From Promethearchaeota archaeon (lineage in GTDB: Archaea > Asgardarchaeota > Lokiarchaeia > Sigyniarchaeales > SOKP01), in the NCBI GenBank assembly GCA_019057795.1, contig JAHLWS010000069.1, forward strand, positions 46,835 through 110,834: a stretch of 64,000 nt of DNA, in the 5' to 3' direction. The notes below the pieces were generated by a model. The model ran no database searches. It was not told the DNA's origin and saw only the letters and a list, made by a program, of their open reading frames with translations. Positions 1 to 64,000 of this stretch are shown piece by piece (positions within the stretch are counted from its first letter, which is position 1; the number at the start of each line of letters is the position of its first letter). Made by a program: the position numbers and the translations under genes.

Positions 1-570
1 CTCCCAGGTGCCCTCTCGCCTAAAAAGAGCACATTGATGATTGCGAACAGCATCCAAAATCTTAAAAGATCCGCATATTTCAAGGGAATAGGCGCAAACA
101 GCAATTATATTATAGGAAGTGATTATATTACTTATTTCTTCCTCAAAATCGTTGAAAACTTTCCAATCTTTATCTTCTTGCCAAAAAGTATTTCCTGTTA
201 ATCTTAATCCATTAAATCCATTATCTAACGCACCATTATATTTATCTACCCATCGATTGAGAACGCTTTGCAGGTCAAATTCGTTATTTTCCTGATACAA
301 TTCTGTATATGGAATAATCTCTATCTGATTTTTCTGTACATACGTATCAAACTTAGGTATAGCCATTCTCATAGCCTTCTCGGCATCTTTTTCATTTAAC
401 GGTTCAGAAGTTATCCACATGCAATATTCATTATTCTCTAAACCTGCTTTAAAATAGGACACTAAAATCTCGAGAAGATCGCCTTGTGTTTGATAAAACA
501 TACAGAAATGAGTGCCCCATGGTATAGTGCCTAAAACTTCAATCCCAGATTTTCTTTCTGATGATTTCAT
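1..570 (-). CDS. MEDS sensory domain protein (probable N-terminus of a sensor kinase/regulator); runs off the window edge
   Basis: Not in the ORF track. Manual translation from ATG at 570: MKSSERKSGIEVLGTIPWGTHFCMFYQTQGDLLEILVSYFKAGLENNEYCMWITSEP...GLRLTGNTFW...AVCAYSL. These are typical MEDS motifs and the frame is open to position 1. Confidence 0.85.
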   Translation of the reverse strand, partial: MKSSERKSGIEVLGTIPWGTHFCMFYQTQGDLLEILVSYFKAGLENNEYCMWITSEPLNEKDAEKAMRMAIPKFDTYVQKNQIEIIPYTELYQENNEFDLQSVLNRWVDKYNGALDNGFNGLRLTGNTFWQEDKDWKVFNDFEEEISNIITSYNIIAVCAYSLEICGSFKILDAVRNHQCALFRREGTWE

Positions 571-843
571 ATATTATTTTACCCATTTAATATTAACTTT
601 TGGAAATAATTCTACTATTTGAGCCTATTAAATATCTTTTATTTTTTATTATTTAGAACTAGTTTTTTTATATAATTTTATTGTTTTAAAAAAACCTTAA
701 AACAACTACGAAAAATTTATATTTTACGCTCAACTAAAAATTAAATAAATTTATAAAATTCAAAAGTCTTTTTAAATAAAGAATTTACACCTAATAATAC
801 CAGCTTTCATATAAGAGATTTGTTAACGTCTATTGAAAGCTTT

Positions 844-2334
844 TCACGCTTTTTCTACACGAAATATATGGCTATTCCAACCCTCTAATTCGATATATAA
901 TCCATTTTCACGAAGATCTTTTCCTTTATAAATATACTCGTTCCTTGTAAGCAGATCTGTAAACTTCCAGTTAAATAGTCCAAAATCTATATCTTCTATT
1001 ATTAAATGCGCTTTGGAAGCAATTAAACTATAATTGACAACAATTAATAGTCGATCCTTATCTGTCCACCACTGATACGAAATAATATTATTGAAAGAGT
1101 TATCACTTGAACTGATAGGTTTAACTTTACATAAAGACCATTTTGCATTATCAAACTCTCTTCCGGGAATAATTTCCAACAAATTGTCATAGAATTCCAT
1201 CAGAGCTAAGTCATCTTCTTCTGTCGTCGCCCTTCCTAATTGAACAGGTAATTTTATTTCGTATCCTCGTGTTTGCCCTTCAAAAATCAATCGAGCGCCA
1301 GGTAGTGTTGATGTAATAACAACAGCAGCTTTTGAAGCTTCAGTTCCGAACACCGTTATAGCTCTTGGTTCATCGTGATTTTCAATAAAGCGGAGCAATT
1401 TTCTTTGGTAATCCAAATCTGCTTTAAGATGTTCGTTTACTCTCTGAGCATTATCATTAGCTAAGCGTTCGTATAGTTTCTTATCATAACAATAATCAAA
1501 TCCTTGCTGCATCAATTCCCATTCCATATCCCAATACACTTCAGCTATAAACTTAAAATCGGGGAATTCATTTTTTACAGCAACAATAATTTCTTCCCAA
1601 AATTCTTTTTCAAGAGCTGGACCTACTTTTACCTCCCATGTGCGGTTAAAAACGCTATTAGTCATTAACATTGCCATATCACATCTAACACCATCACATT
1701 GTTGGGCGATCGAAAGTAGCGTGTGAATGGCTTTTGAACGAGCTTCAGGCGAAAACGCATTGATTTGCACGGTGTCGGTCCATGCAGGAAAATTGGGATC
1801 GCGACCATGAGCATAAACAATATCTCCTAAAGAGAAAAAGTCGTATGGTTTAGCTATTAAATCATCTATAGTTCCTTTTATAAAAACATCTGATTTTTCA
1901 AGCGTCCATAGATGGTCTACTGAAACATGGTTGGGAACATAATCTAAAAGTAGCAATATTCCATGGTCAGCTAATTCTTTGCGGAAGAAATCTAAACCAT
2001 CTGAACCCCCAAGGTGAGAACTAACGTGATAATAATATACTGAATATGGCGAACCAATAACATCATCGGTATTAAAATAATGTAACGCCTTACGATATTC
2101 TTCTTGTAAACCTTCGTGGTTAATCGCAATTTCTCTTCCTATAGGACTTCTTTCCCATACTCCCATTAACCAAATTGCATCATAAGGAGTTAATTCTTGG
2201 TCAATTAATTCAACAGGTAATGTATCTAACTTAATTGAATGGCCATATATCTCAGATAAATTGTTTAACCATGGCCACGTGTTAATTTCGTAAATTTTAG
2301 GGTGTTTAGGCCATATAATCTTTTTTATTGACAT
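844..2334 (-). CDS. GH13 alpha-amylase family glycoside hydrolase
   Basis: GH13 motifs: DYVPNH, GVRCDMAM (nucleophile Asp), IAEVYW (acid/base Glu), ENHDE. Confidence 0.9.
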   Translation of the reverse strand: MSIKKIIWPKHPKIYEINTWPWLNNLSEIYGHSIKLDTLPVELIDQELTPYDAIWLMGVWERSPIGREIAINHEGLQEEYRKALHYFNTDDVIGSPYSVYYYHVSSHLGGSDGLDFFRKELADHGILLLLDYVPNHVSVDHLWTLEKSDVFIKGTIDDLIAKPYDFFSLGDIVYAHGRDPNFPAWTDTVQINAFSPEARSKAIHTLLSIAQQCDGVRCDMAMLMTNSVFNRTWEVKVGPALEKEFWEEIIVAVKNEFPDFKFIAEVYWDMEWELMQQGFDYCYDKKLYERLANDNAQRVNEHLKADLDYQRKLLRFIENHDEPRAITVFGTEASKAAVVITSTLPGARLIFEGQTRGYEIKLPVQLGRATTEEDDLALMEFYDNLLEIIPGREFDNAKWSLCKVKPISSSDNSFNNIISYQWWTDKDRLLIVVNYSLIASKAHLIIEDIDFGLFNWKFTDLLTRNEYIYKGKDLRENGLYIELEGWNSHIFRVEKA

Positions 2335-2561
2335 GATTAATTTAGGGTCGATTCATTCTTAGTATTAATGAATATTAAATATGCCTCCTAATATAAAAAA
2401 TAAATCCTATTTTAGTTTCAAATTTCGAACAGAAGTTAACGAGTAATTTATTGTTAAGTTATTTTTTGTCAACTTTTTTAAAAATAAATATATATAAATT
2501 ATTAGACAATCATATCTATAATATCTATAATAAAGAAAAATAAAAGAAGTAAGTATTGAAA

Positions 2562-3119
2562 ATGAGTGAAGAGAAAGAAGCAATTCGAAAGCTTATAATG
2601 CTGATTTCAGATTTACGTGCTAAAGACGAGGAGCGTTACGAGGCTCACGTTAATTTTATGAACGAAACCATTAAAATGATTAGTGCAATTGAGTCTCAGA
2701 TGAATAAACACTGGTCTACTGTGTTAGAATCCCTTAAGGAATTAAATGAGGACATAAACAATAATTTAGACAGTTTACTTACAGGAATAAACCCGAAAGG
2801 TCTAAGAGAAACGTCCAAATCGCTTCAAGAAATCATGGATACAATGAACAAGAGCGTTCAATCGATGAATTTGGAAAAGGTTTTAAGCGAACTTAAAGTT
2901 TTAAAAGCTTCAACAATACCAATAACAGCAATTCCTGGGGCGGTTTCTGTAGGACAGCAACCAGAACAAATTACAGCTAATCTTAATCTGAACCCTCCGG
3001 GGGGTGCAGTAGCTTCACAAGAACCTGAAGTATACGGATTTGTCCCCGGAAAAAAGAAGAAGAAAGAAGACGAAAATGACGAGCCGCACCTTATGAAGCC
3101 AAGTGACCTTTTTAAGTAA
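2562..3119 (+). CDS. hypothetical coiled-coil protein with low-complexity tail
   Basis: 187-aa ORF (TTG at 2556, ATG at 2562). Helical heptad-like N-terminal half and a Pro/Gly-rich tail ending LMKPSDLFK. Confidence 0.75.
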   Translation: MSEEKEAIRKLIMLISDLRAKDEERYEAHVNFMNETIKMISAIESQMNKHWSTVLESLKELNEDINNNLDSLLTGINPKGLRETSKSLQEIMDTMNKSVQSMNLEKVLSELKVLKASTIPITAIPGAVSVGQQPEQITANLNLNPPGGAVASQEPEVYGFVPGKKKKKEDENDEPHLMKPSDLFK

Positions 3120-3191
3120 TTTGGGAGATTTACTGGCTCAAAAAATCAATATAAGTCCACCTGCTGCCCGGGGATTAATTACTTAATCAAT

Positions 3192-4550
3192 CTAATACAT
3201 ATTTTTCAATCTTTCCATAAAAGGTTCTACACTTTTTTTGACTCCGTTTACATTTTCGCCTATTTTTTTGAAATTAATAACTATTGATGGTATATTTAAT
3301 TCCGTTTTCATTTTATCCTTTAATGTATCGTATGTTTTTGATATTGAAGGGCACCCAAATACCTGGTTGAAGATTAAACCATCTATGTTCATTCTTTTTG
3401 CTGCTGCTAAGTAGGAATTCGTCATATTTTCTCTGTTGCATCCAATTCCTTTTGTTGATGCGTTCAATAGAAAACGAGAGTAATCTTCAATGGGGTCGGA
3501 ATTTTTTGATAAAGGGATTTCTTCCAATAAACCTAGTAAGTCCCAATCAGCATAAATTATCCTTCCACCCAATTTATAAATAATTTCGTGTACTTCTGGT
3601 TCCCACCCTTGGTACATTGGGGCAAATAACACCCTTGGCATGTGAGAAACATCCATTCCTATACCTTTTTTGATCCTCTCTCTCATTTCTTTAACTAATT
3701 GACTCATATTATTTAAGTATCTTTGAGCGTTAGAATTATAATCTTGAAATGTTATTGTTAGAAGCGCTAGAATTTCCGCAAAGGATGCAGGATTACAAGG
3801 ATAGAAATTTGAAGTACTGATCTCATAAAGGATTGTTTTATAAAATCGCTTTACCTGGTTTCCTATTCGGAATTGTTTTTGTAAGCTACTATCTGTGACA
3901 AAATTTCCTGTTATACCCTCTAAATCACTGATCCCCCTTTTTACACTGTTTATTATTTGTTCTAGTGCCTTATTTTCATTTTCTAGATTTTTAGGAGGAA
4001 CCTCAATCGTTATTTGATTAGGGACTGTTGTTTTTAACGATTCAGAAAACTTATTCCATTCACCACAACGCATAGCAAAGTTAAGATTAGCGTCTAAATT
4101 TTTGCCCTTTGATAAATGCATTCCATAAAGAGCGTTAATTCCATAACATAATTCAGAGGGAACGCCATTATTAACACCTAATTCGTACATTTCATTATAT
4201 TTACTATGAATCGAGGTAATAACATCTTCAAGAATTTTATCGACTATTTTTAATATATCAAATTGACGAGCGAAATCTAGAAATTTTGATGTTAAACTCC
4301 AACCTAATACACTAGTGGCGGAATTTAACATTGCTAAGTACTTATTAACTTCAAACGATTCCATTCGAATTGGAAAAACTGGAATCCCTCCAACGGCAAA
4401 AGCTAAATCTGGGAAACCTAAGGCAACTGAAATTAATTTTTTCTTTTCTTTAAACTTTTTCTTTTTTAGATACTCTCTACCTGTTAAAAAATTATAAGCC
4501 ATTTTAAGAACAGACGTGAAACTTACGACATCGTCAGCGTATATACTCGT
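3192..4550 (-). CDS. 2-hydroxyacyl-CoA dehydratase subunit (HgdA/FldB-like), paralog of 10441..11796
   Basis: Colinear with 10441..11796 and keeps the Fe-S Cys positions (LCYG, RCG, FGCP). The ORF-track ATG is at 4502, but homology extends 16 codons upstream to ACG at 4548-4550. Confidence 0.8.
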   Translation of the reverse strand, partial: TSIYADDVVSFTSVLKMAYNFLTGREYLKKKKFKEKKKLISVALGFPDLAFAVGGIPVFPIRMESFEVNKYLAMLNSATSVLGWSLTSKFLDFARQFDILKIVDKILEDVITSIHSKYNEMYELGVNNGVPSELCYGINALYGMHLSKGKNLDANLNFAMRCGEWNKFSESLKTTVPNQITIEVPPKNLENENKALEQIINSVKRGISDLEGITGNFVTDSSLQKQFRIGNQVKRFYKTILYEISTSNFYPCNPASFAEILALLTITFQDYNSNAQRYLNNMSQLVKEMRERIKKGIGMDVSHMPRVLFAPMYQGWEPEVHEIIYKLGGRIIYADWDLLGLLEEIPLSKNSDPIEDYSRFLLNASTKGIGCNRENMTNSYLAAAKRMNIDGLIFNQVFGCPSISKTYDTLKDKMKTELNIPSIVINFKKIGENVNGVKKSVEPFMERLKNMY

Positions 4551-4652
4551 TTTAAAACCAACTCTAGCTGCTATTATAAAATAAGAATTTTCTACAACTA
4601 TAATTTAAAAATAGTCATCTAATTGTAATAAAATTTATGAGGTAAAGTATAA

Positions 4653-4669
4653 GGGTTTATGATTTTATT
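4653..4669. repeat. 17-bp direct repeat GGGTTTATGATTTTATT, copy 1 (copy 2 at 7100-7116)
   Basis: Exact match read directly from the sequence. Confidence 0.85.
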
Positions 4670-4799
4670 TGAACATCTTCATAAAAACTCCAAGATGAGT
4701 TTTTATTTCTTCGATTTTTTCGCCAATTTTATTATATATCATTGTTATTGATGGTATTTCAACTACTCGACATAATTTTTCTTTTAATATAACATATAC
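4665..4799 (-). pseudogene. 3' remnant of a 2-hydroxyacyl-CoA dehydratase alpha-type gene
   Basis: Translates VYVILKEKLCRVVEIPSITMIYNKIGEKIEEIKTHLGVFMKMFK*. This aligns without gaps to the C-terminus of 10441..11796 (CYTMLREKVRRELEIPTTAITFNKIGENIEQMKTRLGAFMEMFK*). The 5' part is absent, with an in-frame stop about 10 codons upstream. Confidence 0.85.
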
Positions 4800-4943
4800 T
4801 CTTAGAAGTTTTATTCTAATACTCGAATATTATCTCGGATTTGAAAATATTTATATTTCATGGTTTACTTCTTGAAATTCGAATTTTTCCGCAAACATAA
4901 GAGTTAAGCAAGATTTAATTGTATATAAAATGTATTATAAACC

Positions 4944-4963
4944 AAGAAAATGAAAATATGAAA
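4944..4963. repeat. 20-bp direct repeat AAGAAAATGAAAATATGAAA, copy 1 (copy 2 at 7146-7165)
   Basis: Exact match read directly from the sequence. Confidence 0.85.
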
Positions 4964-4976
4964 AAATCTGATCAAG

Positions 4977-5963
4977 ATGACTAAGGAAAAAATAAAAATT
5001 TGCGTACTTGAGAAAAAACGAGGAAATTTTTCAATACAAGAGAAATTTGCTAAAAACGAAAATATTATCGATACAACTAATCAAGAAGTAGAACATCATT
5101 TAAGTGCTTTAAATGAAGCGGGTTATGATGTAAAAATATTAAAATGGAATGACAATATAATTTATGATTTAAAAAGTCTTGACATTGATATCGTATTTAA
5201 TATATCCAGCATTGTTGAAACAGCTATTTTAGAAGAATTAGAGATACCTTATGTAGGGTCTGATGTTTTTGGATGCGTTATAGCAACCGATAAGGTTCTT
5301 ACTAAAGACTTGTGGTTTAAAAAAGGATTACCAACATCACCTTATATTTTAGCAAGATCAAAAGAGGATTGTGAAATTTTTAAGAAAAACAAGCCATTTG
5401 ATTATCCTTTATTTATAAAACCCTCTCAAGGGAGAGGAAGTTCTGGAATCGATGAATCCTCACTTATCTGTTCATATAACGAATTAATTAAAGGAGTTGA
5501 AAAAAGATTAAACACAATAAATCAACCTGTTCTTATTGAAAAATTTTTAAAAGGTAGGGAAATAACATGTGGAATTATTGGTAATGGAAATCAGATTAAA
5601 GCCTTACCTTTATTAGAAATAATACACAAGGAAAAGGAAAAATTCTTGACATTTAATAAAAAAGAGTTAGATGACGATCAATTCCAATGCCCTGCAAAAT
5701 TAACTCCGAAACAGTCTAAAGAATTACAGAAATTAGCTATTTCAGCATTTCAAGCGATAAATCTTAGAGATTATGGTCGTGTAGACATGATCTTATCAGA
5801 AGAAGGTCCTTTTTTATTAGAAATAAATTGTTTTGCAGGATTAATGTGTACACCAAAAGATAAACCTCATAGTTACATGGGCTTTATGGCAATTGCAGAA
5901 AACAAAAAAAGTAGTGAATTCTTAGATGAAATTATAAAAGAAGCATTAAAAAGAATTGGATAA
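4977..5963 (+). CDS. ATP-grasp ligase, D-alanine--D-alanine ligase family
   Basis: LEELEIPYVGSD, DKVLTK, PLFIKPSQGRGSSGI, LIEKFLKGREITCGI, RDYGRVD, LEINCFAG. Lacks the GGxSxE N-terminal motif of canonical Ddl. Confidence 0.85.
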   Translation: MTKEKIKICVLEKKRGNFSIQEKFAKNENIIDTTNQEVEHHLSALNEAGYDVKILKWNDNIIYDLKSLDIDIVFNISSIVETAILEELEIPYVGSDVFGCVIATDKVLTKDLWFKKGLPTSPYILARSKEDCEIFKKNKPFDYPLFIKPSQGRGSSGIDESSLICSYNELIKGVEKRLNTINQPVLIEKFLKGREITCGIIGNGNQIKALPLLEIIHKEKEKFLTFNKKELDDDQFQCPAKLTPKQSKELQKLAISAFQAINLRDYGRVDMILSEEGPFLLEINCFAGLMCTPKDKPHSYMGFMAIAENKKSSEFLDEIIKEALKRIG

Positions 5964-6005
5964 CTTTCGTTCAAACTAAAAACAAATTGTATTATGTGAA
6001 TTAAA

Positions 6006-7091
6006 ATGCCAATACTTGAAATAAATTTGAGAAAAATTAGACATAACGCAAAATTATTAAAGAATCTTTTAACTCAGCGAAATGTATCTATTATTGGAAT
6101 TACAAAACTTGTCTTAGGAAACCCTACTATTGCAATGACGTTGGTTCAAGGAGGAATAGAGTATTTAGGAGATTCACGAATTAACAATATTATTAAAATG
6201 AAAAAAAATAATATTAGAGCTCAATTTGTTTTAATTCGTATTCCAAGCATTACTGAAATTCCTCTTGTTGTTAAATACGCAAATTATAGCCTAAATTCAG
6301 AATTAAAGACCATAAGAATGCTTTCAAATGAAGCCGTTAAACAAAAAAAGATACATAATATAATTCTAATGGTAGATATGGGAGATTTAAGAGAAGGAAT
6401 AAATATATTCAATATTGAATTTTTTGTCGAAGAGATTTTAAAACTAAAAAATATAAATTTAAGTGGAATTGGTACAAATTTCAAATGTTTTGGTGGTATC
6501 ATCCCGACAGATGAAAATATGAATGAATTTTCAAAATTAGTCTTTAGGATCAAGGATAAATTTGAATTGGAATTAGAATTTGTTTCAGGAGGAAATTCTG
6601 CAAATTTTAACTGGTTTAAATCGTGTAAAAACATTGGTGAAATAAATAATTTTAGAATTGGGGAAGCCATGTTTCTAGGAAAAGAAACGATAAATTATGA
6701 ACCAATTCCAAATCTATATACAGACGCTTTTAAGTTAATAACAGAGATTGTTGAGTTAAAACAAAGATCTGTAATCCCCAAAGGGATTATTGTATCAAAT
6801 GCATTTGGGGAACGTGTCCAAACTTACCATAAAAAAATTAACAACGGTAAAAAAAGCGATATAATTAGAACACAAGCACTTTTAAATATAGGTAGACAAG
6901 ATATTGCAGTAAAAGGATTAAATCCGAAAGAAAGTATTAATATTCTTGGAGCTTCAAGCGACTACTTAGTTGTAGATATAAGAGATAATCAATTTCAGAT
7001 TGGACAAAAATTGCATTTTGATTTAAATTATGAAGCTCTTTTAAGAGCAATGACTAGTCCCTATATCCATAAGAAATTTATCGATATTTAA
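6006..7091 (+). CDS. PLP-dependent alanine/ornithine racemase family protein (fold type III)
   Basis: IIGITK (PLP Lys), LGDSRI, NSE, MVDMGDLREG, SGGNSA, FRIGEA, GRQD, ILGASSD; resembles ornithine racemase-type proteins. Confidence 0.85.
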   Translation: MPILEINLRKIRHNAKLLKNLLTQRNVSIIGITKLVLGNPTIAMTLVQGGIEYLGDSRINNIIKMKKNNIRAQFVLIRIPSITEIPLVVKYANYSLNSELKTIRMLSNEAVKQKKIHNIILMVDMGDLREGINIFNIEFFVEEILKLKNINLSGIGTNFKCFGGIIPTDENMNEFSKLVFRIKDKFELELEFVSGGNSANFNWFKSCKNIGEINNFRIGEAMFLGKETINYEPIPNLYTDAFKLITEIVELKQRSVIPKGIIVSNAFGERVQTYHKKINNGKKSDIIRTQALLNIGRQDIAVKGLNPKESINILGASSDYLVVDIRDNQFQIGQKLHFDLNYEALLRAMTSPYIHKKFIDI

Positions 7092-7099
7092 ATTTACAT

Positions 7100-7165
7100 G
7101 GGTTTATGATTTTATTCTGAATGGTAACGAAACACATTTTAGAAGAAGAAAATGAAAATATGAAA
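7100..7165. repeat. second copies of the 17-bp (7100-7116) and 20-bp (7146-7165) direct repeats
   Basis: Exact matches to 4653-4669 and 4944-4963, in the same order. Confidence 0.85.
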
Positions 7166-7516
7166 TTTATTTTTATTACAGTAAGGATAATTTTTAGTTT
7201 ATTAAAAAAAGTTCTAAAAAACATCTACATAATTGTAGAATTAAAATTTGCCTCTTAATCTATATAAATGACGCAAAATTTTAAATGTAATAATTGATAT
7301 AATAAGATAGGAAGAATTTTGCATTGAAACTTAAAACGGTATTAATTATCTAAATATTAGAATATATTTTTGTATCCAATAAATTAGGGATATAATTAGA
7401 GCAACTGGTTATTCACTGTTATTATTCTATCGAATTTTAATAATCACTACTCTGCAATCCAGTAAGTTTCTTTAATGCTTATTTCAAATATTGTTTGAAG
7501 GGTGTTTTATTCAATA

Positions 7517-9256
7517 ATGATGACTAACTCTTATTTAGAGAAAAAAAAAAATAGAAGAATTTTAACAGCATGTATAGGACAATGCGTGCATGTAGCAGGT
7601 ACATATAATTTCATTCAAATTTCAAAACAGTTAGGTTATAATAATATATTTTTAGGACCTGCTACCCCTATTTCAATTGTTATCGATCAAATTAAAAAGT
7701 ATGACCCTAACATTGTAGGGCTAAGTTATCGTTTAACGGCAGACACTGTTAGACCTTTACTAAATGAATTTTTTAAAAATTTTATAAAATTAGAGAAAAA
7801 ACCAAAAAAATTATTTTTTGCTGGAACACCTGAAGTAGTTGAGATTGCAAGAAAATATGAAGGGTTCGATGAATATTTTGTTGGAGGGGAATCAAAATTT
7901 GAATTAATTTCTATCTTGAGAAATGAGAAAGTAAAATCAGAAAGTAAAACAGAAATCCCTATGGACATTATTTCTCGAATACAATGGAAGAAACCTTATC
8001 CTGTAATTAGAGCGCACTTTGGATTACCTAATTTCAATGAAACAATAGAAGGAATAAAAAAAATTGCTAAAGCTAAAGTCTTAGATGTTATTTCAATTGC
8101 GCCCGATCAAAATACGCAAGCAAATTATTTCCACCCTGAAAATCAAGATAAAGAATTATCTGGAGCGGGCGGGGTTCCTTTGCGCACTCAGCAAGATTTC
8201 GAAAAGCTCCATCAGGCAAGATTAACCGGAAACTATCCGATGTTAAGGGTATATGCTGGAACACGCGATTTCATTAAATTAGGAAAATTGTATCGAGATA
8301 CAATTCAAAATGCTTGGGCAGCAATTCCTATTTTTTGGTTTAATCAAATGGATAGTAGGGGGCCTTTAACTTTAAAAGAATCGATTAAACAGCATCTAAA
8401 CGCAATAAAGTGGCACGGAAAGCACAATATTCCCGTTGAAGTAAACGATCCACATCATTGGAGCCTTCGAGACGCTCCTGATGCTATAGCTGTTGCTGAT
8501 ATGTATTTATGTGGAATAATAGCCAAAAAATTAGGCGTCAAAAATTTTATAGCACAATATATGTTTAATACACCTCCATCAAGTTCACTTGATATGGACT
8601 TAGCAAAAATTCTCGCTAAAGATGAGTTACTTCAAACGCTAGCCAATGAGAACTTTACGATAATTAAGCAAGTTCGAACGGGAATAACAAGTTTCCCATT
8701 AGATTTGGATAAAGCAAAAGGACAGCTTGCTACAGCGACATTTGTTCAATTAGCTATTAGACCAGACATTGTTCATGTAGTTAGTTCTTCTGAAGCTAGT
8801 CATGCAGCTCGTCCAGAAAATGTAATAGAAAGTTGTAAAATAGTGGATCAAGTCATAGATAAAGTTTATTCCTGTAAAATTAATATTATAGATAAAAAAA
8901 TTGAGGAAAGGAAAGAAGAATTAATAAGACAAGCCAAATGGATAGTTAATTTAATACCTCATCTAACAAAAAATGAAGAAGAAACGATAAGTCCATACAC
9001 CAATTATGAAGTTTTAAGTCGACTCGTAAAATATGGTATATTTGATGCCCCACATTTAAAAAACAATAAATTTGCGTTGGGTAAAATTAAAACAAAAGTA
9101 ATTAACGGTGCTTGTTATTCGTGGAATGAATCTCAGCAAAAAATTTACGATGAAATTGAAAGAATAAAAGACATTATCTTTAATAGCCCATTTAAAAATT
9201 TTTCTGATTCATTACAACAAAAAGAAAAATCCATCACAAAGGTGATGGATGAATGA
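7517..9256 (+). CDS. cobalamin-binding domain fused to a glutamate-mutase-epsilon-like TIM barrel (single-chain B12 mutase-like protein)
   Basis: N-terminal His-on B12 motif (CVHVAG...FLG...VGLSYRL...FAG). The C-terminal region has segments resembling GlmE (GTRD, AKKLGVKN, SFPLDLDKAKGQLATAT, SEA, GIFDAP). ORF-track start is GTG at 7502; ATG at 7517. Confidence 0.75.
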   Translation: MMTNSYLEKKKNRRILTACIGQCVHVAGTYNFIQISKQLGYNNIFLGPATPISIVIDQIKKYDPNIVGLSYRLTADTVRPLLNEFFKNFIKLEKKPKKLFFAGTPEVVEIARKYEGFDEYFVGGESKFELISILRNEKVKSESKTEIPMDIISRIQWKKPYPVIRAHFGLPNFNETIEGIKKIAKAKVLDVISIAPDQNTQANYFHPENQDKELSGAGGVPLRTQQDFEKLHQARLTGNYPMLRVYAGTRDFIKLGKLYRDTIQNAWAAIPIFWFNQMDSRGPLTLKESIKQHLNAIKWHGKHNIPVEVNDPHHWSLRDAPDAIAVADMYLCGIIAKKLGVKNFIAQYMFNTPPSSSLDMDLAKILAKDELLQTLANENFTIIKQVRTGITSFPLDLDKAKGQLATATFVQLAIRPDIVHVVSSSEASHAARPENVIESCKIVDQVIDKVYSCKINIIDKKIEERKEELIRQAKWIVNLIPHLTKNEEETISPYTNYEVLSRLVKYGIFDAPHLKNNKFALGKIKTKVINGACYSWNESQQKIYDEIERIKDIIFNSPFKNFSDSLQQKEKSITKVMDE

Positions 9257-10359
9257 GGTTCTGCGTTATTGGAGCAGGAAATGGTGGCCGAGCGTTTGCG
9301 GCATATTTATCATCAGAAGGATATCCTGTAAATCTATATAATCGCTCATATACCAGAATTTATGACATCAAAAAGAAAGGAGGAATAAAAGCAAAAGGGA
9401 AGTTAAAAGGCTTTTTCCCAATTGATCTGATTACACAAAATCTAAATTTGGCAGTTAAGAATGTAGATGTTATTTTAATAGTAACTCCTGCTTCAGCACA
9501 TAAAAGTATTGCAAAGAACATTGCACATTTTTTAACAAACGATCAGATAATATTGTTGAATCCAGGTAGAATTTTTGGAGCTGTAGAGTTTAGAAGTATA
9601 ATAGAAAAGGAAAGAGGGAATCTCCCTATTTTTATTGCTGAAACCCAAACATTACTTTTTACATCAAGACAATTGAAAAAAAATGAAGTTCAAATTCTTA
9701 CAATTAAGGATTCTGTTAGTTTTTCTGCTTTTCCAGAGAAGCATACGTTTTTCATTAGTGATACATTGAGAGATGTTTTTCCCCAAATGAATCCTATTGA
9801 TAATTATCTGCAAGTTACATTAAATAACATGGGGATGTTATTGCATCCAACTCTCTCATTATTGAATGCTAGTGCTATGGATTATGGAAGAAAGTTCAAT
9901 TTTTATGCACAAGGGGCATCTACACATACTTGTGAAATTCTTGAGGCTCTTCAAATGGAATTCAGAAAGATTTTTGAAAAGTTAAATTTAAAGCAAATAA
10001 ATTTTTGTGAATGGGTGGAGAAATCTTATGGATTTAAAGCAAACAATATCTATAATGCTATTCAAAAAATAGAGGCATATAAAAATATTGTTGCTCCAAA
10101 AGAATTAATAACTAGATATTTCACTGAGGATGTTCCAACTGGACTTGTACCTATGGCGTCATTAGGAGAATTCTTAGAAATTTCTACACCAATAATTGAT
10201 TCTATAATAAATTTATCTTCGATTTTATGTGGAATTGATTTTAGAAAAGAGGGAAGAAGCATTATGAACTTAAATTTAGCTAGCCATATAACTAAACAAA
10301 TGAAAGGAGAAGATATGTTGGGAATACTAGAAAGTCAAAAAACACAAATCGATGCTTAA
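9253..10359 (+). CDS. NAD/NADP octopine/nopaline (opine) dehydrogenase family protein
   Basis: Rossmann VIGAGNGG, LNPG, AETQT, LNNMGMLLHP, RYFTEDVPTGLVP. ATGA overlap with the upstream B12 gene. Confidence 0.9.
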   Translation: MRFCVIGAGNGGRAFAAYLSSEGYPVNLYNRSYTRIYDIKKKGGIKAKGKLKGFFPIDLITQNLNLAVKNVDVILIVTPASAHKSIAKNIAHFLTNDQIILLNPGRIFGAVEFRSIIEKERGNLPIFIAETQTLLFTSRQLKKNEVQILTIKDSVSFSAFPEKHTFFISDTLRDVFPQMNPIDNYLQVTLNNMGMLLHPTLSLLNASAMDYGRKFNFYAQGASTHTCEILEALQMEFRKIFEKLNLKQINFCEWVEKSYGFKANNIYNAIQKIEAYKNIVAPKELITRYFTEDVPTGLVPMASLGEFLEISTPIIDSIINLSSILCGIDFRKEGRSIMNLNLASHITKQMKGEDMLGILESQKTQIDA

Positions 10360-10440
10360 ATTGTTTTAATTTATGAAGATATTATTAAGCTTTAATTTCT
10401 TCTATATTAGGAGATTATATCTAAAATCTCTATTTTTTAA

Positions 10441-11796
10441 TTACTTAAACATTTCCATGAATGCACCGAGCCTTGTCTTCATTTGTTCGATGTTCTCTCC
10501 AATTTTATTAAAAGTAATTGCAGTTGTTGGTATCTCAAGCTCGCGTCTTACTTTCTCTCTCAGCATTGTATAACAATTTGAAATAGAATGACATCCAAAC
10601 AATTGAAAAAATATAAGACCATCGGCATTTAATTTTTTTGCCACTCTCAAATATGAGTCAGTTAACGTGTCGTTATCACACCCAATCCCTGATACTGTTG
10701 CATTTAAAAGAAATCGAGCGTATTCTTCAACAGGATTTAAATGATTAGCCACGGGAATTTCCTCTGAGAATTTTATTACTTCCCAGTCAGCATAAATCGC
10801 TCTCCCGCCTAGTTCATATATAATATCGTGGGTTTTTGGTTCCCATCCTCCGAATATTGGCGTTACAAAAATACGCGGCATTTTAGACACATCCATTCCA
10901 ATTCCCTTTCTTATTCTTTCCCGCATTTCGTCTACGAGTGAAATTAAATTATCCCTATATCGTATCGAATTAGAATTATAGTCTTGAAATGTAAGGCTTA
11001 ATAACGCCAGAATTTCACTAAATGTTGCTGGATTACACGGATAAAAATCAGAAGCACTAATATCGTAGATTATTGTTTTATAAGATTTTTTTACTTGATT
11101 ACTAATTTTAAAATGCTCTCTCAATTGATTATCCGTTATTGTGTTGCCAGTTAAATTCTCCAATTCTCTTATGGCGTTCGATACATTATCAGTTATAATT
11201 TCCAAAGCATTTCCAATATTTCTGGGAGGAATATCAACCCATATTTGCTTTGGGTCTTGATTGATTATTTTTAAGGATTCCATATATTTATTATACGCGC
11301 TACATCGAATTGTAACGTTGAGACATGCGTCTAAATTACGACCTTTGGAAATATGCGCACCAACTAAACTTTTCAACCCGTAACAGAAGTCACTTGAAAT
11401 TCCATTCTCAATTCCAAGATCATACATTTCGTTGTATTTTTTGTTAATCGTGTCAATTACATCCTCAATAATTCCGTCAACAATTTTACTGATTTCAGAT
11501 ATTCCAAGGTTCTTAACAAAACTTAAGAAGCTAGAAACATTTTTCCAGCCAAAAATACTAGACGCGGAGCCTAAGTACGCGAGGTATTTACTAATTTCAA
11601 AAGTGTGCATCCTTATCGGAAACACTGGTACAGCACCTGCCGCGAAAGCTAGATCTGAAAATGCTAAGGATACTCCAACTAGCTTTTTTTTCTCTCGGAA
11701 CTTTTTCCTTTTTAGATACTCTCTGCCTGTTAAAAGATTATAAGCCATTTTTAATACAGAACTAAAAGTTATTATTTCCTCAGCAATTAAACTCAT
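10441..11796 (-). CDS. 2-hydroxyacyl-CoA dehydratase subunit (HgdA/FldB-like)
   Basis: FCYG, RCS and FGCHS Cys pattern, C-terminal QMKTRLGAFMEM; translationally coupled to the upstream subunit. Confidence 0.8.
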   Translation of the reverse strand: MSLIAEEIITFSSVLKMAYNLLTGREYLKRKKFREKKKLVGVSLAFSDLAFAAGAVPVFPIRMHTFEISKYLAYLGSASSIFGWKNVSSFLSFVKNLGISEISKIVDGIIEDVIDTINKKYNEMYDLGIENGISSDFCYGLKSLVGAHISKGRNLDACLNVTIRCSAYNKYMESLKIINQDPKQIWVDIPPRNIGNALEIITDNVSNAIRELENLTGNTITDNQLREHFKISNQVKKSYKTIIYDISASDFYPCNPATFSEILALLSLTFQDYNSNSIRYRDNLISLVDEMRERIRKGIGMDVSKMPRIFVTPIFGGWEPKTHDIIYELGGRAIYADWEVIKFSEEIPVANHLNPVEEYARFLLNATVSGIGCDNDTLTDSYLRVAKKLNADGLIFFQLFGCHSISNCYTMLREKVRRELEIPTTAITFNKIGENIEQMKTRLGAFMEMFK

Positions 11797-12932
11797 TTCA
11801 TCATCTCCAAATACGCTTCTATTCTTGTTGAGAGCTGCCCTCGATTAGCTCGAGAATAGTCTCGCTCTAAATTCAATACTTGTATTCCTTTTTCTTGTAA
11901 CTCATTTTTCAAGAAAGAAGACATTAACGATATGTGGTCGCAAAATTTAATAATATGATTGAAAACGCCTAATTTTTTACCAGTTTTTTTTGTATAGTTC
12001 TTAGAATAATTATCAATCAAAGAAACTTTTTGTTGCAAGAAGTTAGGTACTGAATGGTCTCCACACGTATTATTTTTAAATCTCAGCACCAATAAATCTA
12101 AAGGATTTTTGTTTGAATTTATCGAGTCATCATCTATAACTTGTGAATAATAGTGATTTCCAATCCATGTATCGAAATAAACAATATTTCCCCCTCCTTC
12201 TTCGATTAAATCAATTAGGTTATCATTAATGAAGATAGAACATCCTGTAAATAAAATATCTTTAGATAAACCAAGGTTTTGAGGTGGATTGTTTTTTACT
12301 TCTTCAATGTACTTTTCTAAATCAGGTAGGAATGTTGGACCATATAATATTGCTTTTTGAATTATATTTAATTTTTCTGAGCCCAAAATCTCTAAATCAT
12401 TAACTTGCGATATTTTTTTTTTAAAATCATTATACTTCTTAATACTCTCAAATAATTTTTCGTCAGAAATTTTTTTACCTATAATATCTTCAAGCTTCTC
12501 CTTTAAATTTTGTAGCTCTATCTTGAAATATTTTAAACTACTTTCATTAGTCATATATGGGACATAAAAATTTAAACGAGAGATATTGAAATATTTAGTT
12601 ATTATTTCTGAAGCACAAATATCTGATACGCAGTGGTTTGAAACAATAAAATAATCCACCAAATCTAAAAATCTGTAGTTATTTGGTTTAGTAGAAAATA
12701 ATCCAATACATGATTGAGCAAATGCACATGTAGATGGAGGTAAAAAATCGTGACTAGCTTCCATTAACTCGTCATCCCCTCCAAACATCATCCTTAAAGG
12801 AAAGAAACCCGCTGCATCTATCAACTCTTCGGGGATATTGTCGTGAGCTAAAAAAGCAACGATTTTAACACCTTCTTGCTTTTTTTCTTTAAGAAATAAC
12901 GAAAACTCTGGGAGAAGAATGGGATCGGTCAT
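11793..12932 (-). CDS. 2-hydroxyacyl-CoA dehydratase subunit (HgdB/FldC-like)
   Basis: IPEELIDAAGFFP, TCAFAQS, HCVSD, KFCD, GQLSTRIEAYLEM. Confidence 0.88.
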   Translation of the reverse strand: MTDPILLPEFSLFLKEKKQEGVKIVAFLAHDNIPEELIDAAGFFPLRMMFGGDDELMEASHDFLPPSTCAFAQSCIGLFSTKPNNYRFLDLVDYFIVSNHCVSDICASEIITKYFNISRLNFYVPYMTNESSLKYFKIELQNLKEKLEDIIGKKISDEKLFESIKKYNDFKKKISQVNDLEILGSEKLNIIQKAILYGPTFLPDLEKYIEEVKNNPPQNLGLSKDILFTGCSIFINDNLIDLIEEGGGNIVYFDTWIGNHYYSQVIDDDSINSNKNPLDLLVLRFKNNTCGDHSVPNFLQQKVSLIDNYSKNYTKKTGKKLGVFNHIIKFCDHISLMSSFLKNELQEKGIQVLNLERDYSRANRGQLSTRIEAYLEMMK

Positions 12933-13046
12933 AATATTAGCTTGAGTAGTATGAAATTATCTATCTGAAAAGACTTATTTCCTTAAAAAAGTTTCCCGAT
13001 TTAAAATATAGATAAAAATATTAAAATTAGCTGAAATAAAATTAAT

Positions 13047-13826
13047 CTAATTAGAATTGTTTTCTTGAGCTATTAAAGCGGCACCAATAGCTCCCGTGAG
13101 TTGAGGAAATTCGGGTGTTTCGATGCCATATCCAAGTTCATCTTCTAAAAATTTTTTTACAGCAGGGTTTTTGGCGACTCCACCACAGAAAATAAGTTTA
13201 GGTCCTACTCCAATACGTTTTGCCATTCCGGCAACTCTTCTCGCAATTGATTTATGTATGCCGCTTGCGATCTCTTCTTTAGAAGCCCCTCTCGCGAATA
13301 AACTTATTACTTCGCTTTCTGCGAAAACTGTACATGTTGAACTTATTGAAGCCGATTTGTTAGATCGTAAAGCTAAATCTCCAAATTGATCAATAGGAAC
13401 TTCCAACGCGTGAGCCATGACTTCCAAAAACCGGCCCGTTCCTGCTGCGCATTTGTCATTCATTTGAAAGTCAATAACATTTCCAGTTTTTGCAGACATT
13501 ACAATTGCTTTACTATCTTGACCCCCAATATCTATTACGGAATTAGCATCTGGAAAGAAATATTGCACCCCCCTAGCGTGAGCTGTAATTTCAGTCACTC
13601 GATCGTCTGCAAAGTCTACTGTATTTCTTCCGTAACCGGTGCTCATAATGTGTACATCTTCCTTCTTCAAACTGTGTTTATTTAATATTTCATTAAATAA
13701 ATTATGACCAATTCTTTTGAAATCATATGTGGATCTTTCTGTTCGGTGATCAATTAACTTCCTATCGTTAATAAGCACTATCTTTGTTGCCAAAGAACCA
13801 ATATCTATACCAATAAAATTCTTCAA
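13047..13826 (-). CDS. acyl-CoA dehydratase activase (HgdC/FldI-type ASKHA [4Fe-4S] ATPase)
   Basis: GIDIGS, TGYGR, TEITAHARG, IDIGGQDSK, MNDKCAAGTGRFLE, SSTCTVFAESE, GGVAKN. Confidence 0.95.
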   Translation of the reverse strand: MKNFIGIDIGSLATKIVLINDRKLIDHRTERSTYDFKRIGHNLFNEILNKHSLKKEDVHIMSTGYGRNTVDFADDRVTEITAHARGVQYFFPDANSVIDIGGQDSKAIVMSAKTGNVIDFQMNDKCAAGTGRFLEVMAHALEVPIDQFGDLALRSNKSASISSTCTVFAESEVISLFARGASKEEIASGIHKSIARRVAGMAKRIGVGPKLIFCGGVAKNPAVKKFLEDELGYGIETPEFPQLTGAIGAALIAQENNSN

Positions 13827-13947
13827 TTTAAATCATTTAAAAATATAATTTTATATCTTAAAATTTTTTAAAAAATTTTAAATTTTCGATAAAACCAAAT
13901 AATTACTTCCTTTATTCATTACAAATTTATTTTAGTTGAAGGCTAAA

Positions 13948-14751
13948 TTAAGTAGGAATTACTAATTGTAGCAATAGAGAAACTAGTAATGTCGTAACAC
14001 CCGCTGTAACTAAATGAATTGCGTACTTAGCATGTCCCCCGCCAGAGATTTTTCCTAAAAATATACCTAAATAAATCAATATAGCTACCAAAACTCCATA
14101 AGAAACTAAAAAATGAAATATGGATAAAGTATCTCCAAAGAAAAACGGAATTAATGGAAGGATCGATCCTAAAACAGGAGCGCCCCCGTCGACTAAAGAC
14201 GCGACTATGGTGGCAAATTTTTCTGATCGTTCAATTATTGATTTATTATTTTTTCTTATTTTTTTCTTTGGTTTTCCCTTTAAAGAAAAAAATCTTTTGT
14301 TATTAGTATGATTTAAATTTATGGGAGTTACCATTGCTTTTTGAATCTCTTGTTCTTCTAAAATTTCTTTCTCATCATTACTTAAGCCTTTTTTCTCTCT
14401 ATTATTCGGTTTTTCTTCCTTTTCTTCTTCAAAAATTACCATCTCTTTTTTTAGATCAATCATTTTTTTCTTTCTTTCGGCTTCTTCAGAGAGAAAGGCG
14501 CCCCATAAGCCACTAATACCAATTGCTAAAGCAGTGGAAAAACCAGTTATTATAATGATAGTTGAACTTAAAGTTTGAGCTGTATTTAAAAGAAAATTTG
14601 GAAGAAATATGATGAAACTTCCGCTAACTATTCCCGCACAAGTTAAGGCTCCGTCAAAGGCGTTATTAAAAAATTTACGGCGAACTATTATGCCTAAATT
14701 AGACAGTTCAGAATATTTACGCCATTTCTTGGTTAAATCTTTTAAACCCAT
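13948..14751 (-). CDS. VIT1/CCC1-like archaeal membrane protein
   Basis: RRKFFNNAFDGALT, ALAIGISGLWGAFLSEEAER, LVDGGAP...LIPFF and several TM helices. ATG at 14751 preferred over the ORF-track start at 14817. Confidence 0.75.
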   Translation of the reverse strand: MGLKDLTKKWRKYSELSNLGIIVRRKFFNNAFDGALTCAGIVSGSFIIFLPNFLLNTAQTLSSTIIIITGFSTALAIGISGLWGAFLSEEAERKKKMIDLKKEMVIFEEEKEEKPNNREKKGLSNDEKEILEEQEIQKAMVTPINLNHTNNKRFFSLKGKPKKKIRKNNKSIIERSEKFATIVASLVDGGAPVLGSILPLIPFFFGDTLSIFHFLVSYGVLVAILIYLGIFLGKISGGGHAKYAIHLVTAGVTTLLVSLLLQLVIPT

Positions 14752-14979
14752 TTTATTTAAAAAAACCCCATTTTTCGCATTTTGTACATACAATAAATCT
14801 CTTATCTTTAATAACACATACTTATATTTTAAATTTAAGGGGGAATCTATTATAATCTTTGTAATTATTTGATGCTGTTAATCTTTTTGAATTAAATTTC
14901 AGTAAAAACTGATGATTTTTATTTATTTAATCATATAATATTCATAGAATATTAAAAATTATGGAATTGAATACTAATT

Positions 14980-15621
14980 TTGACAAACAGAAAAATCAAA
15001 GAAGAAATAATTTCATTACTCATAGATCATGTTCGGATTATTTACTCTATTATTAGCGACATGGGCGTGTATTATACCACCTGGGCAGAAGACTTTGAGG
15101 CTAATAAGAAAAGTTTAGAAAAGAAAAAAAGTAAAATGCAATTATCAGAAGAAGAAGGTGACGAGCTAAAAATTCGCTTAATACAGAACTTTTCAGAGGC
15201 TGAAGCTTTCAATCTCGGAGATTATGTAGCATTAATGTTGAAGATGGATAATGTTATTAATTATCCCCTCGAATTTGTCGATATGTTAGCAAAAATTAAC
15301 TTAACTGGTAAAAGTGCAAATAAGATTAAGAAGAAATATCATAAGTTAATAAACCAAATTATGGAAATGGCTGGTATCTTGAAAATAGCTATAAAAAACT
15401 TAAGGGATAATCAGGATAATGTCTTTGATAACACAACTACAATTCATGAACTTGAATCTAAAATTGACAGAACTTATAGGCAATTTCTTGAGTTTTTATA
15501 TTCTAATGTTGAAGACATAAGAATTTTACTACGTATCAGGGATAGTATTGTGTTACTGGAGCAGTTGGCAGATCGTATCCACGATATTGCTGATTTAATG
15601 AGAGTTTTGCTGTATCAATAA
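14980..15621 (+). CDS. DUF47/PhoU-like phosphate transport regulator family protein
   Basis: Twice-repeated helical motifs (EEEGDELK / LESKID) and LEQLADRIHDIAD. Confidence 0.8.
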   Translation: MTNRKIKEEIISLLIDHVRIIYSIISDMGVYYTTWAEDFEANKKSLEKKKSKMQLSEEEGDELKIRLIQNFSEAEAFNLGDYVALMLKMDNVINYPLEFVDMLAKINLTGKSANKIKKKYHKLINQIMEMAGILKIAIKNLRDNQDNVFDNTTTIHELESKIDRTYRQFLEFLYSNVEDIRILLRIRDSIVLLEQLADRIHDIADLMRVLLYQ

Positions 15622-15819
15622 ATAATCTCATCCTATATTACATCAAATTCGTTCTTTTTTAAACCAAACATCATATTCTTTCTTAAAATCGAAACAACTC
15701 AATATTTTTTTAGCAAATTCCTTAAAACCATAAAAAATATGGAAAAATTTATACCTATTTTTACATTATTCTATTTAAAATAACTTTAATTGAGTTAAAA
15801 TATAAAACAAGTACAATTT

Positions 15820-16191
15820 GTGAATACTATGAACGGAAAAATGAAATTTTATTCATTGTTAGGATTTTTCCAATTAGTGCTTATATTAATTGTGTTTTTT
15901 AGTGTAGATGGAATTATCACTATGGTTGCAGCACAAACAGAGAGTTTTGATTACTATAATTCTCCAACAGCGGCGATTTTAGCGATTTCAGCAGCAATCT
16001 CCCTTTCAGCAGCAGTATTAGGAAGTGCAATCGCTTTAAAAACAGTAGGTACAGCAGCAATATCATCTTTATCCGAAAGAGAAGAAAGTTTTTTTAAAGC
16101 ATTCTTAGTTGTTGCATTGTGTGAGGCTTTAGCCGTATATGGTTTAATTGTTGCCATCCTCCTCTGGACAAAAATCCCCACGCCAGGATAA
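15820..16191 (+). CDS. atpK: A/V-type ATP synthase subunit K (c, proteolipid)
   Basis: Hydrophobic hairpin with ALCEALAVYGLIVAILL (ion-binding Glu) plus an extra N-terminal hydrophobic segment. Confidence 0.92.
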   Translation: MNTMNGKMKFYSLLGFFQLVLILIVFFSVDGIITMVAAQTESFDYYNSPTAAILAISAAISLSAAVLGSAIALKTVGTAAISSLSEREESFFKAFLVVALCEALAVYGLIVAILLWTKIPTPG

Positions 16192-16231
16192 TCTTGATTT
16201 ACATTTAAAATCGTTAAGAAGGTGTTTTTTT

Positions 16232-17293
16232 ACGAGTGAAATTATTCCGTCTTATGCTTATACATATATTAAAATCGATTATTTAAAACTATTAATAATT
16301 GATGATGACACTTTACTAAAACTTAAAAGAATCTACGATATTGATGACTTCATGGAATCTATTAGACCTTACTATCCTAATTTAGATTTCAAAGAAAATA
16401 CTATTGAAGATATTGAAGTAGCTCTTAATAATAATTATATTAAGCTAATTGGTAAAATTTTACATTATTCCCCCCAAAACATGAGAATATTCTTAAGAAA
16501 TTATCTCATGAAATTTGAAATACAAAATCTCAAACAAATAATCATCAGTTTAATTTTAGGAATTAATCTAGAAGAAAAAAGAAAATACATTAATTTTTTA
16601 GTTGAAGAATATTTAGATAACACGGAATTCATTGAAGAATTGCTTAAATTTACTTCTTTAGACGAAATACAATTATTTCTTAAAAGAACTAAATACAATA
16701 TAGCTATTAGAGAAGGGATTCTTTACTTTAAGAAAAATAAAGAAATTTTTATTCTGGAAGCTTTTTTAGATCAATTATATTATAAGCAACTTAATGCTCA
16801 ACTGGAACGTTTAAATAAAAAAGAGAAAACAATGATATCGTTGTTTGTGAAATATAAAACTGAAATTTATAATATAAATGTGATTTATAGGGGAATAAAA
16901 AATAAAATTGAAGGAAAATTATTATCTCAATTTCTTGTAAATAATTATTTATTCCTAAATGAAAGTAAATTAGAACAATTGTTAAATCTTGATAATGTTG
17001 ATGAATTTATATCAATTATTAAAGAATATTTGAAGAATATTAAGGAAACAAAACCATTTTTTATCAAGCTAAAAATTAATCAAAAACACTTAATTAGGTC
17101 AATTGAACAATTTTATATAACTTATTATTTTAAGAAATTTAAGATTAAAATTGACGATATTGATTTTTTCACCATTTACAAAATTTTAGAAATACTTATA
17201 AAAAAAGGGGGAGAAATCCGATTTATTATATTACCCCAGGTAATTAAGATCCTTCACTATAAGTTTAAAGCGTTAAAAACGCAGAAATTTTAA
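16232..17293 (+). CDS. atpC: A/V-type ATP synthase subunit C (d)
   Basis: Operon position and size; N-terminal YAY, EIQNLK, LDQLYY, EIYNINVIYRG. Probable start is ACG at 16232 after GGTG; the ORF-track TTG at 16148 lies inside atpK. Confidence 0.8.
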   Translation, partial: TSEIIPSYAYTYIKIDYLKLLIIDDDTLLKLKRIYDIDDFMESIRPYYPNLDFKENTIEDIEVALNNNYIKLIGKILHYSPQNMRIFLRNYLMKFEIQNLKQIIISLILGINLEEKRKYINFLVEEYLDNTEFIEELLKFTSLDEIQLFLKRTKYNIAIREGILYFKKNKEIFILEAFLDQLYYKQLNAQLERLNKKEKTMISLFVKYKTEIYNINVIYRGIKNKIEGKLLSQFLVNNYLFLNESKLEQLLNLDNVDEFISIIKEYLKNIKETKPFFIKLKINQKHLIRSIEQFYITYYFKKFKIKIDDIDFFTIYKILEILIKKGGEIRFIILPQVIKILHYKFKALKTQKF

Positions 17294-17353
17294 AGTTAAT
17301 TATGAAATTATGAAATAAAATATTTAATAGATAATAATATGTGAGTTGTAATA

Positions 17354-17665
17354 ATGCCAATTTTTAAATGGGTTGAAGAAATCGAAAATATTTATGAAAA
17401 TTTGATTGAAAACGCTAAAAAAGAAAGTTTAGAAGACATTGAGAAATTAAAAGCTTCATTAGAAAAAAATATGGAAAAAAAACTTCATAATAATCAAGAA
17501 ATTATTAATTCTGCCTTAAAAACACTTTCAAAAGAAATTGATGAAAAATCATTAAAATTCGGAGAGTCAATATCAAAATTATATAGCAAAATAGAAAAAA
17601 ATTATTATGAAAATAAGGAAGGATTAATGAATTTAATATTTGAGAAATTAGGATTTGATTTTTAA
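17354..17665 (+). CDS. atpH: A/V-type ATP synthase subunit H (G), peripheral stalk
   Basis: 103-aa charged coiled coil (IENAKKES) within the ATPase operon; TAATG overlap with atpF. Confidence 0.7.
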   Translation: MPIFKWVEEIENIYENLIENAKKESLEDIEKLKASLEKNMEKKLHNNQEIINSALKTLSKEIDEKSLKFGESISKLYSKIEKNYYENKEGLMNLIFEKLGFDF

Positions 17666-17982
17666 TGCCTGATAAAAAAATACATGTATTAGGTTACGAC
17701 GAAATAGTTTCATTGTTTGGTCTTTTAGGTATTGAAGGAACGATAATTAAACATAATGAAGATTTTTTAAAAATTTTTAAAAATTTAATAAAAAAATCTT
17801 CTGTTGCTATGATAATTATATACATGGATTTATCAGACGAAAATCTCGAATTTCTAACAGATTTTAAAATAAATAATAGGACACCATTTGTATATTTATT
17901 ACCAAATATTTTTCAACAAGATATAAAGAATCAAGATAAGGTATTAAACAAAATTTACGAATTGATAGAAGAAATTATATAA
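17665..17982 (+). CDS. atpF: A/V-type ATP synthase subunit F
   Basis: KIHVLGYDEIVSLFGLLGIEG...P.VYLLP, 105 aa. Confidence 0.88.
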   Translation: MPDKKIHVLGYDEIVSLFGLLGIEGTIIKHNEDFLKIFKNLIKKSSVAMIIIYMDLSDENLEFLTDFKINNRTPFVYLLPNIFQQDIKNQDKVLNKIYELIEEII

Positions 17983-18016
17983 AAAAAGATGATCGGCCAT
18001 TAGTGAAGGAAATGAC

Positions 18017-18721
18017 ATGAAAGAGAGATTTGGAAAACTAAGTTTGTATTTAATAAATCAAGCTGAAAATGAGATAAAGAAGATCAATCAACAATCCCTC
18101 TTTCAAATGGCAGAAGTTAGAAAAAAAGCTAGGGAAAGAACTTCAGAAAGCTCTTTAAAATTGAAAGCGCATTTTAACGAAACATACAATAAACTATTAA
18201 ATAATTCTCTATCTTCTTATCTCTTGAAAATTAAAGAAGAAGTATTAAAATCTAAAAACAAATTAATGTTGGAACTTATTTCAGATTTAACAGACTTAAT
18301 AAAAGACAAAATAAAAAATAATTATTCGAGCTACATTAGTTTTTTACTAAAAAATCTTGAAAATATCAAGGATTTTGTGGATAAACCCCCGGAGATTATC
18401 ATTCACTTAAATTCAATAGATTTTAAATATTTCAGCAATAATATGGGAAAGATTGAAAGTATATTAAGAAATAAAATAAGTTTAGTCAAGTCAGAAGAAG
18501 AATTTACGGGAGGTTTTAAGTGTGTAATTATGGCCGGACATTTATCTTACGATTATACGATTGAAAATCAATTAAAGAAGATCACACCGATTATAGAAAT
18601 TGAGTTTTCAAAGATTTTTTCTGACTCCGAGACTGATATTAGAGCTCTAGAAAATAATTATATTGAATTTATCCAAAATCAAAAATTAGCTGTAAACGAA
18701 TATTTAAAGAAATATGAATGA
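18017..18721 (+). CDS. atpE: A/V-type ATP synthase subunit E
   Basis: N-terminal coiled coil and C-terminal GGF...YDYTIENQL motif; lies immediately before atpA. Confidence 0.85.
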   Translation: MKERFGKLSLYLINQAENEIKKINQQSLFQMAEVRKKARERTSESSLKLKAHFNETYNKLLNNSLSSYLLKIKEEVLKSKNKLMLELISDLTDLIKDKIKNNYSSYISFLLKNLENIKDFVDKPPEIIIHLNSIDFKYFSNNMGKIESILRNKISLVKSEEEFTGGFKCVIMAGHLSYDYTIENQLKKITPIIEIEFSKIFSDSETDIRALENNYIEFIQNQKLAVNEYLKKYE

Positions 18722-20555
18722 AATTAAAGAAAAAATTAAGTCCGGATATATCTCATCTATAAACGGATCCTTAATAGAAATAAAAGGCTTAGAAAACTAT
18801 GTACGGCTAAATGATTTAATTAAGGAGTCTAAACATAAAATTTTAGGCGAAGTAATCCAAATTTATTCAGATCATGTTACTGCTCAATGTTTTGAAAATA
18901 CTTCTAATTTAAAATTAAATGAAGAAGTTATTAGTTTACAAGAACCCTTATCAATGGAATTAGGTCCTGGTTTATTAGGACATATCTTTGATGGTATTCA
19001 AAGACCATTGGAAGCAACTTTTTTGAGTTCTAAAGGCGAAGGATTTTTAAAGAGAGGAGTTGATTTACCTGCTTTATCAAGAGCGAAAAATTGGCATTTT
19101 AAACCAGTAAAAAAGATAAATGATTATGTAAGTACGGGGTATGTAGTTGGAACCGTTCAGGAAACAGAACTCATTGAACATAAGATTATGATTCCATTAG
19201 GAATTTCCGGAAAAATAACCTATATTGCAGAAGAAGGAGAATATACTGTTAGTGACGAAATTTACCGCTTGAAAAATGGTTCCAAAGAAAAATCGTTTAA
19301 TATGATTCAAAAATGGCCAATCACCAAAAATAGGCCTTATAAAGAGCGAGGCTTTCCTAATGAACCACTAATTACAGGAATGAGGGTAATCGATTTACTA
19401 TTTCCAATAGTAAAGGGAGGTACAGTTGCCGTTCCTGGAGGATTTGGAACGGGCAAAACGGTAATCCAACAATCTCTAGCAAAATGGTGTAACGCAGATA
19501 TAATTATTTTTGTTGGATGTGGAGAACGAGGAAACGAGATTGCAGACGTCTTAAAACAGTTTTCTGAAATAAAAGATCCAAAAAGTGGACGCCCGTTATT
19601 AGAACGAATTGTTATCCTAGCTAATACATCTAATATGCCCGTATCTGCGCGAGAAGCAAGTATATTTTCTGGAGTTACAATTGGTGAATATTTTAGAGAT
19701 ATGGGGTATGATGTAGCAGTTTTAGCAGACAGTACTTCAAGATGGGCAGAATCATTACGGGAAATATCAGGGTTATTAGAAGAAATGCCGGCCGAAGAAG
19801 GATATCCGGCTTATTTACCCTCTAAAATTTCTAGCTTTTATGAAAGAGCTGGTGTTGTTAAGATATTGGGAGAAAAAGATTCTGGAAAAGAGAAATTCGG
19901 GTCTATAACAATTATTGGTTCAGTATCACCGCCTTCAGGAGATTTCAGTGAGCCCGTTACTTCAACTACAAAGCGTTTTGTTCAGGCTTTTTGGGCATTA
20001 GATGCGAGTTTAGCATATTCTAAACATTATCCTGCGATTAATTGGTTAAATTCATATTCAAAATATCCTGAATTCATCTCAGATTGGTGGTTTGAAAGAG
20101 ATATTTATTGGCCTGAGATAGATATAGATTGGTACGAGTGTAGAAAACAAATAAATAGCATCCTATCTCAAGAAAACGAACTAAAAAATGTCACCCAATT
20201 AGTTGGTGAAGAAAACTTACCAGAAAATCAACAATTTATCCTATTCATTTCACGATTGATTAGAAATGGTTTATTAATTCAAAATGCCTTTGATTCTATA
20301 GATTGTTTTACAGACGTTAAAAAATTAATTGGAATAGTAAAACTCATTCTATTACTATTTAAAGAAGGCAATCAACTCTTAAAGCAAGGTTTTCTAATTG
20401 AAGATATCAAAGAACTCGATGTTGTAAATGATATTCTTAGGACTTGCCGTACTGTTCCTAATAATAATTTTGTTCAAATAGAGAAATTAAGAAAGAAAAT
20501 GCTAAACGAAATAGAGTCATTAAAATTAACATATGGTATTTTTAGGAAAAAATGA
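18714..20555 (+). CDS. atpA: A/V-type ATP synthase catalytic subunit A
   Basis: [15 protein letters not shown] (Walker A), [36 protein letters not shown]. Confidence 0.97.
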
Positions 20556-21943
20556 GCGTAATTTATAGAAAAATAAAACAAATTGTTGGACCTTTAATAT
20601 TTCTAGATAATAGACACGATGTACAATATGGTGAAATCGTTAAAATTCATTCTGATGATGGAAAAGAACGTATAGGCCAAGTCGTAAAAATGGATGAAAA
20701 GATTATAACAATTGAAGTATTTGAAAATACAGCTGGACTTTCTTCAGAAAATTCTACAATTACTTTTACTGAAGATTCTTTTAAGATAAAAATTTCAAGT
20801 GATATGATTGGAAGAGTTTTTAACTCCTTAGGAAAACCTATTGATATTAATACGAAACAAGTGTTAGATTCAGACATTTTTACCGAAATTGAACGGGATA
20901 TAAACGGTTTACCAATTAATCCTTTTGCAAGAGAATATCCAACGCAAGTCATCCAAACGGGAATATCGGTAATAGACGGTCTTTTTACCTTAATAAGAGG
21001 ACAAAAACTCCCAATATTTAGTGGTCAAGGATTACCCCATAATCTATTAGCTGCTCAAATTGTTACTCAAGCAAAAGTTTTGACAGAAGAACCATTCTTA
21101 ATAATTTTTTGTGGAATTGGAATTATCCAAGATGAAGCAATTTTTTTTATGAATCGTTTTAAAGAAAGTGGAAACATACAAAATATCATTTCTTTTATCA
21201 ATTTTGCTGACGATCCAATAATGGAAAGACTAATAATTCCGCGCGTAGCATTAACTACTGCGGAATATTTTGCATTTGAAAAAGATATGCATGTTCTTGT
21301 TGTTTTAATAGACATGACGAATTATGCTGAAGCTTTAAGAGAACTAAGCTCCGCCAAAGAAGAGATTCCTAGCAGAAAGGGGTATCCGGGTTATTTATAC
21401 ACTGATTTCGCATCGATCTATGAAAGAACTGGTAAAATTAAAGGTAAAAAAGGGACAATAACCCAATTACCGATTTTGACGATGCCTAACGACGACATTT
21501 CTCACCCAATTCCGGATACAACAGGGTACATAACTGAAGGTCAGTTAGTTCTAAATCGTAACTTAGAAAAAAAAGGAATATATCCCCCTTTTGAAGTCTT
21601 AGCGTCTATATCACGACTTATGAAAGACTCAATCGGTAAAGATACTACTAGGGAAGACCATGCTGATGTTAACTCTCAACTATTAGCATCGTATTCAGCT
21701 GCCCTTGAAGTTAGAGATCTTATATCGATTGTGGGGGAAGATGGATTAAACTTAAATCAAAAATCGTTATTAAGATTTGGTAACTTTTTCGAACAAAATT
21801 TTTTAAATCAAGGGTACACAGAGGAAAGGGATTTTTCAACGACTCTCAATATTGCATGGAAAGCTTTATCTAATTTACCAAAAAATCAATTATTTAGAAT
21901 ACATGACGATTTTATTGATAAGTATTACATTGAAGAGGTGTAA
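20552..21943 (+). CDS. atpB: A/V-type ATP synthase subunit B
   Basis: [50 protein letters not shown]. Confidence 0.97.
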
Positions 21944-22588
21944 GTATCAATTAGTTTTAGAGAGTTTAAGCCCACAAAAACAAATTTAATGAGTCTACAG
22001 AAAAGGTTAACTTTTGCTGTTAAAGGCGAAAATTTTCTAAAATTTAAATTAGAACAAATAATATTTGAAATCAAAAAAAATTGGGATAATTATTTAAAAC
22101 AACGTGAAATCTTTTTAGAATTATTCAAAGAAACTATGATTAAACTTAATCAAACATATAAAGAAATGGGTAAACGAGAATTTAATTTAATTAGCAAATT
22201 AAGTAAAATCCAATATAACCCAATGATTTCTATAAATTATATAAAGAAGATTGGAACATTAGTGCCAATAATAGATTACAAACTGATACGGGAGGAATCG
22301 CTTCCAGCTTACTCTTTTGAAAATACATCTCATTATCTTGATGATTTGATTATTCTTTTAATAAAGTTTTTTGAAAGCCTTATAATTTTTTCACAGTCTG
22401 AAGATCTATTATTGAAACTCTCCCTAACTTTTAAAAAAATAAATCGTAGGATAAATGGTCTAAAGAATGTAATAATTCCTGAACTACAAATAGACATTAA
22501 AAAAATTAAAGCTATATTAGAAGAAATTGAAAGAGAGAATTATGTTCGGTTAAAAAATACAAAAGATCTTATTACAAAAAATGTTTAA
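21944..22588 (+). CDS. atpD: A/V-type ATP synthase subunit D
   Basis: INRRINGLKNVIIP, LEEIERENYVRLK. The conserved N-terminal KPTKTNL lies upstream of the ORF-track ATG at 21989, so the true start is at about 21944-21950. Confidence 0.88.
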   Translation, partial: VSISFREFKPTKTNLMSLQKRLTFAVKGENFLKFKLEQIIFEIKKNWDNYLKQREIFLELFKETMIKLNQTYKEMGKREFNLISKLSKIQYNPMISINYIKKIGTLVPIIDYKLIREESLPAYSFENTSHYLDDLIILLIKFFESLIIFSQSEDLLLKLSLTFKKINRRINGLKNVIIPELQIDIKKIKAILEEIERENYVRLKNTKDLITKNV

Positions 22589-22605
22589 GTGAGGAATGAA
22601 AAAAA

Positions 22606-24894
22606 ATGACAAAGAAAAGCCCAATGGAATTATTTAAGGTAAATATTAATCGTAATTACAAGGATCTTCTATTACAACACCTATCCCAGCTTAATCTAGT
22701 TCACATTAAAACGAAACCTGAAATAAGCGACATAATTGAAAAAGATAAAGTTTTGTTTGATAGAATTAAGAAATTAAGCCAAAATTTAGAAACCTTATTC
22801 AAAAACCTTAATATTACTGAATCTGACTTCCAGAAATTAATATTTGAAAAAGAAGAGAGAAAAGAATTTGATGCTAAAGATATAGACGATTTGTTAAATC
22901 AAATATTGAGTGAAATTAATTTTTATTCAAACCGTGTTAATGAGTTAAAAAGATATATGATCACTATCAAAGTGGAATTGGATAAAATAAATTTGATTCA
23001 TGTAAGTTACATATTTTTGGAAAAATATGATTTAACGCGAACTAAATTATCGAAGTTTAATCGATTAGAATTTAAAGCCTTTACAACCTTCTCAAAGAAC
23101 CTCGAAAATATAGAGAATCTTTTTGAATTTTCTTATTTTCCGAATTTTTTTCAGTATGATTTTTTAAGCGATGAAAGAATTGCCTTTTTCGTAATCTATC
23201 CAAAGGAAAAAGAAGAGGCATTTAGAGAGAGAATACGCCTCATTCATGCCGAAGAAGTACCGATTCTTAAAAAATATTTGCAGTCAAATGGGATAAACTT
23301 TCCTCGTATAGCAGATGAAATCAAGTTTATTGTGTCGTCCTTAAATAAATATCAAAAGGAATTAGAACGATTAAGAGACAATAACATACTATTATTTGCT
23401 GCTACGAATGAGATCATGCAAAATATAGAAGAATATAATTGGGCTTCACATCAATTCGAAGAATTATCTTTAAATCGATTAAGTTTGAGTTTTTTTATTC
23501 CACAAGAAAAAAAACAAGAAATACAAAAGGGGTTGATTGAAAAGTTCCAAGATCAAATAACGATTGAATCAATCGCTATTACAAAAGATAGATCTGTTAG
23601 TTTAAAAGAAGATAAGAGCCATATACGCCCAAGAAAGTCACCAGACTCCAAAAGGAAAGACTCTTCATTAAAGGAAGAACCGACCAATAATAATAAAGAA
23701 ATTAAAAAGGATTTAAGAAATACAGCTCCTACAATTATGAAGAATAATTTCTTTATGAGACCCTTTGAAACTATTACTAAAATGTACGGTGTTCCTGCTT
23801 ATTCAGAAATTGATCCCACTCCCTTTTTGGCAATAACATTCCCAATTTTGTTTGGATTGATGTTTGGGGATATTGGACATGGTATCACATTAATTATCTC
23901 CGGTTTAATTGGAGCATTTGTCTTTAGGAACAAAAAAAGTACCGATTTCTTAAATTTTTGCTGGATCATTCTGTATTGTGGAATCGGTTCTATACTAGTT
24001 GGGATTTTATATGGCGAATTTTTTGGGATGCATGACATTGAATTATTTGGAACGATTTTTTTACACTTAGAACCTGTTACCATTCCATTTTTGAATATCA
24101 CTTTACACAATCCATTGGAAAATATAATGGTTGTTTTTAAGTTTGCTATATTAATTGGGGTAGTACATATTAATTTGGGCTGGTTCATACAATTTTTGAA
24201 TTATTGGAAGCAGCATAGAAAATACTTAGGTTTTACTGACTCTTTAGTTAAAATCTGGTTATTAACTGGGGGAACTATTTTAATTTTTACTTTTGGTTTT
24301 GATATCTATGTATGGATGGCACCTCCTTACCCAATTTTGTTGCCCTTGCTCCCAGGTATATTATTAATACTCTTAAAACCATTTGGCAAAATTTTCCACA
24401 TTTCTTATTTGAAAGAAGAGACAATTGGAGGCCTTATAGGGGAAGGTACAATGGAGTCATTTGAAACATTATTATCGATAATGAGCAATGTAGCATCTTA
24501 TATAAGATTACTAGCTTTAGCTTTAGCACATATCTCTTTAATGGTCGCAATTCAAGCAATGGGGAATTTATTTCAAGGTGGGGCGTTTATTAACGAGATA
24601 ATTAATATAGTAGGATTGATATTAGGTAATACGCTTGTTATTTTACTAGAAGGATTACTTGTTTTTATAAATACCATCAGGCTCCATTTTTATGAATTTT
24701 TCTTCAAATTCTATCAAGGAACTGGAGTTACATATATCCCTTTTTATTTAGACGATGAATATTCTATCGTTTCCTTTAAATTAAGCGCCATAAAAGATGT
24801 TATTTCCGAAGAAATAGATAAAGAGATTGAATCAAAGAAAACTCATGAGGATATAATTAAAGCAGAAAAATACATTTATAAAAAATATTTATAA
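22606..24894 (+). CDS. atpI: A/V-type ATP synthase subunit I (a)
   Basis: MYGVPAYSEIDPT, FGLMFGDIGHG, SNVASYIRLLALALAH (essential Arg), RLHFYEFF. Confidence 0.96.
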   Translation: MTKKSPMELFKVNINRNYKDLLLQHLSQLNLVHIKTKPEISDIIEKDKVLFDRIKKLSQNLETLFKNLNITESDFQKLIFEKEERKEFDAKDIDDLLNQILSEINFYSNRVNELKRYMITIKVELDKINLIHVSYIFLEKYDLTRTKLSKFNRLEFKAFTTFSKNLENIENLFEFSYFPNFFQYDFLSDERIAFFVIYPKEKEEAFRERIRLIHAEEVPILKKYLQSNGINFPRIADEIKFIVSSLNKYQKELERLRDNNILLFAATNEIMQNIEEYNWASHQFEELSLNRLSLSFFIPQEKKQEIQKGLIEKFQDQITIESIAITKDRSVSLKEDKSHIRPRKSPDSKRKDSSLKEEPTNNNKEIKKDLRNTAPTIMKNNFFMRPFETITKMYGVPAYSEIDPTPFLAITFPILFGLMFGDIGHGITLIISGLIGAFVFRNKKSTDFLNFCWIILYCGIGSILVGILYGEFFGMHDIELFGTIFLHLEPVTIPFLNITLHNPLENIMVVFKFAILIGVVHINLGWFIQFLNYWKQHRKYLGFTDSLVKIWLLTGGTILIFTFGFDIYVWMAPPYPILLPLLPGILLILLKPFGKIFHISYLKEETIGGLIGEGTMESFETLLSIMSNVASYIRLLALALAHISLMVAIQAMGNLFQGGAFINEIINIVGLILGNTLVILLEGLLVFINTIRLHFYEFFFKFYQGTGVTYIPFYLDDEYSIVSFKLSAIKDVISEEIDKEIESKKTHEDIIKAEKYIYKKYL

Positions 24895-24914
24895 AGTAGG
24901 TTTATTGTAAAAAT

Positions 24915-25439
24915 ATGAAAACCGAAAACACGAAAGAAAACTCATCCAAGAAAAATATTTTTCTCAAAATATTACTACCAATTGTTTGTCTAGTTGTGAT
25001 AATCTTTTTATATATTATTTTGATGGAATTTGGAGTACATCCACTTCTCATTATTTTAATACTAGGATTTGTGCTGTTACTGTTTGTAGGATCCTTTTTT
25101 ATGGAAAAAAAGCAAAGCCCAATTTATTCAAAAATTTTTCCTTATAAAAAAAGAAGAAGTCAAGATTTTCATCGAAAATTGGAAATAAAGATAGAAACGG
25201 AACCTGAGAAACCGGTTCAAAAAGATTTTAAAGAAGTGAATCTAAACTTTAAGTATCGCAAATCCCTTATGAATAAATGCGAAAATTGCGGGATGCTTAT
25301 AACAAGCTACAGGAAAAATTGCCCTACATGTGGTCAAGCACTTGAAATGAAAGAAATTGTGAAGAAATGTAAAAATTGCGGAATGTTAATTACAAAGTCT
25401 GTGAAAATATGTCCAATTTGTAGAAAGCGAACAATATAA
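24915..25439 (+). CDS. membrane protein with two C-terminal double zinc-ribbon repeats
   Basis: Two N-terminal TM helices; CENCGMLITSYRKNCPTCG and CKNCGMLITKSVKICPICR. Confidence 0.8.
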   Translation: MKTENTKENSSKKNIFLKILLPIVCLVVIIFLYIILMEFGVHPLLIILILGFVLLLFVGSFFMEKKQSPIYSKIFPYKKRRSQDFHRKLEIKIETEPEKPVQKDFKEVNLNFKYRKSLMNKCENCGMLITSYRKNCPTCGQALEMKEIVKKCKNCGMLITKSVKICPICRKRTI

Positions 25440-25481
25440 TAAAAAACATAATGTTAACTTACATGGTAGGATTAGTAAAAA

Positions 25482-27293
25482 ATGGTCACAGAAACAAATA
25501 ATTCTAATTTGGGTTTTATATCTGCCGTCAATGGATCATTAGTGGAGGTTAAAGGATTAGAAAATCAGGTTCGGCTTCACGATTTAATTAAGATTAGTAA
25601 ATATAACATTATTTGTCAGGTAATTCAAATCTACGCGAATCGAGTAATAGCCCAATCTTTTGAAAGTACTAATAGTATAAAGTTACACGATAAAGTAATT
25701 AATCTCAACGAACCTTTATCCATGGAGTTAGCACCAGGATTGTTAGCAAATGTTTTTGATGGAATTCAGAGACCTTTAGATCTTACTTTCAGCCAGTTTA
25801 AAGAAGGAAGATTAGGAAGAGGCCTTGAATTTCCCTCTTTATCAAGAACAAAAAAATGGCATTTTATTCCATCAAGCAAAATAAATGATTCTTTAAGTAG
25901 TGGAGATGAAATTGGTACCGTTCAAGAAACATCCTTTTTTGAACATAAAATAATGATTCCTCCTGAAAATTCTGGTATTTTATCGTTTATTGTTGACGAA
26001 GGTGATTATACAATCATCGAAGAGATATATACCTTGAAAAAGCAGAATGTAGAAAAATCTTTTTGTATGTTACAAAAATGGCCAGTCACTATGAGCAAAC
26101 CTTATAGCTCAAAAGAGCAACCTAGCGAACCTTTACTAACTGGCTTGCGTATTGTAGATTTATTGTTCCCCATAGCTAAAGGTGGTACTTTTGCGGTTCC
26201 AGGAGGGTTTGGAACTGGTAAAACAATTATTTCACAACATATAGCTAAATTTTGTAACGCAGAAATTTGCGTTTTTATAGGATGTGGAGAGCCTGGCAAT
26301 GAAATTGCAAATTTTCTAAAACAATTCACGGAAACTATCGATCCCAAAACGGGAAGACCTTTAATAGAACATATTGTTCTTATTGCTAATACTTCAAATA
26401 TGCCCGTATCTGCTCGCGAAGCAAGCCTTTTTTCAGGAATTACAATAGCAGAATATTATAGAGATATGGGTTACGATGTTGCCGTTGTAGCAGATAGTAT
26501 TTCGAGATGGGCAGAATCATTAAGGGAGATCTCAGGGTTATTAGAGGAAATGCCTGCTGAAGAGGGTTATCCTGCGTATTTGCCATCGAAACTATCAAGT
26601 TTCTTTGAACGAGCCGGTGTTATTACAACTTTAGGGAAAAAAAAAGGATCAATTACAATCATAGGATCGTTATCTCCACCAGCTGGTGATTTTAGCGAAC
26701 CGGTTACCGCAGCTACTAAACGTGTTGTTCAGGGGATTTGGGCTTTAGACCCTAAATTAGCATATCTAAAACATTATCCTGCAATTAGTTGGATCAGTTC
26801 ATATTCCAATTATCCTGAGTATGTAGCAGAATGGTGGAGCGAGAGAGACATTGTTTGGCCTGAGATAAATTTAAACTGGTTTGAGTGTAGAAAACAAGTA
26901 AATGAGATTTTAGCAAAAGAAAACGAGTTGAAATATCTTACCCAGCTACTAGGGCTAAAGAATTTAGCTGAAGATCAAAGGTTAGAAATTTTTACGGCAA
27001 ATCTAATAAGAAATGCTTTTTTAGTTCAAAACGCTTTCAACGAAGTAGATAGTTATACGAGTAGTAGAAAATTGCTAGGGTTAGTAAAAGTAACACTTTT
27101 ATTATATAATAAAACTAAATCACTCGTAAAGCGAGGCTTTCTAATTGATGAGAAGAGGTGTGATGAAATTCTCAATGAGATTATGAAAATTAGCCATTAT
27201 GCTCCTAATGAAAATTTTGAACAAATTGAAGAGCTAAGGGATAAAATTAATAATGAATCTTTAGGTTTAGTTTTTAAAGTTCATCGAAGATAG
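25482..27293 (+). CDS. atpA: second A/V-type ATP synthase subunit A paralog (GEPGNE variant)
   Basis: Full-length homolog of 18714..20555 with an intact Walker A (PGGFGTGKT). The catalytic motif reads GCGEPGNE. Confidence 0.93.
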   Translation: MVTETNNSNLGFISAVNGSLVEVKGLENQVRLHDLIKISKYNIICQVIQIYANRVIAQSFESTNSIKLHDKVINLNEPLSMELAPGLLANVFDGIQRPLDLTFSQFKEGRLGRGLEFPSLSRTKKWHFIPSSKINDSLSSGDEIGTVQETSFFEHKIMIPPENSGILSFIVDEGDYTIIEEIYTLKKQNVEKSFCMLQKWPVTMSKPYSSKEQPSEPLLTGLRIVDLLFPIAKGGTFAVPGGFGTGKTIISQHIAKFCNAEICVFIGCGEPGNEIANFLKQFTETIDPKTGRPLIEHIVLIANTSNMPVSAREASLFSGITIAEYYRDMGYDVAVVADSISRWAESLREISGLLEEMPAEEGYPAYLPSKLSSFFERAGVITTLGKKKGSITIIGSLSPPAGDFSEPVTAATKRVVQGIWALDPKLAYLKHYPAISWISSYSNYPEYVAEWWSERDIVWPEINLNWFECRKQVNEILAKENELKYLTQLLGLKNLAEDQRLEIFTANLIRNAFLVQNAFNEVDSYTSSRKLLGLVKVTLLLYNKTKSLVKRGFLIDEKRCDEILNEIMKISHYAPNENFEQIEELRDKINNESLGLVFKVHRR

Positions 27294-27329
27294 AAAACCT
27301 ATTATCTATTTTTAAGGTTTGTCTGCGTC

Positions 27330-27932
27330 TCATGGTTTGAACCATTCAAAGAAGTAATAACTCATTGTTAATGGATTGGCGATTACAAATTTCTTCCTTA
27401 CAGAGGTTGCCAACCTTCCAGCTCGAACCATATCAATCGCAGTTATTTTTGCATCATGAGGTAATACATGAGCAATAAACGCTGAATGCTCTAACCCTGG
27501 TCCTTTCTTATACACTACAAAATCAGCGCCAAATTTTAGCCCCGGACGAGGAATGTATCCCTTTTTCCTTAAATCTTGGTAAATAATATATTTTTCTTCA
27601 AATTTATGATGTATTTTTTTTCCTATTTCGTGAAATTCTTTGGTAGAAAGGTATTTATCGCTCTTCGCGTCAAATATAGTAATTTTTTCTTTTTCTAACA
27701 AGAAAAGTGCTTCAATTAGGGATAATTCCGATGGTTTAGAGAAATATTCTAAACGTGGTTTACTAATCCCGAGAGGAGCCCCAAAAAACTTTTGTTTAAC
27801 ATATAAATAGGAAGCATGCAGTGGATTAAACACAATTACGCGATTATTAATAAATTTAGTTGGAATCTTTTTAGGGATGTCGTCGTCGTTTAAATCCTCC
27901 AGCGAAATGGGAGTCTCTTTTTCTTTACTCAT
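27330..27932 (-). CDS. endA: tRNA-intron endonuclease (catalytic subunit)
   Basis: LSLIEALFL, YQDLRKKGY, GLKFGADFVVYKKGPGLEHS, RLATSVRKK (Tyr/His/Lys triad). Confidence 0.93.
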   Translation of the reverse strand: MSKEKETPISLEDLNDDDIPKKIPTKFINNRVIVFNPLHASYLYVKQKFFGAPLGISKPRLEYFSKPSELSLIEALFLLEKEKITIFDAKSDKYLSTKEFHEIGKKIHHKFEEKYIIYQDLRKKGYIPRPGLKFGADFVVYKKGPGLEHSAFIAHVLPHDAKITAIDMVRAGRLATSVRKKFVIANPLTMSYYFFEWFKP

Positions 27933-28057
27933 CTAATTAGATGTATAACGGATAATTTAATAATTCTTCCAATTTAACTAGCAATAGATAAAATTATATA
28001 AATTTTTAATACAATTGTTTTAATAGAATAATTTAAATCATTCACTCAAAATTAAAT

Positions 28058-28981
28058 TTGGTATTAAGAGAATCTTCTGCCGCGGGAATTTATTATCCAC
28101 GATCCAAATCGGATTTAATTAAAATGTTGGATGAATCCTTTTTAGATAAAGAATTTGGCCCAAATGAAAAATTCGACTCTTTAAACGAAAAAACAAGAAC
28201 AGTATTTGGTGGAATATCTCCACACGGGGGTTACGTTTATTCTGGTAGCTGTGCGGCGCATATGTATTTACATTTGTTTAAGGAAAAAATCCCGGATACA
28301 GTTGTAATATTAGCCACTGAAGATTTAGGATATAACAACATTGCTTTATTAGAAGTAGGTGAATGGGAAACTCCTTTAGGTAACTTAGAGGTTGATAGCG
28401 ATTTGTCTCAAAAATTGCTAAAAACGAGTAGCATGGTTAAAGGAGATGATTCTGCATTTGTTGGATTTCCCTTTGGAAGAGAATACTACATTGATGTACA
28501 ATTGCCGTTTATTAAATATTGTGCGTTAAAGAGAGAGATAAAAATCTTGCCAATTATTATTTCTATAATGGATTATGATAAATTAGATAAATTATCTGAA
28601 AATATCGCGAGAGCAGTCCAATCCTTAAACAAAGATATAGTATTTATAGGTTCTACAGATATGAGTCATATTATTTGTAAAGATGAATTTACTGCTGAAC
28701 TTAAAGTGCAAGAAATGCTCTTAGCAGATAAAACTGTAATCAAATCGTTTACAGAATTTAATCCAAAGAAGATTTTTTTTGATGCGTCAAAATCTTCTAT
28801 AAAAGGGCCACAAATTCTTACCACATTAATGCTAATATGTAAAAGGATGGGTGCTAACGAATGTAGAGCTCTAAGTTATTACACTAGTTATGACAAAGGT
28901 GGAGGAGCTGGTCCATGTAAATATAATGTAGGATATTTTTCGGGGATTATTATAAAAGATTTAATAGAAAAAGAACAATAA
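28058..28981 (+). CDS. MEMO1/AmmeMemoRadiSam protein B paralog with degenerate metal site
   Basis: SPHGGYVYSG, WETPLG, VQLPF, STDMSH, VGYFS; several His/Cys ligands are replaced. Confidence 0.85.
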   Translation: MVLRESSAAGIYYPRSKSDLIKMLDESFLDKEFGPNEKFDSLNEKTRTVFGGISPHGGYVYSGSCAAHMYLHLFKEKIPDTVVILATEDLGYNNIALLEVGEWETPLGNLEVDSDLSQKLLKTSSMVKGDDSAFVGFPFGREYYIDVQLPFIKYCALKREIKILPIIISIMDYDKLDKLSENIARAVQSLNKDIVFIGSTDMSHIICKDEFTAELKVQEMLLADKTVIKSFTEFNPKKIFFDASKSSIKGPQILTTLMLICKRMGANECRALSYYTSYDKGGGAGPCKYNVGYFSGIIIKDLIEKEQ

Positions 28982-28995
28982 TTATTTAGAAGAAG

Positions 28996-29886
28996 GTGAC
29001 AAAATTGGTTATAAGAAAAGCATCACATGCGGGAAGTTGGTACCCTGGCAAAAAAGAAGATTTAATAAAAAACCTTGATTATTTGTTTTCTGATAAAGAG
29101 TTTGGGCCAGGTAAATTACCTGAGACGCTAAACCAAGATAGTAGGACTATAATTGGAGGTGTATCTCCTCATGCGGGATATACCTTTTCTGGAAGATGTG
29201 CCGCCTTTACGTATTTGAACTTATTTAAAGAAAAAATCCCGGATACAGTTATCGTATTAGGGACTGATCATGTTGGCTATGGAAAGGTGGCTCTATTAGG
29301 AGATGGCGCTTGGGAAACGCCTTTAGGAAACTTACTAATTGACGATGAATTATCTAAAAAGATTTTAGATACAAGTGAAATTATTGTTGAAGATCGTTCT
29401 GCCTTCACTGGCTTCATGGAACAAGAACACAATATTGAAATACAATTACCTTTCATTAAATATTGCGCTAAAGATAAAGATGTAAAAATAGTAACGCTAA
29501 AAATTGGAATTAGAAGGGATTATAACATATTTGAGAAAATAGCTTCTGATATATCTGCAGCAATTAAGGCGTTAAATAAAGATATTGTTATTGTAGCATC
29601 GTCTGATATGTCACATAAAGAGGTTTTTGATACAAATCAATTAAGTGAGTTTAAGAAATTTGATCAAGATGTTATTGATGCTTTTATAGAATTAAATCCT
29701 AATAAAACTCTTTCAGCTGCTTCAAAAACAACCGTATGCGGAGCCCAAACAATAACGACTTTAATGTTAATTTGTGAAAAATTAAACGCAACTAAAGGTG
29801 AGTTGTTAAAATATTATACTAGTAGCGATATTAGGGGAGGATATGGATATTGTGTTGGATATTTTTCGGGAATTATAGTAAAATAA
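28996..29886 (+). CDS. amrB: MEMO1/AmmeMemoRadiSam protein B
   Basis: AGSWYP, SPHAGYTFSG, GTDH, WETPLG, EHNIEIQLPF, SSDMSH, VCG, VGYFS. Confidence 0.92.
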   Translation: MTKLVIRKASHAGSWYPGKKEDLIKNLDYLFSDKEFGPGKLPETLNQDSRTIIGGVSPHAGYTFSGRCAAFTYLNLFKEKIPDTVIVLGTDHVGYGKVALLGDGAWETPLGNLLIDDELSKKILDTSEIIVEDRSAFTGFMEQEHNIEIQLPFIKYCAKDKDVKIVTLKIGIRRDYNIFEKIASDISAAIKALNKDIVIVASSDMSHKEVFDTNQLSEFKKFDQDVIDAFIELNPNKTLSAASKTTVCGAQTITTLMLICEKLNATKGELLKYYTSSDIRGGYGYCVGYFSGIIVK

Positions 29887-29922
29887 TATAAAAATAAAAA
29901 AACTAAAATTAAAGAAAAAATT

Positions 29923-31035
29923 TTGAGAAATATGTCAGAGGAAAACGAGGAGAAAGTTGAAGACTTCATCTCTCTTTGGAAAAAAAAAATCACAACAGAA
30001 AATAAATCTTCTGTACTTGGTGAGGCACTAAAAAAAATTGAATCATTACAAAAAGAAAACGAAGATTTAAGAAAAAAAATTGCTACTGATATTAATTTGA
30101 TAACCCGGTCTGAGGAAATCCTTAAAAATATTGTTGCTGAAAAAGAAAAATTAAAAGTAGAGAAAGAAGAGGCAGTAATTGAAATAAACATAAAAGTTAA
30201 CGAATTAGGAGTCGAAAATTCAGAGCTTAGTAGTAAAGTAAAAAGTATGATAAAACTATTGTTAGAAAAGGACGAAGAAATTAAAGCTAAAGATAGTTTA
30301 ATATCTGATCTGCAAAAAACGAGAATTTCTACTTCAGGATCCACAACTCCAGTAAATAATGCGTTGGTTGAGGAGCTGCAATCTGATTTAAATAAAAGAA
30401 AATCTAATGTAACAAATCTAGAGTCAAAAATTTCATTATTATCGGAAGAGATTAACTCACTAAATAAGCAATTAGTTGAAAAAATGAAAAACGAGCCTGT
30501 AGATTATGTACTTCAAGTAGAACCTCCTAAACCTCCAGAACCTCCCGTTATCAAACCGCTCCATCCTGAACCGTCGTTAATGCCGCTTGAAGCGTTATGT
30601 AAAGATCTGCAATTGGATTTAACCAAATATAAACGAGTGATTGATAAATTAACCAAAGAGAAATCGCAACTTAAGAATGCTTTAGAAGAAAAAGGATTCC
30701 AATTTAGCTCTCAAGATTTGGAATCATTGAAAGAAGAAAATGAATCCCTTAAAAAAGATCTTGAAGAAATACAAAGTTCTCTTGAGGTTAAGAAAATAGA
30801 AGCAACGCAGATTGCTACCCAAAACATCGAACAAAAAATCCAAAACCTTGAAAGTAAAATACGAGAAAAGGAAGATGTAATAGCAGACTTAAAATTATCA
30901 CAGATAACCCCAACTACGGTTTCTGCGGGCTCAATGCCAGAATTAGTCGAAAATCTACAGAAAAATATAAACAAATTAAAATCAATTATTGCTGAGAAAG
31001 ACAAAAAGATTTCAGAATTAAGTAAACAAGTTTAG
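29923..31035 (+). CDS. hypothetical long coiled-coil protein with Pro-rich linker
   Basis: 370-aa E/K/L-rich heptads interrupted by PPKPPEPP. Confidence 0.75.
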   Translation: MRNMSEENEEKVEDFISLWKKKITTENKSSVLGEALKKIESLQKENEDLRKKIATDINLITRSEEILKNIVAEKEKLKVEKEEAVIEINIKVNELGVENSELSSKVKSMIKLLLEKDEEIKAKDSLISDLQKTRISTSGSTTPVNNALVEELQSDLNKRKSNVTNLESKISLLSEEINSLNKQLVEKMKNEPVDYVLQVEPPKPPEPPVIKPLHPEPSLMPLEALCKDLQLDLTKYKRVIDKLTKEKSQLKNALEEKGFQFSSQDLESLKEENESLKKDLEEIQSSLEVKKIEATQIATQNIEQKIQNLESKIREKEDVIADLKLSQITPTTVSAGSMPELVENLQKNINKLKSIIAEKDKKISELSKQV

Positions 31036-31208
31036 CAAATGTAGTTAATTGATTTTTTGCAAATTTATTAAGTCTTGTCTCATTTTTAAGAATGAAGTTC
31101 TTTCTTAAATAGATTTTATTTTAAACCATAACCAAAAGTTTCAAATATTATAATTAAGTAAGTTCTTTGTGCGATAAGAAATTAAATGTAGAAAAGATGG
31201 CTATTCAT

Positions 31209-32177
31209 ATGAAAAATTCGTTATCATTTTTATTCATTGGACACATAGCTATCGACAGTATTATTCGATTTAAACAAAAACGAAAACCATCTTTAGGTGG
31301 AAGCGTTACTTTTGGCTCGTTAGGGCTTAGAAAGTATACAAAGTCAACGAAGATTGGTATTATCTCAAATTTAGGAACTTTAAATTTTGATAAATCGTTG
31401 TTAAAACATTTTGATAACAAGTCAATAGATATTAGCGGTGTAAAATCGTTTGAGACCGAGAATACTAATTTTGTATTAGATTATTCAAATCATTCAAGAA
31501 CACTAACCCTCAAATCTCGAAGTCCTAATCTAAGATTCGAAGATATACCTGAATTTTATAAAACAAACCTTCCGAATATTATCGTGTTAGTTCCTTTGTG
31601 TAATGAAGTTTCTTATGAATATGTATCAAAAATATTAGTAGAATTTCCAAATGCTTTTATTGGAATTGATTTGCAAGGATTTATTAGAAATATTGATGAC
31701 GATGGGAAAATATCTTACATCTCAGATGAAGTAATTATTGCTAACATGAAAAAAATAATTAGCTTAATAGGTGATCGATTAATTCTAAAAGGGTCTGAAA
31801 TTGAAATGAAATTATTATCTGGTGAATCAGACCTACAAAAAGTAATGGAATCCTTTAAGAGATTTGAAAATAAAGCTATATTTATCATGACACTGGGAGA
31901 AGGAGGATCAATGATATTAAAGAATGGAGAACAACTATTAAAAATCCCGGCTTTTAAACCAAAAACGGTTGTAGATGAAACTGGAGCAGGCGATGTATAT
32001 CTAGCAATTTTTATATATGAACTAATCAATTCTGATAAGTCATGGAAAGCGGTTGAAAGTGCAGGATACATCGCATCAGCGGCAGCATCTTTTTTGATTG
32101 AAAAGAAAGGCCCAACGGGAGTCGAAACGAAAAATAAAGTTTTAAAAAGGTTAGAAAATAAAAATTATATCAACTAA
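31209..32177 (+). CDS. PfkB/ribokinase family carbohydrate kinase
   Basis: GHIAID, LGGS, TLGEGGS, DETGAGDVY signature. ORF-track start is 31167. Confidence 0.9.
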   Translation: MKNSLSFLFIGHIAIDSIIRFKQKRKPSLGGSVTFGSLGLRKYTKSTKIGIISNLGTLNFDKSLLKHFDNKSIDISGVKSFETENTNFVLDYSNHSRTLTLKSRSPNLRFEDIPEFYKTNLPNIIVLVPLCNEVSYEYVSKILVEFPNAFIGIDLQGFIRNIDDDGKISYISDEVIIANMKKIISLIGDRLILKGSEIEMKLLSGESDLQKVMESFKRFENKAIFIMTLGEGGSMILKNGEQLLKIPAFKPKTVVDETGAGDVYLAIFIYELINSDKSWKAVESAGYIASAAASFLIEKKGPTGVETKNKVLKRLENKNYIN

Positions 32178-32197
32178 TTCACTTTAAGTATAATAAC

Positions 32198-32791
32198 ATG
32201 CATATTAATTCACATTTTGCTGTAGGAATAATCTTTAGTTCAATATTGAATTACTTTTTCAATTTTTCTTTGTTTGAATATTTCCTCATCGTTTTACTTT
32301 CTTTTATCTGTGATTTCGACGTTTTATTTTCTCAATTTGCTAAAAATCATAATCACAGAATGCTTATTTCACATTCAATAATACCTAGTTTCTTTATCAT
32401 CGTAATTGGAGTAATTACTAATTGGCCCGCATTGTTCTTCAGTGGTATCGCATATTCTACGCATATCGTTATAGATACTTTTGATTGGGGTACAAATTTT
32501 TTCTACTTTCAAAAAAAACAAGTTGGATTAAAACTATTAATATCAAAAGAAGAATTTAACAATCTTCCTAAATACTTGGCTAAATATAAAAAACCCGAAT
32601 CCTTTTTTGATGAAAAATATTATAGTAGTAAGATTTGTTTAGGAATTGAAGTTATTTTATTTGTACTTATGGTAATATTTATGATTATTTTTGCGTTTCA
32701 ATATATTTTTCTTATATTCATTTATTTTATTTTTTTATGTTTCCATTTGTATAGACACTTTCGATTAACAAGAACTGAATCTTCAGATTAA
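32198..32791 (+). CDS. membrane-bound metal-dependent hydrolase (YdjM-like)
   Basis: SHFAVG, DFD, HR..ISHS and HIVID motifs plus TM helices. Confidence 0.8.
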   Translation: MHINSHFAVGIIFSSILNYFFNFSLFEYFLIVLLSFICDFDVLFSQFAKNHNHRMLISHSIIPSFFIIVIGVITNWPALFFSGIAYSTHIVIDTFDWGTNFFYFQKKQVGLKLLISKEEFNNLPKYLAKYKKPESFFDEKYYSSKICLGIEVILFVLMVIFMIIFAFQYIFLIFIYFIFLCFHLYRHFRLTRTESSD

Positions 32792-32937
32792 TTTTAGTCA
32801 GAATATAATCGATTCCTACACCTTATAAATTAAATGAAAAAAATTTAAGAGTTAAATGTTAGTTTTAAATTATATCCCACAAAGTGGATGCAAATTAAAC
32901 TAACAACCTAAAAAATTTAATAAAAATGTGATCTTAT

Positions 32938-33375
32938 ATGTCTGAAGGAATGAAAACCAAAGTTGGATTGTCTTTAGAACAAGAAATGATATTCTCGTGC
33001 GACCTTGGGGATATGAAAGTAAAAGATTGCTATGTGGACGATACAAATAAGGATGAGGTTGACATGCTTGGCCCTAATCCTACAAGAATGTTAGGATTAG
33101 CCTTATTAGGATGTTTGAGCGCCAGTTTTATCTTTTGTTTAAAAAAAAGAAATCTTACTTTAGATGATTTGAAAGCTGAAGCAGAACTAACAATTACTCG
33201 AAACAAAAAAGGTTTCTGGAGAGTTAAAAAGATCGATGTCAATATTGATATTAAAATTAGCGATCCTGACACTCGTAAAAGAGCAGATCAATGTAGAAAG
33301 ATGTTCGAAGAATACTGTATTGTAACTCAAGCCGTTCGAGAAGGTATTGATGTTGAAGTGAACGTTAATTATTAA
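32938..33375 (+). CDS. OsmC family protein
   Basis: GPNPTRMLGLALLGC...FEEYCIVTQAVREG (two catalytic Cys). Confidence 0.9.
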   Translation: MSEGMKTKVGLSLEQEMIFSCDLGDMKVKDCYVDDTNKDEVDMLGPNPTRMLGLALLGCLSASFIFCLKKRNLTLDDLKAEAELTITRNKKGFWRVKKIDVNIDIKISDPDTRKRADQCRKMFEEYCIVTQAVREGIDVEVNVNY

Positions 33376-33452
33376 TTTTATTTATTATTTCTTTATAACT
33401 TTTTAAATGCGTGTATAAATTATTTTTTTGAATAATAAATTAAGTGCATAAT

Positions 33453-34451
33453 TTAATCGGTTATACCACCATCAGTTATTGAGAATACAGCTTCTCCTTC
33501 GGGTAAATGGGGTGCATCAACCATTTTTGCTACTCTCTGTTCTCCTTTTCCCTTTCTTAAATAAATTCTTATCGTAGCACCGTGGGCCATAATATGTCCT
33601 CCAGTATGAGTTGTTGGGTTTCCATAAAAAACATCAGGTTTTGAAGAAACTTGGTTTGTAATCATTATTGCCAACTCGTCAAATATTTCTGTTAACCTTA
33701 ATAAATCATGTATGTGAGTGTTGAGTATTTGTTGTCGATTTGCCAAAGTGCCCCTCCCGACATATTCGCTTCGAAAGTGCCCAATTATTGAATCTACAAC
33801 GATTAGTTTGATATTCTTTTCTTTAATTATCTTTGAAGCTTCTTGTGCTAGCAGGACTTGGTGATCAGAATTATAAGCTCTCCCAACAGTAATATTCCGT
33901 AAAACTTGATTATGATCTAAATCTTTTCCTTCGGCCATTTGGACTATTCTTTCAGGTCTAAAAGTTCCTTCCGAATCGATATAAAGGGCATTACCTTCAA
34001 GACCTCCTTCTTCGTAGGGTAATTGAACATTTACACAGAGTTGGTGCGCAATTTGGGTTTTTCCCGTCCTATATTCTCCATAAAACTCAGTTAAAGCACC
34101 CGGTTCAATCCCCCCTGCTAATAATTCATCTAATGTATGACTACTTGTTGTTAACCGATTCAAATGCTTTCTTTTTTCCCATATAATGTCAGCGCTTTTA
34201 AATCCCATTTTTTCAATGTCTTGAGCAGCTTTAACAATTTTTTGAGCAGTTTTTTCTCCAATTCCTGCTTTCTCCATTAATTTAGCAATTGGATAAATTG
34301 CAAGATATTTGATCGAGATAATTCCTGCGTCCTTTAACTTTTTTATCGTAACATCTCCTACTCCCGGTAAATCCTTTAGTTCGTATTTTACATCCGTTTT
34401 TATTGCGTCTTCACTGCTATTTTCTTTTAAATCAACTTTTTTTTTTGCCAT
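33453..34451 (-). CDS. radA: DNA repair and recombination protein RadA
   Basis: HhH LKDLPGVG, GFKSA polymerisation motif, GEYRTGKTQ, YIDSEGTFRPER, FRSEYVGRGTLANRQQ, DAPHLPEGEA. ORF-track start is 34466. Confidence 0.96.
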   Translation of the reverse strand: MAKKKVDLKENSSEDAIKTDVKYELKDLPGVGDVTIKKLKDAGIISIKYLAIYPIAKLMEKAGIGEKTAQKIVKAAQDIEKMGFKSADIIWEKRKHLNRLTTSSHTLDELLAGGIEPGALTEFYGEYRTGKTQIAHQLCVNVQLPYEEGGLEGNALYIDSEGTFRPERIVQMAEGKDLDHNQVLRNITVGRAYNSDHQVLLAQEASKIIKEKNIKLIVVDSIIGHFRSEYVGRGTLANRQQILNTHIHDLLRLTEIFDELAIMITNQVSSKPDVFYGNPTTHTGGHIMAHGATIRIYLRKGKGEQRVAKMVDAPHLPEGEAVFSITDGGITD

Positions 34452-34558
34452 GATTTTACCAATCACAAAATTAGTTTAATTTAAATTATAATGTCAATAA
34501 TGTATTGTCCAATATATATAAAAATAATAACAAAAAAATAAAAAATATAAAGTTATTT

Positions 34559-35242
34559 TTATTTCTGAACTTCCTTGCCGCTCTTAGTTATTAGTAGTAG
34601 TAGAATAAATAATAGCACACTCATAAGAAATGTCAATAATGCCATCGCTCCCGGCAACCAAACGAAGCTTAAATAGAGAAAAGGGGGGATAAATAAACCA
34701 ATAACGATAATAAATACCGGTAAGGGCACGTCCTCACCCTTTAGATCTACGAGTAATGGAACAATTACTAATCCAATCAAAATAGATATTGTAACTCTAA
34801 AAGCAATCAATATGGTGGAGTTTACCCAACTTTCAATTCCAAAAGTATCTGTGTAAGTGTCCGGTAAATAAAAAAACCAATATTCAGTAGTGTTAGTTTG
34901 CATTGCAGTAATAGAAACTGGTAAAATCGCAGTAAGAATTAATTGTATTATAATTGCTAAGACCAAGTATAAAACAATATCATTAATTTCCTTTTTCTCT
35001 TTTGTTACGCCATATAAATCTCGTAATAAACAGAAAATCCAAAGAATAAATAATACTAAATATACGCCAAGAGCATCAAATTGAAGAAACCATAAGACAT
35101 TAATGGGTATTAGAGCCACGATGTACGCTAGATAACCATATCTTTCGTTCCTTTTGAATAGATCGAAAAATAAAAAAATTCCATATATTATAAAAAGTGT
35201 AGCCACAATGATTGTAGCATTTATTACTTCATATTCAGCCAC
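34559..35242 (-). CDS. hypothetical multi-pass membrane protein
   Basis: 227 aa with about 7 hydrophobic segments. Confidence 0.75.
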   Translation of the reverse strand: MAEYEVINATIIVATLFIIYGIFLFFDLFKRNERYGYLAYIVALIPINVLWFLQFDALGVYLVLFILWIFCLLRDLYGVTKEKKEINDIVLYLVLAIIIQLILTAILPVSITAMQTNTTEYWFFYLPDTYTDTFGIESWVNSTILIAFRVTISILIGLVIVPLLVDLKGEDVPLPVFIIVIGLFIPPFLYLSFVWLPGAMALLTFLMSVLLFILLLLITKSGKEVQK

Positions 35243-35373
35243 TATTAAAACTTCCCTTTTAATTAATTATTTTAATTTTATTAATAAGTATATAACAACA
35301 TATTATTTTAAATATAATTCCATTAGAAAGGATTTAAGTTTTAAAATAGTTTATTTTTTCTCCTTCTGATTTA

Positions 35374-36759
35374 TTATAGTTTCGAAATTATTTCAGATAA
35401 CTCATTTACCATTTTTATTGATTTGTTCTTATCTTCTGACTCTGCCGATAACAGGATTGCATTTCTGTTTAAGGCTACTTTAATGTTTACATACACATCT
35501 TCACCAATAATTTTTAACTCATTTATGATATCTTGGTACTTTAATTCGTGTTCATCGACGAATTCAATTAACCTATTATGAATGGTTTCTATGATTTCTG
35601 CTGGTACGGGTATTGTTTTATTAACTTTTATCCCAGTAGGAAAACCAATTGTAAGAGAACTAATTAAATCTTTTTGGTGTGCCATTATTTCTAAAATTTT
35701 CAACAGAATATAATTTCCGTCTGAAAATGGTGCATAATGTGGAAAATAAAATTTAAGCGACTCAGAGGCGGCAAAACAAGCTCTCTCTTGTCTAATTTGC
35801 CTTGAAAGCTCTCCTGGATAATTCTCTACAAGTTTAGTTGGATGTCCACTTTCTTCTATAAAACCTTTAACGACGGGAGAAATCGAGGGTGTTAGAATAA
35901 CCGTACTATTTCTAGATTTTTGAATTCTCTCATCATGTGCAACAAATAACATTAATAAATTTTCATAGCTAATTTCTAATCCATTTTCATCCACTACTAA
36001 TATCCTTGATCCATCGACGTCAAAACACACTCCTAAATGGCTATTTGAGGCTTTTACGATGTCCGCAGTATTTTTTATGGTATTTATACTTGGGACGGGT
36101 ACTAAAGATCTTTCCCGGTAATGAGTGTTTAGCGCAATTACTTCAACTCCTATTTCGTTAATTAATATTGGAGTAATATTTCCAGTTGGACTAAATGAGC
36201 AATCAACTACTATCTTTAAACGCGCTTCTTTTATTATTTTTTTATTAACAAATTGTTCTAATGATTTGATGTACACATCTTGAGTTTGAGGGATCGCAAT
36301 TATGCGCCCTATCCTTCGCGGTTCTGCCCGCCTAATTTGCGCGGGGAAATTGCGGTATGAATCAATGATTTTTTTTATATCGACAAGGGACAATTCAATT
36401 CCTCCAGCATCTACAAATCTAATACCCACATCTTCGCTATATAGATGTCCTCCTGAAAAATATGCCCCTCCACTTGCTCCAAATCTTCTAATCGTAAATT
36501 CTAATAAAGGAAATGTGCAACTGGAAAGATTTAAAACATTTACTCCTGTACTCATAACACCCGAAGTATATGCTCTTTTTAACATGCGGCTGTCGTTATG
36601 GTAATCGCGTCCAATTACGATTGTTTCATCTAATTGAAATGAACTTCCATGAATAGATCCAATAGAGCTGGCTATTTCAGGAGTAAATATATAATTTGCT
36701 CTTCCTACAATTCGTCCGTTTTTGTTCAGTTCATCTAGATTTTGGACGCGCGCACACAT
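35374..36759 (-). CDS. phosphomannomutase/phosphoglucomutase-like protein with degenerate active site
   Basis: alpha-D-phosphohexomutase fold motifs (IGRD...SRMLK, KIVVDC, FDVDGSR), but TASH is replaced by SGGH and DxDxD by DVDGS. Confidence 0.82.
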   Translation of the reverse strand: MCARVQNLDELNKNGRIVGRANYIFTPEIASSIGSIHGSSFQLDETIVIGRDYHNDSRMLKRAYTSGVMSTGVNVLNLSSCTFPLLEFTIRRFGASGGAYFSGGHLYSEDVGIRFVDAGGIELSLVDIKKIIDSYRNFPAQIRRAEPRRIGRIIAIPQTQDVYIKSLEQFVNKKIIKEARLKIVVDCSFSPTGNITPILINEIGVEVIALNTHYRERSLVPVPSINTIKNTADIVKASNSHLGVCFDVDGSRILVVDENGLEISYENLLMLFVAHDERIQKSRNSTVILTPSISPVVKGFIEESGHPTKLVENYPGELSRQIRQERACFAASESLKFYFPHYAPFSDGNYILLKILEIMAHQKDLISSLTIGFPTGIKVNKTIPVPAEIIETIHNRLIEFVDEHELKYQDIINELKIIGEDVYVNIKVALNRNAILLSAESEDKNKSIKMVNELSEIISKL

Positions 36760-37015
36760 TTCACATCATTATAATTTCGTTTTAAAAAAAATAATTAAAA
36801 AACTAATTAATATACCTAGTTTTGATTTAATAACTTTAACTGTTAAAAATTAGGAATGATTTATGTTATTAAATATTATCAAAAAATTAGTAATTTCGAA
36901 TTAGTTAAACTCGATTATCGCTCCCTTTTAGAATGAAATCTTTTAATAACTGTTCATTAGATAATTAATATTAACAGAAAATAAAAAAATTCTAAGGCAA
37001 AAAAGTGAAATACCT

Positions 37016-40000
37016 ATGAAAATTTCGAGAGATGCAAGAAATCGATATATATTTGATGAATTCAAATTTTCTGAAAATGGAAGTATTGAATTTGATGGTG
37101 ATATACATTTAGTTAGATTATTTGTGCAGAAATTGAATCAAAAGAAAGACTTAGTAAATTATCCAGAAATGGCAATCCGAATAGGAGAATTTAACGGGAT
37201 GGCCTTAATATATGAAATTAAAAAATATTTGCTTGATTTGTATAAAGAAGAAACAAAGAATCCATCTTTAAACCGTGAACTTTTTGATTACTTGAAAAAA
37301 AGAATAGGGGCTCCTAAACTTAATATTGCAATTTACTCATTAATCGAAGAATTTCCTCCCGAAAGTATCTATCATCAAGAGAAAGTTGATATCGATCAAT
37401 TCTTGAAAGAAAAAATTGATGGTGTTGAAAATGAAATCCAATTTGTTGAGGAATTTTTAAATCTATGGCTTGGAAATATAAACCCTTCTTTCTCACCATA
37501 CATTGAACTCTTCGATGATGGTTTGCTAGAAAAGAAGACGGTATACAGGGAAATAATTAACGAAACAAAGGAATTTTTCAATGGTAAATCTAAATTTGGT
37601 CCAAATAATCAAAATTTAATTGAGATGTTAAATGAGCCTACACTCAAATATCCACATTCAATTCGCGAACAATTAGAATATATACATGAGCATTGGGGCG
37701 AACAATTAGGGAAATATTTATTTAGAATCTTGGTCGCCATCGATATTATACGAGAAGAAGAGATGCTAAGAGGATTAGGACCTGGTAAGTCAAAAGCTTA
37801 TGAATACGACATAATGGAGCTTGAAAATTACACTCGCGATAAAGAATGGATGCCTAAAGTTGTGATGATCGCTAAGAATGTTTATGTTTGGATGGACCAA
37901 CTTTCTAAAAAGTATCAAAGATCTATAACAAAGCTATATGAAATACCAAATGAAGAATTAGATCAATTAAAGGAATGGGGGTTTACAGGACTTTGGCTTA
38001 TTGGACTATGGGAAAGAAGTCAGGCATCTAAAACAATTAAACGTTGGTGCGGCAATCCAGAAGCGGAAGCTAGCGCTTATTCCACGTACGATTACGCAAT
38101 CGCGCATGACTTAGGTGGTTACGAATCCTATAAAAATTTAAGAGATAGAGCAATGGCGAGGGGTATCCGTCTTGCTTGTGATATGGTTCCAAACCATACG
38201 GGCATCGTTTCAAAATGGATAATAGAACATCCTGATTGGTACATTTCTTTACACTATCCTCCATTTCCTTCTTATAGTTTTTCAGGAGAAAATTTATCTG
38301 GTGATCCTAATAAAGGGATATTTTTAGAAGACAAATATTTTTCTAGAACTGATGCTGCAGTTACGTTTAAACATGTAGACTTTAGAACGGGAGAAATTAA
38401 ATATATTTACCACGGAAATGACGGAACTAGTTTTCCGTGGAATGATACCGCTCAATTAAACTTTTTGGAGCCTGAAGTGAGAGAGGCAGTTATACAAACC
38501 ATACTTCATGTTTCCAGAATGTTTCCAATTATTCGTTTTGATGCTGCTATGACACTTACGAGAAAGCATTATCAACGTTTGTGGTTTCCAGAACCGGGAA
38601 CTGGAGGGGCTATTCCTTCAAGAGCTGAACAAGGCATATCAAAAGAAGATTTCTATAAAGCAATGCCGAAGGAGTTTTGGCGTGAAGTTGTAGATAGGAT
38701 CAATAAAGAAAACCCAGACACTTTACTATTAGCAGAAGCATTCTGGCTGCTTGAAGGATTCTTTGTGAGAACTCTAGGAATGCATCGTGTATATAATTCT
38801 GCCTTTATGAATATGCTTCGCGACGAAGATAACGCTATGTACCGATTAGTCTTAAAAAACACTTTAGAATTTGATCCTGAAATTCTTAAACGATTTGTTA
38901 ATTTCATGAATAATCCAGACGAAGAAACTGCTATTAAACAATTTGGAGATGGCGGTAAATATTTCGGTGTTTGCTTAATGCTCATAACTATGCCTGGCTT
39001 ACCAATGTTTGGACACGGTCAAATAGAAGGATTTCATGAAAAATACGGCATGGAATATAGACGTGCTTATTGGGATGAAACGGTTAATTTGGGTTTACTT
39101 CAACGGCACGAAGATATAATTTTTCCTATAATAAAGAAACGCTACTTATTTGCTAATGTGAATAATTTTTTATTATATGATTTTTGGAGTGGTAATGTGG
39201 TTAATGAAGATGTATTTGCTTACTCAAACAGAGTTAATAATGAACGAGCTTTGGTTATTTATCACAATAAGTTCGCTGAAACAAAAGGTTTTGTTAAAAA
39301 TTCAGTTGGATTTGCTGATAAACTAACAGAAGATAAAGTTGTAATTCAAAAAACTTTAATAGACGGTTTAGCCTTACCTAAAGAGGGATATTGCATCTTT
39401 AAAGATTATCTAACTGGGTTAGAGTATATTAGACGAAATAGAGACCTACATGAACAAGGGTTGTATTTAGAGCTTCAAGCATATCAAATGTTTTTATTTA
39501 TGGACTTCCAATTAGTCCAAGATAATGAATTTTTTCACTATGCTCAATTGTATGATTTATTAGGGGGAAAAGGAGTTTATAATATTAATGAAACTCTGCA
39601 CGAGATAATCTATCAACCATTACACGAGAAATTTAGAGAAATAGTTAATACACCTAATTTTAAAAATTTATTAAACCCTCAAAAAACAGAACAGGTAATA
39701 GAAGCTATTAGCGATAAATTAAATTCATTTTTAATAGAAGTTAAAAACTATTCTTCGAGTAAAAAAGACGTTACAAGAGTTAAAAGAGAAATAATTGAAA
39801 AATTAAAAGCAATATCGAGATTGGAACAAAATTTAAAACATATAAAAGTTAATCAGGAATTAACATTTATTTATGAGAAAATACTTCCTAATTCTGAATT
39901 TGAATGGGGGATCCTCTTATCTTGGCTATTTATTCATCAATTAGGAAGGGTAGTTTCAGATAAAAATTATGAACTGCAAAGTCGTAGTTGGTTTGACGAA

Positions 40001-40423
40001 TGGAGGCTCTCCAAATATATTAAAAATATCCTAGAAGAGTTATCCATAAAAGAAGAGAAAATGCAAGATGGAATTTCTATTATTAAACTGATGGTAACTC
40101 TACAAAACTGGTCTGCTTCAAATAAATATACCGAGAAAAACTTATATTCTATCTTTCAATCATTTTTCAGCGAGCCCGAAGTACAACTATATCTAAATAT
40201 CAATAGATATCACAATCTTTTATGGTTTAGCGCAGAATCGTTTGACACGTTCGTAAGATGGATGTTTTTAATTGCTGTAGTAGATAGGTTAGCCCAATCT
40301 AAAGAAAGTGCGGTTAATGAAATAGAAGCGTTATTAGAAGACTATCAAAAACTTATAAAAATCGCGAAAACTTCGAAATATCAAGTTAATAAGTTTCTAG
40401 AGAGTCTGCAAAGTTTATCATAG
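37016..40423 (+). CDS. large GH13 alpha-amylase family glycoside hydrolase
   Basis: DMVPNH, IRFDAAM, LAEAFW, NNPDE catalytic motifs with long N- and C-terminal extensions. Confidence 0.9.
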   Translation: MKISRDARNRYIFDEFKFSENGSIEFDGDIHLVRLFVQKLNQKKDLVNYPEMAIRIGEFNGMALIYEIKKYLLDLYKEETKNPSLNRELFDYLKKRIGAPKLNIAIYSLIEEFPPESIYHQEKVDIDQFLKEKIDGVENEIQFVEEFLNLWLGNINPSFSPYIELFDDGLLEKKTVYREIINETKEFFNGKSKFGPNNQNLIEMLNEPTLKYPHSIREQLEYIHEHWGEQLGKYLFRILVAIDIIREEEMLRGLGPGKSKAYEYDIMELENYTRDKEWMPKVVMIAKNVYVWMDQLSKKYQRSITKLYEIPNEELDQLKEWGFTGLWLIGLWERSQASKTIKRWCGNPEAEASAYSTYDYAIAHDLGGYESYKNLRDRAMARGIRLACDMVPNHTGIVSKWIIEHPDWYISLHYPPFPSYSFSGENLSGDPNKGIFLEDKYFSRTDAAVTFKHVDFRTGEIKYIYHGNDGTSFPWNDTAQLNFLEPEVREAVIQTILHVSRMFPIIRFDAAMTLTRKHYQRLWFPEPGTGGAIPSRAEQGISKEDFYKAMPKEFWREVVDRINKENPDTLLLAEAFWLLEGFFVRTLGMHRVYNSAFMNMLRDEDNAMYRLVLKNTLEFDPEILKRFVNFMNNPDEETAIKQFGDGGKYFGVCLMLITMPGLPMFGHGQIEGFHEKYGMEYRRAYWDETVNLGLLQRHEDIIFPIIKKRYLFANVNNFLLYDFWSGNVVNEDVFAYSNRVNNERALVIYHNKFAETKGFVKNSVGFADKLTEDKVVIQKTLIDGLALPKEGYCIFKDYLTGLEYIRRNRDLHEQGLYLELQAYQMFLFMDFQLVQDNEFFHYAQLYDLLGGKGVYNINETLHEIIYQPLHEKFREIVNTPNFKNLLNPQKTEQVIEAISDKLNSFLIEVKNYSSSKKDVTRVKREIIEKLKAISRLEQNLKHIKVNQELTFIYEKILPNSEFEWGILLSWLFIHQLGRVVSDKNYELQSRSWFDEWRLSKYIKNILEELSIKEEKMQDGISIIKLMVTLQNWSASNKYTEKNLYSIFQSFFSEPEVQLYLNINRYHNLLWFSAESFDTFVRWMFLIAVVDRLAQSKESAVNEIEALLEDYQKLIKIAKTSKYQVNKFLESLQSLS

Positions 40424-40445
40424 GAGTCTTTACTATAAGCTTAAC

Positions 40446-40898
40446 TTAGAAAGGAGTAAATAGATAAAAACCTTCAGTAAATATTACTCTAAAGAAAAAA
40501 AAAATGCTTATAAATATAATTAACATTATTACTCTTTCACTTATCACCACAATAATAGTTACTACTGAAGAACCCCAATATTCTTTCTCATAAAAAGAAT
40601 GCACGATAAAAATTCCAATTATTACATTTATTATGAAAATTAAAAAACCAATTATTATATAAATAAAAGTTATCTCATTCATAGTCAAACTTAATCCAAT
40701 AAATAGAGGAGGTGCGATGAAAATAATTAACAAGTTTATAACAACTAAGAAGATTATCCATACTAAATTAACTAGAAACCCCCTTCTAAAAGAGCTTTCC
40801 CATTTCAGCTTTGTCGCAAGCCAGTTAGTATACAGTGCTCTTAAAATTAATATTATTATTAAAATTACGATATCTACAAGAATACTAATAGGATCCAT
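40446..40898 (-). CDS. hypothetical 4-TM membrane protein (paralog of the adjacent gene)
   Basis: Hydrophobic; shares the LVN.VW and FY...S pattern with 40952..41428. Confidence 0.7.
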   Translation of the reverse strand: MDPISILVDIVILIIILILRALYTNWLATKLKWESSFRRGFLVNLVWIIFLVVINLLIIFIAPPLFIGLSLTMNEITFIYIIIGFLIFIINVIIGIFIVHSFYEKEYWGSSVVTIIVVISERVIMLIIFISIFFFFRVIFTEGFYLFTPF

Positions 40899-40951
40899 AA
40901 TCTCATACCTTTATTGATTTTTAATTTTTGTTTAATTTTAATTATTTGTAG

Positions 40952-41428
40952 TTAAAAGAATTGAAAAACATAAAATGAAAAATATCCCCCTGTTGTTAAA
41001 ATAAAAATAATGTTTAATACATTAGCCACTATAATTCGAATGAAAACCTGGATGGAAATTACAGTTAAACTTATAAAAATCGAGTCTTTAAGTCCAGTTT
41101 TGTAAAAAGCCTTGATTAGCAGTGCGATAACTAAAAAATTTATAATTAATATTATTATCGAATTGATAACACCAACAATTGAAATTAAAACCATATCTGC
41201 GCCAATAGTAATTAAATAACCCGTTATCAAACCGCTCAAAAAACTTAAAACAAAGAACGTAATTAAAAACCAGATCACATTAACTAATACTGCAGTTTTA
41301 TATGGTTTACGACACTCGAATTTGTCCGTAAAAAATTTAGTTAAAAAAATACCTCCAAAAAGGATTATATAACTAAAAATAACATAAATAGTATATAATA
41401 TATATCGTATAATAATTATATCTGACAT
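40952..41428 (-). CDS. hypothetical 4-TM membrane protein (paralog of the adjacent gene)
   Basis: Hydrophobic; LVNVIW, IKAFYKT. Confidence 0.7.
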   Translation of the reverse strand: MSDIIIIRYILYTIYVIFSYIILFGGIFLTKFFTDKFECRKPYKTAVLVNVIWFLITFFVLSFLSGLITGYLITIGADMVLISIVGVINSIIILIINFLVIALLIKAFYKTGLKDSIFISLTVISIQVFIRIIVANVLNIIFILTTGGYFSFYVFQFF

Positions 41429-41607
41429 AAATTTATAAATAATTTGTATGCGTTATTTGAATTCTCTTCTTTAAGTAAATATAAAAATATTTATAAAGAT
41501 TTTCGTAATCAAATCACATAAAGAGACTTTTAAATTCCCTATTACATTTTAGCGTATTAATTTTGAGATAATATTCTTATTAAATAAAAATAGATGTTTA
41601 CTTTTAA

Positions 41608-42756
41608 TTATATATTTGTACCCAGATCAAGAGTTTTATCTCGGATTTGAATATCATCACTAATTTTGCTATTTGGGCCTAATATTGCATTATGTAGAAC
41701 AACATTATCACCTATTTCACAATTATTACAAACGATCGAACCATCAATATGACAACCAGCTCCAATCTTTACGTTATCCCAGATAACGCTTTTCTCGATT
41801 ACCGTATCCTCTCCGATTTTAACATGGGCTCCAATTGAACATAACGGTTTTATTTTTACTCGATTAAGTAATTCTACAAATTCCCCAAAACAAGACGGTT
41901 TTTCGATAGATACATTTTGTCCCGAATTAATAACGCCCATTACATAAATTCCATCGTATTCTTCACCATTGGGGGTGATCGGCCACGAATATTTACGTAA
42001 TAAGTCCCAATTTGCCCACAAATAAGTTTCAGCGTTTCCACAGTCAAGCCAATAATAATTTTTAACAAATCCATATAAATCGTAATTATTATCGAGGAGA
42101 TAAGGGAAAACTTCCCCCCCAAAATCCATTAAACCCGTTTCTTGTAAGATACTACCAATCTCTTTATTTAAACAATAAATTCCTGTGTTTATTATGTTTG
42201 TATGTAAAAACAAATCAGTTCTTTGAGCCATACTACTTAAATACAGTTCCATAGGAGCAGGTTTTTCTAAAAAGAGATAAATTTTTCTATTTTGATCGAG
42301 AAGCACAACTCCATATTGACTCGTATGACTTTCGCTGGTTTTCATGGAAATAGTAGTAGTTCCCATTTTCTCCGTGTGGAAATCCATAAACTCCTTCATT
42401 GGGAGATTTGTTACGATATCTGCCATGCTAACAACAATCTTTTCGGAATCAATGTTATTAATCAATAATCGGTAAGCGTCAGCCGTACCCTTGCTCTCTT
42501 GAATTACGCATTCAAGTTCAACATCTCCTAACTTATCGGGAGTCCATGTTTTTTCCACATATTCTCTTAATTCTTTACCCATATAAGCTAAAGCAAGAAT
42601 TATGTGCTTAATATCTGCAAATATTAAATGAGCAATAGAATAATCCACCATAGCTTTATTAGTTACTTTTACAAGCGGTTTTGGAACGAGTGATGTTAAA
42701 GGCATCAACCTCGACCCCTTTCCTCCAGCTAATATTATGGCAGACCATTCTCGCAT
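41608..42756 (-). CDS. NDP-sugar synthase (mannose-1-phosphate guanylyltransferase-like) with left-handed beta-helix
   Basis: ILAGGKGSRLMPLT..PKPL, FLEKP, INTGIY, YWLDCG, C-terminal hexapeptide repeats. Confidence 0.9.
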   Translation of the reverse strand: MREWSAIILAGGKGSRLMPLTSLVPKPLVKVTNKAMVDYSIAHLIFADIKHIILALAYMGKELREYVEKTWTPDKLGDVELECVIQESKGTADAYRLLINNIDSEKIVVSMADIVTNLPMKEFMDFHTEKMGTTTISMKTSESHTSQYGVVLLDQNRKIYLFLEKPAPMELYLSSMAQRTDLFLHTNIINTGIYCLNKEIGSILQETGLMDFGGEVFPYLLDNNYDLYGFVKNYYWLDCGNAETYLWANWDLLRKYSWPITPNGEEYDGIYVMGVINSGQNVSIEKPSCFGEFVELLNRVKIKPLCSIGAHVKIGEDTVIEKSVIWDNVKIGAGCHIDGSIVCNNCEIGDNVVLHNAILGPNSKISDDIQIRDKTLDLGTNI

Positions 42757-42841
42757 GTTGAATCTCTCAGAAAATTACTCTTTCATTATATGGTGAGTAA
42801 TAGATATAAAATTTAAATATTTACACAAATGAAGATTATAC

Positions 42842-44122
42842 TTATTTGTTTAGATATTTTTCTAACGATTTCCTAACTTCTGCTGCCGCTATATGGGGTA
42901 ATTTTCTTGCAACTCTCATGTCATCTGCCATTTCTGCCCCACCAATAATTTCGTGTGGAATTATATCAACAAACATATGAAAATCCGCATCATAACCATA
43001 CGGACAACAATTAAATAAAATATTTCGGTTCTTATCAATTGAAGTATCATCTAAAGCTTGGAAGACCATCTTAATCGCGTTTGCAAAATCGTTGATTTGG
43101 TTTATTTTCAATTGGGTAAACCGCCTAATATGCTCGTGTGGATACGCGCGAATGTGATAATTTCTTACAGGACTTCCCGTTGCATAAAACGTCCAAAAAT
43201 TAGTCTTTAAAATTATCCGATCACTATCCCCATGAGTGGTTTGACATAAATGACAATTATCCCCCATTTCTTTAAATGCTTCGAGGTGTCCTTCTAACCG
43301 ACTTCCATGCCCGTCCATGTTTAAATCGATATATACCTGACCATGAATACGAGGTTGAGAACCACCAACCTTAGTTCCTATGTTAAAAAACGGTGAAACG
43401 GTAATATCGTAATAGTCTTTATCAATGGCTTCTTGGACACAATAGAGAATTGCCGCTTTCATAGATAAAAAAATACCAGCTAAAACATCTTCTGGAATTA
43501 AATTAAAACACAAAGCAGGATAAAAATGCCTTGAGAGTGTAACTAAATTAATGCCCCGTGAGAGCTTTAAATGAGAAGGCATATTGTCCTTAATCTCTTT
43601 TTCAATATCAGAATCCACTATTCGAGCCATAGAAGGGTATCTATTTATTAATGTTATTGCTTTGCAGGAATCAGGAATTCTTTCTATTTGATGCGGTGTT
43701 TCTAAAAAGGGATTGTCTCTCTTTTTTTCGTCTTCAGTAATAATTATTGTAAAACCATCACCAATCTGTTTCCCCCAATCATCGTATATTGGTTTTCCCT
43801 CTGTTACCGATGTAAAAACGTCCTTGTACTTGGATTTTATTTTCCTTGAACAATCATAAAATTGGTTTTTCTCTTCTTCAGTTTTAAAACCTTTAGGTCT
43901 CTTTCCACGAATAGGGCTTAAATAAGCGTAGTGACCGTAGTATCTTACTCGTTCTTTTCTAAAGCCAAATCCCTTAGTTTGAATGATAACTGTAGATAAA
44001 GGGTCCCATCTCTTAATAGGTACATCATAAGAGGTTTTATCTATAAAATTTTCCTTATTTATTATACCCCATTCCATAAAATCGGGAAAAATTCTTTTGT
44101 TTGAAATTATATCAACACCCAT
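42842..44122 (-). CDS. GalT-like (HIT superfamily) sugar-1-phosphate nucleotidyltransferase/phosphorylase
   Basis: RWDPLS, NRYP, FFNIG..VGGSQPRIHGQ (cf. GxSxxHPHxQ), CHLC, FH...IIP...GGAE. Confidence 0.75.
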   Translation of the reverse strand: MGVDIISNKRIFPDFMEWGIINKENFIDKTSYDVPIKRWDPLSTVIIQTKGFGFRKERVRYYGHYAYLSPIRGKRPKGFKTEEEKNQFYDCSRKIKSKYKDVFTSVTEGKPIYDDWGKQIGDGFTIIITEDEKKRDNPFLETPHQIERIPDSCKAITLINRYPSMARIVDSDIEKEIKDNMPSHLKLSRGINLVTLSRHFYPALCFNLIPEDVLAGIFLSMKAAILYCVQEAIDKDYYDITVSPFFNIGTKVGGSQPRIHGQVYIDLNMDGHGSRLEGHLEAFKEMGDNCHLCQTTHGDSDRIILKTNFWTFYATGSPVRNYHIRAYPHEHIRRFTQLKINQINDFANAIKMVFQALDDTSIDKNRNILFNCCPYGYDADFHMFVDIIPHEIIGGAEMADDMRVARKLPHIAAAEVRKSLEKYLNK

Positions 44123-44444
44123 AGTTTCTTCATCATATTTTGACTAGAATATACTATTATTTAATATTTAACTTATAACTTCATAGTAATTTATCACATT
44201 ATTTGCGTATTAATTCATCAAAACTAATTAGTCAAAAACATATTTATATAAATTACAATAATGTTTAGTAAATGTTAAAATTTGTTCAATCTAACAGTAT
44301 TCAATTTATATACAAAAAAGTAATGAATTTGTTATATTTTAATTCATTTTCAAACCAGTAAATTAAAAAAAGAAAAGAAAGTTAAGAACTCTATTCTGCT
44401 AATGGTTAAATTAAATATTTTACGATACCTATTATTAAAAGTTG

Positions 44445-44735
44445 TTAGTGTTCTAACCTCTTAATAATTTTATATGTTTTAAATGCGCGTACCGGTTCAG
44501 ACTTCTCATTTATGCTTTCTATTGGTACGCGTACAAAATTTTCATCGTCAAAATCATCAATTTCAGGCTCATTATATTTAGCCATATTGTTTGCCAACTT
44601 AAGTTCTTTGAGAAGAAAATCTCGGACGGCACACCTAATCAATTCTGAGCGGCTGGGATACAATCCATTTTCCCCTATTAATTTATTTATAGCACCTATA
44701 TAACTTTCAGGTACATTAACGGTAACAATCTTCAT
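44445..44735 (-). CDS. ribbon-helix-helix (CopG/Arc/MetJ) transcription regulator
   Basis: MKIVTVNVPESY...GLYPSRSELIRCAVRDFL. Confidence 0.88.
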   Translation of the reverse strand: MKIVTVNVPESYIGAINKLIGENGLYPSRSELIRCAVRDFLLKELKLANNMAKYNEPEIDDFDDENFVRVPIESINEKSEPVRAFKTYKIIKRLEH

Positions 44736-45282
44736 TCAATCGCCTTAACCTTAATTTTTTTAGATTTTACTTTATATAATTATTTATTTTTTCTTGATAT
44801 ATAAACATTGTTTTTTAGTGGGTTAATATATTTTCATAAATATGATTTTTACCCGATTATAGATTAAAGAGAAGAATACCACCAATCTCCCGTTTTAGGC
44901 GTAATTCTAGAAAGGAATTGATGATTCTCAAATTTAATACTTTTTATGAAAATATTTTTGAAAATTCTTTAAAGTATCTGAAAAATTTTTATAAAAATTA
45001 TAATAAATAAAAATAATAAATAGTTAATTTTTAAATTTGAAAAAAAAAAAATATGTCCTTTTTTTCACAAGAATATCTGGAAATCATTATACAATGTTAA
45101 TGTATGTACAAAATCTTAAAATTCTAATTTATATACATGTTTTTAAAATAAACTCTTTAAAATTTAAAAAATTATTTTTTAAAACATTAAATCCTAACAA
45201 AAAATTTGTTTTTAATTAAAATATTACAACATTTTTCTATTCGAAAATTATTTACGCTAATTATTTTTATACAACACAAAAC

Positions 45283-46308
45283 TTAATACTCTTCTTCGAA
45301 CCTAACAACATTAATCAACTCTTCTCGCCCCTTTGCCATACGAGTAATATTTTCTATCACTTCATTCCACCTGAACAGATCACTGAAAGGAGAGTATCCT
45401 CTATGCGGCGAAAGAATAATGTTATCAAGAGAATGAAAAGGGAATTTATAAGGGCGCTTAACACCGTCTTTATCCAGATTTGGATGATAATCATACCAGA
45501 CATCTATAGCTGCACCCGAAATTATTCTATTTTTCAAAGCTTTGTAAAGATCTTTTTGATTGAGAATGGCTCCTCTTGCTATATTGACAATCAGTCCATT
45601 TGGGCCTAATAAACTTATCTCTTTGGCATTTATTAATCCAGATGTTAAAGAAGTTACTGGAACGGCGATTATTAAAATATCTATTTCTTTCAAAAATTCA
45701 TAAAGTTGGTTATATTTATATTTCTTTGCTGGAGTTGGTAAATCATCCTTTTGTTTATTCCAATTATTTCTTAAGATGTGGAATTTTACATCAAAACCCG
45801 AAAGAAATCGATGAACCTTCTGATTAATCGCACCATAACCCAAAAGCCCTACTTCCCTAAAACGCAGGGGAATTGACATCGCATCATCATCACCAGTCCG
45901 CCATCTTCCTTTTTTCATCCAATTATGATGGGGGACTGTTTTATTCATAAGAGTTAAAAGTAAAGCAACAGCATGTTGAGCGACAAGATAGGAATTTCCA
46001 TGACCATTAATCAGTGCTATCTTTCTTGTTTTATTTAAGCCAATAAATAAATCTAAAAGATGATTAACACCAGCACCGGGATTAATGAATACTTTTAGAT
46101 TAGTTGCGTGATTTAAAATGCTTTTCGAAGGTCTCCATCCAATTAAAACTTCCGCATCTGGAACAATTTTTTCTAAATATTCTTCAGAAGTGTTTTCAGG
46201 AAATATAATCTTTACATTTGAAAGGTTTTTTAAATTCTCTGTTAAGTAATTTTGAACTTCTTCAGATACAATAGAAATAAAACAGACAGTGATATTATTT
46301 GCATTCAA
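45283..46308 (-). CDS. D-isomer-specific 2-hydroxyacid dehydrogenase
   Basis: GAGVN, VAQHA, GLLGYGAI, VNIARG, AAIDVW, SPHRG. Confidence 0.9.
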   Translation of the reverse strand: MNANNITVCFISIVSEEVQNYLTENLKNLSNVKIIFPENTSEEYLEKIVPDAEVLIGWRPSKSILNHATNLKVFINPGAGVNHLLDLFIGLNKTRKIALINGHGNSYLVAQHAVALLLTLMNKTVPHHNWMKKGRWRTGDDDAMSIPLRFREVGLLGYGAINQKVHRFLSGFDVKFHILRNNWNKQKDDLPTPAKKYKYNQLYEFLKEIDILIIAVPVTSLTSGLINAKEISLLGPNGLIVNIARGAILNQKDLYKALKNRIISGAAIDVWYDYHPNLDKDGVKRPYKFPFHSLDNIILSPHRGYSPFSDLFRWNEVIENITRMAKGREELINVVRFEEEY

Positions 46309-46443
46309 ATTATCTTCACATTAATCTTAAATTTATAATGTGTAATAACTACTAGTGAAATGACTATGTTTTAAATAAATTTTTATATTCATTTCGTTGA
46401 TATATTTATAAAAGAATTTAATCAAAATAGGTAGGTTTAGAAA

Positions 46444-47874
46444 TTGTCTGAAACAAAATTGTTTGAAATCTTTGTAAATAGCCTTAACTTCGATGTGAGC
46501 GAATACTTAGTCGAAGAACTTACAGAACTTCAAAAAGAAATCGTTGATGACGCAAGTTTCGTTCTAAAAGAAAACATCGTAGGAGAATTGAAATCATTTG
46601 GAGGTTCTGTTAAAAAAAATGAGGAAAAGTTCAAGGAATTAATGAAACAAGCTGAACTAGAACTAGAGAAAAATAAGTACAAAGATATTAAGAAGAATTT
46701 AAAGGATTATCTTAAAAAACTATCAGAATTGATTATTAAAACCTGTATAACAATTATTCCAGTAAAAGAATTGCCATGGAGCGATGTTGTTTTTCGAACT
46801 ATTCCACGGATTACATTCGACGATAAAGTCCACCTCTTAGATAACGCAATTGCCTATTATGGTGAAATTAATTGTTTCATTGGTAGAACAACTATCTTTG
46901 GAAAGATGAAAGATCCTTCTAGTGAACCACTCTTTGCCCCTTTCATGGGAAATATTGATTTAGGAGTATATAAGTTGGAAGAATCTCAAGATAAGCCTAA
47001 GTCTCAAGTGTTTTCTTATGTAAATGCCATTATTAATTCATTAGATTCCGCAATAACTAAAAACCAATTAGTTAAGTATCACGAAGGATACCAAAGACAT
47101 GGCGATCCAATCTGCGATTTCTTAATGAAAGATGAGGAATTGCTTAATTCCATGGGAAAAATTACTACTGCTTTAGAATCAGAAAGAAGTAAGTCAGATA
47201 TCGCAGTCTGCAGCATTGCTGTTCCTTTACCCTCCGATAAAAGAAGTTTAATTATTACTATTGAAGAAGGTCAGGGAGATAGCCGATTTGGTAATTGTTT
47301 CGAAGCTTTGTTAAAATTTTCTGCTGCGTGTTGTCAAGTGCCTTCACCAAGCCAAGAAGCTACGTCTCAAGCAGGGTCTACCCCTGGACAAACTGGAGGC
47401 CCGATTCGAACACCTGGAGGACAAGAATTAAAAGTTTGGACGGCAGAAGACCTCGCTAATGAAGCTCAAAAAAGGTTAGCGGCGCAACCAAATATCCCTT
47501 CCTGGTCAGAAGAAGAATTAACCAAACTTGCTGAAAGTCGCGGATCTGGAATTCCTGAAGGCATGGAAGTTTGGAAAGAAGAAGATTTGCTGGAGTTAGC
47601 CGAAAAAAGGCGAAGCGGAGGATTGAATATACCTGAATGGCAACCTGACCAAGATATTACAGAATGTTCTAACTGTGGATATGGTTTGAGACCTGGTTGG
47701 GCGAAATGCCCTGTGTGTGACGCTCCTGTTGGAGAAAAAACCTCTGAAGAAGATAAAGAGGAACCAAAGGAAACAGAAGAACCAGAGGAATCACTTGATG
47801 AAAATCAAAACGAAGATAAAAACCAAGAACCAGAGAGTAAGGAAGAAGAAGAAGAAGAAGAACCTGATCTATAA
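46444..47874 (+). CDS. hypothetical protein with W-x-x-E-[DE]-L repeats, zinc ribbon and acidic tail
   Basis: 476 aa; repeats WTAEDL/WSEEEL/WKEEDL; CSNCG...CPVCD; Glu-rich C-terminus. Confidence 0.8.
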   Translation: MSETKLFEIFVNSLNFDVSEYLVEELTELQKEIVDDASFVLKENIVGELKSFGGSVKKNEEKFKELMKQAELELEKNKYKDIKKNLKDYLKKLSELIIKTCITIIPVKELPWSDVVFRTIPRITFDDKVHLLDNAIAYYGEINCFIGRTTIFGKMKDPSSEPLFAPFMGNIDLGVYKLEESQDKPKSQVFSYVNAIINSLDSAITKNQLVKYHEGYQRHGDPICDFLMKDEELLNSMGKITTALESERSKSDIAVCSIAVPLPSDKRSLIITIEEGQGDSRFGNCFEALLKFSAACCQVPSPSQEATSQAGSTPGQTGGPIRTPGGQELKVWTAEDLANEAQKRLAAQPNIPSWSEEELTKLAESRGSGIPEGMEVWKEEDLLELAEKRRSGGLNIPEWQPDQDITECSNCGYGLRPGWAKCPVCDAPVGEKTSEEDKEEPKETEEPEESLDENQNEDKNQEPESKEEEEEEEPDL

Positions 47875-48048
47875 ATAACTTCTTTAAATTTTATAAATTA
47901 GTATAAAATACTTTTTTCTATCTATTTATTAAAGGCTCAAAAGGATAAAGTTTATAAGAAAGGATATCCGCCTAATTCCAAACTTTTTTTAAGCATTTCT
48001 TATTAACATCCATATCATACATCATAAATAAATGATTAGGAAGATTTT

Positions 48049-49080
48049 TTGTTATCAAAAATATTTTTGTTAAAACGGAAAAATTCCCATGAGCTAAACC
48101 GTTTCGATATTTATAGCTATCCCGAAGATATTTCTTCTTCTGATAACAAAGATATCGTTTCAAAAATCATCTATGGTCACGATCACGGCTCTCTAATAGA
48201 ACCTTGTAGTGAAAGCAGTAAACAATTAGATGAGTCTAATGGTATAAGCAACAATTCTAATCCGTTTGAAATTGGTAGCCCTATTCCGCAAATTATTGGC
48301 GACCAGAACATATATACCATTTGTATTAATTCAGAAATGCTAATTGGATTAATTTTTGAAAAAGAAGATAATCCTTTTGATTACAAAGAAATTTTTGAAG
48401 ATTTATCGAATGAATTATTAAATACGGAGAAAAGTTGCTCTTTCGAAGATGAGATGGAAATTGAGAATTTTTTGATAACACTTTTCATTGATATAAAAAG
48501 GTACGGGGACGAAATTCTTGAAAAAGTTACAGAAACTTCCTTCCGACCGGCAGGATTATTTACAAAAGTATTCCTATTTGGAATTGACGAAGTCGGAAAG
48601 ACCTCCTTAACAAGGAGATTAAAAACCGGTCAATTTAACGATAATTTTTTTACTCCAACAAGAAAATTCAACATAGAATACCTTCAAAAAAAGGAAGGTT
48701 TGTTGTCTTGGTGGGATATGCCTGGACAATCTTTATTCAGAAAAAAATGGCTAATTGGCCTACAAGACTCAAATATCATAGTTTACATGATAGATATAGC
48801 TAATCAATTACGATTTGAGGAGTCTAAAAAAGAATTTTGGGACATTATAACGCGAAATGGTATAAAAGACATCCCACTCTTGATTTTAGGTAATAAAGTT
48901 GATTTGATTAATAACCTTAATCACGACAACAAAGAACCGCTTGAGAGGATAAAAAAAGAAATTATTGAATTTTTTGAGTTTGATAAATTACCTAATTGGG
49001 AATTTTTGTTTACCTCTGTTAAAACTAATTATAATATTGAAAAATTATTAAATTCAATTTTCACCTTAATTTCAACTTAA
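48049..49080 (+). CDS. small GTPase (Arf/Rag-like) with N-terminal longin-like extension
   Basis: G1 GIDEVGKTS, G2 PT, G3 WDMPGQ, G4 GNKVD, G5 TSVK. The ~165-aa N-terminal domain is only tentatively called longin-like. Confidence 0.85.
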   Translation: MLSKIFLLKRKNSHELNRFDIYSYPEDISSSDNKDIVSKIIYGHDHGSLIEPCSESSKQLDESNGISNNSNPFEIGSPIPQIIGDQNIYTICINSEMLIGLIFEKEDNPFDYKEIFEDLSNELLNTEKSCSFEDEMEIENFLITLFIDIKRYGDEILEKVTETSFRPAGLFTKVFLFGIDEVGKTSLTRRLKTGQFNDNFFTPTRKFNIEYLQKKEGLLSWWDMPGQSLFRKKWLIGLQDSNIIVYMIDIANQLRFEESKKEFWDIITRNGIKDIPLLILGNKVDLINNLNHDNKEPLERIKKEIIEFFEFDKLPNWEFLFTSVKTNYNIEKLLNSIFTLIST

Positions 49081-49222
49081 TTAATCTAACAATAATTTGT
49101 ATCATCATCATTAAATTTATATCTTAACCAAATAAATTTCTATTATTATTATTAAAGATGTAAGATATTGTAATTTTAGATCTAAAAATATTAAATATTA
49201 AATATATCGAGTACGGAAAATT

Positions 49223-49813
49223 ATGTTCAAACGACTAAAAAAAGAGCTCCAAATTAATATCGAAGAAGGCCAGTTATTTTTAGGCGAAAAAAATAAAGAC
49301 ATGCGCCTAGTAATGCTACGTCCAAACGAAATCATGGAATTCTGTGAATTCGCCGGAACAAATGCGGATGACATCCTGATTTGGACCGGAAAGACTTTAG
49401 GTAAACTATTTATGGCAAAGTTCTTCTATAATAAAGATTGGACCAAAGAATTAATGGCTACTAAAAAAGAAGTAGTTTTTGGCACTCTTGAAGCATTGAT
49501 GCTCATGGGATATGGTGGTTTAGCTTGTATGTTTAAAAAAGATCATATTATTATAAACGCGTACGAATCTTTAGCCCTTCAAGAAAAAGAAAATATTATG
49601 GCGAAAAATTTGTGTCTACTTTATCTCGGAATATTCAACGGCATTTTTGAAGAGTTAGGTATCGATGTCGATGGCAAAGAAGTAGAATGTGTTCTGACTG
49701 GGGGAAAAAAATGTTCTTTTAAATTCGATTTACTCACAGAAGAAATAGAGGACCGCTTAGTAGATGGAGATCTTTCTGATGCGAAAGTATCACACTTTTT
49801 ATCCTCTTTGTAA
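49223..49813 (+). CDS. V4R (4-vinyl reductase/Bet3-like fold) domain protein
   Basis: GKTLGK, MGYG, LC...GIFNGIF...EVECVLTGGKKCSF. Confidence 0.85.
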   Translation: MFKRLKKELQINIEEGQLFLGEKNKDMRLVMLRPNEIMEFCEFAGTNADDILIWTGKTLGKLFMAKFFYNKDWTKELMATKKEVVFGTLEALMLMGYGGLACMFKKDHIIINAYESLALQEKENIMAKNLCLLYLGIFNGIFEELGIDVDGKEVECVLTGGKKCSFKFDLLTEEIEDRLVDGDLSDAKVSHFLSSL

Positions 49814-50054
49814 TAAAATAACTTTTTAAACTCAATTACTTTCCTTATTTGAAACGAATTAACTCATTAAATGGAATTTCACACTAATTTTTTGAAATTA
49901 ATTAGCCAATTTCTACTTTACAATCTTCTAAATATCTTTAAATTCACTAAATTATTCTCTCAATAGAAAATATAAATTTTAAAATAAAATCAAATATAAT
50001 TCTATTTATCATTAGAATAAGTAATTATTCAAAAAAAAAATATTGCAAAAATAA

Positions 50055-52415
50055 GTGAAAAATATGAGTAGGAAAGGCGCAAAATTAAAGATTGATAGCT
50101 ATTCAGGTCCATTCGGGCAAATTAAAGGATTTGAATTGACTACTGGCAGAATATCTTACGGTGATGAGACAGAGTGGGAGCCAGAAGGGCCTCAAATGAA
50201 GCCCCACATTCCCACGCTTAGAAGCTGGTTCTTTAAACTCATGGAAAGGTATAAGCCTTTTTATATGCCTATTTGTGATATGTGTTGCTTATGCACATTC
50301 GGCAAGTGTAATCTTTCCAAGGGCAGAACTGGTGCGTGCGGAATCAACATGGAAGGAGCATGTGCAAAGATTGTAGAAATTGCGTGCTGCATAGGCGCTA
50401 GTTGCCATTCTGCACACGGAGACCATCTACTTCATTGGCTAAAAGAAAAGTTTGGTAACGTTCCTATAGATTTCGGGAACAATATCGCAATTGAAATGCC
50501 TATGACCCGATTAATCGTCGGAATGAAGCCAGAAACTTTAGAAGACTTAGAAGAGGCTATGAAATGGGTTCAATTTAATATTACACATCTTTTAGCAGCG
50601 GGGCACACAGGCCAAGAATCTTCTTACTTAGACTACGAAGCGAAATCTTTTCTAGCTGGTCTTTGCGACCATGTAGGAATGGAAATAAGTGATGCCGTTC
50701 AAATTGCTGCTTATGGATTTCCCTGCGGAGATCCTGATGTCCCAATCGTCGAATTAGGCATGGGTACAATGGATTTCGAAAATAAGGCAACTATCTTGTT
50801 GATTGGGCATAATGTAGCTCCAGGGATTGAATTAGTTGATTATCTAAGAGAAAAAGGTTTAGAAGATAAAGTGGATGTAGGAGCAATTTGTTGCACAGCG
50901 CTCGATTTAACAAGGTATTACAGTGGTGCAAAAATCGTCGGTTCGCTTTCCCGTCAGATGCATTACATCCGTTCGGGCTTAGCTGATGTTGTTGTTGTAG
51001 ACGAACAATGCGTACATCTTCGCGCTTTTGAGCAAGCAAAACTTGTTGGCGCTCCCTTCATTGCTACGAATGAGAAGATAATGGCAGGGTTACCTGACAG
51101 AACTGATGACCCCGCAGAAGAAATTATTGACGATTTAGTTAGTGGTAAAGCGGATGGCGTATTAATTTTAGATCCAATAAAAGCAGGAAAAGTTATTGCT
51201 GAAGTTGCGATTAAAGTAAAGCCTATAAGAAAAGGTAGAAGCGCGGTTCCAGACGAAGACGGTTGTATAACTATGGCGATGAATTGCAATGGGTGCGGTA
51301 ACTGTCAACGAAACTGTCCCAACGATTTACCCATAGTAGAAGGCGTACGATTAGCCAAAGAAGGAGACTTTTCTGTATTAGCAGAGCAATGTTATGATGC
51401 GTGCTTGGATTGTGGCCGATGCGAGGCTGACTGTATGAAAAATGTATCACCTCTCACTCTTATAATGTATGCTGGACGAGATAGAATCAGAAGTGAGAGG
51501 TATAATTGTCGATCTGGGAGAGGACCGATTCAAGATACTGAAATTCGTAATGTTGGAGCACCATTAGTGCTTGGTGAAATTCCAGGAATCGTTGCTATTG
51601 TCGGTTGTGCAAATTACGGCAAAGAAATTCAGGAATTGTATATCCTTGCTGAAGAATTCTGTAGGAGAGGTTATATCGTAGTTGTTTCTGGGTGTGCAGC
51701 AATGGATATAGGGCTCGTTAAAGACGAAGAAGGTCAAACTTTATATGACAGATATCCAGGCGATTTCGATCGTGGCGGTCTAGTAAATGTGGGAAGTTGC
51801 GTTTCGAACCCTCACATAACTGGAGCGGCAGTTAAAGTAGCTAGTATTTTCGCACGCCGTCCAATTCGAGGTAACTTTGAAGAAATTGCTGATTACATCT
51901 TAAATCGTGTAGGAGCTGTTGGCGTAGCTTGGGGCGCAATGAGTCAGAAAGCTGCAAGTATCGCGAGTGCTGTTAATGGAGTTGGTGTTCCTGTAATTGT
52001 TGGACCTCACTCAGCGGAATATCGTCGCATGTATATAGGGCGATCTGACGACGAAGATACTTGGAAAGTGTATAACGCAAGAGATGGTACTGGCGGCCAC
52101 TTGGTTGGACCAGGACCAGAACATCTGCTTACAACAGCAGAAACTGTAGAGCAAGCAATTTGCTTGGTTGCAAAATTAGCTCTAAGACCTGCGGACAACT
52201 CAAAAGGAAGGATGATTAAATTATCTCATTGGATTGACCTTGAACGAAAATACAAGGGCGTACAATTTCCAAACGATTTAGAAAGATTTATTCGAGTAGA
52301 AGCCGATATCCCAATTCAATTCAAGAATTCAATTCAAGAGTTTCTTAAGGAAAGGGATTGGCAACCTAAAGAAATCATTGATCCAACATTGTTAAAACGT
52401 CTTTGCAGGGATTAA
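50055..52415 (+). CDS. cdhA: CO dehydrogenase/acetyl-CoA synthase complex subunit alpha
   Basis: CDMCCLCTFGKC, GHN, AICCT, DEQC, two ferredoxin-like CxxCxxCxxxC clusters, VGC, SGC, GSCVSN, WGAMSQKA. Confidence 0.97.
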   Translation: MKNMSRKGAKLKIDSYSGPFGQIKGFELTTGRISYGDETEWEPEGPQMKPHIPTLRSWFFKLMERYKPFYMPICDMCCLCTFGKCNLSKGRTGACGINMEGACAKIVEIACCIGASCHSAHGDHLLHWLKEKFGNVPIDFGNNIAIEMPMTRLIVGMKPETLEDLEEAMKWVQFNITHLLAAGHTGQESSYLDYEAKSFLAGLCDHVGMEISDAVQIAAYGFPCGDPDVPIVELGMGTMDFENKATILLIGHNVAPGIELVDYLREKGLEDKVDVGAICCTALDLTRYYSGAKIVGSLSRQMHYIRSGLADVVVVDEQCVHLRAFEQAKLVGAPFIATNEKIMAGLPDRTDDPAEEIIDDLVSGKADGVLILDPIKAGKVIAEVAIKVKPIRKGRSAVPDEDGCITMAMNCNGCGNCQRNCPNDLPIVEGVRLAKEGDFSVLAEQCYDACLDCGRCEADCMKNVSPLTLIMYAGRDRIRSERYNCRSGRGPIQDTEIRNVGAPLVLGEIPGIVAIVGCANYGKEIQELYILAEEFCRRGYIVVVSGCAAMDIGLVKDEEGQTLYDRYPGDFDRGGLVNVGSCVSNPHITGAAVKVASIFARRPIRGNFEEIADYILNRVGAVGVAWGAMSQKAASIASAVNGVGVPVIVGPHSAEYRRMYIGRSDDEDTWKVYNARDGTGGHLVGPGPEHLLTTAETVEQAICLVAKLALRPADNSKGRMIKLSHWIDLERKYKGVQFPNDLERFIRVEADIPIQFKNSIQEFLKERDWQPKEIIDPTLLKRLCRD

Positions 52416-52486
52416 ATCAATTATATTTCTTAATTTTTTTTCTTAAAAAAGGATGATTAACATGGTTAATAAACATTGCAATAAAT

Positions 52487-52744
52487 TTACAGAAACCCTC
52501 TTTCCTTTAATTGACGCATATAATCCGGATGCCTTTCCTTTCTAAGAGTTTTATCTCCTTCGATAAGGTTTTCGCAGCACTTGGTACAGAACCATGCGTT
52601 ATGAGAGGGCATCCACGCCATATCGAGGTTAGCTGGGTTATTCTCGGGATGAAGACCGTGGTCAGTAGCTTCTATATAAGAAATGCACCCTCCATTCATC
52701 CCGCATTGGATAATTGACTCGGTAAGCAGTCTCTTAAGCTTCAT
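52487..52744 (-). CDS. small Cys-rich hypothetical protein
   Basis: MKLKRLLTESIIQCGMNGGC...WFCTKCC...; ATG at 52744 preferred over the ORF-track start at 52906. Confidence 0.55.
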   Translation of the reverse strand: MKLKRLLTESIIQCGMNGGCISYIEATDHGLHPENNPANLDMAWMPSHNAWFCTKCCENLIEGDKTLRKERHPDYMRQLKERGFL

Positions 52745-52754
52745 CACCCTTTCC

Positions 52755-52988
52755 AAGAACTTATTACTTAAACAGATATTGGTAGTAGGTGGTAGAATAA
52801 TTATGCCTGGAAGCCAAAAAAGAATTCCTAAAAATTCGATTTTTATAATAGTTAAGTTCGACTCGAAAGACCAAGTGATAGAGATGCTAAAAGACGAAGA
52901 GTACAAAACAGCTTACTCTAACATTGCGAGCCTCGCCTTGATAAAGGGAGGAACGTGCGAATATTTCAAATCTTTTAAAAACATCTAG
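52755..52988 (+). pseudogene. possible 5'-truncated DUF1330-like fragment
   Basis: VGGRII...IIVKFDSKDQVIEMLKDEEYK resembles the DUF1330 C-terminal half; no clean start outside the opposite-strand gene. Confidence 0.3.
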
Positions 52989-53221
52989 CCTTAACTTTCA
53001 TTTTTTATTAATTTTATATTATTTTTATCTCAAAGGTTTAGCTCAATTGCATCAGAACAAAACCTTTAATTTGGTAATTATAGGAAATTTTGCTAGTTTA
53101 CATAAATTTTGAGATGATATTAAACTCAATAATTGTTTTACATTTTTTCATTTATATATTCGAGCTTTGTTTTATCGTATTAGATGTTATTTAGATTAAA
53201 TTAGTCATAATTAAGAAGAAA

Positions 53222-54007
53222 ATGCAATACGACCCATTTGCAATAAGAGAAAGGTACGAACAAATTGCCGATTTAGAAGATAAAGCGGAAAAAGAAGGGT
53301 CGTTTCGGGTGCTAATCCCCCGGTACTTTATAAAAAAATATATAACTCGAGACGATATCGTACTAGATGCTGCGGGGGGTACAGGAATAAACGCAATAAT
53401 TATGGCACTTTCGTGCAAAAGCGTAACGCTTGTGGACCTTGCGCCCGGCATTCTCGATCGTGCGAGAACAAATATAGCCTTAAAAGGATTAACCGACAAG
53501 ATTCGCGTGGTTGAAGGCGATATCACCGATTTAGCAGCGTTTTGCGACGCGACTTTTAGCTTTATCGTTTGTGTAGGAGCAGCACTTTCGTACGTGTTGG
53601 ATTTACGAGAAAGAGCGATACAAGAATTACTTAGAGTCGCAAAAATCGGGGCTACAATTATTGTACAAATACAGTCAAAGTGCGGAATGATTGCAAGCAA
53701 AATTAGGAAGGGATTAATTAAGGAAGCTTTTGAGATTCATAAAAATAAACCATTCACGGACGGTATGGGAGTTAGGTCGCATCTTTATACGGTAGGTGAG
53801 ATCGCTAATTTATTGCGAAAACTTGGATGCCAGATTTTAGAGACAGCCACCAGTCCTGTATTCGCACATACAACCGATAATAGCAACATCTATCGTAAAA
53901 ATGACGAAGAGTTGAAGTTACTGGAAACTTTAGAATACGGATATTGCGCTAAGCAGGAGCTTCTCGGTCAAGGACATCACATCGTTGTTGTTGCCAGAGA
54001 AATGTGA
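53222..54007 (+). CDS. class I SAM-dependent methyltransferase
   Basis: VLDAAGGTG, LVDLAP, GDITDL, ALSYV, ELLRVAKIG. Confidence 0.9.
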   Translation: MQYDPFAIRERYEQIADLEDKAEKEGSFRVLIPRYFIKKYITRDDIVLDAAGGTGINAIIMALSCKSVTLVDLAPGILDRARTNIALKGLTDKIRVVEGDITDLAAFCDATFSFIVCVGAALSYVLDLRERAIQELLRVAKIGATIIVQIQSKCGMIASKIRKGLIKEAFEIHKNKPFTDGMGVRSHLYTVGEIANLLRKLGCQILETATSPVFAHTTDNSNIYRKNDEELKLLETLEYGYCAKQELLGQGHHIVVVAREM

Positions 54008-54066
54008 AAGAAGCAGGAGAAATTAATAGTAAGTAGAAATCGATAATTCTCAAGATTTCTTTAGCT

Positions 54067-54747
54067 CTATTTATTAATCATAAAGTAGGTCTTAATGCAA
54101 AACAAACTCCATAAAACGCACCAAAACCCGATTATTAACGGATAGAATGAATATCTTAATTCGTACGGGTACAAGCTAAATAATCGATTAAACGCCTCAA
54201 TTGTTGTAATTATGGTAAAACAAGAGAGAACCACAAATAATGCGCAGAGAATTGCGACAAGCTTTGCGATTTGAGACCACTCAAGAGGCTTCCTCTCGCT
54301 TACGGATGTGACACTCTTCTTTTTTCCTAAGTTCTGTATTAACTGATACAGAGCAAAATAGAAAATTGTTACGATAAGGCAAATAAGACTTATAGCAAAT
54401 ATTATAAAAAGCAATGCTAGAGGATAGTACGTTAAGATGAAACCCAGATCTGCGAGAGGAAGAATGGTATTCACATAAAGTAGAGATAATACGATTGTTA
54501 CGGTTAATACGGGTAAGAATAGCATCGCCTTTAAGGAAACAAAAGATATCTTTCTTTTTTCTTTTTTTTTAGATAGTACTTTTTGGCCCGTCTTTTCGGC
54601 TTTTTTCAATTGTTTCCACAAGGCAGAAATTTTTCTTTTTTTATCGCCTATTTTTTTCAGCAAAGCACTTTTTTCTTTAAGAAGCTGTTCTTTTTCTTGT
54701 TCTAGCCTTGTTATTTCCAAGCTAAATCTTTTTGAAGCGTTTACCAT
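54067..54747 (-). CDS. hypothetical membrane protein with N-terminal basic coiled coil
   Basis: Coiled coil followed by 4 TM segments. Confidence 0.7.
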   Translation of the reverse strand: MVNASKRFSLEITRLEQEKEQLLKEKSALLKKIGDKKRKISALWKQLKKAEKTGQKVLSKKKEKRKISFVSLKAMLFLPVLTVTIVLSLLYVNTILPLADLGFILTYYPLALLFIIFAISLICLIVTIFYFALYQLIQNLGKKKSVTSVSERKPLEWSQIAKLVAILCALFVVLSCFTIITTIEAFNRLFSLYPYELRYSFYPLIIGFWCVLWSLFCIKTYFMINK

Positions 54748-55059
54748 TTCATTTTGCCTTTTATTTAGGTATAATTTTAGTAATGATTTTATTTAAATAT
54801 ATTTAGCAGCAATGTAAAACGTTTCGTTTTGAATTTTGTTGAAAAAATTAGAGAACTTATTGACACATAAGTATTTTTCTTTAAATTTGTTTGGTTAACA
54901 AACAAATTCTTATTATCACGCTGAAAAATTTACGAGACAAAAAATTTATCTTCTCTACATTATCATTTATTATTTAATTTTAGAATTTTCCTTTAAAAAT
55001 AGGAATTGCAATAATTATATAAAAAACGAATTTTTAAAATACAAATCAGGTGAAAGTGT

Positions 55060-55527
55060 ATGGAAGATAATGCTTTTACAAGAAGGATGCAAAATTTTTA
55101 CCCCGACAAAGAGATTTTTGAGATCTTTTATAATTTGGATAATTGGAAGTCGTGTGTTTACGTAATCCAATACGAAGAACAAGAAGTAGTAGATGCAATA
55201 ATCGATCCTCAGAAGCTTTTGATAAAAGAAGAGACCATCTCTATTAAGTTTAGCTACCCGCTTAGGAATAAAGTTAACTTTGAATACACAAACAAGAGCG
55301 GATTTACTAGAATGGATTTGTTTCGCTGTATTTACGAAGGATACAAACAAATATACGAAACTGAAGAGGAAGACGCAGGAGATCCTGGAACTTACGTTAG
55401 ACTATATAATAGGAGACCTTCTGAAGGAAGGTACCGCATCTGGGGTCATTACATTAACGACTTGAGAATTGAAGGAATCGTATACGACTCCAAGGCCAAG
55501 TTAGTAGAACTACTCATAGGTTCTTAA
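55060..55527 (+). CDS. hypothetical protein
   Basis: 155-aa ORF with a GGTGA ribosome-binding motif upstream; C-terminal YRIWGHYINDL. Confidence 0.75.
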   Translation: MEDNAFTRRMQNFYPDKEIFEIFYNLDNWKSCVYVIQYEEQEVVDAIIDPQKLLIKEETISIKFSYPLRNKVNFEYTNKSGFTRMDLFRCIYEGYKQIYETEEEDAGDPGTYVRLYNRRPSEGRYRIWGHYINDLRIEGIVYDSKAKLVELLIGS

Positions 55528-55626
55528 TTTTTATCCAAAAACTTAATCCATAAATTTTTTTATTTATATATTCGAAATTTGTTTTATCGAATAGATATTT
55601 TTTTTCAAATTAGCAGGTTGAATACC

Positions 55627-56300
55627 GTGATAACCGAGCAAGAATTAGAACCTGAAGTAAATTTCGGGCTAAAAACAAAAGGGCGTTTAAAAGAGTTAAT
55701 TTTCGACCGATTAAGCAAATTTTTGTTGTACGGAAGCTTTTTTTACGTGTTTTATCTTTTTACTAGCGTAATAGCTGCTTACTTTTTTGGTTACAGCGTT
55801 TTAACCCACTACATCAGCGACCTTGGGCGCCAAGCCGTGTTTCCTTTTTCTTGGTTGCACGACGCTTTTTGCGTTTTTGCGGGGTTAATAAGCGTGCCGG
55901 TAACAGTTAGTTTTAGCAGAAAATTAAAAGTTCGGTACAAAGACTCGAAGCATTCTTTACTATTTACGAAAATCGGGTTAATTTCAGGCGTTCTTGGCAA
56001 CCTCGGGTTAGTTTTCGTAGGAATTTTTAGCTTAGATCGAGCCGGCCCTGGACATAGTTATCACGGAATTTCTGCTTTTTTCGCTTTTGCCGGCATAGTC
56101 GTTTCCATTTTCTTTTTTTCGCTAAACATAGTTTTATCTCACAAGTGCGCTTTGAAAAAGTTGGGGCGTTCGGGTTGGTAGTTCCGCTAGCTTTGTTCGT
56201 TCTAAATTGCGTTATCGCGATCCCTATAATCGAATGGATTTTGTACTACTCAATTATAGCGTTTTTATTAGTTTTAGATTTATACGTTTTTAAAAAATAG
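55627..56300 (+). pseudogene. DUF998-like membrane protein, frameshifted at G4 run 56163-56166
   Basis: YISDLG, VGIFS, HGISAFFAF. The shifted frame continues LGAFGLVVPL...PIIEWILYY...KK* to 56300. Confidence 0.7.
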
Positions 56301-56329
56301 AATTTTAGCTTTTGGACAGTGATTAGAAA

Positions 56330-57454
56330 ATTCTTATCGATTTATTCTGCGGAGCTGGGGGCTTATCGCTCGGATTTAAAACGGCGGGATTCAACGTAAA
56401 ATTAGCTGTAGAACGCGAGAAGAGTTTTTGTAAATCTTACAAATACAATAATCCGGAATGCGTTTGTTTAAACGAGGATATTACCAGATTAAGTCTCAAA
56501 GAAATTCTTGAAGAAATAAATAGCAGATACTTTAAAGGCGAGAAAATAGAGGGTATTATTGGAGGTCCACCATGTCAAGGATTTTCTTCGGTAGGAAATA
56601 GAAAACTCACCGACCCCCGCAATTCTTTAATCTTTTTCTTTATAAAGTGGGTCGAACGGTTCAAACCTTTATTTTACGTAATGGAAAATGTTTCAGGAAT
56701 TTTAACCATGGCGAATGGTCAAGTAGTTAAAAAAATAAAAACAATGTATAGCGATATTGGCTACTCTTGCCAAGCGATAATTCTAATTGCCGCAGATTAC
56801 GGAGTCCCACAGCTAAGAAAACGAGTGTTTTTCGTAGGAGCTAAAAACGGAGAATTAAAATCGCTAAAAATTCCAAAAACTAATAACAATTTTTCAGGTC
56901 AAAAAACCCTTTTCGAGAAAAATTTACCCGAATATTTAACCGTAAACGATACTCTTTCGGATATTCTCGAATTAAAGCCGTTTAGGATAAATAACGGGGA
57001 GGAGTCGTTTAAAGAATATCCAAACCCCCCCAAAACAGACTACCAAGAATATCTAAGAAAAAATTCCGACAATCTCTACGACCATTCAGCGCCAAACCAT
57101 AGCCAATTAGTAATAGAGAGGATTTCTCACGTCGAGCAAGGAAAAAACCACAAGTCATTGCCGCCAGCGTACCAATTAAAGGGAGGGTATTCTAACGTTT
57201 ACGGGCGGCTACACTTAAAAAAACCGGCAGACACTATAACGGCCAACTGCGGTTGTGTAAGCGCGCCGGGAAGGTTTATCCACCCCACTCAAAATAGAGC
57301 GCTTTCCGTACGAGAAGCCGCGCGATTACAATCCTTTCCAGACGATTATAGGTTTTTTGGAAATGCAAGAGATAGATACAAGCAAGTTGGGAACGCCGTG
57401 AGCCCGCTAATGGCATATGCTATCGCTAAATCAATAAAAGATACATTGTTGTAA
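56330..57454 (+). CDS. DNA (cytosine-5)-methyltransferase, orphan; start codon anomalous
   Basis: Frame open from 56327: IDLFCGAGG (I), GGPPCQGFS (IV), MENV (VI), QLRKRVF (VIII), REAARLQSFPD (IX), QVGNAV (X). The ORF-track start at 56681 omits motifs I-IV. Confidence 0.88.
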   Translation: MLIDLFCGAGGLSLGFKTAGFNVKLAVEREKSFCKSYKYNNPECVCLNEDITRLSLKEILEEINSRYFKGEKIEGIIGGPPCQGFSSVGNRKLTDPRNSLIFFFIKWVERFKPLFYVMENVSGILTMANGQVVKKIKTMYSDIGYSCQAIILIAADYGVPQLRKRVFFVGAKNGELKSLKIPKTNNNFSGQKTLFEKNLPEYLTVNDTLSDILELKPFRINNGEESFKEYPNPPKTDYQEYLRKNSDNLYDHSAPNHSQLVIERISHVEQGKNHKSLPPAYQLKGGYSNVYGRLHLKKPADTITANCGCVSAPGRFIHPTQNRALSVREAARLQSFPDDYRFFGNARDRYKQVGNAVSPLMAYAIAKSIKDTLL

Positions 57455-57544
57455 CTTTGAAGAATTGTAACTTTTCAAAATAAATGAAACTATTTCAAAA
57501 AATATCACTATACAGGTCTAAATTAATTCAAAGATAGTTTCATC

Positions 57545-57739
57545 TTTTATGATAACTTACAAGAATAAATGTAAATCAAAGAATAATAAATCCAAAGAAT
57601 TTTTAGAATAAATGCAAAAACTAATCAATTTATCTCCTTTTTAGCACTTATTATTCAGAAAGGTATCCCTTTTTGCATTTATTATTCGGAGAATTTGTAG
57701 TTATTCTTCAAAGATTCATAAGTGTAACTTATCATAAAA
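57545..57739. repeat. ~195-bp imperfect palindrome (nested inverted repeats)
   Basis: 57545-57561 pairs with 57723-57739 (16/17), 57579-57586 with 57701-57708 (8/8), 57607-57620 with 57670-57683 (14/14); all centred at about 57642-57645. Confidence 0.8.
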
Positions 57740-57751
57740 AAAAGTCAAAAG

Positions 57752-57910
57752 TTAATTCTTTTGATCGAGGATATTTAATATTTTCGCGAGAGCCTCCTCT
57801 GCATTCAAATGTTCTTGCTTTTGTTGATCGTAGATCCAGGTTTTAGCTTTTTTATTCTTCGGATTAGGTCTATGAACTATATATCGTTCTTTCTCTTCTT
57901 TATTCCCCAT
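57752..57910 (-). CDS. small hypothetical protein (52 aa)
   Basis: Below the ORF-track cutoff: MGNKEEKERYIVHRPNPKNKKAKTWIYDQQKQEHLNAEEALAKILNILDQKN*, with GTGA upstream. Confidence 0.55.
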   Translation of the reverse strand: MGNKEEKERYIVHRPNPKNKKAKTWIYDQQKQEHLNAEEALAKILNILDQKN

Positions 57911-58100
57911 TTCGTGATCACTCTTCCAATAAATTAGATTTATTTTTGTGTAAATGATTTCAAATTATTAATTTTAAAAAATTAATAAAGGCAAGCCAAA
58001 AAAATCTATTCTTTTTTTGCCACACTTTTTCCTTTATATAGTCAAAAAATATTTCGTACTAAAAACATAAAACAATTAAATTTTGGTGATAAAATAAAAT

Positions 58101-58634
58101 ATGACATTATTCGTGCCAAGGGCGTTGTACGAGAACGAAATAACCATAGTGTTGGATGAAATTAGGTACAGTTACGGAATGTTAACTAGAAGAGGATACA
58201 TTTATGGGTTAATTGCCATCGACCAAGACGCAAAGATAATAGCGATCGACTCCCGATTTGACCGTAAGCTGAATTATTGGGACTTAAGCTCTATCGGCGC
58301 CGCTTTATACGGAGTCGCTAGACAAGCTCAAGATTTTTTCGAGGCCGACTCTTTAATCAGGGCTACTTTAATCTATAAAGATTTACAACTTTACGTTAAA
58401 TCAATTGGAGATGTAATCCTTCATAAAAAAGGAAAACGAGAGATTCTCGTCGTTTTGTTGGTCGATAACATGGTAAATATTGGCGTACTTATATTACAGA
58501 TGAGAAAGTTCTCGCAAAAAATTAAAGAGGCTATCACTAGAAATCAAACTATTATGACCAATTTGGAGATGACCGAGCAAGAGCTAAAGACATACCTCAA
58601 AGATTTGAAGAAAAAAGTGTTTCAATCTACTTAA
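58101..58634 (+). CDS. Roadblock/LC7 (MglB-like) domain protein
   Basis: GLIAIDQDAKIIA...LSSIGAALYGVARQ...ILVVLLVDNMVNIG roadblock pattern; directly upstream of the MglA-like GTPase. Confidence 0.8.
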   Translation: MTLFVPRALYENEITIVLDEIRYSYGMLTRRGYIYGLIAIDQDAKIIAIDSRFDRKLNYWDLSSIGAALYGVARQAQDFFEADSLIRATLIYKDLQLYVKSIGDVILHKKGKREILVVLLVDNMVNIGVLILQMRKFSQKIKEAITRNQTIMTNLEMTEQELKTYLKDLKKKVFQST

Positions 58635-58657
58635 CTAAAAGCGAGGCGATTTAAAAC

Positions 58658-59335
58658 GTGATTGTAGATTCGAAAGAAAATGGAAAAGAAGAACAAAAGA
58701 ATGGGGGGGAGTTAGGTCTAAGCGGGAAATCGGGTTCGAACGCATTAAAAGAAGTACTTCAGTTCAAAATAGTGTATTGGGGCCCCGGCGAGTCGGGAAA
58801 AACCACCAATTACTTTAGGTTGCGCGAGAAGTTCGACGCCGTGAAATTAAATGCGGGTTATTCGATCGAGACGACCGATGGCAGAACTCTGTGGCAAGAC
58901 TCCGTTCGCTTGTCATTTTACCTGAACCTCGCTAAAGTAAAGTATAACGTAATTACCCAGATAGTGACGGCTACTGGGCAAGAACGCTTTCTATCTACCC
59001 GCGAGTACGTACTTGACGGTGCCGACGGAGTTGTTTTCGTTGCAGATTCCGACCCTGATAAAATGGAACAAAACAAACGCAGTTTCCGAGAATTGACGAG
59101 TTTCACGCAAGATCAACAAATACCGTACGTTATACAGCTCAACAAACGAGATTTGGAAAACCCAATTTCCATAGAAGATTTTAAGAAAGGGCTCGGTTTA
59201 CCTCAGTCCGAGGAGTACGAGGACGGATCGCTGGTAGTTTACCCTACCGTAGCGTTGCAGGGCGAGAGCGTTAGAAGGTGCTTCGAAGACTTGATGATTC
59301 AAGTAATTTTCAATTTTTTTAAAGATAAATTGTAG
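58658..59335 (+). CDS. mglA: MglA-family small GTPase
   Basis: KIVYWGPGESGKTTN, TTDGRTL, TATGQERF, GADGVVFVADS, QLNKRD, TVA. Confidence 0.88.
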   Translation: MIVDSKENGKEEQKNGGELGLSGKSGSNALKEVLQFKIVYWGPGESGKTTNYFRLREKFDAVKLNAGYSIETTDGRTLWQDSVRLSFYLNLAKVKYNVITQIVTATGQERFLSTREYVLDGADGVVFVADSDPDKMEQNKRSFRELTSFTQDQQIPYVIQLNKRDLENPISIEDFKKGLGLPQSEEYEDGSLVVYPTVALQGESVRRCFEDLMIQVIFNFFKDKL

Positions 59336-59434
59336 AATTAAAGAAAATAGTCTTAAGTTAGTATTAAAATTTTAGTAAGAAATTAAAGAAAATGAGGATA
59401 AAAAAAAAATTTATAGCAGGTGAATTTTTGACAA

Positions 59435-60631
59435 ATGGACATTGATTACGATTTTATTACGGCAGAGTTTCTAAACATATTATTTTTCCAGCAGAAAAAC
59501 CTGGTGATATTTCCCTACGTCGATTTGAAACACCTTCGGGCTCTCCAAATTTTTGCGGTCGGGCACGACGTAGTAGACATCGATTCCACGGCTATACACA
59601 ACCTAAACGAGATAATCGAGTTCGAAGCCAGTAGCTATTCGCAACAACCTGCTTTTTACTTCGTCTTAAACCCAAAGACAGAAGAAATCGAGAAATTAAT
59701 CAACTCTCCTAGAGTGCGTTGCGTAGTAAATACCCGCGAAATCGTTGAAAGTTTGGCCAACGGTACCAGATTCGTTTTTTACAACAAAAAGAGCAAAACT
59801 TTCGTAAATTACGAGCCCGAAGAACAAAATTTGTCTTTTGAAAAGCACTTAATTCGCACCTACCCTGACAAGCAACTATTACTAGACGAGATGATAAAGA
59901 TAAAGAGTTTAGCGACTAAGATATATCTCCAGCTTAACGAAAGTAGCAACACCGATAACCTCCCAAAACTCCTTCGGGATTACGATCAAATCTATTGGGA
60001 CAAGATTTTAAATTTTACCCGGTTATATTACGATATCGAGATTCCAAACTTCGATAGGCCGAAACCACTTCCGAGAGAAAACGATACTTCCGAACCAGAA
60101 GAAGAAAAAGACTTTTCAAACGAATACAAAATTATAATGAAAGCCAACCGAAAGATCGGGCAGAAATTTATCCAATTGATTCACAATTACAGGTTCGAAA
60201 AAGTAAACCCCGCCAATTTAGAAGTAGAACAGCTCTTCTACCCCCGGGATTTGTACAATTACTTGCGAAATCGCCATTGGGAAAAAGGAATTCCCAAAGA
60301 ATTCGTATCTAAGTGGATTCAAGCAACAACCGCCGATTTCCCTTTTACAGAAGACGACCACGTGGAGTTTCAGATGGTCCTAAACGAGCTCAATTTACCT
60401 TACCCAATCCCAGAGTTTGACGCAGAGCGGGAGAGCGAACCCGTTAATGTAAGCTCTTCAACCCAGATCGTTCGAGAAGAAAAAGATCCTAAGACAGTTC
60501 CCTCCTCCCCCGTTAAAAAAATTAAGCAAGTTAAGCAAGTAAGATCGGATTTGATACCCTCAACAGAAAATTTTCGAGAGTTTAGGCTATGGACCTTAAA
60601 AAAATTAGACGAGTTAGAAAATATGTTTTAA
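59435..60631 (+). CDS. hypothetical protein
   Basis: 398-aa ORF with AGGTGA upstream; no recognised motif. Confidence 0.75.
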   Translation: MDIDYDFITAEFLNILFFQQKNLVIFPYVDLKHLRALQIFAVGHDVVDIDSTAIHNLNEIIEFEASSYSQQPAFYFVLNPKTEEIEKLINSPRVRCVVNTREIVESLANGTRFVFYNKKSKTFVNYEPEEQNLSFEKHLIRTYPDKQLLLDEMIKIKSLATKIYLQLNESSNTDNLPKLLRDYDQIYWDKILNFTRLYYDIEIPNFDRPKPLPRENDTSEPEEEKDFSNEYKIIMKANRKIGQKFIQLIHNYRFEKVNPANLEVEQLFYPRDLYNYLRNRHWEKGIPKEFVSKWIQATTADFPFTEDDHVEFQMVLNELNLPYPIPEFDAERESEPVNVSSSTQIVREEKDPKTVPSSPVKKIKQVKQVRSDLIPSTENFREFRLWTLKKLDELENMF

Positions 60632-60739
60632 GTAAAATATAAAGAGAAAAAAAAAAAATGAGTATGTCAAGTCACTACTTTTCTGATTTCCTTGAAAAAA
60701 TAATAAAATATATAGTAACCAAACTAAAAGTCGCGAAAC

Positions 60740-61633
60740 GTGAAAAGTGAAATGAGTTCGATAGAAACTGCTGAAAAGTTATACGAAGAAGGAGAGTATT
60801 TAGGCTCTTTGGAGTTGGTGCTTAAAATACTCGAAAAAGAACCCGATAACTTGAAGGCGTTAGAAATGAAGGCGAGTTTGTGCTGCATTAAGAACAGATT
60901 GCCCGAAGCTATACGCGCTTACAAAAAGTTGCTTAGGTTTTACGGGAGCGACGAGAAGGTTTGGGCGCAATTGTTTATATTGGACTCTATTAGCTTCAAC
61001 TATCGGCTTTTAAAAGATCTCGATAAAGCTATTATTTATTGCGAGGAATCCGTTAAGCTGTGCGAGCGTTTTTTAAAGATCGATGGCTCTCACAGAGAGC
61101 ACTTTGGAGAGAAACTAGCTGAATTGTTTTGGACTTTAGGGGAATGTCAGTATAGGACTGGGAAATATTTTTTCGCAGTAGACACTTACAAGAAATTTCT
61201 AAAGTTACTCTCCGAATTTGGGCCCTTGGAAGCCATTGCCAACGTTCTATACGAGCTCGCTTGCGTCTATCACAAGCTGAACCGCACGACCGAGGCGCTA
61301 AGCAAATATTCTCAAGCTCTAAGGATTTACGATGCTTTGGGGGAATCGGCTCACTTGTTTAATTGTCGGTCTAAAATCCATTATTCCATCTGTACCATTC
61401 GTTTTGGCACTCGCAATTACGAGGGAGCTCTTTTTAACGCGGAAAAGTGCCTACTCTTTTTAGAGATAGCCTACGAAAAGATTAACGACCCCGGGGACCT
61501 TGGAGACATAAGAGACAATTCCATTTACAAAAAAGCGAAAAGGTTGCAAAATTCCCTAAAAAAAACAAGTTTCTATGGAATAGACACAGGTAAGAAGAAA
61601 GTTAGAAATAGTAAAAAACGAAGTTATTTCTAA
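60740..61633 (+). CDS. tetratricopeptide repeat protein
   Basis: Repeated TPR patterns (LG..Y...G.Y..A...Y; LA.VY......EAL..Y.QAL). Confidence 0.85.
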   Translation: MKSEMSSIETAEKLYEEGEYLGSLELVLKILEKEPDNLKALEMKASLCCIKNRLPEAIRAYKKLLRFYGSDEKVWAQLFILDSISFNYRLLKDLDKAIIYCEESVKLCERFLKIDGSHREHFGEKLAELFWTLGECQYRTGKYFFAVDTYKKFLKLLSEFGPLEAIANVLYELACVYHKLNRTTEALSKYSQALRIYDALGESAHLFNCRSKIHYSICTIRFGTRNYEGALFNAEKCLLFLEIAYEKINDPGDLGDIRDNSIYKKAKRLQNSLKKTSFYGIDTGKKKVRNSKKRSYF

Positions 61634-61689
61634 AACATTTAGATAAAATTGTTAAAATTAAAAAGGCAATTAAAACTACTATTCTCGTT

Positions 61690-63117
61690 TTGAATCAAAA
61701 ATATGTACGCGATCCCTTGATCAAGAACATTTTAGACGATCTCGAATCGCGATTTTCGGGTCACATCGTCAGCGTGTTCGGTATTGGAAGCTATTTCGAC
61801 GAGAGGCTCCCCCCCAATTGGATCAAGAACGATGTAGATTTGGTCGTCATCGTTGACTCTTTAGAGCACATCCCAAAACAAGATTGGACCGAAGTGAGGT
61901 ACGAAAAAAAGAAAATAGGGGGTAAAGAAATTTGGGTAGGGTTTAACAGCCTACAAGGAGTTAAAGACCGTGAGCAATTTCGAAAGGAATCTTTTGCCAA
62001 CTTTGAGTGGAACTTGCTCGACCTAAGACTCCCGAGCAATTCAGCTCTGCTTTACGGTCGAAACATTCGAAACGAATTACCAAAAATAAACGCTATCAAA
62101 TTTGATTACGATGACATCCTTGCCCGCAGCTTATACCACCTCAACAAAAGTTTTAAGGAGAGAATAACGCCGAAAACTATGCGGGAATTTACGAAGGGGG
62201 TTTTTAAGTTCGGCTTTTACCTGTGTATTTACCTCGATCCACAATTTCGGTTTACTTCCATAGTTAAAATCGCCGAAAAGATAAGACAACTAGTTTCAAA
62301 CAATAAGATAGATAGTATTATCAATTCTTACCTCGAGGAAGCCGTGATCTATCGAACGATCTCCCAATTTAAGAGCGAGTTTAAGTCTTTAAGGGACGAT
62401 TTCGTTAAGCTCGCGTTCTCTTTGTTAGCAAGCGATTCAATACACCAGAGATTGAACAAAACCGAACTAATCGAGTTATTAAGCGAGAGTTTTAGCGGGT
62501 TAGGGTATTTAGTCCGTTTCGCTAGAAAATTGGATGTTCTGGAACCATCTAAAATAGTAGAAGATGAAGATTTTGGTTTCGTACTTGATGATTCTCAATT
62601 AAGAGTCATCGATATCAAGCCTAACATGAAATCCATTACTATTTATGGGAGAATTAAAGAAATATACGGCAAGTTTAAGTTTGAAAGAGCCGACGGGAAC
62701 AAAGGGCAAGGGGCTTCCTTTTTGCTCCACGATCCTACCGGAAATATTAGAGTGGTTTTATGGGACCAACATTCGAAAGTTTTTGCGAGAAACGAATTTA
62801 ATGTGGACGAGCTAGTAAAAATTTTAAACGGATTCGCGAGGAAGGGCAGAGCGGGAACCGAAATTCACGTTGGGAAGTATGGGAGTATAATTTTAGCACC
62901 TAACGGAGTTGACCTTGCCAAGCACCCAGAATTAAAAGACAGTAAAACGAAAGTGAAATACTCTACTAGATATAAGGAGGTTATAGCTCGAAGAATACTA
63001 TCGATAGGTGTGAAAAACGCCAAAGTAAGCAAATTAATCTGCCCCTTTTGCGGTTCAATGTGCTCGAGTCAACTGAAGTTTTGCGGAACTTGTGGTGAAC
63101 CCTTACCAAAGTCCTAA
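61690..63117 (+). CDS. Pol-beta-type nucleotidyltransferase fused to a helical domain, RPA-like OB fold and zinc ribbon
   Basis: VFGIGSY...NDVDLVVIV (GS/DxD); OB fold F.R.DG.KG.GASFLLHDPTGNIRVVLWD...EIHVG; CPFCG...FCGTCG. Confidence 0.8.
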   Translation: MNQKYVRDPLIKNILDDLESRFSGHIVSVFGIGSYFDERLPPNWIKNDVDLVVIVDSLEHIPKQDWTEVRYEKKKIGGKEIWVGFNSLQGVKDREQFRKESFANFEWNLLDLRLPSNSALLYGRNIRNELPKINAIKFDYDDILARSLYHLNKSFKERITPKTMREFTKGVFKFGFYLCIYLDPQFRFTSIVKIAEKIRQLVSNNKIDSIINSYLEEAVIYRTISQFKSEFKSLRDDFVKLAFSLLASDSIHQRLNKTELIELLSESFSGLGYLVRFARKLDVLEPSKIVEDEDFGFVLDDSQLRVIDIKPNMKSITIYGRIKEIYGKFKFERADGNKGQGASFLLHDPTGNIRVVLWDQHSKVFARNEFNVDELVKILNGFARKGRAGTEIHVGKYGSIILAPNGVDLAKHPELKDSKTKVKYSTRYKEVIARRILSIGVKNAKVSKLICPFCGSMCSSQLKFCGTCGEPLPKS

Positions 63118-63213
63118 TAAAAAATAGATTTTTGAGATTTGATATTTCAACATTATTATTTAAATGAAGAAATTAAATTAGAATTGTATACAATAAAAAC
63201 AAAAGGCGAGAAT

Positions 63214-63843
63214 ATGAATTTTAAAAACAAACATGGATTAGTATTGTATGCTTCAATAATACTGATCTCTTTAGGCTGTTTGTTCCCTTTATTGACTGTA
63301 GCAGAAGAGGAAACATATAATCTAAATGCGAGAACATATATATATTATACTCATGAAATGGGAGAGGTTGATAGCTACGAGTGGAGTTTTTCGACTTCTC
63401 CATCTATAGTGATTTTGGTTTTAGCGTTAGATAGTTCAGAATACGACGCTTTTTATAATTACTTTCTTTCTGAATACACGGCAATATTAAATAAGGGGGC
63501 AGATCAAGATTCTTCTGGTGAGGGAACATGGCAACCACCATATCAGGATACGTGGTATATACTTTATATTAATACTGATTTTGAGGATTCTACATCCATT
63601 ACAATTGAGGAAGGTGTACAACAAGGTTATTACTTCTGGGAGATATATGGCCTTATTATAATAGTCGGGAGTTTAGGAGGGGTCATTGGTAGTGCTGTAT
63701 TAATTGCAGTAGTTTTCCATTATAAGAAGAAACAAGGAATTAAACATTGTACAATCTGTGGAAGTAAACTTAAAGGAGATTTCTGTAGTAAATGTGGAAC
63801 TAAAAAATTTAAAGATCAACCCCAAGAACAGATAGAAACATAA
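63214..63843 (+). CDS. single-pass membrane protein: signal peptide, beta-rich (GOLD-like) ectodomain, TM helix, cytoplasmic zinc ribbon
   Basis: N-terminal hydrophobic signal, GTWQPPYQDTWYILYIN, TM helix, CTICG...FCSKCG. ORF-track start is 63139. Confidence 0.7.
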   Translation: MNFKNKHGLVLYASIILISLGCLFPLLTVAEEETYNLNARTYIYYTHEMGEVDSYEWSFSTSPSIVILVLALDSSEYDAFYNYFLSEYTAILNKGADQDSSGEGTWQPPYQDTWYILYINTDFEDSTSITIEEGVQQGYYFWEIYGLIIIVGSLGGVIGSAVLIAVVFHYKKKQGIKHCTICGSKLKGDFCSKCGTKKFKDQPQEQIET

Positions 63844-63859
63844 CCTAAATGTGTCCATC

Positions 63860-63877
63860 TTTTTTTTTTTATTTTTT
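63860..63877 (+). terminator. oligo-T archaeal terminator candidate
   Basis: T11-A-T6 run 17 bp after the stop codon, facing a possible convergent gene. Confidence 0.4.
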
Positions 63878-63944
63878 AACGTTTGAGAGTAAACAATTTA
63901 AGATCCACGCCTAACTACAAACAATTAAAAATTTCTGATCGTAA

Positions 63945-64000
63945 TTAAGATATAATTCTCAGTTCCCTTTTAGTAGCGAAGGTCGAGGCACCCATTCCAT
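63945..64000 (-). CDS. possible C-terminus of a gene entering from the window edge
   Basis: One minus-strand frame reads ...GMGASTFATKRELRIIS*; too short to identify. Confidence 0.3.
   Translation of the reverse strand, partial: GMGASTFATKRELRIIS

Follow-up and report, generated by a model that had tools for sequence, protein, structure and literature searches.

Known isomerase reactions that depend on adenosylcobalamin number, to our knowledge, only about a dozen. The closest described counterpart of the mutase considered here is glutamate (methylaspartate) mutase of Clostridium cochlearium (structures 1cb7 and 6h9e), which is built of two subunits, GlmS and GlmE, and has a dedicated reactivase, GlmL/MutL. 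Opine dehydrogenases catalyse reversible reactions. A metagenomic group of these enzymes (mODHs) is specific for acidic amino acids, with a poor KM for aspartate of ~25 mM, while the specificity of ArODH was switched to L-aspartate by mutagenesis (A111R/N198G) and an Arg at ArODH position 35 marks NADPH use (Telek et al. 2024, PMC10787698). The poor KM of the mODHs suggests that their native substrate is a different one. Enzymes of comparable kinds act together in the synthesis of pyrrolysine (PylB, PylC, PylD) and of staphylopine (CntK, CntL, CntM), and the D-Ala-D-Ala ligase DdlB (PDB 2dln/1iov) is the reference for the ligase.

Here we describe a set of four genes in the genome of an Asgard archaeon (Promethearchaeota) of cold-seep or marine sediment, lying in a window of 64,000 nucleotides (the whole stretch of DNA analysed). 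We found no published description of such a set in the literature. The nearest relatives of the locus were Promethearchaeota MAGs, which confirmed its archaeal origin. The genes, which we call LIG, RAC, MUT and ODH, and their surroundings are as follows.

3192-4502 and 10441-12932, opposite strand to the cassette: flanking genes of the 2-hydroxyacyl-CoA-dehydratase family (Pfam/NCBIfam)
4648-4963, + strand: first copies (4648-4669, 4934-4963) of two direct repeats (D6, D3) bracketing LIG-RAC
4977-5963, + strand: LIG, non-canonical Ddl-family ATP-grasp amide ligase (predicted), 328 aa (PF07478)
6006-7091, + strand: RAC, Orr-like PLP-dependent amino-acid racemase (predicted), 361 aa (PF01168, NF040742)
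7092-7516, + strand: intergenic spacer parting LIG-RAC from MUT-ODH, with the second repeat copies at 7095-7116 and 7136-7165
7517-9256, + strand: MUT, single-chain B12-binding and GlmE-like TIM-barrel mutase (predicted), 579 aa (motifs, Foldseek)
9253-10359, + strand: ODH, NAD(P)H opine dehydrogenase (predicted), 368 aa (PF02317, match to 1bg6)
13047-13826, opposite strand to the cassette: activase gene (Pfam/NCBIfam)

An earlier note, made from the sequence alone, had described co-oriented ligase, racemase, B12 mutase and opine dehydrogenase genes at 4977-10359, placed opposite to a dehydratase locus; Pfam and NCBIfam searches confirmed the open reading frames and their families, and the flanking dehydratase and activase genes were indeed on the other strand. 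The translational coupling of ODH to MUT that it proposed was borne out by an ATGA overlap of stop and start codons at 9253-9256. MUT most likely starts at the ATG at 7517 and not at the GTG at 7502. On balance we favour, with modest confidence, the interpretation that all four genes belong to a single biosynthetic cassette of two modules, the product of which would be an unusual and so far undescribed amino-acid conjugate.

MUT was predicted to consist of a B12-binding domain (residues ~12-135) and a GlmE-like TIM barrel (residues ~160-560), and Pfam and NCBIfam returned weak B12-binding and Met_asp_mut_E matches. Its score against TIGR01503 (21.2 bits, cut-off 390) placed it outside the glutamate mutase family, its match to PF06368 (30.4 bits, cut-off 26.6) spanned only profile positions 183-347, and profile searches did not reach GlmE. 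When the AlphaFold model (pLDDT 75) was searched with Foldseek, the best match was the glutamate mutase E chain 6h9e_B (E 3.6e-14; TM 0.64 by target; ~437 aligned columns), with 6h9e_B and 1cb7_B as top matches (E ~1e-13), and the N-terminal domain aligned with corrinoid-binding domains (e.g. 4jgi, E 6e-7). In the model, the fold of a GlmE-type TIM barrel with a Rossmann B12 domain holds up, in agreement with the glutamate-mutase-like B12 fusion that the earlier note had recognised. The motifs CxHxxG, SYRL and GG were present; His25, G28, S70-x-x-L73 and G123 were invariant across homologues and G124 was invariant among Asgard sequences, while an invariant Cys23 stood in place of the Asp of the canonical DxHxxG, which the sister mutase families have.

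The MUT family comprised 709 cluster representatives at E<=1e-10 and had members in 98 of the 251 Asgard genomes sampled, with ~70% identity across Asgard lineages; fusions with a MutL reactivase (P0266) and with an ATP-grasp domain (MUT::ATP-grasp, P0246) were among its members. The host genome encodes a CobA-type adenosyltransferase and had 20 B12-binding matches, no MutL reactivase was found in it, and a survey of 121 Asgard genomes gave no canonical GlmE. From the fold, the canonical motif of the sister families, the MutL fusion and the B12 genes of the host, we propose that MUT belongs to an undescribed family of adenosylcobalamin-dependent radical mutases; the remote match to glutamate mutase, the Cys in the B12 loop and the missing MutL speak against the proposed scheme.

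RAC scored 88 bits against PF01168 Ala_racemase_N and 370 bits over its full length (2-357) against the ornithine racemase model NF040742 racem_Orr (cut-off 480), and is, judged by these profiles, a relative of Orr but not an equivalog. This resemblance to ornithine racemase, together with the presence of ornithine 4,5-aminomutase and lysine 5,6-aminomutase among Foldseek matches 3-9 of MUT, could indicate a modified clostridial ornithine pathway, in which RAC would deliver D-ornithine, MUT would be an OraSE-like B12/PLP aminomutase and ODH would replace the diamino-acid dehydrogenase. We consider this highly improbable. The PLP-binding lysine of B12/PLP aminomutases is placed, in their structures, shortly after the B12 His ligand, whereas the MUT column 12 residues after His25 held K, T, S or Q across homologues with no conserved lysine, and an OraSE- or KamDE-type assignment was rejected on these grounds. 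Moreover, most genomes with MUT-ODH had no RAC while ODH was constant, the catalytic residues of ODH were intact and its acidic-substrate determinants present, and OraS, thiolase and Ord genes were not found beside the cassette in the Pfam/NCBIfam scan of window genes. Among the window genes scanned, no methylaspartase was found beside MUT.

ODH matched PF02317 Octopine_DH with 133 bits (cut-off 30) and CENDH (1bg6) over the full length with 260 bits; as in opine dehydrogenases, it had a GxGxxG motif (G7-A-G-N-G-G) and invariant catalytic residues H198, R288 and D293. According to the alignment with 1bg6 and the published numbering, R106, G194 and R31 occupy ArODH positions 111, 198 and 35, which places ODH in the mODH subclass; among 22 ODHs linked to MUT, R106 and G194 were invariant and R31 occurred in at least 90%. 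Overall, ODH stood no nearer to the mODHs that prefer acidic substrates than it did to ArODH (42% identity, 70-residue sample), so the predicted acidic specificity rests on a few diagnostic residues. The Arg/Gly pair for acidic substrates would fit a glutamate-mutase-like partner that supplies 3-methylaspartate.

Across genomes, ODH adjoined MUT in all 76 related loci of Asgard and Anaerolineae in which there was space for a downstream gene, and the pair was present in a cultured bacterium, Bellilinea caldifistulae GOMI-1 (L067). For a more distant sister mutase family of ~620 aa from Bacteroidota and Clostridiales, ODH was adjacent in L103 and L106 and ~3 kb away in L104. An AsnB-like enzyme or another ATP-grasp filled the operon slot of LIG in many loci, the order being MUT-ODH-AsnB in 11 Anaerolineae loci and MUT, ODH, ATP-grasp in L078/L079. 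The conserved core consists of MUT and ODH only, and LIG-RAC is a separate, optional module.

Dehydratase subunits and an activase were located within 10 kb of MUT-ODH, in convergent orientation, in ~22 Asgard loci, and the host genome contained several dehydratase paralogues. Given that ODH reactions are reversible, these neighbours would suit a catabolic role, as the earlier note had considered: an opine, pseudopeptide or D-amino acid from the sediment would be broken down, with ODH acting oxidatively, MUT reshaping the acid, and 2-oxo or 2-hydroxy acids passing to the 2-hydroxyacyl-CoA dehydratase. However, the synteny was seen in Asgard loci only; the loci of Anaerolineae, Bacteroidota and Clostridiales did not have it, which makes the link a lineage-specific one. 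In addition, no hydrolase or CoA-transferase was consistently attached, the Bacteroidota homologues were located within a polysaccharide-synthesis cluster, and the ATP-grasp ligases and AsnB-like enzymes found with MUT-ODH consume ATP and make bonds. We therefore regard breakdown as rather improbable and retain biosynthesis as the preferred direction.

LIG scored 104 bits against PF07478 Dala_Dala_lig_C and 150 bits against the best NCBIfam Ddl model (cut-off 243), which leaves it outside Ddl, and it fell far under the cut-offs of all Ddl and Van models. Alignment with E. coli DdlB showed that the ATP-grasp catalytic residues were retained, with K106, K148, E188, R268, D270, E282 and N284 invariant as in the ATP-grasp superfamily, while E15 and HGxxGEDG, motifs of the first D-Ala site, were missing and the omega-loop K-Y (K215-Y216 of Ddl) had become K-E. 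Because the D-Ala1-site motifs of true Ddl are missing, LIG is not expected to be simply a maker of D-Ala-D-Ala, the outcome that the earlier note had named as fatal to its proposal; it is classed as an ATP-grasp enzyme distinct from Ddl.

An Orr-like racemase gene neighboured LIG almost everywhere that LIG occurred; RAC immediately followed LIG in 10 of the 12 distinct contexts. LIG-RAC and mutase-containing modules formed joint operons in three or more other contexts that differed in gene order: ODH, sister MUT, LIG (59% identity) and RAC in L098/L099; MUT, ODH, LIG (58%) and RAC (41%) in L100; and sister MUT, a second ATP-grasp, LIG and RAC in L101. In a further locus (L085), MUT-ODH was 3.3 kb from LIG. 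All nine LIG-positive genomes among the 251 sampled Asgard genomes had MUT, and a DUF5698/DUF2179 membrane protein was a neighbour common to both modules. A functional link between the four families is thus supported by gene context, and the co-occurrence of the ligase-racemase and mutase-dehydrogenase pairs elsewhere, which the earlier note had put forward as a check, was found in these operons, in the fusion and in the nine genomes. The link appears to be facultative, as MUT-ODH was found in 98 of 251 Asgard genomes vs nine for LIG, most MUT-ODH genomes having no LIG, and LIG-RAC often stood alone, as in L083 and in most Asgard genomes of family f6, where no MUT-ODH lay closer than 8 kb.

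Compared to L005 and L047, nucleotide identity was 99% for LIG, 98-99% for RAC, 94-96% for MUT and 91% for ODH, vs 73-79% for flanking genes, a mosaic that indicates that the block LIG-RAC-MUT-ODH moves as a unit. LIG-RAC occurred at only 6 of ~52 Asgard MUT loci, and the at least 93% MUT identity of all six argues for a single insertion event. The repeats around LIG-RAC (families D6, 91%, and D3, 87%) are consistent with a footprint of insertion or recombination, and in close relatives the distance from the upstream dehydratase gene to LIG varied between 0.2 and 3.1 kb. We propose that, in this genus, LIG-RAC was recently inserted beside a resident MUT-ODH pair and that sibling species have since exchanged the block. 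RNA-library contigs from two studies covered all four genes, so expression of the cassette is possible; none bridged 7091-7383 and one started at 7383, which hints weakly at a separate start of transcription. The spacer at 7092-7516, which had no match to an Rfam family, probably harbours the MUT-ODH promoter.

Such a history could also be that of two functionally unrelated modules that are adjacent by chance: a mobile LIG-RAC pair making a D-amino-acid dipeptide would have inserted at a hot spot, variable and intergenic, that lies upstream of a MUT-ODH pair with another role. The single event, the bracketing repeats, the variable spacer and the 425-nt gap between RAC and MUT without a bridging RNA contig would be expected in that case, as would the solitary LIG-RAC pairs (L083, L086, L089-L095). 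Nevertheless, we judge chance adjacency unlikely, since independent juxtaposition was seen in at least four other contexts (L085, L098, L100, L101), with other orders and other mutase subfamilies, and since the MUT::ATP-grasp fusion, the AsnB-like/ATP-grasp enzymes in the same operon slot, the presence of MUT in every LIG genome and the shared membrane-protein neighbour all speak for a connection. Of the four-gene functional unit envisaged in the earlier note, the linkage of the families stood, whereas a fixed set of four gave way to a core pair with a recently inserted module.

Beside the observed families, fold, co-occurrence, specificity residues and mosaic identity, we infer substrates, step order, product and product fate for the favoured biosynthetic cassette. 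MUT would act on an acidic amino acid and rearrange its carbon skeleton, with conversion of L-glutamate to 3-methylaspartate or a close analogue as the most economical guess, and ODH, translationally coupled to it, would reductively condense pyruvate with an acidic L-amino acid, NADPH being the probable reductant, to an N-(1-carboxyethyl) opine-type tricarboxylate; these two steps could run in reverse order. RAC would provide a D-amino acid, possibly of the ornithine or lysine type as suggested by its Orr-like character, and LIG would form an amide between the D-amino acid and an opine carboxylate. The first substrate of LIG may be an N-alkylated D-alanyl arm, which would suit the loss of the pocket for the free ammonium of D-Ala1. 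In other organisms, an AsnB-like enzyme or another ATP-grasp would form the amide. The final product would be a branched pseudopeptide, and gene contexts elsewhere point to its being exported or surface-attached, perhaps as a glycan decoration, solute or metal binder. It is conceivable, although we put it forward as doubtful, that MUT-ODH with an interchangeable amide-forming partner makes a new class of natural products, B12-dependent branched opine-type polycarboxylates such as N-(1-carboxyethyl)-3-methylaspartyl-D-amino acid, that Asgard, Anaerolineae, Bacteroidota and Clostridia would use for surface-glycan decoration or as a solute or metal binder, with a MUT reaction that may lie outside the known adenosylcobalamin list (e.g. 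on the opine itself).

The large, well-conserved and unstudied MUT family may thus offer a new B12 isomerase reaction, to the chemistry of which the fixed ODH partner gives a hint. Linkage to MUT also gives a physiological setting to acid-preferring ODHs, so far characterised only as biocatalysts, and a methylaspartate-type opine coupled to a D-amino acid by an ATP-grasp ligase is a testable hypothesis. For Asgard archaea, the cassette points to D-amino-acid or pseudopeptide chemistry in murein-free cells, spread as a small transferable block.

With regard to described systems, pyrrolysine synthesis is alike in logic, with a radical skeleton rearrangement, ATP-grasp ligation and a nicotinamide-dependent step, but PylB is a radical-SAM enzyme whereas MUT is predicted to be B12-dependent, and the dehydrogenase belongs to the opine family, unlike PylD. 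Staphylopine synthesis shares a racemase (CntK) and an opine dehydrogenase (CntM), while a CntL-type nicotianamine-synthase-like gene is absent from the cassette. The resemblance to the Pyl and Cnt systems noted earlier therefore holds as analogy only, not as membership. DdlB and LIG have in common the ATP-grasp fold, the lysines, the Glu/Asn Mg2+ ligands and the equivalents of Arg255/Asp257 and Ser281; LIG differs in the missing E15 and HGxxGEDG, a Glu at the Tyr216 position, a 6-residue insertion ahead of the HS motif and a host that is an archaeon without murein. ODH is a full-length homologue of ArODH/CENDH of Arthrobacter sp. 1C (1bg6), with the catalytic His-Asp dyad and Arg, and shares with the mODHs the equivalents of Arg (111), Gly (198) and Arg (35); it differs in its tie to a B12 mutase, and its specificity is a predicted one. 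GlmS/GlmE and MUT have the same predicted fold of B12 Rossmann domain and TIM barrel, and relatives of MUT are fused to a MutL-type reactivase. In contrast to the two-subunit enzyme, MUT is one chain with an N-terminal B12 domain, only ~17% sequence identity, CxHxxG instead of DxHxxG, and an opine dehydrogenase as partner; a methylaspartate-type product, as made by glutamate mutase, would suit an ODH with acidic-substrate determinants.

The earlier note had described four co-oriented genes lying opposite to a dehydratase locus, and the open reading frames and their family matches bear this out:

LIG, 4977-5963, co-oriented with RAC, MUT and ODH: Ddl-like ATP-grasp ligase (Dala_Dala_lig_C 104 bits; all Ddl/Van models far under cut-off, best 150 vs 243).
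RAC, 6006-7091, same orientation: Orr-like PLP racemase (Ala_racemase_N 88 bits; Orr 370 bits over its full length, cut-off 480).
MUT, 7517-9256, same orientation: single-chain B12-binding, GlmE-like mutase of 579 aa (weak B12-binding and Met_asp_mut_E matches).
ODH, 9253-10359, same orientation: opine dehydrogenase of 368 aa (Octopine_DH 133 bits).

LIG and RAC are separated by 42 nt and RAC and MUT by a 425-nt spacer, while the MUT stop overlaps the ODH start (ATGA). On the opposite strand, the cassette is flanked by an activase gene and by 2-hydroxyacyl-CoA dehydratase-family genes. The window is AT-rich (GC ~30%), its nearest relatives are Promethearchaeota (Lokiarchaeia-type Asgard) MAGs, and near-identical DNA recurs in metagenomes of cold seeps and marine sediments across many studies. 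Rfam searches returned no riboswitch or other RNA family in the window or in 11 related loci, and a scan of the window with a sigma-70 promoter model, which is bacterial and inapplicable to an archaeal host, gave no excess of sites. Metatranscriptome contigs from two studies span parts of all four genes at 90–99% identity, with DNA carry-over possible. Contigs from X16–X18 leave 7091–7383 unbridged, a gap that proves nothing on co-transcription, and one contig starts at 7383, which hints at best that MUT-ODH has a promoter of its own.

The 24 Asgard homologues of MUT are ~70% identical over their full length (mean column identity 78%). The N-terminal 135 residues of MUT align with corrinoid-binding domains and include C-x-H-x-x-G, invariant among these homologues, followed by S-Y-R-L and G-G; the Cys is kept in Anaerolineae homologues, and the canonical D-x-H-x-x-G is found in distant sister families of ~620 aa. 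An orthologue of MUT occurs in Bellilinea caldifistulae (L067). The database name 'methionine synthase' given to MUT homologues was rejected, as it is carried over from the B12 domain only. An AlphaFold model of MUT (pLDDT 75) best matched the glutamate mutase E chains 6h9e_B and 1cb7_B (E ~1e-13, ~437 aligned columns), followed by ornithine 4,5-aminomutase, lysine 5,6-aminomutase and acyl-CoA mutases. Profile searches of PDB sequences with the catalytic domain failed to reach GlmE, and by curated thresholds MUT does not qualify as a glutamate mutase. Canonical GlmE was found neither in the window's genome nor among 121 Asgard genomes, and none of the 709 matches to MUT (E ≤ 1e-10) among 1.84 billion cluster representatives bore a functional name. 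We read MUT as belonging to a new family that shares the fold class of Glm and the aminomutases; it is most likely a carbon-skeleton mutase.

MutL/GlmL-type reactivases are typical companions of AdoCbl radical enzymes, and one is naturally fused to a MUT-type mutase in the homologue P0266. The window's genome encodes a CobA-type adenosyltransferase and gave 20 B12-binding matches; a search of it for MutL found none. Several divergent MUT matches (40–51% identity) contain one in-frame stop, TAA/TAG in family f6 (genomes G003, G151, G154, G160 and G187) and TGA in f8 (G046, G093, G161 and G200), which may reflect match overrun, broken genes or recoding. In some Asgard genomes, two MUT-ODH pairs lie ~10 kb apart on one contig (L035 1-2045 and 10001-12822; G104 contig C23). 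The homologue P0252 (732 aa) is extended at its C-terminus by a segment that weakly resembles the D,D-peptidase family Peptidase_M15_3, scoring under the cut-off; this adds a faint pointer to chemistry on peptides with D-amino acids.

ODH aligned over its whole length with the Arthrobacter N-(1-D-carboxyethyl)-L-norvaline dehydrogenase (ArODH; PDB 1bg6; 260 bits) and retains its catalytic His, Arg and Asp. Six orphan metagenomic ODHs were previously characterised, and their preferred partners for pyruvate are the acidic L-amino acids Asp, Glu and cysteate; in the same study, the two-residue swap A111R + N198G moved ArODH from hydrophobic substrates to L-aspartate, and Arg at position 35 marked NADPH use (Telek et al. 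2024, PMC10787698). At positions 111, 198 and 35 the 1bg6 alignment places R106, G194 and R31 of the window ODH. Among 22 ODHs linked to mutases, taken from loci of Asgard, Anaerolineae, Bacteroidota and Clostridiales, R106, G194, H198, R288 and D293 are invariant, and R31 occurs in at least 90%. Since overall identity to the sampled metagenomic ODH segment is only 42%, the case for an acidic substrate rests on these diagnostic residues. The metagenomic enzymes bind L-aspartate poorly (KM ~25 mM; PMC10787698), which suggests that their native acidic substrate is another compound; for ODH the obvious candidate would be a methylaspartate-type product of its partner MUT. Complex prediction for MUT and ODH scored 0.00, which weighs neither for nor against association.

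The comparison covered about 100 loci and 251 Asgard genomes. Among 82 loci around MUT homologues, ODH adjoined MUT in all 76 that had room for it. LIG and RAC form a tight pair of their own, frequently found by itself; it was present in only six of the 82, all with at least 93% MUT identity and forming one clade. The 251 sampled Asgard genomes contained MUT in 98 cases and LIG in 9. That two unrelated modules became adjacent by chance is a reading these counts invite, and one we consider unlikely. MUT is present in all nine LIG-positive genomes, which are related to one another, and this lends weak support to linkage. The earlier note had staked its four-gene pathway on the two pairs being found together elsewhere, and they do co-occur: ODH, a sister-family MUT, LIG (59%) and RAC run head to tail on an archaeal contig with TBP genes (L098/L099), an Anaerolineae locus (L100) carries MUT, ODH, LIG (58%) and RAC (41%), and in another Asgard lineage 3.3 kb separate LIG from MUT-ODH (L085). 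Two further loci (L101/L102) combine a sister MUT, a second ATP-grasp, LIG and RAC. The common Anaerolineae operon is MUT-ODH-AsnB-like-DUF5698, with an ATP-grasp filling the AsnB slot in L078/L079; a Rikenellaceae polysaccharide cluster holds a sister MUT, ODH and two ATP-grasps amid glycosyltransferases and a flippase, and in Clostridiales loci Alg13/14-like transferases and cell-wall-binding proteins adjoin ODH-MUT. These independent arrangements, together with a natural fusion of a MUT-type mutase to an ATP-grasp domain (P0246), show that a MUT-ODH core repeatedly calls for an enzyme that forms amides at its side.

An Orr/OraSE-like ornithine pathway, to which the Orr-like racemase might point, is highly improbable, as RAC is optional, ODH is a true opine enzyme and MUT homologues have no conserved lysine at the position where the aminomutases bind PLP.

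The AsnB-like partners of MUT-ODH (L019 4145-5686, L020 6966-8504, L056, L059, L063, L069) often lack an N-terminal catalytic Cys. The N-terminus reads M-A-G-I-F in the Asgard proteins and M-S-G-I-A-G in some of those from Anaerolineae, which leaves them without the glutaminase Cys2; M-T-A-I-A-G also occurs. The usual use of glutamine is presumably closed to such partners, whose chemistry could conceivably depend on ammonia or resemble that of beta-lactam synthetase. A small DUF5698/DUF2179 membrane protein is a neighbour common to LIG-RAC and MUT-ODH modules in different lineages (L083 9237-9803, L085 8503-9093, L058/L063/L069/L075/L078-L081). An MFS transporter follows ODH in related Asgard loci (L002, L011-L015). 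With the relatives' proteins as queries, tblastn of the window's own genome found no AsnB-like, DUF5698/DUF2179 or MFS orthologue. One bacterial ODH-MUT pair (L103 2768-10720) adjoins zinc-starvation-type genes (cobW-family, ZnuA/ZinT, L33 and S14 ribosomal-protein genes), a setting that would fit a metal-binding product.

Direct repeats (4648-4669/7095-7116 and 4934-4963/7136-7165) bracket LIG-RAC. Full-length dehydratase-subunit paralogues (3192-4502 and 10441-11796; 57% protein identity) lie one on each side of the cassette. The 3192-4502 copy was rejected as an integration scar; it is old synteny, also present in relatives without LIG-RAC (L010, L012, L016), and so predates the insertion. 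Nucleotide identity to two related species (L005/L047) was 99% for LIG, 98–99% for RAC, 94–96% for MUT and 91% for ODH, and 73–79% for flanking genes on both sides. By this mosaic, the block was recently swapped between species, in a tract centred on LIG-RAC. In relatives (L002 12430-15047, L011-L015) the dehydratase operon goes on with a GCS2-type carboxylate-amine ligase, a GGACT (gamma-glutamyl cyclotransferase-like) gene and a class-I glutamine amidotransferase/peptidase C26; the window has none of these, nor the MFS gene. The flanking dehydratase might be fed by a catabolic cassette, a role we regard as improbable, as dehydratase synteny is confined to Asgard loci and the attached enzymes form bonds.

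RAC is an Orr relative; it was rejected as an Orr equivalog (370 bits, below the cut-off of 480). In L098, the racemase copy adjoining LIG is truncated, and another Orr-like racemase, intact and with 46.5% identity to RAC, directly follows a DUF1611 protein (11266-13409), a pairing for which DgcN/DgcA offers a possible lead.

Literature searches returned nothing relevant on glutamate mutase or cobalamin with opine dehydrogenase, glutamate mutase with Asgard, ornithine racemase with ATP-grasp in archaea, or D-alanine ligase with Asgard, and no paper linking the four families was found. We infer a route in which MUT, by AdoCbl radical chemistry, would convert an acidic amino acid through a 1,2-rearrangement like that of glutamate to 3-methylaspartate, and ODH, with NADPH, would join an acidic L-amino acid to pyruvate, giving an N-(1-D-carboxyethyl) derivative. 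RAC would supply a D-amino acid, which LIG would couple to one of the opine's carboxylates after activating it; in other organisms the amide step would fall to an AsnB-like enzyme. Gene contexts suggest that the end product is exported or surface-bound.

An alignment with E. coli DdlB shows that the catalytic elements of ATP-grasp enzymes (K106, K148, E188, R268, D270, E282, N284 and the HS motif) are retained in the LIG family. E15 and the HGxxGEDG motif, with which DdlB holds the first D-alanine, are missing. This combination points to an amide ligase whose first substrate would be unlike that of Ddl, and the D-alanyl-like carboxyethyl arm of an opine would explain the loss of these ammonium-binding motifs. 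Compared to DdlB, LIG also has K-E in place of K215-Y216 and an insertion before HS.

Follow-up and report, generated by a model that had tools for sequence, protein, structure and literature searches.

A single-chain B12-binding protein related to glutamate mutase and coupled to an opine dehydrogenase gene in Asgard archaea

Genes and features of the locus

The window analysed here is a stretch of 64,000 nucleotides of Asgard archaeal DNA. The genes and features under study are the following.

4977..5963, + strand: Ddl-like ATP-grasp ligase, 328 aa, a possible accessory partner (domain matches; ATP-grasp genes or fusion in other loci)
6006..7091, + strand: PLP-dependent racemase of the ornithine-racemase (Orr) type, 361 aa (NF040742, 370 bits for a cut-off of 480)
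7517..9256, + strand: single-chain B12-binding and GlmE-like protein, named P0001, 579 aa (ATG start; alternative GTG at 7502)
7556..7921, + strand: N-terminal Rossmann-type B12-binding domain of P0001, about residues 14-135 (sub-threshold PF02310, match to PDB 4jgi, beta-alpha repeats in the model)
7583..7600, + strand: cobalt-ligand loop C23-V-H25-V-A-G28 (CVHVAG), with CxHxxG in place of DxHxxG
7952..9172, + strand: GlmE-like TIM barrel and C-terminal subdomain, residues 146-552 of P0001 (VIA-align against 1cb7_B, hhalign)
9253..10359, + strand: opine dehydrogenase of the CENDH type, 368 aa (PF02317, 133 bits; PDB 1bg6, E 2e-76)

The frame encoding P0001, called the mutase gene below, runs uninterrupted on the + strand from the GTG (7502-9256), and the 579 residues are counted from the ATG at 7517. 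A near-identical relative, found on an RNA-library contig, carries an uncompensated 1-nt deletion at 7503, and the ATG is favoured over the GTG for this reason. The ORF listing and its translation show that the frame proposed in an earlier note on this DNA is real, and the start given there is the favoured one. No Rfam match was found within the window.

The C-terminal domain is related to glutamate mutase E chains

The earlier note had read P0001 as a B12-binding domain with a CxHxxG loop fused to a domain of about 430 residues resembling GlmE of clostridial glutamate mutase. The architecture is as described, with CVHVAG at 7583-7600 followed by a GlmE-like barrel. The similarity of this second part to GlmE exceeds what chance would give. 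The family profile PF06368 (Met_asp_mut_E) matched residues 320-485 with 30.5 bits, for a cut-off of 26.6, and only over positions 183-347 of its 441. The glutamate-mutase equivalog of NCBIfam, TIGR01503, scored 21.2 bits, far below its cut-off of 390.1. Sequence searches of the PDB with P0001 alone or with a profile, A1, returned matches to the B12 domain only, and nothing for the barrel. The hhalign probabilities were 0.3% and 1.1% when this shallow profile was set against one sequence of GlmE or GlmS; these alignments served as a colinear guide only, and deeper profiles were required. When an alignment of 31 diverse family members (A2) was compared by hhalign to one of 15 GlmE homologues (A3, seeded with GlmE of the E. 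coli O157 Sakai glutamate-mutase operon, ECs_0762/0764, our reference operon), a probability of 78% and an E value of 1.8e-5 were obtained over 297 columns, and a more permissive run aligned 383 columns.

An AlphaFold model of P0001 (24 homologues) had a mean pLDDT of 72.4 and a pTM of 0.69. It is a model of moderate quality, whose active-site loops have pLDDT values below 50. Its best PDB match by Foldseek was chain E of glutamate mutase (1cb7_B, E 4.4e-14). VIA-align superposed residues 146-552 of the model on residues 43-439 of 1cb7_B with a Z score of 28.3 and an rmsd of 3.3 A over 370 residues. The next structural matches of the barrel were all AdoCbl isomerases, namely lysine 5,6-aminomutase (Z 26.6), ornithine 4,5-aminomutase (24.7) and methylmalonyl-CoA mutases (17-19). 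For generic barrels, among them the pterin-binding DHPS, the Z score was about 14 only, and this gap is why we infer that the P0001 barrel is not of the methyltransferase or pterin type, an outcome that had been named beforehand as one that would refute the GlmE assignment. This comparison covers the DHPS/pterin type; other methyltransferase barrels were absent from the structure matches listed.

The paired segments of P0001 and GlmE that the earlier note quoted could also be checked. Those of P0001 are all present (for instance VYAGTRDF at 8249-8272 and SSSEA at 8783-8797), and the profile-profile alignment reproduced the pairings: GTRD with GTPD, AKKLGVKNF with ALEQGVKSI, SFPLDLDKAKG with GFPEDESKAF, SEA with HEA, and GIFDAP with GVLDVP. 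The similarities to glutamate mutase (GlmE/GlmS, or MutE/MutS; Clostridium cochlearium, PDB 1CB7/6H9E) thus comprise the TIM barrel with its C-terminal subdomain, the colinear motifs GT.D, GVK, FP.D..KA,.EA and G..D.P, and a B12-binding Rossmann domain predicted to be of the His-on type. P0001 differs in combining both parts in a single chain, in which the B12 domain is N-terminal, and in having CxHxxG instead of DxHxxG; the identity is only 17%. Single-chain carbon-skeleton mutases using AdoCbl are known: 2-methyleneglutarate mutase of Eubacterium barkeri, with which no sequence comparison was made, acts on a C5 dicarboxylate and has its B12 domain at the C-terminus.

The substrate pocket is remodelled

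In GlmE of C. cochlearium, the residues that we take to bind glutamate are R66, R100, R149 and E171, with Y177 and Y181, while K326 and E330 are those presumed to contact the adenosyl ribose. Each of these residues was invariant among the 15 true GlmE sequences of A3, where the numbering is shifted by one. Their counterparts in P0001 were read from the hhalign alignments, a mapping that rests on about 17% identity. Arg149 is replaced by Y246, invariant across the family, Arg100 by Q201, nearly invariant, and Glu171 by A268, a position occupied by A, G, C, Q or H in the family. The replacement of glutamate-binding residues suspected in the earlier note is therefore borne out at these three positions. 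Arg66 aligned with H167 in one alignment and with a gap in another. The counterpart of the ribose-binding Glu330 (E329 in E. coli GlmE) is retained as E426, nearly invariant and located within the conserved SEA motif.

Other polar residues of the barrel are invariant or nearly so in the family: R165, H167, D190, D279, R281, E308, N310, R318, D322, Q347, R387 and H420. The existence of this separate set indicates that the pocket has been remodelled rather than left to decay. We conclude that P0001 is truly related to glutamate mutase, with a different substrate pocket. Since the arginine claw and Glu171 have given way to other conserved polar residues, its substrate is probably something other than free glutamate, although this is predicted from aligned sequences and the actual substrate is unknown.

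The B12-binding domain

Residues C23, H25 and G28 of the ligand loop were invariant in 24 Asgard homologues. Among the 31 representatives of the wider family (A2), CxHxxG was found in 16 and the canonical DxHxxG in 14, a remoter bacterial clade having kept the latter; in the last one, the remote member P0154, the histidine of the loop is absent. In GlmS the Asp of this loop tunes the His ligand, and its mutation severely impairs catalysis. As Cys takes the place of the tuning Asp, the chemistry of P0001 could differ from that of GlmS, and the exchange constitutes a natural experiment on the tuning of the lower ligand.

In sequence searches with this domain, PF02310 aligned to residues 14-76 with 19.8 bits, below its cut-off. 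The B12-binding protein of PDB entry 4jgi was matched with an E value of 1.4e-4 using the single sequence and 3.1e-7 using the profile, and MetH with 0.03-0.5 (profile). Residues 8-85 were most similar in sequence to B12 domains of the methyltransferase type (4jgi, MttC and the cobalamin module of MetH), which share the His loop and the helix that follows it, and in hhalign comparisons the domain was not detectably closer to GlmS. P0001 differs from these corrinoid domains by its Cys in place of Asp, by its fusion to a mutase-type barrel and by the lack of a helical cap: a Pfam search with E values up to 0.01 found PF02310 and PF06368 only, and no B12-binding_2 domain, the Rossmann domain starting at residue 14. 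The description of P0001 as a natural fusion of GlmS and GlmE consequently holds for its architecture; as a statement on ancestry it remains unproven, the B12 domain being nearer in sequence to methyltransferase-type corrinoid domains.

Distribution of the family

A word-index search returned more than 3,693 matches to P0001. The best 120 of them were 67-96% identical to it, and those bearing names came from Asgard archaea. Clusters at 50% identity, searched exhaustively, gave 643 representatives at E values up to 1e-3, 132 of which had E values up to 1e-30. Look-alike clusters in the ESM Atlas belonged to Bacillota, Chloroflexota and Bacteroidota, none with a functional name. Within the phylum of the window, a strong match was present in about 115 of 301 genomes, and the distribution was patchy even inside the genus (15 matches among 27 genomes, two of these weak). 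Most named Asgard homologues are called 'methionine synthase' by NCBI (PGAP), probably because their B12 domain is closest to those of methyl-transfer corrinoid proteins. In the literature we found no description of the P0001 family, nor of any link between B12 and opine dehydrogenases. The family is thus large, strongly conserved, mis-annotated and unstudied.

Some members carry additional domains. P0124 bears a fused ATP-grasp domain, and three bacterial members, P0142, P0147 and P0148, have a C-terminal domain of the GlmL type (PF13941). Aligned over the full 579 residues, P0142 was 31% identical to P0001, with which it shares the CxHxxG loop; its tail was 29% identical to GlmL of E. coli O157 (E 8e-37). 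GlmL is the putative reactivase of glutamate mutase, and to our knowledge proteins of this type have been described only alongside AdoCbl enzymes. Such fusions to GlmL homologues are a further point in common with glutamate mutase and, of the indirect evidence that the family uses AdoCbl chemistry, the strongest piece.

The mutase gene is coupled to an opine dehydrogenase gene

The start of the dehydrogenase gene overlaps the stop of the mutase gene by 4 nt (9253 versus 9256). Its product comprises a Rossmann N-domain and the Octopine_DH helical domain, PF02317, and was aligned over 342 residues with N-(1-D-carboxyethyl)-L-norvaline dehydrogenase (CENDH) of Arthrobacter sp. 1C (PDB 1BG6). The catalytic His202, Arg292 and Asp297 of CENDH are kept, as H198 and as the R and D of an RYFTED motif. 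What the Arthrobacter enzyme acts on physiologically is unknown, and it has no described B12 partner.

The two genes are neighbours well beyond the window. According to coordinate tables, about 109 of the 115 Asgard genomes have them directly adjacent and on one strand, the remaining six matches being fragments or lying at contig ends. The mutase gene comes first in families f1, f2, f15 and f18 and second in f7, f9, f14 and f24, so that adjacency has persisted through rearrangement. The dehydrogenase gene is also next to the mutase gene at most of the bacterial loci examined. At six loci outside the phylum sample (L026, L028, L029, L043, L044 and L045), including that of a bacterial, GlmL-fused member (L026), the two genes adjoin each other. 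At a seventh (L025) it lies three genes away, in a Bacteroidota polysaccharide cluster with two ATP-grasp genes, and L027 was the only locus examined outside this sample where no dehydrogenase gene was found. When the ORFs of 19 loci were clustered, the mutase and the dehydrogenase formed the only clusters common to all. An opine dehydrogenase as conserved partner sets P0001 apart from glutamate mutase. This coupling, which the earlier note had missed, is the most informative feature of the locus, and it points to a radical pathway of amino acids that has not been described so far.

In two studies, metatranscriptome contigs with 90-99% identity to the window covered both genes; a contig of 435 nt runs across their junction. 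Support for expression is weak, because RNA libraries may contain DNA. No interpretation was given to a gap in the RNA contigs (7108-7291) or to differences in depth.

Genome background

The genome of the window is 100% complete by markers. It encodes three mutases of the MCM type and a CobA adenosyltransferase, which indicates that AdoCbl is made and used in this organism, as well as about ten small corrinoid proteins and a single opine dehydrogenase. Genome-wide, we found no second PF06368 protein or canonical GlmE, no methylaspartase (PF07476, MAAL_C), no adenosyltransferase of the PduO type and no GlmL (PF13941). The lack of an adjacent GlmL reactivase, pointed out in the earlier note, was thus confirmed at the locus and extends to the whole genome. 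Absence of methylaspartase and of GlmL are further differences from glutamate mutase systems. The lack of a GlmL or PduO-type gene, and a B12 domain whose closest sequence relatives are methyl-transfer corrinoid proteins, speak against the reading as an AdoCbl isomerase that is preferred below.

Possible functions of P0001

One proposal is that P0001 is a divergent, fused, but otherwise ordinary glutamate mutase, converting glutamate to 3-methylaspartate. GlmE is indeed its closest fold and its sole catalytic-domain match in Pfam, and Asgard archaea ferment amino acids. With Gln, Tyr and Ala at the positions of Arg100, Arg149 and Glu171, a TIGR01503 score of 21 bits where 390 are required, no methylaspartase found in the genome, and an opine dehydrogenase as conserved partner instead of an enzyme of the methylaspartate pathway, we give this proposal very little credence. 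A methylcobalamin-dependent corrinoid methyltransferase or methyl carrier, as implied by the name 'methionine synthase' that PGAP gives to homologues, deserves little credence as well. It would account for the resemblance of residues 8-85 to 4jgi, MttC and MetH, and would suit a genome with some ten small corrinoid proteins; it is at odds with the B12-binding_2 cap that Pfam did not find, with a barrel scoring 25-28 against GlmE and aminomutases and about 14 against pterin-binding barrels, with the retained ribose-binding Glu and the GlmL-type fusions of the family, and with the lack of any conserved methyltransferase partner gene nearby at the 19 loci.

We also considered an AdoCbl radical enzyme of another class, a PLP-dependent aminomutase or an eliminase, that would feed the dehydrogenase in the way known from the fermentation of ornithine or lysine. 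In aminomutase pathways an NAD(P) dehydrogenase acts after the mutase, and the mutase and dehydrogenase genes, with an Orr-type racemase gene upstream, parallel the clostridial Orr/OraSE/Ord route. Lysine 5,6-aminomutase (1XRS, 8T0V) and ornithine 4,5-aminomutase (3KP1) share the AdoCbl barrel fold and nearly equal the GlmE score (Z 24-27). They differ from P0001 in subunit layout and in the family of their partner dehydrogenase, which acts on diamino acids where that of P0001 is of the opine type; the lists of invariant residues contain no lysine in the P0001 Rossmann domain that could bind PLP, and the racemase gene lies outside the conserved module. This reading is improbable, without being negligible. 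Lastly, the Cys of the ligand loop and the loss of His in the remote member P0154 might point to a B12-binding protein without catalytic function, be it a sensor, a carrier or a decayed enzyme. Such a role can hardly be reconciled with about 70% identity held across Asgard homologues, many invariant polar residues in the barrel, translational coupling to an enzyme with intact catalytic residues, and presence of the gene in RNA libraries.

The reading that we prefer, and consider likely, is that P0001 is a new AdoCbl radical isomerase working with the opine dehydrogenase. It agrees with the interpretation of the earlier note, whose testable parts all held. Judged from defining residues and genomic context P0001 is not a glutamate mutase, yet its mechanism is very probably similar. 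There is no biochemical evidence for the preferred reading: use of AdoCbl, isomerisation and the link with opines are all inferred, AdoCbl radical chemistry from the fold, the retained equivalent of Glu330 and the GlmL-fused members. P0001 would be a single-chain, base-off/His-on cobalamin enzyme of the GlmE superfamily, adenosylcobalamin being its most likely cofactor. Homolysis of the Co-C bond would yield a 5'-deoxyadenosyl radical, which would abstract a hydrogen from the substrate and allow a 1,2-rearrangement inside the barrel. The dehydrogenase is predicted to join an amino acid to a 2-oxo acid by NAD(P)H-dependent reduction, or to catalyse the reverse reaction, and the two enzymes may form a single, two-step pathway. 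Judging from the gene coupling, the substrate of P0001 is probably tied to opine chemistry. The mutase might then rearrange the N-(carboxyalkyl) amino acid formed or split by the dehydrogenase; alternatively, it might supply or consume one amino-acid substrate of the dehydrogenase.

The first of these options, an 'opine mutase' carrying out an AdoCbl radical rearrangement of an N-(carboxyalkyl) amino acid, is a tentative idea that we would not bet on, and nothing directly supports an opine as substrate. The reaction could for example be a shift of the N-substituted glycyl group of an opine of the N-alkyl-glutamate type, and the small residue at the position of Glu171 would make room for the N-substituent. 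If true, it would represent a new class of AdoCbl reaction, widespread in Asgard archaea and anaerobic bacteria. Known adenosylcobalamin isomerases form a small set that grows slowly. Whatever the substrate, the combination of AdoCbl-isomerase hallmarks, a different active site and a fixed partner means that the family probably hides a new B12 reaction. If the preferred assignment holds, the name 'methionine synthase' that most named homologues in Asgard archaea bear would be corrected, and models of amino-acid metabolism in these archaea would gain a B12-dependent step. Because only two genes are conserved, reconstitution in vitro should be easy.

Other neighbouring genes

Several neighbours were considered as additional members of the module and rejected. 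The genes for TFIIB and a GHMP kinase are not functional neighbours, their conservation reflecting synteny. HGD-D genes flank the pair here and at L002, and not elsewhere among the 19 loci. The Ddl-like ligase and the Orr-type racemase were not retained as core members in Asgard archaea either, as in five of five other genomes they adjoin each other away from the mutase contig, forming a two-gene module of their own.

The ligase does have some association with the mutase. Close orthologues were found in 11 further genomes, all 11 of which also have the mutase, but these genomes are related and do not count as independent observations. A homologue of the ligase adjoins the mutase gene at L029, and other ATP-grasp genes flank it at L025. 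Together with the ATP-grasp fusion described above, co-occurrence and adjacency suggest that the ligase acts downstream, in a ligation step that is optional and not part of the core; if the tentative opine-mutase idea is true, the product would in some lineages be handed on to ATP-grasp ligases to make cell-surface or peptide products.

Genes around the mutase-dehydrogenase pair

Upstream of the genes for the glutamate mutase-like protein and the opine dehydrogenase (hereafter the pair), a two-gene module is found:

4977-7091, + strand: Ddl-like ATP-grasp ligase and Orr-type PLP racemase

This module is conserved, with both genes side by side in 5 of the 5 other Asgard genomes checked. Close orthologues of the Ddl-like ligase were found in few of the 301 genomes sampled from the phylum, and all of these genomes contained the pair. 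A D-amino-acid dipeptide or amide is a possible product of the module, the actual product being unknown.

The pair is also surrounded by HGD-D genes:

10441-13826, − strand, convergent to the pair: two neighbouring HGD-D genes and a BcrAD/BadFG-type activator ATPase
3192-4502, − strand, upstream: a third, solitary HGD-D gene

Together with the activator ATPase, they form a system of the 2-hydroxyacyl-CoA dehydratase or double-cubane reductase type, whose substrates are unknown because all its genes in the window scored far below the NCBIfam equivalog cut-offs.

Further features were recorded, of which the ATP synthase operon is ordinary; one of the two alpha-amylase-family genes encodes 1135 aa.

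16148-27293, + strand, downstream: A/V-type ATP synthase operon (AC39, A, B and I subunits)
844-2334, − strand: alpha-amylase-family gene, syntenic with the related locus L002
37016-40423, + strand: alpha-amylase-family gene

The pair at other loci

The place that the ligase-racemase module takes in the window is filled at two related loci, L001 (10960-11382) and L002 (6954-7376), by a DUF2061 gene and a gene for an AsnC/Lrp-type regulator, both next to the pair. One genome within the window's genus, G104, carries two full pairs on the same contig (C23, 3151-5963 and 13904-16680), about 9 kb apart.

Known opine-type metallophores are regulated by zinc. On a bacterial metagenome contig (L028, 2768-10720), the dehydrogenase-mutase pair is adjoined by a set of genes typical of zinc starvation (cobW GTPases, ZnuA/ZinT, L33 and S14 paralogues), which may for that reason be a lead, or else a coincidence.

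On a Bacteroidota metagenome contig (L025, 7809-15000), a remote DxHxxG family member is enclosed in a polysaccharide biosynthesis cluster, its neighbours being two ATP-grasp genes, an aldo-keto reductase, a PGA_cap gene, an opine dehydrogenase and a DegT aminotransferase. Such gene company hints at a role of the product, in bacteria, in decorating a surface glycan.

Follow-up and report, generated by a model that had tools for sequence, protein, structure and literature searches.

A conserved second copy of the rotary ATPase catalytic subunit with proline in place of the phosphate-binding arginine in a family of Lokiarchaeia

One family of Lokiarchaeia (Asgard archaea) has a second, strongly conserved copy of the catalytic A subunit of its A-type rotary ATPase, in which the arginine of the GER motif that contacts the terminal phosphate of ATP is replaced by proline in every copy examined. 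We term the canonical subunit A1 and the second copy A2. From its sequence we infer that A2 probably binds nucleotide but forms a non-working or very slow site that would throttle the motor. We analyzed a window of 64,000 nucleotides from Promethearchaeota archaeon (assembly GCA_019057795.1, contig JAHLWS010000069.1, positions 46,835 to 110,834 of the forward strand). The genome is 4.95 Mb in 87 contigs, and the nearest named relative is Promethearchaeota archaeon Loki_b31, whose A2 is 92% identical. The window contains a single A-type ATPase operon, followed by a zinc-ribbon gene, the A2 gene and then a convergent tRNA-intron endonuclease gene (EndA). The features are summarized in the table.

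Table. Features of the ATPase locus, with coordinates in the window and residue numbers of A2 unless stated otherwise.
Feature	Coordinates	Strand	Remarks
K	15820-16191	+	operon spans 15820-24894
C	16148-17293	+
H-like ORF	17354-17665	+	small; assignment to H uncertain
F	17665-17982	+
E	18017-18721	+
A1	18714-20555	+	canonical catalytic A subunit, GCGERGNE
A1 GER arginine codon	19527-19529	+	CGA
B	20552-21943	+	only non-catalytic B subunit in the genome; presumed partner of A1 and A2
D	21989-22588	+	single D gene in the genome
I	22606-24894	+
Zinc-ribbon gene	24915-25439	+	membrane-anchored double zinc ribbon (Pfam DZR/Zn_ribbon), between atpI and A2
A2	25482-27293	+	second A subunit, 603 aa, GCGEPGNE
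Walker A (P-loop)	26202-26225	+	GGFGTGKT, residues 241-248
Catalytic Glu	26289-26291	+	E270, GAG
Proline replacing the GER arginine	26292-26294	+	P271, CCT
Arm helix residue	26310-26312	+	N277; Asp in A1 and outgroups
Residue four after phosphate-pocket Arg312	26427-26429	+	L316; Ile in A1 and outgroups
Position 415	26724-26726	+	V415; Phe in A1
Residue three before conserved aromatic Y432	26766-26768	+	L429; Ser or Ala in A1

The A2 reading frame is open with no frameshift or internal stop, and the protein is 62% identical to A1 over its full length. It has the four domains of an A/V-type A subunit, i.e. the N-terminal β-barrel, the barrel-sandwich bulge, the RecA-like nucleotide-binding domain and the C-terminal helical domain, with PF02874, PF16886, PF00006 and PF22919 all scoring above their cut-offs. 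NCBIfam NF003220 (PRK04192) scores 696.5 bits against a cut-off of 470. The stricter equivalog TIGR01043 (cut-off 972) does not discriminate here, as it is reached by neither A2 (685) nor the canonical A1 (757). The sequence at the site reads GGA TGT GGA GAG CCT GGC AAT GAA, while the Walker A motif and catalytic glutamate are intact. A2 is thus a member of the AtpA/NtpA family by descent and fold, but not a canonical catalytic subunit. The original prediction, made from the sequence alone, was of a full-length duplicate with this substitution, and every element of that observation was confirmed. It included an unusual insertion shared by the two copies; the segment ERDIxWPEI is indeed an insertion of six to seven residues relative to the A subunit of P. 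horikoshii and to that of the neighboring Lokiarchaeial family (f2), and is present in both A1 and A2 of the present family (f1). The duplication is therefore internal to the lineage. The accompanying statement that this arginine contacts the γ-phosphate is supported for V1 by E. hirae A-Arg262 (PMC5095293) and for F1 by E. coli β-Arg182 (PMC3268026).

A unique or erroneous proline, or a dN/dS of about 1, had been named in advance as observations that would count against a functional A2, and neither was found. Of the 120 best database hits 97 carry GEP, and the proline is present in more than 100 independent assemblies from several sources. Among 24 genomes of the same genus, 15 others contain a second A copy, and every one reads GEPGNE while the first copy reads GERGNE. 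Proline is present in 113 of 113 distinct A2 sequences and arginine in 43 of 43 A1 sequences. In 16 orthologs all four proline codons are used (CCT 8, CCA 4, CCG 3 and CCC 1). The P-loop (including K247 and T248), the Mg/water-activating glutamate E270, N273, E274, the second phosphate-pocket arginine R312, the Walker B aspartate D338 and R342 are invariant in both sets, although in the family-wide alignment three members have GKS in the P-loop. Pairwise NG86 dN/dS for pairs with dS below 0.7 is 0.08-0.15 for A2, and 0.06-0.15 for A1 in the same genome pairs. The frame is intact in every full-length ortholog examined. An assembly or sequencing error, or a decaying copy, is therefore excluded, and beyond the single substitution itself there is nothing in favor of either.

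A2 forms a single clade in the genus tree (SH-aLRT 99), with a topology that largely mirrors that of A1. In a family-wide tree of 94 sequences A2 branches inside the A clade of its own family, but the A2 copies of one genus are unresolved against their own A1. An AU test nevertheless does not reject a single A2 clade, where the constrained tree is 0.17 lnL better and p-AU = 0.50, consistent with a single origin. A search of 400 Asgard genomes for the pattern GCGEPGNE(I/M) matched 72, all in family f1 and covering five genus codes, with 0 of 266 elsewhere and no hits for the reversed control pattern. Inclusion of genomes with two copies, and of variants that the pattern missed (CCGEPGNE in one genus, g17, GEPGSE in one genome, G256, and a further genus, g19), raises this to roughly 60% of the 135 family genomes and seven genus codes. 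A scan of GTDB species genomes for TGYGGNGARCCNGGNAAYGAR, incomplete and not exhaustive outside Asgard, returned mostly chance matches in bacteria, and every genuine ATPase hit was from Promethearchaeota or an 'uncultured archaeon'. Amongst representatives of clusters at 50% identity no EP was found at the site in 123 aligned sequences, but A1 and A2 fall into one cluster so that this search cannot resolve GEP variants. It did reveal a different class of distant A-like proteins that lack the glutamate. Searches of the literature, including papers on ATP synthase evolution, revealed no mention of a Lokiarchaeial A paralog.

A2 is not found throughout the family. At least 11 family genomes have a contiguous I-zinc-ribbon-EndA locus with no A2 and no second copy elsewhere. 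It has therefore been lost repeatedly or is dispensable. In one closed genome (G217) the operon is split into E-A1-B-D and I-zinc-ribbon-A2, and in genus g17 A2 stands alone. In two genomes (G190 and G191) A2 is unlinked and monocistronic, and its neighbors are unrelated (hydrolase, MFS transporter, DUF998) and not homologous to the zinc-ribbon gene. We considered whether the zinc-ribbon protein might be an A2-specific partner or tether, but this was rejected because the gene follows atpI in all loci examined, including those lacking A2 and those of family f2.

We next compared 32 A2 with 52 A1 sequences across the family, and found that only six positions separate the paralogs. Position 271 is R in A1 (52 of 52) and P in A2 (32 of 32). 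Position 277 is D in 52 of 52 A1 and 7 of 7 outgroup sequences, but N, H or S in 30 of 32 A2. Position 316 is I in A1 (52 of 52) and L in A2 (32 of 32); in the first set the split was 43 of 43 against 112 of 113. Position 397 is V in A1 and I or L in A2. Position 415 is F in A1 (52 of 52) and V, L or I in A2 (32 of 32). Position 429 is S or A in A1 and L in 30 of 31 A2 sequences; in the first set A2 had L in 113 of 113, while A1 had S in 41 and A in 2. The aspartate at 277 lies seven residues after the catalytic glutamate, one and a half helical turns beyond the arginine, and is also present in P. horikoshii A. The F1 β subunit has it too, in the sequence GERTREGND. It is located on the same arm helix as the arginine (E. 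hirae residues 261-275; PMC5095293). The pocket therefore loses one positive and one negative charge together, and no basic residue is gained.

The likely consequence can be judged from the homologous residues. In E. hirae V1, A-Arg262 contacts the γ-phosphate together with Lys238 and the arginine finger B-Arg350 (PMC5095293). In E. coli F1, β-Arg182 is required for Pi binding, the transition state and ATP synthesis; R182Q and R182K lack synthesis, have low ATPase activity and have lost Pi binding, while MgADP binding is unaffected (PMC3268026). By inference A2 should bind nucleotide but not Pi, and should not support normal turnover. Those were engineered single mutants of an F-type enzyme, however, whereas A2 is a natural, conserved paralog of an A-type enzyme that has proline at this position and five further co-fixed changes.

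The genome contains only three PF00006 genes (A1, B and A2) and a single D gene, and A2 therefore either shares the one complex or acts alone. Per-domain sequence entropy of A2 is close to that of A1 in the N-terminal barrel and bulge, and moderately higher in the nucleotide-binding and C-terminal domains. A model of A2 (residues 1-560) with B (1-440) gave ipSAE = 0.65 compared with 0.00 for the best of three controls, a mark reached by 58 of 80 solved complexes and 2 of 110 mismatched pairs, but because A3B3 structures are solved this may reflect memory of those structures and shows likeness only. The three runs agree in at least 95% of contacts, and the pLDDT of the partner is at least 84. 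The modeled interface is the catalytic one, including residues 242-244 of the P-loop, 271-273, 275-277 and 428-430. It contains three of the six signature positions (271, 277 and 429) among 59 interface residues out of 560, corresponding to p of about 0.02 by a binomial estimate. No position in B separates genomes with A2 from those without it, although no such co-adaptation is required. In hybrid F1 carrying a single slow β subunit (βE190D) rotation continues, with a long pause at the angle of that subunit (PMC2755722). This is the behavior that would be expected of mixed A1/A2 heads, although the hybrid is an artificial construct, and a natural system with genetically encoded mixed catalytic subunits of this kind has not, to our knowledge, been described.

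Taking these data together, we consider it somewhat more likely than not that A2 is a selectively maintained isoform of the catalytic subunit that takes the place of A1 next to the shared B subunit in some or all positions of the A3B3 head. In this view A2 binds nucleotide but cannot bind Pi or stabilize the transition state, and the four hydrophobic changes are adjustments around the pocket. An A2 position would then be a dead or very slow site that throttles ATP-driven rotation and lowers the number of productive sites per turn. The sequence features, their conservation, purifying selection, the single origin as qualified above, patchy retention and the single set of B and D genes come directly from our analysis. 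By contrast nucleotide binding, the catalytic defect, entry into the head and the physiological role are inferred, there being no biochemical, structural, transcript or proteome evidence for A2 in any organism. The original interpretation, that an impaired A subunit could enter the head as a brake on hydrolysis in an energy-limited cell or act as an assembly factor, is thus partly supported. Lineage-internal duplication, selective maintenance and retention of the nucleotide-binding residues hold, and a catalytic defect is the expected consequence, but the support for entry into the head is indirect, and action as a brake or assembly factor remains hypothetical. The absence of A2 from several lineages fits an accessory or regulatory part rather than an obligatory one.

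Other explanations are possible, though we consider them less likely. The perfect retention of the catalytic glutamate and every other site residue is more than nucleotide binding alone would seem to need, suggesting selection on chemistry as well as binding, so that some residual or altered chemistry cannot be excluded. A2 might then be an alternative catalytic isoform with altered kinetics, with K247, R312 and the arginine finger of B carrying the chemistry. It could be a one-way ATP-driven pump with weak Pi rebinding and no synthesis, or it could change nucleotide preference or relieve MgADP inhibition. The dN/dS as low as that of A1, and the ability of β-R182K to keep some ATPase activity and transition-state formation (PMC3268026), are consistent with this. 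Yet proline can supply neither a charge nor a hydrogen-bond donor, the neutral substitution β-R182Q abolishes transition-state formation, none of the six A2-specific residues (P, N, L, I, V and L) is basic, and B shows no A2-linked change. This reading is possible but unlikely. Slightly less likely still is a role outside the rotary head, as a free ATP/ADP-binding sensor, a chaperone or assembly factor for A3B3, or a cap that sequesters B or stalk subunits. The location of A2 at the far 3' end of the operon, its separation from A1-B-D in some genomes and its absence from several lineages would all be compatible with such a function. However, a protein that had left the hexamer would be expected to lose constraint on its ring and stalk contact surfaces, whereas conservation of the barrel and bulge is like that of A1, and only six positions distinguish the paralogs family-wide, three of them in the modeled catalytic interface.

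A2 matches solved A subunits (P. horikoshii 1VDZ/3M4Y, T. thermophilus 3A5C/3W3A, E. hirae 3VR2) in architecture, length, P-loop, catalytic glutamate, Walker B and operon location, and a phmmer comparison with P. horikoshii A gives E = 5e-167 over residues 11-592. It differs in the GER arginine and the aspartate seven residues after the glutamate (Asn in this A2), and as a second copy beside a canonical A in an organism with one B and one D. The non-catalytic B and α subunits are also ancient paralogs of the catalytic subunit that sit in the same hexamer, bind nucleotide and do not turn it over. In B and α the P-loop is degenerate or the glutamate is lost, and α has Gln-Lys where β has Glu-Arg. 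A2 does the opposite, keeping the glutamate and P-loop but losing the arginine, and is only about 30% identical to B. It is not a B-type subunit, but looks like a young repeat of that evolutionary step.

Rotary ATPases are among the best-understood enzymes, and their three catalytic subunits are taken to be identical products of one gene. A second isoform lacking an essential phosphate-binding arginine, kept under strong selection in about 80 species-level genomes of an Asgard family with only one rotary ATPase, points to regulation or re-gearing of the motor through the composition of the head. Since this arginine is indispensable in mutagenesis, A2 offers a natural experiment on its role. 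More speculatively, and we think this unlikely on present evidence, mixed heads such as A1(2)A2(1)B3 could be a genetically encoded gear change. An A2 position would idle during ion-driven rotation so that two ATP (or one) are made per turn in place of three, raising the ions-per-ATP ratio and allowing these syntrophic, energy-starved archaea to make ATP at a lower ion-motive force, while in the reverse direction the same site would brake wasteful hydrolysis. This would be a new way of tuning a rotary ATP synthase, through the number of active sites, where the known way is through the size of the c-ring. The finding bears on how the archaeal relatives of eukaryotes manage energy at the thermodynamic limit.

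In genome G194, which is of the same family (genus code g20) and 97% complete, the only A-subunit gene lies within an operon of E-A-B-D-I. It reads GCGIRGNE, so that the catalytic Glu is replaced by Ile, and has the P-loop GAVGTGKT. We found no second A copy in this genome at E <= 1e-10. This could be a MAG artefact, or an ATPase with no canonical catalytic subunit. We aligned 123 cluster representatives of A-like proteins across the site. About a dozen distant ones (31-40% identity; P0177, P0182, P0212, P0214, P0230, P0243, P0252, P0261 and others) lack the catalytic Glu, having G, A, L, I, K or D in its place, and most of them keep the Arg. This is a different, unnamed kind of degenerate A-like protein in metagenomes.

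The arrangement of the genes also varies. In one closed genome (G217) the atp operon is split between D and I, such that the part comprising I, the zinc-ribbon gene and A2 lies 0.86 Mb from E-A1-B-D. In genus g17 (genomes G190 and G191) A2 has the sequence CCGEPGNE and a GKS P-loop, and is a lone gene with unrelated neighbors. One genome of a neighboring family (G031, family f4) holds two A genes on different contigs, both with GER. One carries the insertion of the type found in family f1, in which A2 occurs, while the other does not and sits on a long branch. This could be a second ATPase or contamination; the genome is 78% complete with 5% contamination.

The gene that follows atpI encodes a 174-aa protein with a hydrophobic N-terminal half and four CxxC pairs (double zinc ribbon). 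It is found directly after atpI in every Lokiarchaeial atp locus examined, with or without A2, including closed genomes of the other Lokiarchaeial family f2. It evolves fast, with 25-87% identity between orthologs, and is a candidate lineage-specific accessory subunit of the A-ATPase. Two tandem genes of the MEMO1/AmmeMemoRadiSam-B family are located just past the convergent EndA gene. The positions of these features are summarized in the table.

Positions of the genes and loci discussed in the text
Feature	Location	Strand
Sole A-subunit gene of G194	G194:C32:43135-44955 (locus L206:7639-9438)	minus
Zinc-ribbon gene	window 24915-25439	+
Two parts of the split atp operon of G217	L190 and L191 (G217:C1, about 3.05 Mb and 2.19 Mb)	
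Lone A2 genes of genus g17	L199 and L201 (G190, G191)	
Two A genes of G031	L025 and L047	
Tandem MEMO1/AmmeMemoRadiSam-B family genes	window 28058-29886	+
A1 and A2	window 18714-20555 and 25482-27293	

Neither A1 nor A2, with scores of 757 and 685 bits respectively, reaches the cut-off of 972 bits of the NCBIfam equivalog model for archaeal AtpA (TIGR01043), and both pass only the subfamily model. The A subunits of this family are thus divergent as a whole.
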